DNA of 63,328 nucleotides, filler included, from Atractiella rhizophila (lineage: Eukaryota): assembly GCA_021432655.1 (NCBI GenBank). It is 4 parts of 3 records of this genome, joined end to end, with 100 filler letters (N's around TTAATTAATTAA, not from the genome) between each part and the next. Parts side by side here need not be neighbours in the genome. Positions count along the whole stretch, not along the records: positions 13,837 to 37,782 come from MU271594.1; 3 more parts are not named here. One strand, given 5' to 3'. The position numbers and the translations under genes are program-made. This document shows, piece by piece, positions 1 through 63,328 of this stretch (positions are counted from its first letter, which is position 1; each line of letters begins with the position of its first letter). Below the pieces are notes generated by a model. The model saw only the letters and a program-made list of their open reading frames with translations. It had not been told where the DNA came from and did not search any database.

Positions 1-733
1 CATAGCATAGATTTCGTGGTCGAAATGGGTATGATCTCGGTTGCATCAAGGACTTTGTCTGTGAATGAAGTTTGGTCCTCTTAATCTCTGCAGATTCCAG
101 TCTAAGCCTATCAAGGCCTTGCCCATCACCAAAAGAGAAAATTGGGCATCGAACACAATATGCTTTCTTCAACGATGACATGTATTAGTGATTGATTGTT
201 TTGGGTATTTATTGTGTATAAACCCCTTCACACTCTACGATCTTACCTCCTGCCTCCTGAATCCTGTCCTGCCCTTCCGTTCCCTACCTACTTCAGACCG
301 ATCGAGATCTCCTTCATGTCCACGCTCCTTCGACCATAATTGCATAGATCCCGCTGGTAATGTTTAGTTTCATGTCTATAATACACGACTACCAAAGAAG
401 AGAATATTACTTGTTCTGTGCGACCGTATCTGACGCTACCGCTCTTCTTCACCTCCAAGGAGGAACCTGACAGCACTTCATTTCGCACATTAAGTGGGTG
501 GGACTTGTTGAACGGTGTTGCAGATGCGATGAAAACTTGTAAACCACAACCTCTTGAGCTTTCGTTCCAACGATGAACAATGCACGAAAACCAACTTTGA
601 ATGAGTCTAAGACGGTCGTTCCATTAGAACTAAACAGATAAATAACGTGTCATCAATCATCCATGGTCTCCATCCCAATCCGTCAAGGTCATAAAAACAT
701 CCAACATTGGGTATACGTATGGGCCACTTGTCA

Positions 734-3213
734 TCAGGCCACCCTCTCGAGCGCACTCTTGGCCCAATGAAGCATCGAGTTCGTATTCGACTGGCTCGCG
801 CTCGCACTGGACAAAGGACGGATGGGAGAAGCGTTCTCGACGAGTACGAGGTCCGATTCGTCCTCTCCGTCGCTTTCAGCAGCAACCGCCTTCTTCAGAG
901 GCGACATAGGACGTTTGACTGGCGAGGCGCCAGAGATGGATTTAGAAATCGGCCGTCCTTTGGGTACCGTCGCTCTTTTCGAGGGGGAAGACGGTCTCGA
1001 GGTCGATGAGGGTGTGGGGAAAGATTTGGACGCGGTCGTCTTCTTCGTTGCGCTCGCGACGGAAAGGGAAGATGATGGGGTTGCGGGACGTGAACGATGG
1101 GGAGGGTTGGGAGAGGGAGCTCGAGAAACGATGGGTGAGGAAGAGGAGCGGGATACACGCTTCTTTGTTGGTTGAGCGCCTTGTTGACGCCCAACAGGTG
1201 TATTAGACCGCGAGATTGGGTCCTTTCCGTTCCCATTCGGTTTCAGGACCTTCCTGAGTGGTGCAGTTGTGTTGGAAGTGGAGGAGAGCAGGTCCATCTC
1301 ACCATCGCTCAAATCGTCCCTGAACAAAAGACTCCCTCTCCTCCTCATCGATGGTCGATCCTCCCCATCCCCATCTTCAGACGTCGAAGCAGCGGATGAG
1401 TTTCCGAAAGCGTGAGGAGCGACTGAATCAGGATCTGGGAAGTGAGATAGACGAGAAGAAGGTCTCGAGAGGGAGATGGCAGGTACAGGTCTTGCCAACG
1501 GTTGAGGGAGCATAGTAAGGTCCTCCGTCGAGTCTCCAGCGATGTCAAGATCAGGCAACCAAAGGCCTCCGACGCGTCTTTGAGCTTCTTGCTCCTCCAA
1601 CAAATCCGGACTAAGGACCTTAGTTCCCTGTCCCCCTCCCACCGTCCCTCCACCACCTTTCGATTCCACCGCCTCCCTCCCCCTCCTCAACATCGCCTCC
1701 ACGACGGCAACGATCGTCCTGAACTTTTCGTCCTCCTTCATTAGCTCCGTCAGGTTCGGTTCCTTCTCCCCCTTCTCCCCGCTCGAGTCTTCCTCGTCCC
1801 CATCGAACTCGGATGCGCTGCCTTCTGATGGAGGGAACGGAACTTGAGTCGGGTCCACCTCTCCGTCGCGCAGACGACGTCGTAGTTCGCGGATCTCGGA
1901 TTGTTGTTTGCGCTTGGAACGTTCGAGGGCGGCATTGATGGCCATCAAAGAAGTGTTTGAGATTTCGAGGTCCAGAATCTTTGCACCAAAGCCAACGAGG
2001 AGCTCGTTAGTTGCGGTAGGCAGGAGGAGGAATAGCGATGGTTTGTCAAGCGGAAGATGAGGAAGACGAACCTTCCTATTCCCTCTCTCCATCTCCACCT
2101 CCTCCAATCCTCTTCTCCTCCTACCTGCACCTGCACAAACTTTACAAATCTCCCAGTGTCCATCTTCCTCTCCTCCCTCCTCTTCTTCGCTCAACAACAT
2201 CCCACTGATGCTCTTCGACCTCGCCAATCCTCCATTATGTCCCGAAGCTCCTGCCGCATGACGCTCTGGAGAGACCGCTCTCCGTAGCCCATTCGATTTT
2301 GGAGAGCCAGAGGATGTAGCTTCCGAGTGAGAACGCGAATGCCGGATTGTTTGCTGTGGCGGTGGATGTGGATGGCGTAACGGTGGGGTGTCAACTGTTG
2401 GCATAGGAAGGGCGGGAGGCGCATAGGGGTAGTATTTGGATGTTGGTGGGGATCCGACGCGAGCGGTCATCGTTGAGGAAGTGATGGAGGCGGACGGGAG
2501 GAGAGGAGAGGACGAGATGGAGTAGTGAGCGTTCACTTTTGAAGATGCCATGGAGACCGACGATGTCGTGGACGCACCAGAGGTGGAACGGGCCGAGGAC
2601 AAGGCGCTCATTCCGCCCATTGGAGAAGCGGAGAGAGAATGAAAGCCTCCGCCAAAATCGTGCGCCAAGGGAGTTGCACGACCCGTGACAGGTGCCGACG
2701 AGCTCCTATCGTCCTCTGGCAGATCATAGAGAGCGGGATGTGGGAGAGACAGGTGATGCGCTCCAAAGTTGGAGCTGGGAGAACCTGGAGACTTAGGCTC
2801 TGAGGTCGTGTATGAAGAACCGGTGGATCTTGAAGAGACGAGCGAGCGGGAAGGCGAGGAAGAACGCACGTTGCTCCGACTCCCACTTCCGCTCCCGAGT
2901 GCACTCCCAACCGCTGACGACGAAGAAATGACATTACTGCTTCCAGACCCGGTGAAATTGGCGACCTTGGCCTTGACCGTTCCTAGCTTGGGCTTGGACG
3001 CAGACGGCGACAAATGGCTCCTGTCCGCGAGTGATAGCGCAGAGGTGCCCGCGGTCGGAGAGGAGAGGAAGGCGTTGGGGTCTACTTTGGCTTTGAGTGG
3101 ACGGGAGGCGGTGGTGCTGCTGGAGAAGGTGGCAGCGGCTGGGGAGGAAATGGAGGGCACGGAGGCACGCGAGATTTCTATTCTGCCGGTGACTTTGCGT
3201 CTGGGAGGGTCCA
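734..3213 (-). CDS. Ser/Pro-rich low-complexity protein with a central coiled coil (fungal hypothetical)
   Basis: 849-codon open frame; likely start MDPPRRKV near 3213. Coiled-coil block ERGNRK..ILDLEISNTSLMAINAALERSKRKQQSEIRELRRRLR. Probable in-frame intron near 1985-2066. Confidence 0.75.
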
Positions 3214-3893
3214 TGCTGTGTGTTATAGGGGACTGAGAGGTGTTATATGCCTGGTCTGCCCCTGATCGGTACCCCTGACACAATCGTCGTTAGTGCTCCC
3301 TTGTGTAGTTCGATATTAACAATGCCACAACACTTCAATCCCACTCGATCTACTGCACCAGTTCGATCACGATTGGGGTGCATTGACGCTGGCTGTTGTC
3401 TTCATGAAGGAACTCTTATAACGCATATTGGATTTACCTCTCATATGTGTAGTGGCCCTGCAGCCCAAAGGTGCGAAATTCCCACGAATAATGGCACCAT
3501 GCTCAACGCATAACATTTAACAAATTCAGAGCTGTTCTTCGACGTTCTCATTCCTCAAGCGTTACCAGTTCCGTATGACCTTTTTTGTTTGGTCGGACTC
3601 GTTAGTTACGCTGCACAGTCGCCGTTAAGGGTGGAAGAAGCAGGAAGTGTCGTGCACTTCCGGAAGGTCCTCATGCGAGTATGGGCTACTTTTCGAGTCA
3701 GGGAGCTCTAAAAAAGGCCTAGGTCTCATGGCAGTGGGGAAACAAGTCCTCGAGATCTTCCTCTCTCGCTTTCTTGCTTCAAGAGAACTCTTTTTTTGCG
3801 TGAAGGAAGGACCGCCAATTGTCGTGTCGCTCTTTGTAGCTTCTCTTGTATATCACTCTGGAGGCGACCTTTAAGTTGTTGTGAAAGACGTCA

Positions 3894-5758
3894 ATGTCTC
3901 CTTCACACGCAATCTCACAGCTCAGATCGTCTCCAACGCGTGAGAGTCCTGACTTGGAGAATGTTGAGGAGCTGCCCAAACATGCAAACGTAAAACGCGT
4001 CGAGCAGAGCAAAACGTCTCAAGATGGAGAAGAGGAAGACGATAAAGAGGAAAGTCCTCTAACAGATCCCATTTATGACCGCCTCTCCGTTCGAAGAAAG
4101 AGGCTCATCGTGTTTGTCGTGGGATACTGTGGAATGCTAGCTCGTCAGCTCACCTCCTCCTTCCCTTTGCGTTAATTAATCGAGCGAGATGCAGCATTCG
4201 CGTCCACTTCTTTCCTTCCTTCCATTCCACAAATGTCAAAAGACCTCAACGCGTCTCCAGAGGTCATAAATTACACCGTCGCCATTTTTCTCGTTACGAT
4301 TGCACTGGCTCCACTAGGATGGACAGCATGGGGACAACTCTGTCAGTCTTTCCTCCTCCAAAATATCTAGCGAGCTAAAAGCGATGTCGACAGACGGTCG
4401 CTTGCCAATCTACCTCTTCTCCCTCCCTCTCTGCGTTCTAGGATCGCTCGGTGTCGCATTATGCGATTCCATCGCCTCACTGATCATAACCCGCATCATT
4501 CAAGGCGTCGGTTCCTCGTCCATCCATTCCATCGGCCTCGGCACCATAGGAGATATCTATCGACCTACAGAGCGCGGACGCGCTGTAGGTCTCTTCTATA
4601 TGGGTGCCCTCCTCGGACCCGCTCTCGCTCCTGTCATTGCTGGAGTCTTGACGGTGCAGGATGGAGGGTGGAGGAATGTACAATGGTTTATTTGTGGCGC
4701 TACCGCTCTAGGTGTGATCTTGGTCGCAGTGTGTATACCTGAGACTGCACATTGGAAGGTGAAGAGAAAGATAGCGAGGGAGACGGAGGAGGAGAAAGGT
4801 GCAAGAAAGGTCGCGAAGGGAGGGTGGTGGTATGCTTTTTGGGAGGTCGAAACGAGCGATGGGAGGAGGGGGTTCGTATGGACGAATCCTTTTCGACCTC
4901 TACGTTTGCTTCGCTATCCCAACATCCTCTTCATCGTTCGTGTTTCTCCTTCCACTATTTTTTTCCGAAAATTAATAGAGGCAAACACAGAGCCTGAATT
5001 CCTCAGTAATTTTCTTCGCAAACTACACCATCCTCGTTCCTCTCACATACACCGTCGGCCCACGTTTCTCCATCACCAGTCCTGCCATTCTCGGTCTCTT
5101 CTACCTCTGCTCCGGCCTGGGAAGCATAATAGGATCCCGACTGTCAGGGATCCAATCAGATTGGGTGATTAAGCGCTCCATCCACAAACGAGGAGGCAAG
5201 TTCGTGCCCGAAGACAGGCTCTATTCGACCCTACCTGGAGGAGCATTGCTTTTTCCTGGAAGTGTACTCGCCTATGGATTCGTTGTACAGACTGGAGCGG
5301 GAGGCATCCCCGCTACCGTCGTCCTCCTGATCCTGTCAGGAATCGGATCGATGCTCTCGCTCTCTGCTTGCATCACATACTGTGTCGACGTTCGTCTTCT
5401 CTCCCTCGTCTCTGTCCCTCTCCATACAAACTTTATGAAAGACTTACGCATTCTTTCGTGCGGGTTCTCACAGGTTTCTCAACAAAACAGCGCTGAGGTC
5501 ATAGCACTGAACAACGGCATTCGATACCTCTTCTCAGCCGTGGCCAGCGCGGCTATTCTCCCTCTCGTCAAAGCTGTAGGCGTAGGCCCGGCGAACGCAA
5601 TGTCTGCTGGAATGGGATGGATCGGATGTGGCCTTGTTGTACTTGTATTGAGATATGGAAGGAAGATGAGGAACTGGATTGATGGGAAGAAAGAAGGAAT
5701 GGAACAAGAGACGATGCAACAAATTTCGGAGGGGCATGTTGAAGATTCCAAGGCTTAA
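3894..5758 (+). CDS. MFS drug:H+ antiporter (DHA1, QDR/DTR-like), multi-exon
   Basis: Motifs GRLPIYLFSL, IGDIYRPTERG, GPALAPVIAG, GWR, PET and PEDRL; several GT-AG introns; many hydrophobic segments. Confidence 0.9.
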
Positions 5759-6410
5759 CGATACGATTAGGTCTGCTTTTGCAGGCTATGAGTTTCCTGC
5801 CATCCGACAAAATCTTCGTCTGAGAACGACGGAGAACGGAGAACATCTCACCACTCATTCAACCCTGCGTAAACTCCAGCATCGTGTCAAAATAACTACT
5901 ACAACTTCTGTGCCTTCAGCTCGAGAGCTCGTTTCCTTTCCAAGTCGCCATGGTTTGCCCTCCTTAACGTAGTGTCACGCATGTTTATAACTCAGGTAGA
6001 AGTCAAGTTGGCTCTTTGTTAATCTCTGAATGTTATTGCATTAGGACAAACGGTACTGGTAAAAATCAGGTGAGCTGACCAACATATCGAGTTTTGTTGG
6101 AGCTTAGAAATTGATGATAAGTTGCTGCTTAGGCACTGTCACTTCTAGTAACGATCACATTGGCTAAGCTAAGAATTAGAAGCGTCTGTTAACACTGGTT
6201 AACATGTTTTAACCACTCCCACAATCCTTCTTCCCACTCCACTATTTAGGGATTAGTATTGAGGCACCAACCTTCTTGTCCAATAGAAAGCACCTTATTT
6301 GCCACCCAGCTAGTGAGCCGAAGTTATTGAACCACAACACCACGAGAGTCGTTGTTCTCTGCGTCTTTTCTCCAGCACCTACCAGTCGACTAAGCTTCCA
6401 TAATATCAAA

Positions 6411-7004
6411 ATGGCGATGGCTGCAAAACCTCAAGTTCGCACGGTTCCTCCAACTTTCCTCACAACTGACAGTAAGTGCAGGTGAAACTCCCACCAGATG
6501 TAAACCGCATATTATTCGTCAAAAACCTGAATTACAAGATCCGTGGAGAGGTTCGTTTGCTCTGTCGAAATGGAGGGCAGCGCCAATTCACTTTGGGGCT
6601 AGGACTTGTATGACCTCTTTGGGAAGTATGGAGCCATAAGGCAGATACGGTTGGGCAACGAGGCGAAGACGAGAGGCACTGCTTTTGTGGTTTACGAAGA
6701 TGTGATGGATGTACGCTCTTTCTTCCTGGTCATGTTGGGAGAGTTCTGTGTTGAGGTGGTCTGCCTGAAGGCAAAGAACGCGTTCGACCACTTAAATGGT
6801 TTCCATCTACAAGAGCGCTATCTCGTGGGTGCGTTACCTTCCTTGCTTCCCTTAGTGCATCACTCGCTAATCGATGGTCCGTCGACAGTGCTTTATCACC
6901 AACCCGCCAAACAGGCACTCAAAGTGGCGAATGCTGCTGAGCTTGCGAAGCGGGAAGAGGACTTAAAGGCTCTTAAAAAGAAGCATAATATAGGCGATGA
7001 TTGA
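6411..7004 (+). CDS. SF3B6: Spliceosomal branch-site protein p14 (SF3B6/SF3B14), copy 1, 5 exons
   Basis: Spliced product [94 protein letters not shown]..., the characteristic p14 RRM. Confidence 0.95.
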
Positions 7005-7388
7005 GGGTTGTAAATTTTGTTATTATTTCCCGTTGTGCAGTGTTGTAACACTATTTCATCTCCTACCACCGTGACACATCAAGCATTTTGGGAGTACTTG
7101 ACTTTCCTCGCTGCGCGACGCTCCTAGATAGTGTTCCTCAGTTGCGTAACATCTATGCATTCCATTCTCCATGAGACGGTATAGAAACGGATAAACAATC
7201 GCAATCGATCCAAGAAATCGAAGCCAAAAGTGCCGGTGGAAAAGAACGACAATAAAGTAACTGATCAATGTGAGTGACTCCCGAAATAAAACGAAATGAG
7301 ACTGAGAAGGAGACCGGTATACATCCTATCTGATCCTGGTTTTAGTTTGGATCTACTTCCAACAACATGCAGCTTGAAATTCACACAG

Positions 7389-7673
7389 GTTTCTCAACAA
7401 AACAGCGCTGAGGTCATAGCACTCAACAATGGCATGCGATACCTCTTCTCAGCCGTGGCCAGCGCGGCTATTCTCCCTCTCGTCAAAGCTGTGGGCGTAG
7501 GTCCGGCGAACGCAATGTCTGCCGGAATGGGATGGATTGGATGTGGCCTCGTTGTACTTGTATTGAGATATGGAAGGAGGATGAGGAATTGGATTGATGG
7601 GAAGAAGGAAGGAATGGAACAAGAGACGATGCAACAAATTTCGGAGGGGCATGTTGAAGATTCCAATGCTTAA
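7389..7673 (+). pseudogene. Orphan duplicate of the terminal MFS exon
   Basis: VSQQNSAEVIALNNGMRYLFS...EDSNA*, near-identical to 5474-5758 but with no upstream exons. Confidence 0.8.
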
Positions 7674-8363
7674 CGATACGATTAGGTCTGCTTTTGCAGG
7701 TTATGAGTTTCCTGCCATCCGACAAAATCTTCGTCTGAGAACTACGGAGAACATCTCACCACTCAGTCAATCCTGTGTAAACTCCAGCGTCGCATCAAAA
7801 TAACTACTACTACTTCTGTGCCTTCAGCTCGAGAGTTCACGTGCACCTTGATGCCATTATCTTCTATTGTGTCCTTTCCAAGTCGCCATAGTTTGTCTTC
7901 TTTAATACAATGTCACGCATGTTTGTAACTCAGGTAGGAGTCAAGTTGGCTCCTTGTTAATCTCTGAATGTTATTGCATTAAGACACACGGTACTGGTAA
8001 AAATCAGGCAAGCTGACCAACATATCGAGTTTGGTTGGAACGTTGGAACTTAGAAATTGATGATAAGTTGCCGCTTAGACACTGTCACTTTTAGTGACGA
8101 TCAGGTTGGCCAAGTTAAGAATCAGAAGCGTCTGTAACACTGGTAAACATGTTTTAACCACTCCCACAATCCTTCTTCCCACTCCACTATTTAGGGATTC
8201 GTATTGAAGTACCAACCTTCTTGCCCAATAGAAGCACCTTATTTGCCCCCAAGTGAGCCAAAGTTATTGAACCACAACACCACCAGTAACACCACGAGAG
8301 TCGTTGTTCTCTGTGTCTTTTTCTCCAGCGCCTACCAGTCGACTAAGCTTCTATAATATCAAA

Positions 8364-8959
8364 ATGGCGATGGCTGCAAAACCTCAAGTTCGCACGGTTC
8401 CTCCAACTTCCTTTACAACTGACAGTAAGAGCAGGTGAAACTCCCACCGGATGTAAACCGCATATTATTCGTCAAGAACCTGAATTATAAGATCCGTGGA
8501 GAGGTTCGTTTGCTCTGTCGAAATGGAGGGCAGCGCCAATTCACTTTGGGGCTAGGACTTATATGACCTCTTTGGGAAGTATGGAGCCATAAGGCAGATA
8601 CGGCTGGGCAACGAGGCGAAGACGAGAGGCACTGCTTTTGTGGTTTACGAAGATGTGATGGATGTACGCTCTTTCTTTCTAGTCATGTTCGGAGAGTTCT
8701 GTGTTGATGTTATCTACCTGAAGGCAAAGAACGCGTTCGACCACTTAAATGGTTTCCATCTGCAAGAGCGCTATCTCGTGGGTGCGTTACCTGTGGTGCT
8801 TCCCTCAAAGTGCATTACTTGCTAATTGATGGTCCGTCGACAGTACTTTATCACCAACCTGCCAAACAGGCGCTCAAAGTGGCGAATGCTGCTGAGCTTG
8901 CGAAGCGGGAAGAGGACTTAAAGGCTCTTAAAAAGAAGCATAATATAGGTGATGATTGA
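8364..8959 (+). CDS. SF3B6: SF3B6/SF3B14 p14, copy 2, intact
   Basis: Same exon structure and protein as copy 1; the coding differences I found are synonymous. Confidence 0.93.
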
Positions 8960-9601
8960 GCCTTGTAAACTTTGTTATTATTTTCGCTGTGCAATGTTGT
9001 AACACTATTTCATCTCCTACCACTGTGACGCGTCCATTTGTGTAAGCATTTTGAGAGTACTCGACATTCCTCACTGCGTGACCATTCTAGATATAGTATT
9101 CCTCAGTTGCGTAACATCTATGCATTCCATTCTCGATGAGACGGTATAGAAACGGATAAACAATCGCAATCGATCCAAGAAATCGAAGCCAAAAGTGCCA
9201 GTGGAAAAGAACGACAATAAAGTAACTGATCAATGTGAGTGACTCCCGAAATAAAAACGAAATGAGACTGAGAAGGAGACCGGTATACATCCTATCTGAT
9301 CCTGGTTTTAGTTTGGATCTACTTCCAACAACATGCAACTTGAACTGTTCACAGAGGAGGGGTATTAACATATCCGAATCGGCCCAAGAATCGCATCGCA
9401 TCGCTGAGTGAATTTGAGACGGGTATCGGCTTGCATTAATTTGACTGATAATAATCATGATGCTGATGCTTGTTGCTGGTTCGCAAACTATTCGACCGCT
9501 CAGACTTTAGCTCGTCCTCGGTGCTGTAATAGTCCACGACGTCCCACATTTGCCTTGTAAACAGGTCAAAGTCCATTCCTCAAGTGCATGAATGAACCAA
9601 C

Positions 9602-11556
9602 TCACCCATCCGATGTCTTGATAGGCACAACACTGGGGCCTGGCATATAAACGCCGCCACCAGGGTAGTCGAAATCAGCACGAGCATCCGACCGTGTAGG
9701 ATAATGATCATGGATCTGCGAATGGATAGCGGACATGTGCACCGTTCCAGACCGTGGACGTGTTGCCTCCTCCGCTGAAGGTCCGGAACGAGAGGAGATC
9801 TTGTGGTTCGTGGTTTGGTCGAAAGCCCGAATCATTGTCAGAATCTACACAGCCGTGAGTTTAGCAGATTCGCAAAGGTATATCTCGTAAAGACTCACAT
9901 TTGCTGCTAACCCAAGACCACCATAAACGTATAGCGAGCCGAGTTGTTCGATCTGCAGCGGTATTGAGTCTCGCACGACTGATCTCGTGTCTACCGCAAT
10001 CCAAACTATGTCAAGGTCACGACTGTCAGTAAGTTCTTATTCGGGCGCAGACACAAAAATTCGACGCACGAGCGATGCCTGCATATGAAAGCGAACACAG
10101 AAGGATGGCTATGCATGAGACAATCAAGTTGTTGTAAGCTGTAGTTAATGAGTCGTGGAGTCGCTGATCTTCTTTCGTCAATTTCGGTTTCCCCGGCCCA
10201 TTCAGTGCTTGAGGATCTATCAAATCATTTTGAGAAAACTGCCGAAGCCTCGAGAGCATGAGTCGCACCTCCATAGCTGAAGAAACTCGATTTTCCCACT
10301 TTTGTTCTCGATTTGAGAATCTTAATTTGCGCTCTCAACGTCCGGACGTAAAGAACCGCGATGGGAAGGTAGATCTAAGATCTCGCCTCAGAGCGAGGTT
10401 ATGGAAGAAGGATGGAGACGTACGATAAGCATCGATATCGCAGCAGCTGCCCAGAGAATATACCCGATTCGAAATAGTTTCAAGAAGTCCTCGATATTTC
10501 GGAGGAAAGGGCCAATGAGAGGAAAGATATCTTCGAACTGCGAAACGTTGGCCAGGTTGCCGTCATACTTAGGAGCAGCGACAGCGAGGACCTTCAATAA
10601 GTTTTCATATTGTCGAAAGGCAGTGTTGAACTTCTCATTGGCCAGAACGAAGACCGTTACTATCGATGCAGGCCAGAGGAAGGTGGGAAAGAGCCAAAAG
10701 ATATTGATGTAGATTGGCGCGATTGGTGGAACGAAAGAACTGCCATCTCGCTTATACCTCCGAGAAGACATCAGTGTCGTTATGAGGGTCCCCCAGGTTT
10801 CGAGAACCAGAGTGAGGAATAGCGGGATCCAGACTATCGACTTCCAAAGAACTTCATCCAACAATCAGCTACATGCCTGTATAAAAATATGATGCAACAA
10901 ACCAAAGTTGATTTGAGACGCATGATCCCGGTTCACCCTAACTGTGACCCAAATGTTCCTAGAAGGAACATGAGCAAATAGGTCTGAGGCCCGAAGACCA
11001 TCTAACATACCCCTGGGCGACTATGCACAGACATTAGCACTTCCCTGACCAAAGCTAAAACGCAACGTACCTATGAGAAAGAACCCAGTTAAGAGGGAAA
11101 ATGAGTTCGATGTTTGGGGACACCAAAAGTTGCCTTTTGATGTTGGAATAAGTCGGAAGAGCGACATTGAAGCTGCAGAAAATAGTAAGGCTTCGAGAAC
11201 ACTTGGCAAGGCGAAATACACGCACCATCGCGTCGAAATCGTAAAATCATCGTAATGACCGCACATAACAAAGCGAAGGCAAATACCCCTGAACTCGTGC
11301 CATCAGCGTCGTTCCCACCCATCCCTCATCACACCCACCCGATAAAATGTACAACTGAATAACGAAACTCTCTGGGAGTTCAGGATTCAGCTCAGCTTTC
11401 AAAACTGGAAGTAACCATGAGCGACGAATTATTGATGAGAAGAAGGTGCCTACTGGTAGCTGTGACGACAAAAGGATTTTGACCCGGTTTCAGTATCTTG
11501 TAGAGGTCGAGAAGGTACTGTTGGGTCGAAGGATCCAAGTTCGCGATGTCTGCCAT
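9602..11556 (-). CDS. Multi-exon, multi-pass membrane protein of unknown family
   Basis: Start MADIANLDPSTQQYLL. Hydrophobic exons at 11021-11266, 10388-10864 and 10026-10274 and a polar C-tail at 9602-9835, joined by short GT-AG introns. Confidence 0.7.
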
Positions 11557-13186
11557 CTTGCGAAGCGAAACGACCAAAAGGCGCGAAAGAAAGAAAAATG
11601 AGGAGAGGGAACAAAAGTTGAATGTTGTGTTCCGTGGTATTTGGAGGCAAGCTGACGGAAGCGCGGATCCTGCTTTATGAAGTCGCTCGGAATTGTCGCC
11701 TTGCTGAGCCTCGATGTAAAGTGCAAGGTTGAGGATCTCACGTGTGCACGAGGGGACCAATCGCGACTCCTGCCGATCTTAGCGACCAGTCCTGTGGCTT
11801 TACAAACCTCTCCAACTGCGATAAAGCGAATTGAGAAAAGATAAAGCTGTGGCGGAGCAGGTGAGGCGTGAGCCGAATCGCGCTTTGCTCCCCTCTGTCC
11901 TTTTATGACGACGCGTTGCCTTTGAAAAATTGGTTATGGCCGTCCCGGAAATAAGGCTTTGCTCTCAAATTCATTTATTTGCGCAAACACAAGGCATGGC
12001 CAAAAATGAAGGCTGCGGAATGAGTGCCAACGCTCTCAATCTTGTCTGTCATCGATGGCGAATTTGAAGGATCTGCCAAGTTCTTCCGTGGAGTGAATTG
12101 GTGGCAAGGGAGCCTGAAAGGGTTCGTGGGATGACAGGTGGACAGGCTTTGGAGAAATGGCCAGAAAAGCCGGAAACTGTTGGAGCAATTCTGCTCTGTG
12201 GAGCTCCCGATGAAAGGCAGCAAATCTCAGCGAACTTTGCGTCCAGAAAGCTGGAGAAGTGTACACTCCCGCCATCACGAGGATGTCGCGAGGTAGTAAC
12301 CGCCTTCCCGATTGTACAGAGTCTCATTTGAGGGCATTAAACTTGTCAAAGAATGTCCTGAACACCGAAATAAAGAATCCTGCAAAGTGGAGGACCTCAT
12401 GCAGGGCTCGGATATTGTTCTGTGAGCTCTGGAAGAGTGAAACATTAGGCAACGTTTCCCTTATCTTGTGCGTTCGCGGGAATCCCGTGAGCAGGGAACT
12501 CCTTGCCACAAACGAAACAACGGAATACATATGTGCGTAAATTCCCGCTCCAACTGAAGCAGAGCAGGCAAAGCGGAAGTAGCCAGAGGATGAAAATGTC
12601 AGCCCTTAATTGCTCAAAGCCAGGCATGAGAAAAACTGAAGACGAAGAAAAGACGTGAAGCAATGGGGGGACGGCGCATAACTTTGGAATAACCGGCCGT
12701 GATGAACCGGGATCTCTAAGATGAATCTTGATGAGTCCCCCGCTTGTGTCCTTCCTGCTCTTCATTGACAATGCCGGTGGGGAAACTGTAACGAAAAGTA
12801 TCCGAAGAGCGAGGTTGACAACAAAAGTGTGAAATCAAAAATCGCAGTCACCAAAAAAAGGGCGCCCCCAGAAGTTGAGACGAGGCTCGGTAATAATTAC
12901 CGACACAAATTACAAAGACTCTTGGTCTCTTCCTGTTGGGAGGAAGCATCATGAGAAGCTAATCGAAAGATTACAGAGTTTCGGAATGGCCATCGGTACG
13001 CACGGTTTTGCCCCAAAAGCAAAAGTCTCCTAGCTGCATGGCAACTCTGCATCAAGCGATAACTGTTAATCCCTGCGAATTATGTCGTGTTCAAGAGAAG
13101 AATTGAGACTAATTAGTCCCGTTGCGCAGCATAACCTTTTGACCACAGATCCGAGCGGAGTGTAGTCGAAACCACAAAAAGAAACC

Positions 13187-13736
13187 ATGAACGCCTTGAA
13201 GCCACGTCCCCTCTCTAATTTCCTCCGGTTTGCTCGTTCCTATGCTACGGCAGCATCAGAGGCGCCAAAGGCGGTTGATTTTGCTCGATGGAACCCAAAT
13301 TCTCAGCGGACTGGACTTTTGGTAAAGAAGCTGGGAATGACCGCCGTCTGGGATGCTGCTGGGAATAAGATACCCGTAACGGTGTTGCATGTGAGTTTTT
13401 CTTAGCTTATTGGGTGCCAGAGAGGGAGGTGAGATTGTTCGGACGTTTTTCTACGTTTTCTTGTATCCTACCATTCACTTTCGGGATAGTAGCATCTGTA
13501 TGTTGAATTCCTAAGTCACAGGGAAGCCAGTTTGAATATTACCTCAGTATCTATTTATTATGCCAGGGATTTGTTTGAGTATTGAGAAATTACTGGCCCT
13601 CTTGACCAGGTTGAAGGATCGCGCTCACAAATTTCTATGCGTGCCAGGTGGAACCCAATGTCGTCCTCTCCACCATCTCCAAATCTGGTCCCTCTCCATC
13701 CGCCACGCTCGTGCGGCGGTCACCACATCTCGCACG
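13187..13736 (+). CDS. MRPL9: Mitochondrial ribosomal protein uL3m, 5' part, truncated at contig linker
   Basis: Presequence-like N-terminus, then [28 protein letters not shown], intron 13391-13647, then VEPNVVL (L3 family). Confidence 0.85.
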
Positions 13737-13836
13737 NNNNNNNNNNNNNNNNNNNNNNNNNNNNNNNNNNNNNNNNNNNNTTAATTAATTAANNNNNNNN
13801 NNNNNNNNNNNNNNNNNNNNNNNNNNNNNNNNNNNN
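13737..13836. other. Artificial contig linker (N run + TTAATTAATTAA + N run)
   Basis: Stop-in-all-frames 12-mer at 13781-13792 inside Ns; genes on both sides are cut off. Confidence 0.95.
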
Positions 13837-16271
13837 GAACGACCGTGGAGAGTGATAACTTGTGGTCCCCATTCTTCACTTTGCGATCGCAGCATGAGCT
13901 TATGGGCTACACGGACGCTGTCTTTTACTCCAGTTCTCATCTTTAATGTCAACGGGACATCTCCCAAAGCTTTGTTCATGCTCATCAGACATTTTCCAAG
14001 TCGGGTCGGGTGTTCCAGTAACGCAGAACCTGCACCCTTGAATGGCAGAATAAGTTGTATGGTTGGAGGGGCAACTAGGACTTACTTTCTATTGGTCTTT
14101 GTCAGAAGTGGTGACGGGAAATAAATAAATAACGAACCTGGAATACAAGGTCGATCGGGCATCCAGTGTTCAGATCCATGAAACTGTCTTGTTTTAAGTC
14201 CCCGTTCAGCGATCAGAAGAATGAACTCACTCTATGTTGCACTCTCCCACAATCGCTTCACAAGCTGGTGCCAAAACCTGAGGGCGACCTCCACATATTT
14301 GCACACCAAAGATCTTCTCCGAAGGATGTCTGTTGGGGGCTTCAGCTACAAATACACCAATTTGGAAGAGAAACGACCTCCTGACCAAACTCCACTCTCC
14401 AGGATTGCCCGTAAGAAATTCTTGGGCCAATCCCATTTCTGAGCATGTAACAGTTGCTCCAAGCTGCACGCAGAGGCGACGAAATGGTAAATTCCCGACA
14501 GTCGTGAGAGGCGCCAGGTACCGCTCGCCACGAAGGTCCAGTCGCTTTTTTTCTGTTGGTCGAAGGCGCGTTAAGTCTACGGGAGAGTCTTTATCCAGAC
14601 GAGAAGCCGGGCGACTTTCGCTGACATCCATTGGGACTGCATCTGTCGGGTCCGTGGACGTTGAGACAGGTGGATCGACTGTTGAGGAGGCGTTTCCTTC
14701 TTCCGCCTTGGAAACGTAGCTATACTTCTCTTTCCCTTTCGCCGACTGGCGTTGATCCAGAGGTTCGCCTAAAACTCGAAAAAATTCTTCTGTCCGAGGT
14801 ATAGGGTACTGTTGACCATTCAGCAAATATCCACTCGATATCAAACTGCTCGCCTTCTTGCTCCTGATCTTCCGTATCGTATCACCACCCACATCATTCA
14901 GTTCTCCCCTTTCGGTAATCTTCCCATCTTGAGTAGCGGCTGCGAACTTTTCCTGATCGACCACAAGTTCCAAACCGCTTCCCATGAAACCCTCTCCTTC
15001 TCCCACCCGTCGCAAATGTGACGCGAGAAACCGACATCGGAATCCGAAAGGGCATTTACCGAGTGCAGAGAACAGGGGACAGATGTTAAGCACCTTTGGC
15101 AGTTCTGTATTTGCGCTTTCGCTTGGGATGACGGGAGTAATGTCTTGAGGTTGGTGTTGTAGAAACTCCTTGAGCGAATGAGAGAATTTACAACTAGTTT
15201 CGTCGTCAGCATATGTAACTTCAAGTATCCGCATCAGAAACAAGTGGGTTCATTTGTCAAGAACCTGAAAGTAAAAACCAAGCCGGGAAAGGCGAGCATG
15301 CCGTCCACTGGAGGCAGTAACTGCAGAAAGGGACGGAGAAGACATTGTGCCGATAATTGCTCAATCTCATGGAATAGCAGTCTACTACACAAGAGTAAAA
15401 TTATTAAAGATCCGAAATTCCATGGCAGGATATCAATGATACTCTTCTCAAGATCAAAAAATGGAGTACTGGAGTGGAAGATAGAATCCGTCGTCCCTTG
15501 CTGGAACCGAGATGAAGAAAATAACTGAAGAACAAGCCAATTCATCAACTGAATGAGGAAATTAGGTTTCAACATATAATTGTTTTCAACAGAACCTGGT
15601 TTCGGATAGTTGGTCGCAAGGCAGAAGTGAAAAGCGAGGAGAAAAGGTACCGAAGTGAATCCTAAACAATCAAAATGGGCTATGACAAGTGAAAGTCGTT
15701 TGGGAATTTGCCTTCCATCACATGTTTTGCGGTCATGGTTTCATTGACACAAATGACAACATCTTTATTCATGTAAATAAAAATCAGATTACCATGGCCC
15801 AACGATAGATCATGATTCTCTAAAGAAACTAAAACCAACCCGATAGATCTACACAAGATGAAACACGGACCTATCGCCTTTTTCACAGATTCCACTCCTA
15901 GCTACAGCATTACAAAGTTTGATAGGATTCTCCATCTGGGTAATCTCCCGTATCCCAAACTTCCTCGCCTTATTCATCCCCCTCTGCTTCTTCTTTCCTC
16001 CCTTCCCTCTATCATCTCTAGCGTCCCTAGCATCTTCCCGCTTTAATCCATCCCCTTCTAAACGAGGTTTCTTGGCCGGACGCTCTCCAGCTTCAGCAGC
16101 GTCATCGTCTACACTTCGAAGACCGGCTGTGGGATCGGAAGAGGAGGCGCTGGGTAGGAGGTCCCAGCGAACAAATTCAGATTTGATCGCCGCAATTCCG
16201 GGGCGTGCATCGTAGTATTTGGGTGTGGGAGCAGTAGACGAAGGCTCTGGATCCGCCTGAGCTGGCTCCAT
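13837..16271 (-). CDS. DUS3: tRNA-dihydrouridine(47) synthase, 3'-truncated
   Basis: CCCH fingers (CNAVARSGICEKGD|SCKFSH; CPLFSALGKCPFGFRCRFLASH), YLAPLTTVGNLPFRRLC, TCSEM, FGVQICG, DLNTGCPIDLV, TLKMRTG and TLHGR. Confidence 0.95.
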
Positions 16272-17160
16272 TGCGCTGGAGCCTGCGAGGGAAGTTTTTA
16301 TGATCGTGTATGTAAGATGTAGAAGTTGAACAAGATCAGGTGACTGTCAGAAATTTGTCGCAACCAAGCCTGTTTGTTTGTTGGCTCGTTTGCGGTTGAT
16401 GAAGACAGAGGTGTTTACGACTCGAAACGTTTGGCAGCTTTGGTGGTTTGCCGTGTGTTGACATCGATGAGGGAGAGTGTGAGATTTGTATGATTTCATG
16501 ACTGCGCAGTTGGTAGCAGGTGCGATGCCTGGTAGAGGAGCACTGAAATAAAGATGCTCATAGGTTATGTGGACGACCATACCCAAGTTAATGAGGGTTA
16601 AACGTCCGAAATGTCCCTCGATTACTTCCACTTCAGAGCTTCAGTCAGGGACTAGGAGCGCAATTTTGGTGCCTCCTCTCAATTCGCTCCTTTCTCTTCT
16701 TCGAGCTCTCAGCTTGGTTAACGTATCATACATGGAAACAACGGCGCTAGCAGTTACATTGGTATTTATCCTGAGTAACTCGCATGAACTATGAACTACT
16801 TGACACTGCAGGACCATATGTGTTCTTCTGCGGCTCCGTTTTGACCGTTTACGCCGCAAAGTTCGAGAGATTGTCTTCTACTTGTACCGTAGTTGACTGG
16901 AGTGCAGATTTGGCTACACTTGAATGCCCCTTCAATTCTCCGTTTTTCTCGGCCATCATTAAAGGTTGAATGAGACTTTGAGCTCCCACAACACAATCAT
17001 ATCTGGAATACGATATGCACTTTCCATCCATCTTGCGTTCGGCTGCCCGACTTCCCTTCCACCAAGGCGTGACTCTGCTGATTTGTCAACTCTGATCAAC
17101 CCTTCAGCGAATCTGCCATCAAATTTCTCACCAACTATCGACAGCAAGGCTATTGTCGGA

Positions 17161-19145
17161 ATGGATACACAGAAGGATGATCTCGAGCTGTCTATGTCAC
17201 CAAAGTCGCCAAGTGATATTGAAGTGGACGCTTCTGGAGCCGAATGGAGCCGAGGGATCCCTCAGCAGGCTGGAATCAGCCAGAATACGAGGCGGCGGCC
17301 AAATGTGAAGAAAGCGTGGAAGGAGGCATCCAGGAAGTTTTCGTTCACATCGAAGGAATGGAGCTGTTTTACAGCTAAGTTTGGTGAGGTGAGGTCTGCC
17401 TCAGCTAGCATGGTAAACTGGTGTAACTCAACGTTTAAACAGTATTCAACGCATTAAGCATTCCACCTCTGGAATTAACTAATGCGATAAATGCCAAGTC
17501 GCCGGTTTGGCAGACGGAAGCGCAGGAGCACTCATTCCATAGTGGGTGACATCCCATTTCTCAGTTCTGCTCCCTTACACAATCCTTCAGCATGCAATCG
17601 ACCTTTGGCGTCTCCTATACCCCAGTATCTTTAATCTTTGTCGTCCAGATGGTAGGCTACATTGTTGCGACTTTTACCAACAACTATCTAGTCGATACGC
17701 TTGGGAGGGAGATCATTGTCTTCGGCGCAATGGGCTTACAAGCTGTCGTGCGTCATCCCTTTGTTGGATATATCCATCCTCCTGCTAATACAGTGGATAG
17801 GGATACGCGCTGCTTTCTCCAGCCTTCAACTTCCCATTGCTTCTTATCCTCAATTTCTTCACCGGCTACGGAACCTGCATTTCAAACAGCTCAGCTGTTG
17901 CTTATGTTGGGTCTCGACCTAATTCCCCCTGGAAGATTGCCATGATCGAGGCATTCCACGGCTTAGGTGGACTTGTGGGGCCTTTCGTCGCCACCCTTCT
18001 AGTTGAGAATGGAGCGAAATGGAACGTCTTTTACATCATCCAAGCTTGTGTCTGTACCGCAAATGCTATTTTATTTGTCTTCACCTTTGGGTAAGCCTCC
18101 ACATTGCCATAAGGAATGATAGTCTGATAAGCATCTTATGACAAGCCTGAAGCGGAAGAACTCTGCGACGGCGCAAGGCGACCATTCGAGGGAGGCTCAT
18201 GCGGAGGATCACCATGGACAGAAATTGAAGAAAATTCTCCAAAGCAAAGATGCGTGGATCTTGGCGCTCTTTGGTTTCTTGTCTGTCGGTGCAGAAGTGT
18301 CCATATCAGGTCAGGTCCCGTTTCCTGCCATCAAAGGGTTGATTATTAACGGATATCGACGGACAGGATGGATTGCTTCCTTCCTCATCAAAGAACGAGG
18401 CGGAACGTCGTCGTAAGTTCTTCCTAATTACCTGATATGGTGATGAAAGAGGATTCCGGTAGGGCTGGATATGTGGGCACAGGTTTCTGGGGTGGTATGC
18501 GTTCCCGTTTTCCAGTGTCATGTTATCTAAGCCATCTACTGAAAGGTTTGACGTTGGGAAGCCTATTCTCCTCGGTGCTCAGCGCGTGGCTTGGTGCTAG
18601 AAAAGGCGTGTTTTACTATCTCGCTGTCTCTCTCGCCCTCGAATTCATCATTTGGTTCGTTCCCAATCTCGAGGGGAACGCTGTTGCGGTAGCTTTCGTT
18701 GGCCTCGCGATGGTCTGTCCAATCAATTGTTGTCTAATAACTGAGAAAATGGCACAGGGACCACTCTACCCCAATGTCACAAATCTCACTTTGAATAGAT
18801 TGCCTCGAGCTCTACATGCAGGAACAATGACGTTCATGGCAAGTCTAGCAAAAACTGGCAAGTCTCTCCCTCGCTATCTTCTATCTCCATTGACCAACCA
18901 GTTTAGGCGGCGCACTTTTTCCTTTCTTGACTGGTGCGCTCGCACAACGCTTTTGTAAGTCATTCCAGAGCGCAAAGGTCCCCTCACTGATCGCTTTGCG
19001 AGAAGCTGTTAACGTGCTCCAACCTATGGTGGTCATCATTTTTGTGCTTATGTTTTGTGTCTGGACTGTTGCTCCTGCTCCTCGCCCGGTGCTGAAGGAC
19101 GACGACAACAATCAACAGTCAGTGCAGATGGAGAGTCGAGTTTGA
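17161..19145 (+). CDS. MFS transporter (fucose-permease/BSC6-like), many exons
   Basis: EAFHGLGGLVGP, FLSVGAEVSISG|WIASFL, GFWGG, GPLYP and GGALFPFLTGALAQ; a probable GC-AG intron near 18858-18906. Confidence 0.85.
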
Positions 19146-19359
19146 GTCTCGTTGGTCAATACTAGTTCAAGTTGCCGAGTGGACACGGAGTGCAAATCTA
19201 ACCAAGACTGAAAGAAGATCATTGGTGGAGAGGTGATACCTTCAGCCAATATCTCTTTGTACGACTGAATGTGGAAAGCTGCGGGAAATTATTGTGAAAC
19301 TAGCTCTTGTTATTAATAAATCATCACAGCTTTCGAAATGGCTGTCAAGTGTTATTTCT

Positions 19360-22066
19360 TCAGAAGAAAATGGCTCGTAGCTTTAACTGTACCTGCTGAG
19401 CAAAAGGAAATCGACATTGCTTTCTCAGCCAGTGTTTTGCGACTCTTTCCCTTTTCTCCAGGTAGGGTAGTACGTTCTTGGCTGCTGATTCGTTGTGTTC
19501 TTTAAAGGTCATCATCAGAAAAAAAACTTGCACTAAAGATACAGCGTACCTTTTATCCACTTGCGTTCCTCCCAATCCAGAAGCTCCAACTCTACCAGCT
19601 TCAAGTTAAATCGGAATCTATTCATCGTGAACGAGTGGACACTCATGAAAAGGACAGAAGCGTACTTGTGTCAGCCGGTCAAAGCCAAACCACTTATTCC
19701 CATGTTCATCCATCTTCACAAGCTTCACAGTAAGCATGCTTTCGGTGCGTACACCAAAGTCGTCTGCCCAATACAGACCCGGCTCATTTGTCAGGATATG
19801 TCCGACCTGTAGGGGGACTATATCTAATATCTTCCCCTTCCCGAAGCCATGAGGGCCTTCGTGGATTCTGACCATGACCTTCTCTGAGCATGGATAGACG
19901 CAAGGAGAGCTAGACTCACGGTAAACAACTGCCAACACTATGACCTGTCCCATGGGTGTAGTCCTCATAATACTTCCAGGCCGCCTTTCTAGCCCATAAG
20001 TCTAGTTGATATCCGGTTGTACCCTCTGGAAAAACAGCGGAATCGATGGCTAACAGTTAGGACATTGGTGATCAAAACCCGCTCTTCGGTTGCCTAGGTA
20101 TGAAGAGATGAGAGACAGACCAATGTGGCCCTTTAATGCCAGCGTGAAAAGTCGTTTCTGTGCAGTGGTGGGTCGACCGAAATGGACTGTCCGAGTGATG
20201 TCAATAGAAGAGTCGAGATAATGCGGTCCTGCACCGGAGCACATCAGCAATTAAATCTACAATTATACAGTCAGGATTGGGGATGAACCAGAATCGCAAA
20301 GATAAGGAGCAGCGCGATCTAATTTCCTACTCCCCACACGAGGAGGTTCGTAATGGGGCAATGCAGCATTTGGGCCAGCAGCCGAGATGTTTGGTTTTGC
20401 CAACTATCCCATGAAGCCTCCGTTTAATAGGAACACCCAATTGGAAAGAAGAGTGGGCACACCATGAGAAACTGTTCGCTACGCTTGCGCTCTCGCGTCA
20501 AACGTTCTCCCGCCTCCCATTCATTCACCTCCTCTCCTTTCTCAATAGAGCACTCCAGAGCAGCTGCCCATCGCACCCAGGCGACAGAGTCGCGAAGGTT
20601 GCCTTTGCGAAAACCTGAAAGCTCAACATGGTTCTTCAGTCCTCTTGCGGCTAGGATGGGCGATGGATACGATAGAAAGCAGACTGTGGAAGGGGGTATT
20701 GATGTGAAGATTGCATAGGAGATGTCGTCCGAGGTCAGACACTGAGACAACCGCGACTGTAAGACTTGCGATCCGAAAAGTGAGAAAGGCATACCTTTCC
20801 AGAAAGAAGGGGTAAAAACTGCCAAACAGTCTTATAGCTCTTCACGGTCACCTTCAATTGTTCGACAAGGTATCGTAGCACCTCTCCATCCAATTTCGCC
20901 AAGTCAACAAAGAGGACCGTTTCTGAGAGGCCAATGAGGAGATAAGCAAGGAAAAGCGGATTATACGGGATATCGTTCCCTCGAAGATTGAGAGTCCAAG
21001 CGATATCGGCTAGGGAGGACAGAAGATAGTATTGAGCATCGATGGAAGATTGAATGGTCTCTTGTGCTAGCGAGAGCTTTTCAGAGGCATGCGTTCCTTC
21101 AGGTCAAAATTGCATTAGATGAAGACAAAGAGGAGGAGAGCGAGCACCAGCGTATTGAAGAGGATGGACGTGAATCTTGTCCCGAGGTAATGGTGGTTTG
21201 TCTACCCAGATTGAATCGACAAGGTTCCTTCTGGGGAATACAAAGGATGCGCCTCTCTTCAACAAATCGGGAGAGAAGCGATTTATGCTCCCTGTGTAGC
21301 AATACATAAGACAGCGATTAGTCTGCCGTCCCTTCACGCAGAAGAAATGGCCGCACCTATGCTGACGAGTGTAGGGTCCACTCCAACCCTCATCCCAGGC
21401 GCTACCTACGCGCATAACTGTCAGATATAAAACAGAAGAAATAATCGGAAGTTGAACAACATTTTGAAGAAGCCACCCATCCCAATCTGGTAATCCGTTG
21501 ACGCCGGATTTTACTAGTGTCCAGTTGCTGTCCATTTGTTGTGCGGCTTGAATGTGAAATCTACCTGAAGGTGTGGCGTAAGGTGTAAGTCATACATGCA
21601 TGGTGGAAATAAAGGGAACAAAGAGACGCGCCGTCAGTGAACATATATGCGCTTGTAAGCGTGACCACTGCCGTCCCTGCTGTTCCAGTGAACCTTGGAA
21701 AGAAGTAGTGAACAACTATGTTTTATCTTACAGGAAGTGCAGAGCTTACCCAGACATAAATGCTGTTACGAAAGACATAAATTTAGTGTCCCTGCAAAGA
21801 AGAAACCGCCAAACCGCGTCGTTGATCCGCATCCGCGACATATTCAGAACCTGAAAAGCGCTTTGCAGATGCAATATGACACACATTCAAGAGAATTACC
21901 GTGAGCATCGTTTGAAGGAATTACGCTGTTGACTTGCAATCAGAAATACTCTGACGAAACCGCATTGAACTAACTAAACATCAAGCTTCAGGTCCTCCAT
22001 TTCAGCTCGCAACCGCATCAAATGCTTCGTGGTGTCAGCTTTCTTGTCGCTGCTACTGTCGTTCAT
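19360..22066 (-). CDS. Xaa-Pro aminopeptidase (M24B, aminopeptidase P/FRA1-like)
   Basis: WTLNLRGNDIPYNP, LKNHVELSGFR, YLCDSG..YLDSSIDITRTVHFG, HGTGH, HEGP, TNEPGLY and GVRTES; the D, D, H, E, E metal ligands are present. Confidence 0.9.
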
Positions 22067-22342
22067 CTCAAAGGATTACTCTGCAATAAGCCACTAGAAA
22101 ATGGTCTTTAGAAAGAGATTGGAATTACATTTCAAATGTCAAATCAACAAGCTGCAAGCACGCTCCGATCACCTGCCTTTTTTGGCAGATTGCTTGATTT
22201 CGAATGGCGTGACTTTCATTCGCCCATTTTTTTTCTGTTCTTCTCGGTAATATCTGCGAACGAGCCTTGCGTCGGCGCTGTAGCCTTTACAGTATCGTAT
22301 ACCACTGATTGTAGAGGGAAGTGCCATTGCTGAAAAACGAGA

Positions 22343-25300
22343 ATGCTGCCTCGTCGAATACCTCTGATTCAGCGCACCTACGCCTCCCACGCCCCTTCAG
22401 CAACACAGTCACGGACGCACCTCATACCGCCCTATTCCCATCTACAGTCTAATCTCTCGCGTGTGCGTTCAATTCTTAACCGCCCGCTCTCGCTGGCGGA
22501 GAAAATCATCTACTCCCACCTGTTACCTTCTTCTATCGAAGAACTGAAGGGGGATGGAGTCAGGGGAGAGAAGTACCTCAAATTAAAGGTGGATAGGGTG
22601 GCTATGCAGGGTCTGTTTGCTTTCTCTCTAACTCTACTTGTAAGCTCTAATTAACATTGTATTGGACATAGATGCATCAGCTCAGATGGCCATTCTGCAA
22701 TTCGCTACTACCGGAAAGATCTCAACCAGTGTTCCTGCTAGCATCCACTGCGACCATCTCATCTCGTTTGTCTACCGTCTTCCTTTTGCTCCGCAATTCT
22801 GCGGCTGAGCAGTAGCCTCTATTAGAGCATTCGAAGGCGCTGAAGCCGATTTGAAGCGTGCAGAGGTGTCAGAGAAAGAGGTATTCGACTTTTTAGAGTC
22901 TGCGTAAGCTTCACTACGCCCACACCTTAGAGCATTGACGAAATTCAAACCGTAGAGCAAAAAAGTATGGGATCGAGTTCTGGCGTCCAGGTAGCGGCAT
23001 AATTCATCAAATCGTGCTGGAGAACTACGCCGCTCCAGGTCTAATGATGCTCGGCACGGATTCTCACACCCCTAACGCTGGTGGTTTGTGCACGGTTGCT
23101 ATCGGAGTCGGCGGAGCAGATGCTGTGGATGCTCTCACGGATACACCTTGGGAGTTGAAAGGTTCGGGCTCTGTCGATTACTGTTTGCTCCCTTTTTGTG
23201 GCTCTGACTCCGTTTATGCAGCTCCAAAACTCATTGGTGTCCATCTCAAGGGAAAGCTTAGTGGATGGACGAGCCCTAAGGATGTCATTCTGGCTGTCGC
23301 CGGAAAGCTCACCGTGAGGGTAAGATTATGTTCGCATCTCTGGCCACTGAACTGACAAAACCCTTCGAAAGGGTGGGACTGGGAAAGTGATCGAGTATTA
23401 CGGACCAGGAGTTGAGACTTTCAGTGCAACAGGGACCGGGACCATTTGTAACGTTAGTCTTCACCTGACATCCCAACATTCTTGCGTGAATACTGATAGC
23501 CTTCCTCAATGATACACAGATGGGTGCAGAGGTTGGCGCTACAACGTCNNNNNNNNNNNNNNNNNNNNNNNNNNNNNNNNNNNNNNNNNNNNNNNNNNNN
23601 NNNNNNNNNNNNNNNNNNNNNNNNNNNNNNNNNNNNNNNNNNNNNNNNNNNNNNNNNNNNNNNNNNNNNNNNNNNNNNNNNNNNNNNNNNNNNNNNNNNN
23701 NNNNNNNNNNNNNNNNNNNNNNNNNNNNNNNNNNNNNNNNNTCGCTTACTAGCTGACATTAAGTCAAGTCCTCGTCGTTCCAACAATACCCTTAGCTGTA
23801 TGCGATTCTACTGGAATGTCGGATTGGTCGCTCCGACTTCCCGTCGTACAAGAGAACGGCTGGGAAGAGGTATTAACTTGATCAAAAGCCCAAGTTAAAT
23901 AGAAGGGTACGTGGATCAATCCTTGAGTGTAGCCATTGCTGGTAGGTAGGGAACAATAGGCGAAAGGTGGCGAACCGTTGAAGGCCCTAGCACGGGAGGT
24001 GGGGGTAGTTACCTGTTTCGTACTAAATGGAACCGACAGAGTAGCAAAACACCGTGGTTATTCCCACAAGAGGCGTTATAATGAATCCACTGGACGCGGT
24101 ATAGTCAACACTTGATCAATTTACAACTACCTTGTAGCCGCATGGAAATATGAAGTTGGGTGAAAGGCCGTCGCGATTAGAGTAGGCAGCATGTGAAAGG
24201 GGATTAAGATTAGTTCTGTCGATCCAGGAGCTTGAGGGAGAAGAGCGGGTGGCGGGTCACGCCAAGCTTTCCGAGGTCGTCGAGGTTAGCGCATCTAAAT
24301 CCTAGCTACTGCTAAAGTCAAAGGCCAACTCCTCGTCCGTACGAGACTCCATTCATCCTGCACAACGGAACGCACTTTGGAAGACTGCCTTCCACCTGTG
24401 GAAGACCTCCCCTCTTTGCCTTTCTGAGAGGCAACCCTTCTCCCTACGATAGACACTACCCTAACTTCCTCTCTGCTGGTCTTTTTCGGACGTGTGTGTA
24501 CTCTACCGTCCAGGGTAATAACTACCTTCTCTCGAATGGTATCGTCACTGTTACAGACCACTGCGCTCCTTCAAGTAACAGAAGGACAATGGCAGTAAGG
24601 AACGGAACTTTAAAGCCAACTTACTGCAATCTTACCGATGTTGTGCCCGCAGTAACCGCAGCCTTATAAGCTACGTCTTTATGGTAACAGAAGAGGAACT
24701 ATGAGGAAGGAGAGGGGTGACAGGTTATGTGCCGGGCGTCCGCAATCGGTTATGGAAGCGCGGACGTAAGAGGTACCGACGGATAGTAGTTCCTTTCTTA
24801 AAACAGTTAGTAAGACGAACATCACTTCCTCTTTATCCTTGATGTCTGAAAGTAGGGTAGGGAGAGCTCGCACCGTAACTAGTCGAGTGAGGGACCACAC
24901 TGGTTTTTCCCCTGAACTTGAAAGTTAGGAAAAAGTGAACGAACAAACTGTTCCCTTCACTGAGCCTGTATAGAAGTGAAAAGGGTAGCGGTCCAGTACT
25001 CAGGTTTGTTGGTACTTTCTCTTCCACTTTACCTCCCTCTTATTTCCCTGTATGATCCTTCTTAACCACGTCCTGGGTTACTCTCGTCGTGACTAGAGTA
25101 GGAAGGTAGGAAGAAGGACTTGCGCGAAGAACTTACGACTATCCGGTAATAACCGTATACACCGTTCGTAGTCCTTGATTCCATCATGCTTAAGTCATAT
25201 CTGATGGTCAAGCAGAAACAAATCTGAAGAAGCAAGGTGTCCTTCCGCTTACCTTTGCCAATCCATCAGACTACTCCAAGATCTCAGCGAAAGACGGTGA

Positions 25301-25552
25301 TATCGTGAGCACTGTCGGGTTGGAAGACCTGTTTTCTTGGTTCGAAGCTGGAAAGGACGGAGAACCGCCACAGATCGCGGTGAAGGTCACGCGGCGGAAC
25401 GGAGGAGAGGAAACGATTGCAGTTGAGCATACTCTTAGTAGGGATCAAGGTATGTTTGCCTGATCCGGTGTGCAAGGAGTGATATCTGACTTGGAGCAGC
25501 TCGCTGGATCGCCGCTGGGAGCGCACTCAACGTGATACGCCAAAACTCGTGA
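22343..25552 (+). CDS. ACO2: Mitochondrial aconitase family, ACO2 (homocitrate dehydratase) type; middle part gapped and mirror-reversed
   Basis: Forward: [48 protein letters not shown]. Read right-to-left without complementing, 25153->23742 gives IGSCTNSSY, RGKCTTDEISAAG, KYKGHL and NYGEGSAREHAA. Forward again: [13 protein letters not shown]. Confidence 0.93.
23742..25153. other. Mirror-reversed (uncomplemented) block inside ACO2
   Basis: Reversal yields aconitase exons with GT-AG introns and joins in frame to cgt ata cac (RIH) at 25154. Confidence 0.95.
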
Positions 25553-25711
25553 AGAAATGCAACTCGCATAAAACTTCACAAAAATGTAGATATACTAGAT
25601 TGTAGAGCAGGGCTAATCAAATTTCTTCACGCGATAGTTGAGTAAGCGACTTTGAGGAACATAAGAATTCACATAGCTGCTAGGAAAAATAAATCCTCTA
25701 TACAAGGGGTA

Positions 25712-27375
25712 TCAATCACAAACGGGCACAGAACGAACACGATTGCGGCCTATCTCATTGGGACGGATGACGCAGACTGAGCTCATAAAGTTTCTCCTCA
25801 TCCAAATCGTGCCTCCCTCTTCCCATCGAGTCCATCCCACCCATTCCACCAGGACTCTGATAATACCCATTAACTCAATAGCTCATCTTCTTCAGAAAAG
25901 GACGTACAAGTGAGATATCTGTACAAACTATTCGTTCCTCTCCTTCCACACAACTTTGGGTGAACGTAGTTATTGCCACTCCATGTGGATTCGGTCTCGA
26001 TGACTTGGATGCCCATAGTCCATCAACAACAAGTAGGCAAATTGGGAAGAAATAGGCGTACAGCTGCCGTCATCCTCTTACTCTCGAGCTCCATAGCCTT
26101 GCCTCCACTCCGGCCACCGCCGCTTCCTGAACCGGTGTACCTCCCTTGCAAGCTCTCCTTGAACCTTTCTCGTGCGAGTAAGAGGGTGAGGAGCGAGTTG
26201 ATGTAGAGAGGCGTGAGGCTGATATTGATGGCTACGTTCCACCCGCTCTGAATGGAGAGGAAGAGAATCAAATCGAGGATAGCAAGAATACTGGTCAGGA
26301 GATTCGTTTCGAGCGTTAATCGGATGATCCTCGAGATGATCGCTGTCGTGCCATTGAAGCCTTGTCGTGTTTTAGTCAAGTAGAATATCATCGATACCAC
26401 TTGGAGAAAGCAGTCAGTGAGAAGTCTGCGCTTTGCTCAGAGGATGGAGGCTCACCAATGATGAAATCTGCGAAAGTCAGTGAGCATAAACGTGAGAAAG
26501 GACGGAAGGAACGTACCAGCTAAACCCGCACTCAACAGCCACGAATAAGCCCCATAGGAGAAGGTATGAAACTCAGATTGCTTTTTGAGTATGAAGCCAT
26601 TCCTAATCATAGCACCAAAAGACCATCCCAGCTGGAAGATAGCGAGAAAGGTGACGATAATAGGGAAGATCTTCTTGCGACCTGAGAGGACGTATATCCG
26701 CCTGTGATGTACGTTTCGTTCAGTGGACTGCACAGAAACCGCGGTTGAATTGCTAGAAAGCAGGAATACGTACGATGCATACCAGATTTGTACGATTGCG
26801 GTTGTTAGACCTGCGAGGGGAAAGTTAAAGAAAGAAAGGGCATAAAAGGCAGACTAACCAAGGACGCCAAAATTTGCGCCATAGGAAAAGGGAACAATGT
26901 TGAACTCTTCAAGGTGGCCAAACTTGATGACGGTCCCTGTACGCACGGTTCACCAATCTGTCATGTTGAAAAGAATGATCGTACAATGATATAAATTATC
27001 TGTTCTGACGTGAGCAAAAGCGCCGCACAAAATTAAGGAAACTCACGGGAGGTAAAAATTACATGCAGGGTATTAAGAAACGCGAGGACCCCAACGACAG
27101 CTTTGATGCGCCAGCTGTCATTAGGATAATTATTAAAATAAGCGAGTGCTTGGTGCAGAGTCCATCCAGCTAGTTTCACCACATGATAAGACACAAAGGA
27201 GCTAGGTGAGAAAACCAACTCACAGAGAACGAAGGTGATTATCGATCCAACGCTGTAAGCACCGATCTAGTCCTCAATCCATTAACAATCTCCTCGGCAC
27301 AAAAGATTGACATAAGAAGAGAAGACACACGGTATCCCTCAACTTCGAATATGGAAACTCAATTTCAGAAGCCAT
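25712..27375 (-). CDS. Basidiomycete multi-TM protein, DUF6534-like
   Basis: QALAYFNNYPNDSWRIKAVV, RRIYVLSG, IISRIIRLTLETNLLTS and LYINSLLTLLLARE. Confidence 0.85.
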
Positions 27376-28125
27376 CTGAGCTGCACTCGTCCTGTCCCGA
27401 TTCACCCTTCTTGACACTCGAGGACACGATGTCTGCAAGTACGCGTGGAGCTTCTAATGCGAGAGAGGGCTGAAGAGAGCAGGCAGAGGTTTTAAGGCAC
27501 AATAATACACTCGTGCCACTCATCAGGGTCACACCACTTGTTCTCTAATAACTCAAGGCAACAGTCCGGATACTTGCGGATGCATTTGGACCGATCTGTC
27601 TCTCGATAACGATCGGCCAGCAAGATGAGCCTTGCTAGAACTGCTACTAAAAATTGGAGGCGATGGTCTGGGTCCGGTCCACAGAAACAATGGAGGTTGT
27701 TGACCAGACAACGTGCTTTGAATTTCAGGAACAATCTCTCCATCCTTCTTTCTTTCCTTTGCTATCTTCGATGAGCGTTCAACGCCGTTCCTGAGTGGAA
27801 CATGCAATTAGCAACGCGATGGCTGCTGGACAACAACAAATGGAACACACCAGTTCCGATTTCACACTCCAAAGCGGATAAAAGCCCCACCCTCCGACCC
27901 ACAAGCTATCTCTGAAGCCATCTCACCTCCCCGCCTGAAAGATGATGATCATATCCACTGCATAATGATCACTTCCTGTTCGCAAATTTGTCACGTGCCG
28001 CGGTTCCGCCAACATCTCCCGCCTGCGTGTTGCTGCCTTCTTTTGGAATTCTGTCACTTGTTTTGTTTGTTGGAGTTAGCTAGAGTCCGCCAGATTATCA
28101 CATATCATCTTAGTAACTCACTATC

Positions 28126-29413
28126 ATGCCCAAACGCAAACTGGATGCCACCGAGGCTGAACCAGAGGCACCCAGGCGGTCAGCGCGTTTGTCAGCCAAC
28201 CAGACGCCGTCAAATTCGACCACCAAGGCGACCAAAGCGCCAGCGAAGAAGATTAAGAAAGTAATTGAGAAAGTCAAGAAGACAATGTCGGGCCAAGATG
28301 ATGGATTGGAAGGCGTAACAGTAGTGGAGGTGCGTTTTTGGGACTGCAAATGGTGGCATCCCGGATGGAAGTGCGACAGTAATGGGTCGAAGCCGAGACG
28401 TTGTATTGCAAGCATTGGCATTAGTTAAAGTCTGTCTGCTAGTCGCTAAACCCAAAAGAAGCTATGTGTTGCTCTGCGTATTTATGCTCCTCCTAGTTAT
28501 CGCACAAATATACGCGTGGAAGATCTATTCGTCCTCCTAGATACGACAAGAGAGACGATGATATTCTTGTGCGTCAGATCTACATAGCATGCACAATGCA
28601 TATCTCAAAGCAGCAAACATCCAATGATACGATCTGCTCTTTGATCAAGTCAGTGCTTATTGAAAGTGATCGGATTGTCCATGATCGCCATGATTACAGC
28701 AATATTTTTGTGTTCTATGGTTCTTTGCTTTAGCACTGTCTCTCAAATATCTGCCTGGTGCAATCTCACGTTTGTGGCTAAGAGTTCATTATATCTAATA
28801 TCCCGTTGCAGGTCGGCGAGAAGATCCCTTCTTTGACTCTGAAGACAGACACTGGAGACGAAATCTCTACCACCGCTTTGGCTGGCGATAGGAAAGGGTC
28901 TGTCTTTGTCTCTTCTAATTGCCGATTTCAGTAATATGTTCGAATGCTGCGGTTACAGGTTTGTGATTTTCACCTATCCGAAGGCAAACACTTCTGGGTT
29001 AGTTGCCTTTTTCTTATCGAGAAGAACAAAGCCAATTCAATAGTGACAGGTGCACAAATCAAGCTTGCGGTTTCAGAGACAAACACGACCTCTTCTTGGA
29101 AAAAGGTTACGCCGTTCGTCTGACCCTGTCTTCTGCCGTCAATACCCGCTGATCCTCTTCACAGGTCTACGGCTTGTCTAAGGATTCTCCCGCTTCTCAA
29201 TCAAGCTGGAAGGAGGCTCAATCGCTGCCCTACACCCTCCTCTGCGACCCTAACTCGGAGTTGATCAAGCCTCTGGGTTGTTTCAAAGCTGGTGGAGGGA
29301 CGGCGAGGTGCCATTTCGTCTTTGATAAGGATGGAACATTGAAGGAGAAAAAACTCAATGTGAAGCCTGTGGAGAGCCCAGTGGATGCTTTGGAAAGCGT
29401 TGGGAAACTTTGA
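28126..29413 (+). CDS. DOT5: Peroxiredoxin Q/BCP (nuclear thiol peroxidase)
   Basis: Basic N-terminus PRRSARL; FTYPKANTSG|CTNQACGFRD (CxxxxC); VYGLSKDS; LPYTLLCDP; RCHFVF. Confidence 0.92.
28370..28598 (+). ncRNA. Candidate intronic H/ACA-type RNA in DOT5 intron 1
   Basis: Hairpin closed by gcgac/gtcgc (28373/28442), ANANNA aaaaga (28454), hairpin gctatgt/acatagc (28461/28582), then ACA at 28593. No target identified. Confidence 0.35.
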
Positions 29414-29699
29414 TTCATGGAAAGGAGAAGAATTGTTGTCCGCAGAGTTTGTGTGTTAAGAAATGTTCAAGGATTTGCGTCGATAATAGCATGTTGAATT
29501 CTCAATCACGAACCTGCACACTTTGAATTGTATTCACTTCTCGTTTCCACGACACTCGTGCATACATAATCAAATAACTGACGCAAACATAACATAAACT
29601 CTCCTTGAACATAACATAAACTTTCCTTGAAAATGAGCAGATCGAGTTCTTCCAACTTTGCACGTAGCCCTATGGGCTATGCTCTCCGTTTGACGGCGC

Positions 29700-31927
29700 T
29701 CACGGTCCCATGCTTCCGGAAACAAGGACGAGAACGATAGTAATGGCTGTAGAGCCAAGAAGAGAGATTCCAACGAGTTGATACAGGACGGTTTTAGGGA
29801 ATTTAACTTTGTAAAGTGGGTTCCTAGTTGGGTTGACATGATGCTTGTTAACCTTGTCGTCGTCGTCATCGGGCTCCTCAAACGTTTCTTGCAGCATTCC
29901 CCAATCATCGTTAGATAAATTGAGGTGGTGCTCGCCGTCCTCGGGGTGGAGGATGATTCGTCCCTTCGTGAAGTTTTCGACGGTATTAGAGATGATGCTA
30001 TCCTTCACGTAGTCGGCAGCGTCCCCAGGGATCTTGGTCACCTTCTTGGTCACGACTTCAAGAGTTGTAGGTTCCGACTGATCACCATGGATGTTGATGT
30101 GGTGCTCGCCTTCATCAGGATGAAGGTTGATTCGTCCCTTGGTATAGTGCTCCACGCCCTTTGACACAAGTCGTTCCGTGAACGTGATCTCTTCCTTAGC
30201 CTTCCCTTTACCAGACTTCTTCGATCCGTTGGACCTCGTCGACGCCGCATCAGTCTCTCTCTTGTCGGTAAACTGGATAATGTGTTCTCCTTCCTCCGGA
30301 GTCAAATCCACCAATCCCCCCGTCAATACTTCAATCTTGTCCGCTACCTTGTCTCTCCTCCTCGATCCGTTCGACTTTGTCGATTTCGCATCGTCATCCT
30401 TTCCTCCATTCGCAATAGGTTCCTTTGCATCCCTCACGTCCTTCACGTCCTTGTGGACTATGGTCGTCTCTCCCTCCGGAGTGTGGATCTGGATTATCTT
30501 CCCCCCCTCGCCCTCCTCTGGGTTAAAGTCGATGTGACCGTGCGTAAGCTCCTCAATCTTATCAGCGACTTTATCCCTCTTTCCCCTCTGCGATGAAGCG
30601 TCGTCGTCCTTTGCCTTTGCATTCCCGGAGTTCGAACCGCTTGATCCCTCCTTCTTATCCTCCCTCTTCAGATCGCCGTCGTGCTCATTCCCGAAATTAA
30701 AGTGATGTTCCCCCTCATCCGGCTTCAGATTGATTCTCCCACCAGTAACGTCCTCAATCTTATCCGAGATCCTATGCTTCATCGACGGTGCCTTTGAGCC
30801 AAAATTAAAGTGATGTTCCCCCTCATCCGGCTTCAGATTGATTCTCCCACCAGTAACGTCCTCAATCTTATCCGAGATCCTATGCTTCATCGACGGTGCC
30901 TTTGAGCCCGACCGAGAGGTTCCGGGAGAACGAAATCGTCCAAAGAGCTTGTGGTAAGCGCTTCGGGACTCTTTGGCCCAAATACTTTCAGAGCGAAGGA
31001 TGGCGATGGAAGTGAGACCAACGAAAGGCCAGAGGGAGAAGAAGACCAAGGCAGCGTAGGGGACGATGGGGATGAAGATCAACGTGTTAGTAAAGGCGAC
31101 GATCGCGCTAGCCAAGTGGGAGAAGAAGGCGATTGCATAAAGGTATTGTTGGCCATAGAGTAGGAGGAGCGCCTACCCAATACATCAACGTCCGTTTTCA
31201 ATAACGGCTTCATGCGCATCGTGGGAAGAACTCACCATGAACACATCGTTTCCACCACCGAAAAGCGCGGCCCACACGAAGACCGTCTGCATCGATCCCG
31301 AAAGAAGGGTGGACGTATAGAGCACAAAACCCCATAACCAAGCAGCAAAGAGACCTATAGGAGCAGATTGCTTCAAGAGGAGAGAAGTTATGAGGATCTC
31401 AATTTGACTGCCATGAAAGGTCCGTCAATTATGGTATAGGTTTTATAGAAGAAATGGGGACGTACGTGTGGAAGACGGCAAAGATGAATGTGAGACGGGA
31501 GGTGTGACCAGCTTGGAAGTGAAGGATCGTGCTATATCCTCTTTCTGCTCAAAGCACGTTCCCGAATTAATTGATTTAGACAAATACACACCCAAATATT
31601 GAGACCTATCGCCCCCGTGAGCTATCACATTTCAAACAAAGAATACTCACCGACAGCATCCACAACACCGTCAAATGTGGGAAGTTCCAGTGAATCCGAG
31701 CCTTGCGCGTATAATAAAGGATGACGGCCGCTCCAGTTATTGGTCCGAAGAGGGAAACGATAAGGAGGGCATCACGGATGTGATTCTCGAATGACGGCCG
31801 CTCCAGTTATTGGTCCGAAGAGGGAAACAATAAGGAGGGCATCACGGATGTGATTCTCGCGCGGCGTGAGGTAGGGATAACCATTGTGAGCTGGCACGAT
31901 GGTGTCGTTCGTGATGTGAATGCCCAT
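29700..31927 (-). CDS. Multi-TM protein with a large repeat-containing hydrophilic loop; exon 1 frameshifted as assembled
   Basis: ATG 31927 (MGIHITNDTIVPAHNGYPYL), hydrophobic spliced exons, then a 471-aa final ORF with six E..T.G.I.L.P.EGEH repeats and a C-terminal TM helix. Confidence 0.75.
30691..30908. repeat. 108-bp near-exact in-frame tandem repeat (36 aa x2)
   Basis: GSKAPSMKHRISDKIEDVTGGRINLKPDEGEHHFNF occurs twice; units start near 30694 and 30802. Confidence 0.95.
31721..31859. repeat. 70-bp tandem duplication with one internal mismatch
   Basis: atgacggccg...gtgattctcg at 31721 and again at 31791. Confidence 0.95.
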
Positions 31928-32282
31928 ATTCGCAACCTGTGTCGATACACTCGTCCTGGACTGATATGCCAGTCGAAGGCGAAGAATTGCGAGAGGGTTC
32001 TTTCACTCGGCTTTAGCTCTTTATAGTGCACAAAGGAAACTGCACCGACGGACGAAAATCAGCTGGAATTTCGACCGCCAAGGAGACAGCAGCTCCGTTC
32101 AAGTTACTTCCAGCAACTTCCACACCCGTAAATATTCCCCTGATCCCCCTGGTCCTTATCCAGCTCTATCGGTACAGATTCGAGCTCTGCCTGAAGGCAT
32201 GAAAGAAAGCGAGAATGTTCTCCGATGCTTGGCGTTTACGCGGGATCTGGCAAGAAATCACATGATCAACCACGACTTCGCG

Positions 32283-33178
32283 ATGGACTCACTTCCTCCA
32301 GAACTCGTGTATCACGTACTCAGCACTCTTCCCGCTCTTGACCTCGTACGCTTTGTTTCGCCCGTGTGCAAGGACTGGAGAGAGATTGCTGTGTCCCTCC
32401 TCAGGCGTCGATTGCTGGTTTTGTCCCGTGCCAATGATGGCAATGAAGATGAGGAGAATACCGTTAGGATCGTGGTGCGCTTTTCTGTTTTTCGTACAAT
32501 ATGGACAGAGAAATTGATGAGGATAAATAAAAGTTCCATCTTCATGTCGTCAGCACCCATGCTACATACATCTACCCCCTCACATTCTCCCACTTCCTCC
32601 CCAACTCACCTTGCAAAGCGTTGTTTCTCTTCCCTCCTTCAACACGAGAGGGAACCAACCCTATAATAGTTCCACTTGATGAATACGAGTCTTTTGCGAA
32701 CGTGTACATGACTCTCAGTCTCAAAGCATCACCTGGAAAATCCAACCCCAACAAAAACAACAACAACGGACCCAGTACCTATGCCGGAAATAGATTAGAG
32801 AGAAGGATATTGACTGATGGTGGCACCTGGAATGGACTGCCAAGATATGGCTACCAGATCTACATCGCTACCGGACACGACAGGGTCTGGAAAGACTGGT
32901 GGAGCACCTGTTCGGAATCCTCTCCCAGCTCAGAACATGGACTTCCCCTCCAATCACTTAGAACCGACTCCTCCCTCGGTCATCTCCGCATCTCTCTCCT
33001 TCACCCGATCGACCTCCATCCGGTCCGGGAAGGTGGAGGTGGAGAGAGAGGCTTCAGGTTCTTTGCGAAGGAGATGGAAGTGGAGACCGCTCGTGCTGTT
33101 GTTGGATTGGAGATGGAGTTGGAGAAGAGGAAGGATGGTGTGGCTTTGGTTCATGTACAGGGGTTACCCAGGGCTTGA
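32283..33178 (+). CDS. F-box protein
   Basis: MDSLPPELVYHVLSTLPALDLVRFVSPVCKDWREIA is an F-box; one intron near 32475-32533. Confidence 0.85.
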
Positions 33179-33667
33179 CCGTTTAAAGAAGACTTATAGT
33201 GTGTTGTCATGTTTTGGACACAAAACAGGAGAGTTCTTTCTTCTATGATGAAAAGGAGTGTGCGGAGACATCTCTGGATGACGACAAAAAGTGTCAACGA
33301 TAAGAGCTGTACAATATGTAATATGCTTCGTTTAATAAACCGGTCCTTTTATCCATACAAGTCAAGTCTGTCAATCAAGATTACAAGACGGAACCGGGAC
33401 CAGAGGATAGGATGCAATAATGATATTCTCTGCAAAATCCAAAATCCTATGCTACAGGGCACCCCAGTAGAGGTAGCAAACAAGACGACGAAACGATACA
33501 GAGAAGTTCGAATTGAACTGGTTGCTGTAACTGTGCAAACACTGAGACTAATGGCGAATCTGACAACTCGTGGGTATCGCTAGAAATTACTCGTAGAGAA
33601 GTGAACAGCGGCGAGCATCTATAAGTTGGGCGGCTCCCGACTCCAATGAAAACAAAGGTGACATGCA

Positions 33668-34439
33668 CTACCGCGTCCCGACAGGATCCACGTTCTCCTG
33701 CTCATCTTTACTCTTTCTCTTCGCCCAATCCCAACTCATCCTCTTCAAATTCCAACTCGTACTCTTCTTCTGCTTCGCAGCCAATCTCTCCCTCTCCTCC
33801 CTCTCCAACATCCTCTTCCACCTCCCCTCCTCCACATCCAAAATCTCTTCCAATTCCTCTCCTTCGTCCCTAAGCTTCCAATCGAGATTCGCAAACATCG
33901 ACAGCTGCATATCTCTCAACTCTCGAAGCGTCAACATCCCTTGAGAAGCGATCGACCAGCTCTTTAAACTGTAAGCTTCATCGTGCAGATAGTTGCAGCT
34001 CATGATCGTCGCCGTGAGGAGCAGACGATGATGGAAGTCAGCTGGCGCAGGAATCTTCTCGTCTGTCCTCCAATAGCGCGCTAGACGACGAAGGAGGTGG
34101 CAGGCGAAGAGAACGGTGAAAGTCGGGAGGTCGGTGCGATACAGGGCGTAAGCGTAGAATTGGGGAAGAGGGGGTGGGCCTGGTCTGCGACCTGGGAGAG
34201 ATAGACGTTTCGGGAAGAGGGAAACAACCAGCGCCGATGCGTAGGCAGTTATATCTGCTCTCATCGTCAGATGGTTCTCTTATACAATCACAGGAAAACA
34301 TGAACACACCTCGGTAGCCATATAAGGAATCGTCAAGTGTGACTGATGACCGTTTCGTGGATAAGGAACCCCTCCTCTTGATTGAGAAAGCCTCCATGGA
34401 CGCGCTGTCCTTTGGTTTAGGATCTGTCGCAGCCACCAT
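33668..34439 (-). CDS. Cyclin-fold protein (PCL/PHO80-like)
   Basis: LPQFYAYALYRTDL..FACHLLRRL..HRLLLTATIMSCNYLHDEAYSLKSW..LRELRDMQLSMFANLDWKL. Confidence 0.85.
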
Positions 34440-35590
34440 TATTGCGATTCGGCAGCAACGTGAGATGAACGAACAAATGATCCCCAACGTTAAGAGAACA
34501 GCCGGGTTTTTGAGTGAAAAATTCAAGTGACACCCGGCGAGACCCGCGAGTGGAGCCGTCTCAGTCAGGACGCTTTTCGGTGGTCGACTCAGTCGGTAAG
34601 TCAGAAAGTGGAGTAGATCACTGTAACAACAGCCTGTAGGATATAAGCAGCGCGGTAAGGACCAGAGACCGGGATTGGGACACCTAAAAGACTTGCCTCT
34701 CACCTCCACCTCCACCACCTAAATCAGAGGGAGCTATTGCTACTCTGGAATATTCGATCCGACGTTCCAAATGATGAGGATGTTATATCTCGGAGTTTAA
34801 ACGCAGAAAGATGAGTAAAGCGGCGTTGAGTAAAGCGGCGGCAAAGGGGCGGCAGGAAGCGGCAAAGTCGCGAAATCGGAAAGGTTAACCAACACGCCAA
34901 CTGTTCTCGTACTTAGCTTGAATAATGCCAATATGGTCGTTCGAAGCAGGATAGCAGCAACGAGGGGCACGCGACTTTTGTAGAGATCAAAGAACCGGAT
35001 CCGGATTCAACAAACAAAAACAATTCCCTCCCTGTCATCATGCTTGCTCTTCGACGGCCGACTTCTATTGAGGCTTTCTGCAACTTGCAACCACATCCGG
35101 TCACAAATGGGCAGAAACAGAAAGCCTGCAGACAAGATGCAGTGCAGAAAGGATCAAAACCCAGAGCCAATTCTAGTACAACAATAACAAAGACGACGCT
35201 AACGCCGAAACGCCGAACGCCGAACGTCGTGGATTTTCTGGTAGACAACATGCTAATGGAAAGTAACTTTCCTGCTGCTTGCTATAATATATAATAAAGG
35301 TGCAACTCGCACAATCATAGCAACGTCCGAATAGCAGCGTAACTCTGTCTCGTTGAAGGTGCTGAGTGGACGGACCTGCTTAGACTTGGTCACTGGCACA
35401 ATAAAGCTCCTCGGCATTTCCGCCGTCCAAGAAAAGATATTAAATTGTAGTGGCAGCAGGCTCTCATGCCTCCCGGGTCAGCGATCCATAAAAGGCGAAT
35501 GCATTCCTGTTACAGCCTCCTAAGCGTTTCCTGCGAAATCATCCAGCAGAAGGATGGACATTACCATACATATCTTGAATCTTGAATGTA

Positions 35591-36588
35591 TTATGTAAGA
35601 ATAATGGCTATCAAAAGGATACAGAGAACTATGATGAGGATGAGGACACACCACGAGGACTTATCATCTGCAGCCAACAATTCTCGTCATTATCCTTTCC
35701 AAACCTAGGGGAGTAAAATGGAGAGAAAAGAACGTACTGCGATTGTCCTCTATAAACTTATTCATCAACTTGCTAGCCCTGCCCATCCGACCCTCCGTGC
35801 GATCTACACTGCGCGAGAGGTCATCGACCAGTTCCACCTGCTCATGTATCTCCCTTCCCATAACCTGCGCCTGCTCCCTCAATATACCCACCGTGGACCC
35901 CAATGCTCGTAAGGGTATTATCTTGGCTCTGCATCAACAGCGTCTGTGTTTGTCGTTCATAATAGTGGGGCAGCAGGGTCGTCATCTTCACCGTTGGGAG
36001 GAGGAGGGCTGGTGGGAGTGTGAATCGGGTGGGTACGGTGGATACGAGTTGGAGCCAGACGCGGGGAAAGAGGTGGAGTAAGAGGAGAGGGGATGAGTGG
36101 AGGACGAGGGTCGGCTTCCGAATGATGCTCGGATTGTCTTGTACTCGCCTTAAGCCAGTCATCAGCATGTTTGCAGGAAAGCTTACTTCACAGTCTTTCT
36201 GTACTCGTTTGACGAAAGCTCGTCTCCTCCGCACCTGTCATCCAACAATTCCGTCTCCCAAACCGCAAACTAGGCAGAAAGAACATACCTCTTCGACTGG
36301 CACTCCCATCCTCTCCGCCATCCCCACACTCTCTTCTACATCCCTCACATCGGCCTCTACGCTCTCTAATGTCCCAAAAAGTTCCTCCCTTGCCGTTCTT
36401 AGCTCTTCAGAAGAGCCATGGTGCGATGAAGGTAAGGTGGCTTGAATCCGGTTGTACGATGCGTGAAGCTGATGGAGCGTTTGGAGCAGTGATTCTATTT
36501 CACTTTCGAGAGTAGAGTATTGGTGTCATACAGAAGACAACGAATAGGACACTCACGCCTTTACCTCGTAATATGGATCTTGGGACAT
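35591..36588 (-). CDS. TLG1: Qc-SNARE Tlg1/syntaxin-6
   Basis: MSQDPYYEVK N-domain, RRRRAFVKRV, QTLLMQSQDNTL..GSTVGILREQAQVMGREIHEQVELVDDL and a C-terminal TM. Confidence 0.9.
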
Positions 36589-37078
36589 GTTGGAGCCAAC
36601 GCATCGTGGCAGGAGGGTTGATGTGAGATGATGACAACTGGCAGTTCTCGCTCAGCTTGGTTCCCTCTGTCCAGTGTCAAGAGCAATGACGATTTGAGGG
36701 CTTTGGTGACAGGATTTGGTGGGTTTGGTGGGTTTCCGGCGCCTGAGACCCCCTTTCGAGTCCGGAGCAGGAACAAGATTGGGTTGATTTGAGTGATGAG
36801 TGAGGTCAGTGAGCTGCCTTCAAGTTCAGGTGAGCATGAGATGAAGCCCGTGAATCAAGTGAGGGATCATAATACCGATTACACGTTTCCTGTGCACGAA
36901 ATCTCATGGGAGAATTCCTGGAGAGAACTGGTTAGTTGTAACCTTCCCCATTTCAGCTCTCGCGTTTGTGCTTCCGAGATCAAAACGACTTTCCAAGCAA
37001 GTTTGAATCCCAGACTCACGCGAGTTAGCTCTTTATTTTGTTCGGGAGACATGGGGTTTCTGTACTGAGAAATTTCTA

Positions 37079-37782
37079 TTCTGATAATAGCGCAATATTG
37101 AACACTTTGGCGTGTTACAGGAGGATGGTTTGCTGAAGGCTAGCTACTGTGCCAACATGTAGCTGCAGTGTTTCGTCAATATTACTAGAATGAAGCGCTG
37201 TAGTTCTCCATCTGGCCACATCGAAGCGATTCAGGCGCGTAATGTAACGCTCTTGATTTCGAATACGCCGTCGTGTCCTCTTCTTGTCCTTTATCGAATT
37301 TATCAATCATCGGCAAATATAGCACTTCCCTCGGTAGCTCGTATGGCTCTTGCCGTATAGATGCTTCCTTCGTCAACAGTTGTTCGCAGAACACTGGCAT
37401 CGGATATCGCGATTCCTCCCGACTGGTGACACTCTTAATCGGAACCAGTGCTCCCGCCGAGTGAGCTCCAGCTAGATGGAGAGGAACACTTCCGTTTCCT
37501 TGCACGGATCTCATCGTCAGCGAATGCGATCCAGTTAGGCTTTCCTTAAAAATTGGGCAGTCCCTCTCGATTTTTGAGGAATTGGTGCGAGTACCAGACA
37601 TAACACCTATAGCTTGACTGTCATTAACAATGGCGGCTAACGTCGGAACTCTTTCTTATACTGCTGCTTATGGGTTCGTCTCTTTACTGTAACTTTTAGT
37701 ACCTCCATCCGTCTAAACAATTGTTCGATTCTAGCCCACAACTCATTGGACGTTAGTGTTTCGTTAACGCTCCATATTCAAG
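37079..37782 (+). repeat. Diverged copy of 41331-42045 (promoter and first exons of the downstream membrane-protein gene), cut by linker
   Basis: Colinear match from ttctgataatagcgcaatattg onward; ATG at 37630 (MAANVGTLSYTAAY) corresponds to ATG 41892. Confidence 0.92.
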
Positions 37783-37882
37783 NNNNNNNNNNNNNNNNNN
37801 NNNNNNNNNNNNNNNNNNNNNNNNNNTTAATTAATTAANNNNNNNNNNNNNNNNNNNNNNNNNNNNNNNNNNNNNNNNNNNN
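37783..37882. other. Artificial contig linker
   Basis: TTAATTAATTAA at 37827-37838 inside Ns. Confidence 0.95.
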
Positions 37883-40800
37883 GGGATAGGAGTAGTGACA
37901 GGTGTGGTAGTCCTAGTCCTCTCCTACCCATACTAGCCCAAAGAAGAAGTGACATGAGGAGTCGCCTCCCACTTACGACAGAGGTTACAGCAACTCGACC
38001 AGCACTACTATATCTATCACTTCTCGAAGCTGTCACGACGACTGTGACTGCACCTCGGGATCAACTAGAACAGAGTACAACTCTACCTCATCCACCTCAT
38101 CCTAATTTTGTACGTCCCGCAACGGAGAGAGAATGTCCAGCTGGGACCATATCACCACGGAGGACGACGTCTGTAACTACGGCAAACCTAGCTGCGAGAG
38201 CTAAAGAACAAACTAAAGAGACTTAACGTGCACCGTACTCTCACATCGAACGACGTGTATTGTTTTTACTATACTCACTTCTTATATATTCGGTCTCAGG
38301 TGTGTGGATACGAAAAAAAAACGAACTAAACTAAACTACGATTGTCCGACTCCCTATGATACCATCTGACAATCCTTCGTATAAAACACCACTTTCTTTG
38401 ACAAAGTGAACGTACTTACGAACGAAGTGAAAGGGAGTATCAACCGTTTGTTGTCAAAAACCGCGTACTGTACTCTTTCAGAGTCTTTCGAGACTTCTTT
38501 AATCTTTTAACGCCCGTGCGTCAAACGTGTGTTATCCTAAACCGTCACTGTTTTACACTGTACTGACTTTTTAGCTTGGGTGTGGTTTGTGGTTAGTCGG
38601 TTCTGAGTTGATGGGTTGGTATGTGGTTGATGTGGTAGCGCGTTTTGAGACATGGAACAACGGCATAAACCATCAATTCCTTTTAAAACAGTTTCACGGC
38701 TTCAGCCAGTGAACCGAGTCAGTACCTTCTGTTGATAAAAAACAGGAAATTTATTCGAAATAACATATGCCAACCTTTCCGCGACTGTGCGCATAAGACC
38801 ACCATACGAGTCTTAAAATTCCCCCAACAACACCTGGTTCTTCAGTGTACATTAATCCTGTTGTTGCGAGGCGAAATAAGGCAACATCACTGTCCTGCAT
38901 TCAACTACTCACCTGATATGGATCTTGAGGCACACCACCTCTCTACTTGGGGATTACTTTGTACACATTGCAAAGCCTTTCATTGGATGGAAGAGAAGAT
39001 CGTTAACAGCCCACAACAAAATCCAAAGTTTGCATTGTGCTGCCTCCACAGCAAGGTGCTGCTAGCTGTTCCTCCACCTCCACCTGAAGAGCTACGAAAG
39101 CTTTTTTACACATGACAATACAACAGGTAAGTATTTCTATTCAATTTTTTTTGCATATACATATCTGAGAGGAACAATCATTATAGAGTCAATGGCATTT
39201 CGAGAGCATATCAGGATATTCAATAATGCTTTTGCATTTACATCCTTAGGCGTCCGCCAGGTATCAATTCCTGGACATGGTCCTTACTCCTTCAAAATTC
39301 AGGGAGAGCTGTGCCACCTTATTGGCACTCTTTTACCACAACAAGAAGGGTGTGAAACATTTGCGCAGGTCTACATTACAGATTCAGCTGTACAGACTGA
39401 ACGAAGAGTTGGCACCACTTCAATATCACTGAATCGTAGGACGCTTGAAGACCTTCAGGCTATGCTCTTCCGTGTCAACCCATATCCTAGGATCTACAAA
39501 TTTGCAAAAGAAAGAATGGAACAGGATCCCACTACAACACTACATCTTCACACAGTCGCCCCACGAGATAGGGACCCAAAACGCTACAACATTCCTGTAG
39601 CCAGTGAAGTTGCTGTAATGAGGTAGGAGACGGTAACAGAGAAGAATATGAAGTGGCCAGAGATATTGTCATCCAGCTCAGGGCAACCAGGACCGGTAGC
39701 AACTTACAGCGTGTGAATGAGCTCAACTCAAATTATCTTCCACTTCGTTTTCCTCTTCTGTTTCCATATGGGGACCAAGGATGGCATCCGCAGATTCCAT
39801 ATCGAGACCACCTGCCTGCAGATCTTCCTGTCGCGAGCGAGAGCACTTCAATGATGACGGCATGCAAGTTGGTAATTCTGGGGTTCGACAACGTGTCCGC
39901 CAAATGGAGTTCTATTCTTACATGTTGCATCAACGAAATGATATATTCTCACTCCCTCTCTACGGTGGTCGGCTACTGCAAGAATTGGTAGTCGATGCTT
40001 ATGCTCAAATTGAGGCGAATCGACTCCGCCATCTGCTGTTCAATCAAGTCTACTCTTCGAGCCGAGGTGTATCAAGGTCTTACGGATGCCCTTGCAGAAG
40101 GCTATTCTTTAGAAGATATCGGGAGGCGGACTATATTACCATCAAGTTTCACTGGCAGTCCACGTTCAATGAATCAGCTGTTCCAGGATGCAATGACTAT
40201 AGTTGGTGCCAAAGGACCCCCAAATATCTTTACAACCTTCACTTGCAACCCACACTGGGCAGAGATCACGGAAGCCGTCCTACCAGGACAAAAACCAGAG
40301 GATCGACCAGATTTGGTTTCAAGGGTTTTTCGACTGAAGGCTCTGGAGTACATCAAGGATTTAGTGGTACGACAGATCTTTGGAAGGGTTATCAGATATG
40401 TCTGGGTCATTGAATGTCAGAAGATAGGTCTACCACATGCCCACATCATGTGGATGGCATCAACGATCACTTGATTCAGTGGCTCAAATCCATAGGAGAT
40501 CGGGTATATTATAGTACAGATCAAATTATAGATGACGAGGGAGATCTCAGAAATCGCTTCTCTGTCGAGTACCTGAATACCCTGGAGATCTCTGGATTCC
40601 CTTCGCATTGTTTACACCTCAAGACCGGTGCACCCATCATTCTTCTGCGAAATCTCAATCCATCTGCTGGCCTGTGCAACGGCACACGGCTCATTGTCAC
40701 TCAGCTTCTCCGACGAGTCATCGAAGCAACCATCATTACAGGTACACACAGTGGCGAATCAGTTCTCATTCCTCGAATTGGCATTGACAGTGCAGTATCA

Positions 40801-41330
40801 AACCAGCTTCCTTTTCAATTCCGGCACTTTCAATTCCCTGTGCGCTTAGCGTTTGCCTTAACTCTGAATAAAGTGCAAGGACAATCTGTTGGACATGTGG
40901 GTTTGTACTTAGAGTCTTCTCCTTTCTCTCATGGGCAGCTTTATGTTGGTCTTTCACGGGTTTCAAACGCAAACAATTTACGAGTATTGGTCAAAACAAA
41001 GCAAGGAGAAGAAAACAAGCAAACAGATAATGTAGTTTACAAGGAAGTGTTACAAGTACTCAATCACTGATCATCTCTCTCAGCATGTTCCTAACAGTAT
41101 AGTCAAAAGCTGAAGTGGTTCTCCGAGGTACGAGGAGACCACTCAGCTTTCATTGTTTTTTGAAGACAGTAGAGTACATATGGTGAGTCTGTGCTCGCCG
41201 AAGGCGAGGCCCCACGCAGTGGCTGCCAGAGGCAAGAGCTCCACGCAGTGGCCGCCGGAGGCTGGGGTCCAAGGGGCGAAGCCCCTGGCGGGGGGGGGGA
41301 TGCCCAGGGACGAGGGCACTGACACACTTG
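37883..41330 (+). mobile_element. Helitron (RepHel), internally deleted and frameshifted; 5' part mirror-reversed
   Basis: CTHCKAFHW..CC..KV, IRIFNNAFAFTSLG, YLPLRFPLLFPYGDQGW, GGRLLQELVVDAYAQIE, ILPSSFTGSPR, FTTFTCNPHW, VIECQKIGLPHAH, LLRNLNPSAGLCNGTRL, QFPVRLAFALTLNKVQGQS and FSHGQLYVGLSRV. 3' hairpin tgccc..gggca (41301-41318), end CTTG at 41330 followed by T. Confidence 0.95.
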
Positions 41331-41891
41331 TTCTCATAATAGCGCAATATTGAACACTTTGGCGTGTTACAGGAGGATGGTTTGCTGAAGGCTAGCTACT
41401 GTGCCAACATGTAGCTGCAGTGTTTCGTCAATACTACTAGAATGAGGCGCTGTAGTCCTCCATCTGGCCACCGAAGCGATTCAGGCGCGTAATGTAACGC
41501 TCTTGATTTCGAATACGCCGTCGTGTCCTCTTCTTGTCCTTTATCGAATTTATCAATCATCGGCAAATATAGCACTTCCCTCGGTAGCTCGTATTGCTCT
41601 TGCCGTATAGATGCTTCCTTCGTCAACAGTTGTTCGCAGAACACTGGCATGGGATTTTGCGATTCCTCCCGACTGGCACGCATATTGGGAACCAGTGCTC
41701 CCGCCGAGTGAGCTCCAGCTGGATGGAGAGGAACATTTCCGTTTCCCTGCACGGATCTCATAGTCAGCGAACGAGATCGCTTGGCTCTTTAAAATGGGCA
41801 GGCCCTTTAGATTTTTTTTTTTGGAGGAATCGGTGCAAGTGCCAAACACAAGAATCATTAACACCTTTAGCGTGACTGTGATTTTATAGTA

Positions 41892-43653
41892 ATGGCCGCT
41901 AACGTCGGAACCCTTTCTTATACTGCTGCTTATGGGTGCGTCTCTTTACTGTAACTTTTAGTCCGTGCACCCGCCTAACCACGGTCCTAACCTAGCCCAC
42001 AGCTCATTGGCCGTTAGTCTTTTCGTTAACGGTCCATATTTAGGGAGTGTGTTTGAAAAAGCATGATAGTGGTTTTCGAAGGAATGTTTGGTGGAGCCGT
42101 AGCGTGGAACGCAATGATTTACTACACCACTTATCCCAAAGACACTTGGTACATGAAAGTCCTCATCATCATTTTATTCGGGCTCTGTCTTTCCGCTCTT
42201 GCATCCGGGCTTGTCGGTACGATACTCTTTGATGACATGTCATGGACCACTGACCACTGACGGTGATGCCACTTCCAGCGCTGTGGCATTTTACAATATA
42301 TGGAGCGGATCATCCTGACCTTGGTGAGTGATACTTCGTCTTCTCATACATTGTTCTGAACCTTTTAGTTTTTTCAAACATTCCTGATGGCGTTGTACGC
42401 TACCAAATCCTTGTACCTGTGGTATGCAGCTCCCGTCTTCCCGCCTTTCACTTGACCTGACCCAATCCCTCAGTTGAGCGCTTTCTTCTCAGAACTGTAC
42501 TTTGGATGGCGCTGTTTCAAATGCAAGTGCCACCATTCTCGTTTCGAGTCAAGCTCACTCCTATGGTTGTTCAGACACTCACAAGAACATCTGGATCGGT
42601 ATCTTGGTCGGGGTAGCCATTCTCTTCTCCTTCGCTGGAGGAATCGCTGCTTGGGTTTACCTTTCGTTCGCTTGTCCCTACATGACCTTTCTCCATCATT
42701 AACAGAACCATTAGCTTTACAGGAAGCAATCCACTTGACGATCCGGTGAAGGAAGAAGATCGGCTTCGCCGCCAGCGACTCCTGTAACCTCAGTCACAAC
42801 AAGCGTTACCAAGACTAATTGGGCTGACAGGATTCAACTCGAATACTTCTCGATGGCAATCACAGACATCATTATTTCCGTCATTCTGACGGCCAAGTTG
42901 AAGAAGGACCAGCATGGTTTTAACTGGAGGTAATACACATTCTTCCCAGTCTGATAGAACGTTGACACCGAGGCGAAGAACTGACAAGCTACTTGGGCGA
43001 CTACTTTCGCTCTCGCTCACTTCGGTGAGTTTAATACCTTTTACCTCTAGTGGGAACGCTCTGACAGATGCCTTAGGCTGCTTTGACTTCGTATGTCTCG
43101 CACATAGCTTCCACCCTTTTCATTAGATAACACCCTACAGGATAACGGCTATTTTGACTGCGATCCTTTATGTCCGAACGAGCCAGCACAACAATGGTAA
43201 GATTCCCTATCTTCCTTTCAATTCTCTGAACGAAAAGCTCACATTGTCACAGCCTATCTCTCCTTTGCTAACTTGCTACCCTCCCTTTTTGCGCTCTCCA
43301 CAGTCTACACACTGAACATCCGGGATTCGTTAAGGGAGATGTGGAGCCACAGTCACAGTCATTCGCTCACGACCAGCCAGACGAACCACACCCGAAAGAC
43401 GACGTTCGCGCTCGCCTCCAGACTCTCCCGTCCGGCCGTTCACCAGCCATCCAATTCGGGAATTCAGGTTCATGTCAGCACGTTGCGAGATCAGGATTTT
43501 CATGAGAAGGACGACTTGGATCCTGTGGACTCCATACATCTTAAAGTATGTGTCCCCATTTATTAATACTCGTGATACCATGTAGCTTAATTCTGCCTCA
43601 CGGCTTTGTAGCAAGTGTCTCCGAGACCTCCTTCTCCATCTGGACAGGTTTAA
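41892..43653 (+). CDS. Multi-TM basidiomycete protein (DUF6534-like), many small exons
   Basis: FEGMFGGAVAWNAMIYYTTYPKDTWYMKVL, SAFFSELYFGWRC, TDIIISVILT and LPSLFALSTVYTLNIR. Confidence 0.8.
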
Positions 43654-44928
43654 ACCCTGGCCCGTTTAGTTTCATCGCTCGTCGCCTTCAGAACAACGCA
43701 CATTTCTGAATAGCATCATTCTTAGATCTCAGCATCCCTCAGATCCGTCTACAGGTCCGGTCTACATCACATCTCTCCTCACATTTCACACATAATTTAT
43801 CAACTAAGCTACAAGTTGTGGCCTTGGATTGCGATGGAATAATAAAATTGTGGTAAGAATACTCCTTGACCTGTTGTATTTGACTTCTGTCCTGCTTCAA
43901 TCCTCGGAAAAACTGCTCGCAGACAAATAACAGAAGTATATGTGCCATTCTGAGCCCAAGGAGCCTTCTGGGGTGATTTCTTCGTCTTCACTAACCAGTT
44001 GTCACCATCTGATCAGGTCTGAATAATCTAGTATAGCCTCACCATAAGGCGACATCTGACACACTAATCATACTACCGTTACTTCTTGAAAGCTCTCGAT
44101 TTGATGAGAGATACTGCGGACTACCAAAGTCACCTGATCTAAGTGATGCCAAGCGTGACTCAGCGAATATCCAGATGTTTTCCTTCAATGCATTTCATCA
44201 GGCATTTCATAATCCCATTCTCACCATCTCCATCACCGTCCAAATCCATCGATAAACGGCTGCACATCGCGAGTTTTCAGCTGCCTGTGTTATATGAAAG
44301 ATTTGCAAAGATCGGTAAAAAGAGAGAGTTAGGAATGGTTCCTTCACCTTGTTCTCTTCCAATTCCCCAACTTATCGAACGTTTGTGAGGGGCTTTCCAC
44401 ACGTTCGAGTGTTCTATGTGTTGATCTGCGCGACAAGCGCTTATACCTTGAGCTAAGTCGCTCGCTGGGAGGCAGCAGTGGAGAACATGAAAGCTCAAAG
44501 GTTGACGTATGGCAGGCCGAGGGTGGAGGAACGGTTATGCATGGAAGAGTTCCAGTTACCTAGTTCATCAGCCCATAACGGGCAGCCTGAGTTTGAGGGG
44601 GACGGTCCAATTTCTAATCTTGATTGGCTCCCGTAAAAAAGCTGCGATGGCTACTCAGTTTAAGGACCAAGTTTGGGCTGAAGAGATGAAGTTTGTGTGT
44701 ATCTGGTTGAGAGCTCGTTGGCTTGGAGCTTGTAATTGTCCTGGTAATTGTCAGGCCTTGCTGGGTCAATTGGAACACGAATGCATCAACTTTGTTTACC
44801 TCAGCGCCTCGACTTTGGCATCTAATAAAAGGCTCTCTCCTTGTCTGCTGTCCCTCTTCTTCCTCCTCGACTTTCTTTAGTGTTTTCTCGTCTCGCAGAT
44901 AAATCGAGCAAAGTAAGAAACAGGAAAG

Positions 44929-47900
44929 ATGGACATGGTACGTCGCTATCTACTTGCTACTTTATCACCACGTCTAACGTTGCCGTCTCGCGGTCCTCTC
45001 GTCAGCTAAGAGCTCTCCTCTCTCCACCTCCCACCGCGCCAGACGGTCTCCCCAGCGCGTCTGCCCAAAGGTCGACCACGGCCTCGATAGTCAGGGACGT
45101 CCTGTCGCAGGTGAAGAACGGAAGGGTGCTGGCTGACACCGCGACGATCGTCCAAGGACTTGAACAACTCTTCAAGGGAGAGCCGATCAATGATCGAGAG
45201 TTGTTATTGGAGCATGGTGTTGGAATGTTGCAGCATTTGCCGGAGGGAAGCAAAGTGGGGGAGAAGGCGGCAGACGCGTACGTTCTCCGTTTTGCTCTTG
45301 CGCGTTTCTACTTCTTCTGTTTTTGTTGCGAGAGAGTGTCCTTCGTACTACACTAGCCACTAGTAACCGTAGGACATGTGCTCCTTTTCTCAGAACTGAA
45401 GTTCGCAGAGGACACGTCCTTCCCATTCTTCTCCTGGACGCGTCGATTTCATGCAGAAAATTTTGGGTGTGAATACTTGCCAAGGTGGACATGCCGCGTG
45501 TTTTTTTTGCTGAACCTCTTCCGACTCTTCTGCCAAAACCTCAGGGCTGACTGTCCAATGACGATAGTTTCATCGCCGCTCTCTGGAAAGACCTCCCCCA
45601 TCCTCCAGTCACTTATGTTGGGGACGACGCAAGTGTCTCTCTTCGAGCTTCATCGTCCTCTTGACTGAAAGGAAACAGGCCCGCTATCGTCGCGCAGACG
45701 GCTCGAATAACAACCCATTTATCCCAGGTTTGGGAAAAGCAGGCTCGCCATACTCGAGGAGCGTGCCATCGAAAGCTCCAAAGCTCACGAACCTCCCCGA
45801 TCCTGGTCTTGTCTTTGACGCGCTCTTGAGGAGGGATAAGTTCGTGCCACATCCTTCTGGGTTCTCGAGCCTGTTCTTTGCTTTCGCTACCGTCGTACGT
45901 CTTCCAATTCTCGCCCTCGTTTTGTCCAGTGTTAACTGAGGTGATGCGCTACGCATTTAGGTGATCCATGAATGCTTTCAGACGAATAGGAAGGATATGA
46001 ATATCAACGATACATCCTCCTATGTGGACTTATCGACGCTTTATGGGAATAATCAAGAGGAGGTCGATGCCGTGAGAACCTTTGAAGGGGATGGAAAGAT
46101 TTGGCCAGATGTCGTTGGAAGCTGTATGTCCTTCCTCATCCACAACACTTCCCTAATCAAACCTGCCATTCGGTGTCACAGACCGAATCATGCTCATGCC
46201 ACCAAAGGTGATCGCGATTTGCGTCCTCTTCTCTCGAAACCACAACCACATCGCAGAGAAACTCTTGACAATCAACGAGTGTGGAAAGTACAATTCGAAC
46301 ATTGGGGAATTAACGGAAGAGCAAAAGAAGTGGCAGGACGACGATATATTCCACATCGGTTCGTTCTCCGCCAATTGTGAGTGATGATGTTGACTCTGTG
46401 ACAAAGCGAGGAATGTCAACGTTGCGACATTTGCCAGCGTGGTGCTGAGGGACTATGTGAACGTGGGCTGCTCCTTTCGTGATTCAGCCTTGCTTGGCAT
46501 CTAATGTGTCTGTGGATGACAGGCAATCCTTAACACTACCAAAACTGGATCAAACTGGAACCTGGATTTGGGGAAGGAGATCAAGGATAGGCATGTGCGA
46601 ACAGAGAGAGGAACCGTCCGTCTTGCTCCAGACTTTGCTTCACTTGACCTGAGGTATTTCCGTGACAGGGAGGACTCATCAGCGTTGAATTCAATACGCT
46701 CTATCGATGGCATGCCTCCATGAGCGCTGCGGATGCGACGTGGACGGAGAGAGCGTTCCAAAAGCACTTGTGAGTCCCTTACCTCATGTCTTCTCCCTCC
46801 GGGCTAACTGAGTGCCATGTAGCCCCAATAAGAAAGTCGAGGATATAACGATTGAAGAATTCTGGGGACTGTCCTCTACCATCGAAGACCGCTTACACGG
46901 AAAAGCACCTAAAGAGTGGGAGGTCTATGGAGTGTTGACGAGGGGTCCGGATGGGAGATTCGATGATGAAGCTCTCGCGAAGATCATCAAGGATGCTGTT
47001 GAAGAACCGGCTGGCGCTTTTAAAGCGAGAGGAACACCGGCTCCATTTAAAGCGATTGAATGCATGGGAATGTACCAAGCTAGGTTCGTTATTCACTTCC
47101 AACAAGAAGAGTGACGGTTAGGAACTTTTTTTGGTGGTGATACAGGCAGTATGGAGTGTGCACGATGAACGAATTCAGGAAGGTGCGCTCAAATATTTTC
47201 TATCGGCGTTGTGGGGCTAGAGTTGATGGTTATTCGGTGCAGTTCCTCAACCTCAAAACATTTGACTCGTTTTTGGAATGGAACAGCGACCCGGAGATCG
47301 CGGCTGGTCACTTTTCATTACTCTTATCCGACTTATGGTCTAACTGCGATGTACAGCCGCTGAGGCGCTTTATGTCCACGTTGACAACTTGGAACTCTAC
47401 CCTGGTCTCCTTGCTGAAGAGCCAAAACCTGCCATGACCGGTTCTGGTGCGTTATTCATTGTTCCTTTCCACCTCACGGAGCGCTGAGAGTTGTGATATA
47501 GGGGTTTGCGTTGGTAGGTACTTCCCTCTGACACCGCCATGTCTTTGTTGACGATGTAATTCCAGGGCATACAATCGGAAGAGGTATTTTAGATGACGCC
47601 GTCTCCCTGGTTCGAAGCGACCGTTTTCTCACGTACGACCTCACGCCTTACACACTTACCTCATGGGGTATGCAACAACTGGCCCCTCACGCGGGAGCAC
47701 AAGGTGGTCTCCTCTCAAAGGTCATCTTCAACGCTCTTCCTAGGTCATTCACGTTCAATTCAACTTATGTTCTCTTCCCATTTTTCACTCCTAAGGCCAT
47801 CGAAGACATCCTCGTAAGCTATTCTTTCGCTTTACCCCTTGTTGTATTGACGTTGTGTCCTGTGCACAGAGGAATTTGGGCAAATTGGAGCAGTATGATA

Positions 47901-49766
47901 CGCTCAGACCAAAAGGGATGCCTACCCTACATGGCCTCAACAGCTATGATTGTGTGAAGGAGGCGTTTGCGGATAAAGAGAGATTCGGCGTTATTTACCT
48001 CAAAAATCTTGAACTTGTCACAAACGGTCGGGACTTCATGAGGGAGTAACCTCGGAGCTTAGACGGTCTTAGCGTAGTTCAAATAGGCTACTCGACATCG
48101 CATGGCGGATGGGCCGACCTTTGTAACGAGAGTCGTAATTACGAAACAGTGCTAGCACGGACAGCAGAAGGGTAGGTTAGTACTTGATAGCCTCGGGTAG
48201 TCCTTGCCTACGTACCTCAGTTTCGTCCCTTACGCTGCTTGGGGCNNNNNNNNNNNNNNNNNNNNNNNNNNNNNNNNNNNNNNNNNNNNNNNNNNNNNNN
48301 NNNNNNNNNNNNNNNNNNNNNNNNNNNNNNNNNNNNNNNNNNNNNNNNNNNNNNNNNNNNNNNNNNNNNNNNNNNNNNNNNNNNNNNNNNNNNNNNNNNN
48401 NNNNNNNNNNNNNNNNNNNNNNNNNNNNNNNNNNNNNNNNNNNNNNNNNNNNNNNNNNNNNNNNNNNNNNNNNNNNNNNNNNNNNNNNNNNNNNNNNNNN
48501 NNNNNNNNNNNNNNNNNNNNNNNNNNNNNNNNNNNNNNNNNNNNNNNNNNNNNNNNNNNNNNNNNNNNNNNNNNNNNNNNNNNNNNNNNNNNNNNNNNNN
48601 NNNNNNNNNNNNNNNNNNNNNNNNNNNNNNNNNNNNNNNNNNNNNNNNNNNNNNNNNNNNNNNNNNNNNNNNNNNNNNNNNNNNNNNNNNNNNNNNNNNN
48701 NNNNNNNNNNNNNNNNNNNNNNNNNNNNNNNNNNNNNNNNNNNNNNNNNNNNNNNNNNNNNNNNNNNNNNNNNNNNNNNNNNNNNNNNNNNNNNNNNNNN
48801 NNNNNNNNNNNNNNNNNNNNNNNNNNNNNNNNNNNNNNNNNNNNNNNNNNNNNNNNNNNNNNNNNNNNNNNNNNNNNNNNNNNNNNNNNNNNNNNNNNNN
48901 NNNNNNNNNNNNNNNNNNNNNNNNNNNNNNTCATTCCTCTTGCAGGGAATATCACACAACAATCTGCTCTTATTGTTGATCTTTATTTGCAGGATGGTTT
49001 TGAAGGTATGTTATTTAAAGGTCTCATTTGGGCTGCTGACTTGTACCGTAGAGGAGAAGAAAAGAATTTGTCAATTGGCTTTTGCCGACACCAAAGAGGC
49101 AGATGAGGAGCTGATTGGTTATATTCGCGAAGGTGAATACCCTTCTTCTTAGAGCTGAGTGGCCCATCCTGACCCATCATAGGAATGCGCTTTGCTCCAG
49201 TTGTTGTCGGCCTCCCTCGAAAAGCCAATAAGGATTGCGTCGTTGTTGATGGCGATCAAACGATTAAGGTCAAGGAGGGCGATCTCCTGTTGCTGTCCAC
49301 GTCCAATGCGCATATGGATCCCTCCATCTTCCCTGATCCGTTGAAAGTTAACCCTTTCAGGCCCAAGGAAAGTTACATGCTTGTAAGTCATCATAGTAAC
49401 CGTGGTCCCAATTGTCTCACGTAAATCTAGATGGGACACGGCTTACATTACTGCCTCGGAGCAAAACTTGTTGAATTGCCCATTTTAGAGACCATCAAGC
49501 CCATCTTTAGGCTGAAGAATATCAGACGGCAGCCTGGGCCTGCTGGCAAACTTGCACGGTACCCCAAAGAGTGAGCTTCGATTTTGTCATCCCATCTTCC
49601 GCAATTTAATGGTGTCCAATAGGCTCGCTGGGAGCTGCTTCCATTTCTGTTTGACGCCGGATTCGAAAGAGGTGCCTATGCCAATGAGTCTGTCGATTCT
49701 GGTATGTTACTGTCATAACCCTCCAAGTACTTCTCGTGCTGAGAGAGCGAACAGTACGACGTTTGA
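44929..49766 (+). CDS. Fatty-acid dioxygenase-cytochrome P450 fusion (Ppo/linoleate diol synthase family)
   Basis: RYRRADGSNNNP, VIHECFQT (distal His), SSYVDLSTLYG, FSRNHNHIA, EFNTLYRWH, ELYPGL and LVRSDRF; P450 part has EGMR and MGHGLHYCLG (heme Cys). Gap at 48246-48930. Confidence 0.93.
48031..48245. other. Mirror-reversed block inside the Ppo gene
   Basis: Reversal gives TNGRG|GT..AG|FMIGWEDDRHDRDKALMLRAMFPAG|GT..AG|FEAPMREYFR in correct phase. Confidence 0.9.
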
Positions 49767-50452
49767 CGAAACGAATCTCATGTCTGTGGTGAATCACGGA
49801 CCTTTCTTACGCTTAACCTTTCGACGTCGGTACGATGCTACTTATTAGCAAATTGTGATAAAGCGATGATGCCGTATGCTGTATCTCTTCCAACTGCAAC
49901 GAGTTATTTTCGAATGAAGCGGAGTTGTTTCCCCCTATCATCAAGTTCAGAGTCACTTTGATAGCAAATGTCTCCATTGGGAATATTATGTTATAAGCCT
50001 GGACATTGTTCAGATATGGCAGAGGATTCGAAATACATCGACCAGTTGTCATCAATAGTCGATGAAGTTGAAGCAAGCTGGGGGAGAATATTTTGTGGCC
50101 ATGCTTGTAATACTGCCAGTGTCAGACGGACCAATAATCTGAGAGAATAACTCCTTCACTTCACCGTCAATGTTAATGTCAATAACGGTCAAAGGGCAAT
50201 AGTTTTGGCAGCCTTCATTGATATCATTAACTCAATGTAAACGATCAAGGTATTGGACAAGCTAATTAATCATGAACGACATTTTGATGTTTGGAGGATA
50301 CAGGCTGGTACAGGCGATGAAAGTGAAATACAATTGCTACAACTACTGCTACTATACAGGGAAGACACCAAAAACATCACTGCTGAAGTACAGGGTAGAA
50401 TGGAACTGTGTGGAACAGCTAAGGATGTCGTGGTTCTGCAGGACTGTGCAAA

Positions 50453-50815
50453 TTACTGGTGGGTTTCAACCAATCTGACAAGGGAGGGTAAGTAATCCAT
50501 GTAAGCCGAGCAAGCCATGCAGAACATGAACATGAAGAACAAAAAGACATTCTCGAAGTAATCCTTTCCCCGGCGCTTGGTAATCCGACTATTGGGGAAA
50601 TGATCGGGGAAGAGTACTTGTGGTGTGAACACCAAAAGAAAGAAGAGCAGCGTCCCCCAGCGAAGCCATTTCAGGGACAGTGTCCAGACAAGAAGGCCAA
50701 CGACTGCGGAAGCGTAGAAGAAAGCCCAAAGGCGAGGATATTGGTCAAGTGCGCGCAGAGCTGTTGCAAGTGAATGAGTAGGCGGAAAAGGAAGATTGTG
50801 TGACGCACTCGACAT
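50453..50815 (-). CDS. Possible small membrane protein
   Basis: Open frame MSSASHNL... with three hydrophobic stretches; no family recognised. Confidence 0.4.
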   Translation of the reverse strand: MSSASHNLPFPPTHSLATALRALDQYPRLWAFFYASAVVGLLVWTLSLKWLRWGTLLFFLLVFTPQVLFPDHFPNSRITKRRGKDYFENVFLFFMFMFCMACSAYMDYLPSLVRLVETHQ

Positions 50816-51668
50816 CCCAAGTTCGTTCCGCCAAAAAATTACTTGTGTTCCATCTTGTTCTTCTGGCACAAGTGCTAGGGTTAGTCAGACACGCGGGGAC
50901 GATGCCGTTTCGAGGAAGACTGACGGCGACTGGTAAATTCCCGCTCCTTCGTTTTGCGAGATACCCAGATGAGAACGAGGCTTTCCTGGAAATCTTGCTC
51001 TCGCACCCGCCGAAAAGATCCGTCAGATCTCTATAATCAATGCATGCATTATGAGCTAGTCGTCCGATTCAAGCATACAATGGAGAAGACGTACGATTGT
51101 GTGAAGATTGCCTGGAGTTTGACCAGGTTGTGAAGCGAACTGCTTGAGGAGCTCGAAGAGCAGTTCTCCTTCATCTGCAACCGAAAATTCGCCACAGAAT
51201 TCTAGCTGATAGCTTCGCCATCTCCTTACTGGCTTTCTGACTGCAGACGAGGTTCGCCCAAGTGGATTTAAGTCGTAACAGGAGACCAAGACAGACCTTT
51301 GACGTGGAATATTTCAGCTGGGAGACGCAGTAATTGATCAGATGTGCCACGTCTTTGCCCCAAGAATTTGACTCACGTTCATCCTCACTTTGGGAGGAAG
51401 CATTATTCAGAGTATTATTCGTTGCCATCGTTGTCCTTTCATACGAGATATTAATGGTTTCATGGGATTGGATGATGACTTGACAATGTATTAACGCGCC
51501 GAACGTAAATATCTTCATTTGTCCGAAGTTTCAGCAAAGTTTCGGCCTTCTCGCTGACCTCGTTGCTGATTGATTTTACAATTACAAACAAAACCGCCAA
51601 CACTGCTAACGACACTGTTAACTCGTGGGGACCGTTCTGTCAGCTCCTGCAGCTTTGCCAGCTCAACT

Positions 51669-53136
51669 ATGGCGATGAATGGAACAAGCGGCGTTGTCTA
51701 TGTGTTTGCGCGTCATGATTTTGAGGCTGAGAACCCGGATGAGCTGAGTTTTAAGGCTGGGGAGAGGATCAGGGTGATCGAGAAGGACGAGGTTTATCAG
51801 GATGGCTGGTGGCAGGTTCGTGCTCTTCTCCTTCTCCTTCTTTTTCTTCTTCTCTTTTGGGTTGTGGCGTTGGACGGAAACATGCGAAGTGGCAAGGTGG
51901 AGGTTATTGACTATCCGGATTGGGATGACAGGGAGAAAATGCTCTGGGTGCCTTCGGTATCTTCCCTGGCTCTTACACTTCCGAAGAGCCACCTGAAGGC
52001 TACGTTCCTCCCTCCGAACCGTTGCGGTCGACATCGTCAAACGGTGTCATGTCGTCAACACTCAACGAGATCGACAATCACCTCTCCACCCTTGATTCCT
52101 CTAGCCTCTCCACCTCCTCCTCTATGCAACACCGTACCTCTGGCGGAGGGACGACACTCCATACTATCGCAGAAGGACCCGACGACGATACAAGCTCCTT
52201 TAGACCAGACGATGAGGATGCCGATACCGAGTCTCAGGCTGGTTCGGCAGACGAGGATGAGACCTTCGATCCGCATAAAGCGCGAGAATTGCTGGCTGAG
52301 AAGGCGAAGCTGAATCTGTCGAAGCAGTTGGAAGCTGAAAGGAAGAAGAGAGAGCGCCAGCGGACGGAGGAGGAGGCGATGTGGGCAAGGTTAAATGCTG
52401 GAGGGGTGGATGGGTTGGAGATCAGTGACGAGTCTGAGGAGGAAGAGGGCGAGGGGCCGCTTTCGAAAAAGATGGCGGAGGAGGAGGAGGAGGAAAGGAC
52501 GAGAGAATTTGACGCCAGGATGAAAGGGATGGGATTGGATATCTCGCCCGAGGAGCGAAGGGAGCAGTTGGAGAAGGCGAAAGATACCGCACTGCCGCCA
52601 AGCCCGGCTTTAGTAACGAGCTTTGAGGATGTGAAGGGTGTACCCCTCAATGACGGAGGGTCGAAGTTGAAGGACTACCTTCTGCCCACTCCTAACTCAG
52701 AGGAGGTCGAAGAGCTCGCCATTCCAACCTCAGACTCGCAACCGCAACCATCTGTGGCAGTCGAGCCCCAATCTCAACCACAACCCGAGACTTCTCCTGT
52801 CCCTCAGGCCTATGCTCTTTCTCCCATCGATCCAACAGCTCCAGTGTTCCCACTCTCTGCTTCTCCTGAACCGAGGTCCGCTCTCGTGCCTTCCCCGTCT
52901 CCCGAGCCATTCGCGCAAGCGGGACAAGCATCTCCTTCCCCTGCTCCCTCTCCCGTAGCAAACCCTGCGCTACTTGCGTCTACAACGACAGCCACCACTG
53001 CCACTACGACGGAAGAGAACGCGAGCAATGCCGTTTCTACGTCGGCATACACGAATGGAGCTCCAGCTGGAGTCACCACCGCGAACACATCCGCGCGTAG
53101 CAGCGTTCAAGAACCTACGTCTGTGGCGGAGAAGAA
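51669..53136 (+). CDS. N-terminal SH3 polarity adaptor (Boi1/Boi2/Pob1-like), truncated at linker
   Basis: YVFARHDFEAENPDELSFKAGERIRVIEKDEVYQDGWWQ|GENALGAFGIFPGSYT, followed by an acidic/Pro-rich region. SAM and PH domains are not seen. Confidence 0.8.
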
Positions 53137-53236
53137 NNNNNNNNNNNNNNNNNNNNNNNNNNNNNNNNNNNNNNNNNNNNTTAATTAATTAANNNNNNNN
53201 NNNNNNNNNNNNNNNNNNNNNNNNNNNNNNNNNNNN
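53137..53236. other. Artificial contig linker
   Basis: TTAATTAATTAA at 53181-53192 inside Ns. Confidence 0.95.
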
Positions 53237-53516
53237 TAAAAGTTAACTTCATACCTAACGCGGTGCGGGGAACTCACTTAATGACTACTTAGTAACGGAG
53301 GTCTACTATTACGAAGACGTAAAGGAGGGCAACACGGAACCCAAAACGCAGCAGAGATCAACGAACTAGTAAGACCTACCGGAATTTTCCCCGGACGCGG
53401 TAAGTTCTGTGGACAGCCTATGTAAGGGGCAAGCACTCCGCCGACTTCGTTTCCTAGTAGGTAGTTAGGAAACCGAGCAAAAAGCTGACGTTCAGCTATA
53501 AGTACTTCTACCGAGA

Positions 53517-56470
53517 TCAGCGCCTCTTCTCCCTCTTAGCTCTTCCACCAGGAGCAGCACCTTTGCGATCAGCCTGCCGCCGATTTTTTGTATCCACTTG
53601 ATCGTAAAAGTTGGTAGCCTTTTTCTTGCTTGTCTTCATCCTCTTCTCCTTTGTAAGCTTTGAATCAGGCTCGTCGTCATCGAAGTCGGCAGCTATTCCA
53701 ACAGCGATTCACGTTCAGCGACCTAAAGAACTGAAGACTAAAGAGACCTACCTCGTTTCTTCCCTTTCGGCGGTACCTGGGCCTTCATTGATGCCTGCGC
53801 AGCTTTCGATCCAACTTTGGATTTTGGCTTGGATTTGGAAGATTCGGCTGGTGGAGGGGTATTGACGAAGATTTCAACCGACTGTTCGCTCTCTTCATCC
53901 CAGCCATCTAAATCTTCATCGCCATCCTCATCCTCATCAGCGTCCTCGTCCTCGTCCTCGACAGCATGCATGAGGCGTTCCACTTTGCTACTGATAGACT
54001 TCGTCGGCGATGTGCGACCATTGTTCACAAGGTCATCCCAATCGATCTCCTCTTCATCACCCTCTTCCTCTATCTCGTCTTCCTGCTCAGCGACAGCGGA
54101 TGTATCTTCCGCCTCCTCTTCATCGCCCTCATCTTCCTCCAGGAAACGGCCCTTCTCTCGCACCACCTGGTGTAGTGGTTGAGCAACTGCTTTAAGCCTA
54201 CCAACCTCCACTTCAGGGTTCTTCGCGGTATTCTTCTCCTTTTTCTTCTCTGTCACCTTCTCTACCAGCATCTTCTTCTCAGTACCGTCTTGCCCTTTCG
54301 ATTCTGTCTCAGGGGGACGCTCAAAATACGGAATCCTCCCCCGTATCCAGTCGTTGAGCACCATGATGGAGGTTGTTCTCAAATCTGCTTCTCCACCCTT
54401 CAACAAGCGACCGCTCTTCCGTGACAGTACGTCAAGAAAATCCTCGGAAGTCCCGTCCCACTTCCATGCATCGTAGAGACCGTAAGTTCGCCGAATGTAG
54501 TCAGGTTTAACCCGTGCGAGAAGGGGAGCAATGTGATCTTGTGGAGAGGACAAATGTTCGACTCGGACGACGCCTTTCAACACCTTCTGTGCTTCGGTAT
54601 CGCGAGCGGAAGCAGGAACGATACCAGGACAGTCGATGAGGTAGATACGGCGCATGAGAGTAATATATTGCCACACCTGCTCAGAAGCGTAACTCATCAG
54701 TATGTAGGATGCTGTCGAGTGTAAATCACTGACTTTCGTCTCTCCGGGAATTGGCGCAACATTGCACACCTTCTTTTTCTTCAAAGTATTGATAATACTC
54801 GACTTCCCGACATTAGGATATCCGAAAAATCCCACAGAGATCTGTTTTTTGTCGTTGAAAAGAGTGGAGAATTGGCGGAGGAGCGATATGAGGGAACCTT
54901 TCCCAAATGAGTTGTTGATGGATGCGTGGAAGGCGATGGTCGGATTGAACGAGTCTGAAAACCAGGGTTCCGTGTCTCTTTTGCTGGTGCCAACCTCTAC
55001 CCGCTCCCGCCAAAAAACGCCTGGAGCGCTTTTGCCGCCGACTCGGTCACCGTTCGTCAAGCTTCCAACGTTAACTACCTGGTCGTCTTCGGGTCGGGCA
55101 CCTACGGCACCTCCCGCACCTCCTCCTTTACGTCAATTTGCTACACTTAGGCCTAATGTAAGAGTCGCGTCCTTGCAGCTTCTCCTAAACCCCCCTTAAC
55201 ATGTTCCACTCTCAAACACACAGGAGACACCAGCGGTTTCGACTCTCTGCTCTGCTTATCCAGTAACTAAGAAGGCTACAGAACTAGTTACAGGACCTAC
55301 GCTCTCTAGGAAATCCGTTGAGGCGACGCTCGTGTAACTCTTTATAAACCGCTTCCTTTTTCGCACCCTTCTTCGAACAAACCCATGAGTTATTCTAGCT
55401 AGACCAGGGACCAACCCATCGACACTCAGAAAGAGTAGTAAAAAGTTCCGTAAGGAACGTGGTGTTTGTTCAGTCCAGGAGGATTGGGATAGTTCCCTGT
55501 TGTACTCCCTTACTGGCAATGCAAACACCTTCTAGCTTTCAAAATTTTCTCATCTTCAAGCCTGAACGTCAACTTTCTGTCCGATCAGCTAATGGAGAAT
55601 TTTTCCCTTTCTGCACGGCGTGAAGAATCAATTATGAGCGTGTATTAATAAAGTTCAGGAGTGTTACTGTTATGATTGTGTATCAACTTTTGACTGTATC
55701 CGCGCTACCCAGTTTATGGAAAGAGTCNNNNNNNNNNNNNNNNNNNNNNNNNNNNNNNNNNNNNNNNNNNNNNNNNNNNNNNNNNNNNNNNNNNNNNNNN
55801 NNNNNNNNNNNNNNNNNNNNNNNNNNNNNNNNNNNNNNNNNNNNNNNNNNNNNNNNNNNNNNNNNNNNNNNNNNNNNNNNNNNNNNNNNNNNNNNNNNNN
55901 NNNNNNNNNNNNNNNNNNNNNNNNNNNNNNNNNNNNNNNNNNNNNNNNNNNNNNNNNNNNNNNNNNNNNNNNNNNNNNNNNNNNNTGTCTGGTGGATCCG
56001 CTCTGCAATCAACCTCCACGAAGACACACCAGCTGCGGCGAGGACATGGAAAAAGTCGTCTCTACTCAAACATGCCATAATACCCGCCATAATAGTAGAA
56101 GCGAGAATGCGCAAGAGATTTGAATAGGGTGAGCACCAAGGACAGTGTTAGCTTTTATCCAATGTGTACCTTCCATGAAAGTTACACCAACCCTGAATGA
56201 CTACTCTCCTTCGCCCAAAAAGTAGTTCAGTACGTCAAAGAAACTCACCAAACCACCTCCGATCAGCCTCCACCCTCCCTGGTTTCACCTCCGCCTCCGT
56301 ACTCTGGAACGGCGCAGCCTTGAGAATCTTCCCATCCCTGTCCCTGACAGCCTTATGGCCGCTACTATACATCTTCAGCCTCCCGATCTTTTTCGAATCA
56401 TTTCGATAGAAATTCGATCCTTTGACATGCTGCTTCGTCTCGTTAGGCTTTTTGATTTAGTGACCGCCAT
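53517..56470 (-). CDS. NOG2: Nucleolar GTPase Nog2 (60S biogenesis); middle part mirror-reversed and gapped
   Basis: [16 protein letters not shown]. Mirrored block gives FGPKAQRKRPRL, SKRIWGELYK|VIDSSDV..DARDPLG and LNKIDLVPGWVA|ARWVK. Then [22 protein letters not shown] and IDCPG. Confidence 0.95.
54950..55727. other. Mirror-reversed block inside NOG2
   Basis: The plain complement read left-to-right encodes the missing Nog2 residues and joins in frame ...KYLSQ to FNPTIAFH at 54949. Confidence 0.95.
55458..55646 (-). ncRNA. snR191: H/ACA snoRNA snR191/U19 homologue in a NOG2 intron (read as the plain complement because the block is mirrored)
   Basis: Basal stem ccacaaac/gtttgtgg; pocket GTCA+GTTAC; H-like AGATCG 14 nt downstream; second pocket GAGT+TAGTTA with ACA 14 nt downstream. 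Both pockets fit LSU helix 69 GUAACUAUGACUC. Confidence 0.88.
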
Positions 56471-56584
56471 CTCACAACTGTTTTCTCACAAAAGTGGGGA
56501 GACGCTGTTGTTGATCGTTGTCGAAATTTTTTTTGGACTGACTTCTCATCCCGCATTTCTGAAAAGATCAAGTTTTACAAAACG
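56471..56584. promoter_or_regulatory. Probable bidirectional promoter between NOG2 and MAK21
   Basis: 114 nt between divergent ATGs; RRPE-like gaaatttttttt near 56523. Confidence 0.6.
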
Positions 56585-59500
56585 ATGAAAATGTCCTCCC
56601 CTGCCCCTTCCGACAGCTCCTCAGCTTCAGGATTGGACGAAAATGCTCTATTAGACGATATTAAGGCGCTGGGAGGTGATGAGAGTGATCTGAAGCTTTT
56701 GAAGAGCATTCCCAAGGACTGGCAGAGCGAATCGAAAGTATTGCCTGTAGACGTGAGTTTTTCTCCGCCATTTAGATATTATAGATCGCTGATATAATGC
56801 AATTATGGCATAGACAAAGGTTGAACGCGAGTTAAAAGCACTCGTAAAGAGCTTGGGATTCGAAAAAGTCAAGAAGTCCAATGTGAAAGAGGAAGATGTC
56901 AAATCAGATGTTAAGGTGCAGCAGGAAGCTGTGGAAGAGGAGGACAAAGAGGAGAGAGAGAGTAAGGAGATGAGGAAAGTTCGGGAGCGAGTAGAAAAGG
57001 TAGAAAGGAAAGTACCTGAAGGAAAAGGTTGGGTGAGTCTTTCTTTCTGCTAATGGGTTCTGTGGTGAGAGAAAGTGGTTTTTCTTCTTGATGATTTATC
57101 GGGTGTTCCGCAGGTTTTATTGTTTGATTCAGTTCCATGAGTGAGACGTGGGTCGATCATCCAAGTTGCGCGACCTCCATCTAACCAATAATTTCACAAT
57201 AACCGGTGTCAGGTCCTGTCGAAGCCGCATGCTTCCACTCCGTCGTGTCTGTTGATTGCTGTGACTATATTCCTGTTTCCTCCTGAGTAGAAGAAGAGCA
57301 GAAGGCGTTATTGGAAGACCACCCAGCTCACTATTTTGACTTCCCTCAAAGTCAATACCTGGAGCTGATGCTTTAACGCACATCAGCAAGGTATTCCGCT
57401 AGAATGATTATCTGGTTTCATGCAGAAACAAGGCCAAGCAGTATTCAACGGAACTAATTGTCAGAAGACATTAGCTGTGAATGATGCGGTTCCTCTTCGT
57501 GCTTCTCTCCTGATTCCTACTCCTTCAACTTCGACGGACGATTATGGATTTGAGAATTCTAATTCCAGCTTGCTGTTTGAACAAATTAACCTTCCCAAAA
57601 TCGTGCCTGAAAAGTTGAACGACGGTTTGATCCTCCAACAAGTGTGTTACCGCTGCTTCTTCCTCCAGTTTCGAAGCCTGCGAAACGAAGCGGTATGAAT
57701 GAGAGGTCGTTAGATCACATCCATCATTCCCGTGCTTCTTTCAGAATCCCGAGCTGGAAAGTTCACCCGCCCGAAGTGTCCAGTGGCTCCAGCGCCATGT
57801 TCTTGCGATGGTGCCTTCTAATAATGCCCGTCTTCTTGTGATACCGCTCATAGAGCTTGGAGTGGGGCAAAACCAGCAGGTCCTTTCATGAAGACATTCA
57901 TTCTGTACTTACTAGAGCGACAATGCCGGATTTGCCACGACAGGCACCGGTTATCGTCACTCACGTCACCAACCCTGCCAAAGGATTGCGGTCAACATAG
58001 TATAATCAACCCTGTTGAGACCGGTCGGCTCTAGTGCACTGTCACGCAATCACCATCGAATTCGATGTTGACAGCAGTGTGAATGCCCCCTTTCGTTTCA
58101 TGATTTCCCTCTTGTTTGAGGCCGGGCGATCGGCCCTGGAAGACCCATGGAGCTATTGCTGTCGTCTGTGTTTCTTTCTGGACTGTCAGCCGTCTTAGAA
58201 CATGCCTCTCGTTCTTCGACGACAGTCGCCAGCACGCAAGATGCCCTGAATCTCTCTCAACTCAACTCTATCGCGACTTTCAAACTTAATTCAATGTTCC
58301 GATGTTTAGTTTGAGATTATCTCATTTTCGTCTTCGTTGCTTATGGAATCAAAAGTTGACTTCTAGTTTGACAGCTTTCGACCCCAAACTCTCAATGGCA
58401 TGCAGTGGATCTACCAGTCATCTATCCAGCACCGGTCACCGCCTCCCTTACCTCTGATCAGACCTCTGCGCTCAAGGAACATGCTCATTCGCTCCTTTCC
58501 TCGCTACCGTCATCACTCACGTTCATTCCTGCTTCTGACGCACATTTCATCTCGACATTGCTTTCGTCTGGAACTTCAACATCTTCAGATCGTATCTCTG
58601 CTCTCACACTTCTCGTCACTCAAGCGCCCCTTCATTCCGTGACGCAACTTAACGCGATCTTGAACATTTGTCGGAAGAAGAGCAGAGAAGAATCTGGACG
58701 TGCAGTTCGGGCTATCGTTGATTGGTTGGCTAGGGCTTCAGGATTGCCTGAACGGAAATTGAAGGTGTTTGAAGATCAACCAGGACTAGACAAAGTGGGA
58801 GGATGGGCCATCCATCTTGGAATATTGGAGGAGATGAAAGGAAAGCCACAGAAGAGGAACAAGGGGAAGGGGAAGGACAAAGATGAGGGAATGCTGAAGG
58901 AAGAGGTAGAAGCTATCTTGACAGTTTGGGCTTTTGAGGATTTTATGAAAGGGTGGTTCTTCGAAGTTCTGAAGACCATAGAGGTAAACCTCCCCTTCTG
59001 TCAGCTGAGGACTTGATTGATGGTGAAGTCTAGACACTCTCACACGATCCGCTGCCTTTCGTTCGCAATCAACAAGTTTCACACCTCTCCCTGCTGCTAA
59101 AGTCAAAGCCAGAGCAGGAACAAAATATTCTCGCCCTCCTCGTGAACAAGCTTGTTCGTCATCAATCATGTTGTGACTAAAGAATAGTTCTGACCAAACT
59201 GACAGGGAGACCTCGACAAATCCGTCGCCTCAAAAGCGTCTCACGAAATCCTACAAACGCTCCAGTTCCACCCCATGATGAAATCGATCATTATCCGCGA
59301 AGTCGCTAACCTCATCCTTCGACCAACACCTCCTGCCGCTCCAGCTCCTCCAGCAAAGTCGAAGAAAGGAAAGAAATCCGCACCGCCGCCGCCATCGGCA
59401 AAAGTCACAGACGCTAATGAACACGCAAGATATTACGGCATCATCACGCTGAATCAGATGGTCTTGTCGAAGGGAAAGGACACGGAAGCCGCGAATAAGA

Positions 59501-61397
59501 TGATTGAGGTATATTTCGAGATGTTCGAAGACGTCCTAGGACGGACTGCCGATGAAGAGAAGCAAAAGGAGAAACCGGATGATGAAGAGGAGGAGTCAGA
59601 TTCGGTGGATGAGGAGACAGAAGGGAGAATGAATAAGCTCAAGCGCAAAAGGTTCGAGCGGACAGGGACGGGAAAGTCGAGGAAAGAGAAAAATCGACAA
59701 GACAAGGCGACTAAGGGGGGTCCGAAGGACGATAATCAAGATGTCGGAGATGGAGAGAGCAAATTTATGGCTGCCATATTGTCTGGTGTCAACCGCGCGT
59801 TTCCCTACTCCAATTTTGACGACGAATTGTAAGTCCCCGTCTAACTCGACAGAATTGGGCGTTGACAACGTTGTGCAGGCTACAGCGGCGGATGGATACG
59901 CTGTTCAAAGTGACGCACACTAGCACATTAAACGTGATGATCCAATCATTGCAACTGATTTATACCATCTCATCATCTCGCCGGGTGCATTTTCTCTTCC
60001 CCGTTCTCCCCGAAATTACCAGGATCCAGATTGCTGAAATGTCCATGTGGGGTCCGCAGAAAGTATCCGACCGGTTCTTCCGCACGCTCTACGATTCTCT
60101 CCTCGACCCACGTCTCGAGTCTTCATCCAAACAAGCGCTGTATCTCAATTTAGTATTCAAGGCTTTGAAAGCGGATGAAAGTTTTGAGCGCGTTGCAGCT
60201 TTCGTGAAACGGATATTCCAGATTTTGGCAGCGCATCAACCGCCTTTCGTTTGCGGTGCTCTTTTCCTCTTATCCGAGGTATGCATCCTCTTTTGACGGC
60301 AAGAGTAGGAACGTTGACTTCCTTACTCCAGCTCTTCAAGATCACTCCGAAGTTGAGAGTTTTGCTTGATGGCCCATCTGACAAGAAGGAAGGAGGAGAA
60401 TACGATTGGAGGAAGCGGGATCCTCAGTACGCTCACGCGGAGACAACGTGTCTATGGGAGCTCGTGCGTGCATCCAATTTGACTCGCAATACAAGAAACG
60501 AAACTGACGGGCTTCGGGTACAGACGCCGTTCTTGACACACTACCACCCGCTAGCAGTGCACCTCTCCGCCTCACTGCTCGCCTCGGATCCCGTCCCATC
60601 GTCTTATTCCGATCTGGAAAAGCTCACGACAGCACATCTCCTGGACAGGTTCGCCTACAGGAGCGCGAAGAAGGAGTTTTCGTCAAAAGGCTCCTCCCTC
60701 ATGCAGAGCGGGGTGCAAGGACAGGATAAAACGGGGATGGTCAGTTTGAGGAAAGGCACTGGGATGGTGGACGAGTTGGCGGTCAATGAGAGGCGGTTCT
60801 GGAGGATGAAGAGGGAAAAGGTGGAGCCTGATCTCGTCCGTTTTCCTTTTCTTCAATTCTTGAAGAATGCCGGGCTGATGAGATGAATATCAGTGGTTTT
60901 TCCATACATATTTCAACCTCAAGCATCAGAAGATGGCGAATGAAGAAGTCGAGCCGACAAAGGGAGGACAGGATGTGGACGAGTTCGCCCGAAGTGAGAG
61001 TGAAGATGAACCTGACGAAGAGGAGGAGAAGGAGATTTGGAAGGCTATGAAGTCCTCATTGCCTGCAGATGGGGACTTGGATGATGACATTTCAATGGGA
61101 TCTGGAGCTGGAGGGGAGGACGATGAGGGCCTTGAAGGCTTCGACGCCATGTCCTTTGACTTCTCAGGGTCTGGGTCCGACGATGGCGCTGGCGAGAAAT
61201 TTGGCGACGACGAAGACGACCTGCTGGATAGCGACGAGGACATCGTGCTTGGCAGATCTGATGCGTCGGCAGGAGAGGATGAGGAGGCCGAGTCGGGGAG
61301 GCGGAAGAAGAGGAAGTCGGTGAAGAATCTGCCGCTGTTCGCGACGGCGGAAGAATACGAGCATCTTCTTCAAGACTCGGGTGAAAGCGATGGATGA
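56585..61397 (+). CDS. MAK21: Ribosome biogenesis protein Mak21/Noc1 (CBF domain)
   Basis: SGTSTSSDRISALTLLV, KPEQEQNILALLVNKL|GD, YYGIITLNQ, AILSGVNRAFPY, DRFFRTLYDSLLDPRL, YDWRKRDPQYA and FATAEEYEHLL. Confidence 0.95.
57085..58253 (+). ncRNA. Candidate large structured intronic RNA in MAK21 intron 2
   Basis: Lies in a 1,342-nt phase-0 intron (57033-58374) with nested inverted repeats; TGATGA at 57089 and CTGA at about 58247. Family not recognised. Confidence 0.5.
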
Positions 61398-63062
61398 GAT
61401 CGATGAGATAAGATGGTCGACATATCATCCCGTCGAAGGGAAGCAACGGGAACATGTCTGATTGCAATGAATGGACGTCTTCGCTTGATGCTAGCGTTTC
61501 AACCTACCGATGTCGTGGCTCGTCCTGCATTGTTCTTAGGTTTTCGAGTTGAGTTTGGAAACCTCGAGTGCTCTCAAAATTCTCATCAAGTCCTTGTTAA
61601 AGGCGTCGGGAAATTCTACCACAAAGATCTGAGAGAGATAAAGTCCCGCGCAGCCAATGAAGGGCCGGACCGTACCCCGGTGTGATGACCAGGGTGACCC
61701 AAACCCTAAGTAGCCCACGAGAAAAACCTAAAAACGGTGAACCTTCTCTGTTCGCCCTCTTCCCCTTTGATTGAGCGTGAAAAACAACATCGCTGAGAAT
61801 TCGCCCCTTCCGCGATAAAGGTACGTGTTCTTTCGCGCTAGATGCACTGGAACGCATCGAGATGTTGTGGAGCCTCAAGAACAAAAGATGGTCGAAACCT
61901 TGAGCTAGATGAACTCAACTCTTCTTTTTTTCTTGATCAAAGTTGACTTCAAGGTTTTCCTGCGATTGAGTTCGTTCCTGGGTGCTTTTGCGCGGTTCAG
62001 TAGACGTGTGCTTGGAGGGGGTCCAGCGCTCATTTATCTGGTTCAATCATACACATCACCGAGCTCGTCTGCGGTGGCGTGCTGTTGATGCGCTGGTGTG
62101 GGAAAGCGCAAAGTCGGTGAGCGCAGGCTGGATTTCAGTGAATGTCCAATTCTGTCGAGACGTCGGTGGGATGAGCTTGATTCGGTTCGTGGGTTAGACG
62201 AATCTCATGCTGACTTGGTTTCTTCCGCATGTGCAGCACAAATTGAAGGAAATCTCACGACGCCTATCTGCTAATTAGCGTGACAGTCACCAATTCTTTG
62301 GAGTCTCATAAACCCTTCTCCTCAATTTTTCAATGGCCGCCTCTTCCAACGACTTCCCTCTCCAGCTCCCTTCCTCTGCTTCGGCGAACAACCAGATCGC
62401 CTCAAGACCTTCATCCACGAACGGTCTCCAGAACAACTCCGGTCACGGCGGTACGACTCCAAACGACGATTTCTCGATTCCTTTGGACCCTGCGTTAGGT
62501 GCTGTAAACGGAGGACCAGTCTCAAGGTTAGCACAAAATTTGGCTGAGATTATTTCACCTTCTTCGGCTTTCTAAATCTTGATATAAGACACCTGAGCAT
62601 AAAGCTTGCGTCCCTCCAACAGTGCACTTCCTCTTGTTCTCTTGTTGATCTCGCGCGATTCTCGATTTCTCTTACATGGATCCAAAAGTAGTAGAGCCTT
62701 CTTATCGCATTCTTCTGCTCCCTTGTTGATTATTTATCAATCGCGTTGCTGCTCTTTTCTTGTTCTCCTGACTCGCCGTCCGAGTTCTGACTTTTGCTTC
62801 CCTTTGACCCTTTACGCGTCGACCGAACGACAACAGCTCTCAAGACTCGCCTCCTCATCGTCAGACACCTTCGATCCCTGTCGAACCGCTTCTCGACCAA
62901 CAAGTGGACACTCTCGCCTATTCCGACGTTCAGCACCAGCACGAGTCAGACCACTCCCGACAACCCCAACATTACCATTCCCAAATCCAAGGTTCGTTCG
63001 AGGACGAATCGCTGCTTGAGAGCTCGGTGCCGAAGAGCAAGAGAGTGAAGAAATCGTCTTCG

Positions 63063-63328
63063 ATGGCTACAGGTGGAGAACCCGCTTTTCGGGGATACGT
63101 CGAATCGACACTCGACGCTCTGTTGATCCTTGAGGCTTGTCGTCGAGGCGTCTGTCCGAAGATCACCAGGAGACTTCAGGAGCAGGAGAAGAGGCTCATC
63201 ACCTCCGGATCGATCTTTGTATTCGAAGAAGGAGAGGCTGGCATCAGGAGGTGGACCGACGGCCTGGTCTGGAGCCCTTCGAGGATCCTTCAGAACTTTC
63301 TCGTCTATCGTGAACTCGACAAACGCAC
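63063..63328 (+). CDS. WOPR (Gti1/Pac2, Wor1/Ryp1-like) transcription factor, runs off the window
   Basis: FRGYVESTLDALLILEACRRG..ITRRL..ITSGSIFVFEEGEAGIRRWTDGLVWSPSRILQNFLVYREL. Confidence 0.95.
   Translation, partial: MATGGEPAFRGYVESTLDALLILEACRRGVCPKITRRLQEQEKRLITSGSIFVFEEGEAGIRRWTDGLVWSPSRILQNFLVYRELDKR

Follow-up and report, generated by a model that had tools for sequence, protein, structure and literature searches.

Scaffolded assemblies often contain contigs in the wrong orientation beside gaps, and database entries that were deposited reversed only or complemented only are known from the orientation curation of rRNA and ITS marker genes. The feature examined here, a 1412-nt block of the deposited Atractiella rhizophila assembly whose letters are reversed but not complemented, shares traits with both. 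Like mis-oriented contigs and false inversions at scaffold gaps, it lies beside an N gap, breaks a gene model and was made by software; mis-oriented contigs, however, are reverse complements that can be recognised on the other strand, whereas a mirrored block is recognisable on neither strand. Like the reversed-only and complemented-only entries, it represents half of a reverse complement and yields no match until it is reversed again; those entries, in contrast, are whole submitted records, while here internal blocks of 0.2 to 1.4 kb sit in an otherwise correct scaffold. Literature listings and the opening parts of abstracts held no account of such a reversed-but-not-complemented fault in genome assembly. 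The gene hidden by the artefact is, for its part, an ordinary member of the mitochondrial aconitate hydratases, for which structures are available (1ACO, 5ACN, 1C96 and others); set against these, the enzyme has nothing unusual, and the error is confined to the way the assembly represents it.

Layout and identity of the aconitase locus

The window, that is, the whole stretch of A. rhizophila DNA analysed here (63328 nt), contains three 100-nt linkers, at 13737-13836, 37783-37882 and 53137-53236, each composed of 44 N, TTAATTAATTAA and 44 N, in which TTAATTAATTAA is a 12-nt six-frame stop motif acting as a spacer. The proteins P0001 and P0128 are both recorded on one contig of 40998 nt, yet a linker separates their loci in the window; the two pieces that carry these loci total 39300 nt together with the linker.

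An earlier note had described 23742-25153 as 1.4 kb of aconitase sequence written as a mirror image, and the coordinates it gave for the block were exact: positions 23549-23741 are an N run, and the 1412-nt block abuts this run directly, on its right side. The locus is laid out as follows.

22343-23548, + strand: true exons of the upstream part of the aconitate hydratase gene, from tblastn with P0002 and exact P0001 segments, both in the printed + reading
23549-23741, no strand: assembly gap of 193 N, where P0002 residues 286-348 are absent
23742-25153, + strand: mirrored block of 1412 nt, encoding P0002 residues 349-691 from 25153 down to 23742
25154-25549, + strand: true exons of the downstream part of the gene, ending at the last codon matched by P0001 and P0002

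When the first exon (22343-22609) was used as a query, two A. rhizophila proteins were returned. P0001 (434 aa; named 'aconitase iron-sulfur domain-containing protein') is 100% identical to this exon, and its residues 1-284 correspond to the printed exons at 22343-23548, which stop at the N gap. P0002 (786 aa; named 'aconitate hydratase') lies on another contig and is 98% identical to the exon. In Pfam, P0002 scored 452.2 bits with Aconitase (PF00330) and 124.3 bits with Aconitase_C (PF00694), both above the gathering scores, and the match of the corrupted P0001 to PF00330 stops after the first 236 positions of the profile. Residues 26-783 of P0002 aligned with the pig and bovine mitochondrial aconitase structures, the best solved relatives, at E values of about 1e-251. 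The name ACO2 used in the earlier note is thus apt for a mitochondrial-type aconitase, given the pig and bovine matches, and in no other sense. The P0002 residues missing from the locus would amount to 63 aa, or 189 nt if they were intronless, nearly the size of the 193-N gap.

The block encodes aconitase when reversed without complementing

As printed, the block contains 17 to 28 stops per frame and its longest open stretch is 117 aa, in agreement with the claim that no six-frame ORF explains it, while plain reversal opened stretches of 186 and 146 aa, and every peptide that the earlier note had quoted was present in the reversed translation. A tblastn search with P0002 against the printed window covered 380 of the 786 residues, all of them outside the block; inside 23742-25153 as printed, no aconitase HSP was found on either strand. 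With the block reversed in place, coverage rose to 718 of 786 residues with a chain E value of 1.5e-147, and the aconitase alignment that the earlier note had expected after simple reversal was thereby obtained. The reversed block contained 11 exact-match segments of 5 to 110 aa, and 328 of the 329 residues in these segments were identical to P0002, itself aligned end to end with solved mitochondrial aconitases; the family membership of the window's own aconitase copy rests on this 328/329 identity. When the mirrored window was compared with the printed window by blastn, there were no hits, and therefore the block is no copy of other sequence in the window.

Reading from right to left, seven introns of 47 to 75 nt with GT..AG ends, the kind announced in the earlier note, lie inside the block. 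Three of them restore P0002 exactly and two do so with a single differing residue; of the other two, one was obtained jointly with the genuine intron at 25164-25212 and one was identified by eye. The reversed block closes, at 23742, with a short exon that is in frame with the codons from 25154; the proposed junction at 25154 is exact. The genuine downstream part (25154-25549) includes the intron at 25164-25212 and another around 25449-25498.

Relative to P0002, the block carries five one-base frame slips, near window positions 24968, 24715, 24158, 24048 and 24004, each of which is located at a homopolymer run. This suggests a fill of lower, error-prone quality, although genuine differences between this gene copy and P0002 are conceivable as well. 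At the far tip of the extension, the two letters with which the reversed block begins do not agree with the P0002 codon expected there.

Read contigs carry the un-mirrored order at the junction

For 23742-33741 of the window, 24 sequencing runs were listed, among which two DNA runs from one sample contained a fraction of 0.73 of the sampled words and a third contained 0.39. Contigs of three runs, X1, X2 and X3, and of the root metatranscriptome run X5 were compared with 23742-37782. Record 1 of X1 (DNA, 1754 nt) fitted 25154-26679 from record position 229, and record 8 of X2 (DNA, 3780 nt) fitted the same interval from record position 2255. Before 25154, the loose ends of the X1 and X2 contigs gave a 30-letter consensus that is the exact reverse of 23742-23771; as 30 letters were compared for each contig loose end, the read evidence directly covers the junction rather than the whole 1412 nt. 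In X3, the loose end before 25216 consisted of the un-mirrored exon end, the un-mirrored last short exon and 25154-25163. This run behaves like RNA, showing GT..AG joints, one of which spans 25447-25498.

The earlier note had predicted that raw reads would match the un-mirrored version, and the contigs of X1, X2 and X3 do carry the un-mirrored order at the junction. The organism's DNA has this order, and apparently its transcripts do too. The three runs may come from the source sample of the assembly itself, and the contigs are to be taken as same-strain evidence and not as independent replication. The three bins over 23742-25148 had no cover from four runs, and the other 27 bins were covered by X1 and X2; this absence of contig cover was not counted as evidence, and the loose ends were used instead. 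When metagenome contigs were compared with the exon at 25215-25448, the top identity among the best 80 of 582 confirmed stretches was 56%, and no Atractiella-like metagenome contig was present among these best 80 of 582 relatives of the exon.

The downstream acceptor site has a tandem AG, 3 nt apart: the spliced X3 contig resumes at 25216, and the intron that reproduces P0002 ends at 25212. The annotated protein may have one residue more than the transcript at 25213-25216.

Mirrored blocks occur at all three plain gaps of the window

Each of the three plain N runs in the window has a mirrored block on exactly one side (3/3), to the right of the gap once and to the left twice. The two further blocks lie in unrelated genes.

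48032-48245, + strand: second mirrored block (about 214 nt), gene for a haem-peroxidase/P450 fusion; borders the gap of 685 N at 48246-48930
54950-55727, - strand: third mirrored block (778 nt), gene for a NOG2-type nucleolar GTPase; borders the gap of 258 N at 55728-55985

The second block, whose left edge may be off by a few bases, was recognised with P0129, a 1067-aa protein from another A. rhizophila contig. Its residues 676-700 (48185 down to 48111) and 701-710 (48060 down to 48031) found exact matches only in the reverse reading, and in the mirror reading the two segments are separated by a 50-nt GT..AG intron and preceded by a 60-nt stretch ending in AG.

For the third block, residues 1-88 of P0025, a fragment from another A. 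rhizophila contig, matched in five exact segments from 55129 to 55727, only in the complement (mirror) reading, with the last segment ending at 55727; from residue 89 onwards, P0025 follows the printed - strand from 54949. These matches therefore place the block at 54950-55727. Three distant NOG2 homologues (P0014, P0023 and P0029) matched the printed sequence below 54949 and at 56247-56456, while their residues from about 126 to 302 matched only the mirrored window, at 54899-55449, with E values of 1e-22 to 1e-28. Frame slips relative to P0025 are found in this block as well.

Second gene copies and repeats in the window

All three genes have a second copy on another A. rhizophila contig (P0002, P0129 and P0025). 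Exon 1 of the aconitase gene is 98% identical between the copies, and the exact exons of the other two genes are mostly 96 to 100% identical. From sequence comparison, the region seems to be present in the assembly twice, as diverged copies that are either haplotypes or the result of a duplication.

Several repeats were also recorded. A tandem duplication of about 2 kb comprises 5465-7389 and 7380-9357 (90% identity), and a direct repeat of about 700 nt comprises 37079-37778 and 41331-42040 (88% identity); around 37531-37700 the read contigs break or diverge. At 31721-31859, a 69-nt unit is repeated in tandem with 98.6% identity, and 70 nt of this stretch (between 31720 and 31791) are missing from the contigs of X1, X2 and X3 alike. 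Either the assembly has one extra unit relative to the read contigs or the repeat has been collapsed in the contigs.

The k-mer direction of the block is reversed

Genomes are symmetric under reverse complementation and not under plain reversal, which is the basis of the k-mer direction score used here. A strand-symmetric Markov model was trained on the rest of the window, and the score was expressed as the log-likelihood of the printed sequence minus that of the reversed one. The block scored -30.5, -30.9, -29.6 and -25.9 at orders 2, 3, 4 and 5, respectively, versus +26.3 ± 8.3 (minimum, +4.0) for 72 other 1412-nt windows at order 2, and none of these 72 scored as low as the block at any order from 2 to 5. 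In a further scoring, the block gave -35.8 versus a background of +36.2 ± 9.0. All three mirrored blocks were flagged by the test, the second with z = -4.8 and the third with z = -5.1, while the opposite sides of the three gaps scored normally (z = -0.4, +0.8 and -1.3).

Negative scores were also obtained for 37589-37782 and 41865-42042, which are copies of one 88% repeat and lie partly under read contigs, and another flagged segment, 5858-6399, sits in the 2-kb tandem duplication. Because segments of repeat families also score negative, the k-mer test taken alone is not specific. The segment at 37589-37782 was rejected as a mirrored block, being an 88% copy of 41331-42040 with a loose end that is not the reverse of 37782 downwards; the read contigs diverge at 37700, and the signal probably reflects a repeat-caused contig break together with a k-mer false positive. 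As repeats, 41865-42042 and 5858-6399 were likewise treated as k-mer false positives. Two other segments, 37883-38597 (z = -5.6) and 53237-53510 (z = -6.3), each start just to the right of an artificial linker and, on their k-mer scores, may be further mirrored extensions.

The mirrored sequence is present in the public assembly and its gene models

P0001, the public model of the window's aconitase gene, maps onto the printed sequence over 433 of its 434 residues. Within the mirrored block, this includes three exact forward matches.

24210-24284, + strand: spurious P0001 exon 1, residues 285-309
24514-24573, + strand: spurious P0001 exon 2, residues 310-329
24976-25002, + strand: spurious P0001 exon 3, residues 331-339

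It follows that the mirrored sequence was already there when the genome was annotated, which places the error in the deposited assembly. The block had been said to hide real exons from gene callers, and this is what happened in P0001, which splices the three forward-read exons through the block. At the second gap, the public model P0128 (796 aa) goes directly from 48040 to 48933, and compared with P0129 it is short of about 270 residues.

Origin of the mirrored blocks

Taken together, the 23742-25153 block is almost certainly an error of the deposited A. rhizophila assembly and not the organism's DNA, most plausibly an artefact of gap extension. The earlier note had proposed a software error in which an extension was reversed without being complemented, and this explanation is backed by the junction contigs, by the contact of the block with the N gap and by the two further blocks. 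A finishing or gap-closing step would have extended the right-hand flank (25154) leftwards into the gap by 1412 nt, using lower-quality sequence as fill, and would have stored the letters reversed and not complemented, anchored at the correct flank; that is, only half of the reverse-complement operation would have been applied. The true + strand DNA would then run from 25153 down to 23742 and contain the exons for the middle and the C-terminal part of an aconitate hydratase of mitochondrial type, with the remaining 193 N representing about 63 codons still absent. The two remaining plain gaps of the window would have been hit by the same fault, again in extensions from one side, and since left-flank and right-flank extensions are both affected, it would not be tied to one side. 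A long-read gap filler is a possible source. The data show the reversal itself, the exact junction on the right, the presence of the block in the public assembly and the recurrence of mirroring; we infer an origin of the blocks in gap extension and of their letters in error-prone reads.

Three other explanations were weighed against this assembly error. The mirror might have arisen after deposition, when the window was prepared or concatenated, with the public assembly being correct. The three artificial linkers do show that some post-processing occurred; the mirrored blocks, however, adjoin plain N gaps and not linkers, P0001 with its three forward exons in the block can be derived only from the printed, mirrored sequence, and P0128 likewise makes its jump from 48040 to 48933. 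We consider a later origin very unlikely. Less probable still is a contig placed in the wrong orientation, which would make the block an ordinary reverse complement, or a chance resemblance. Misplaced contigs of this kind are frequent beside gaps, but tblastn of the printed block on both strands gave nothing, only non-complemented reversal restored the protein, and the block was not copied from elsewhere in the window, as the blastn comparison gave no hits. Chance is excluded because of the E value of the restored alignment and the k-mer direction score.

It is just as improbable, at less than one chance in a hundred, that the block is real DNA in which rearrangement or pseudogene formation produced a same-strand mirror of the aconitase exons. 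The five frame slips could be read as pseudogene decay, and otherwise it is the printed sequence itself that speaks for this explanation. The earlier note had pointed out that DNA inversions give reverse complements, and the reverse-complement reading of the block was in fact devoid of aconitase matches in tblastn; known recombination and inversion yield reverse complements, and we know of no process that copies DNA with reversed polarity. Moreover, the read contigs show un-mirrored letters at the junction, the spliced X3 contig joins un-mirrored exons to 25154, and mirroring is also found at two other gaps, in unrelated genes. An assembly error thus remains the explanation that we adopt.

Consequences for public data

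The feature is a software artefact, of low biological interest and of practical value for curation. Mirrored blocks constitute a detectable class of assembly error: they are invisible to BLAST and to gene callers on both strands, and the k-mer direction score offers a cheap screen for them. In the window, residues 285-339 of P0001 are invented, and a partly false protein is now in the databases; the NOG2 gene is disrupted, and the P0128 peroxidase/P450 model is shortened.

We consider it slightly better than an even bet that the fault is systematic, in that one finishing step mirrored every one-sided gap extension in this assembly and possibly in others made with the same pipeline version. If this is true, dozens to hundreds of blocks of 0.2 to 1.5 kb, and the gene models overlying them, would be corrupted in public data, and such blocks could be found by a simple k-mer direction scan beside N runs. 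In one phylogenomic study (PMC13347111), the A. rhizophila genome is the sole representative of Atractiellomycetes, and because of this, corrupted orthologues can enter the alignments.
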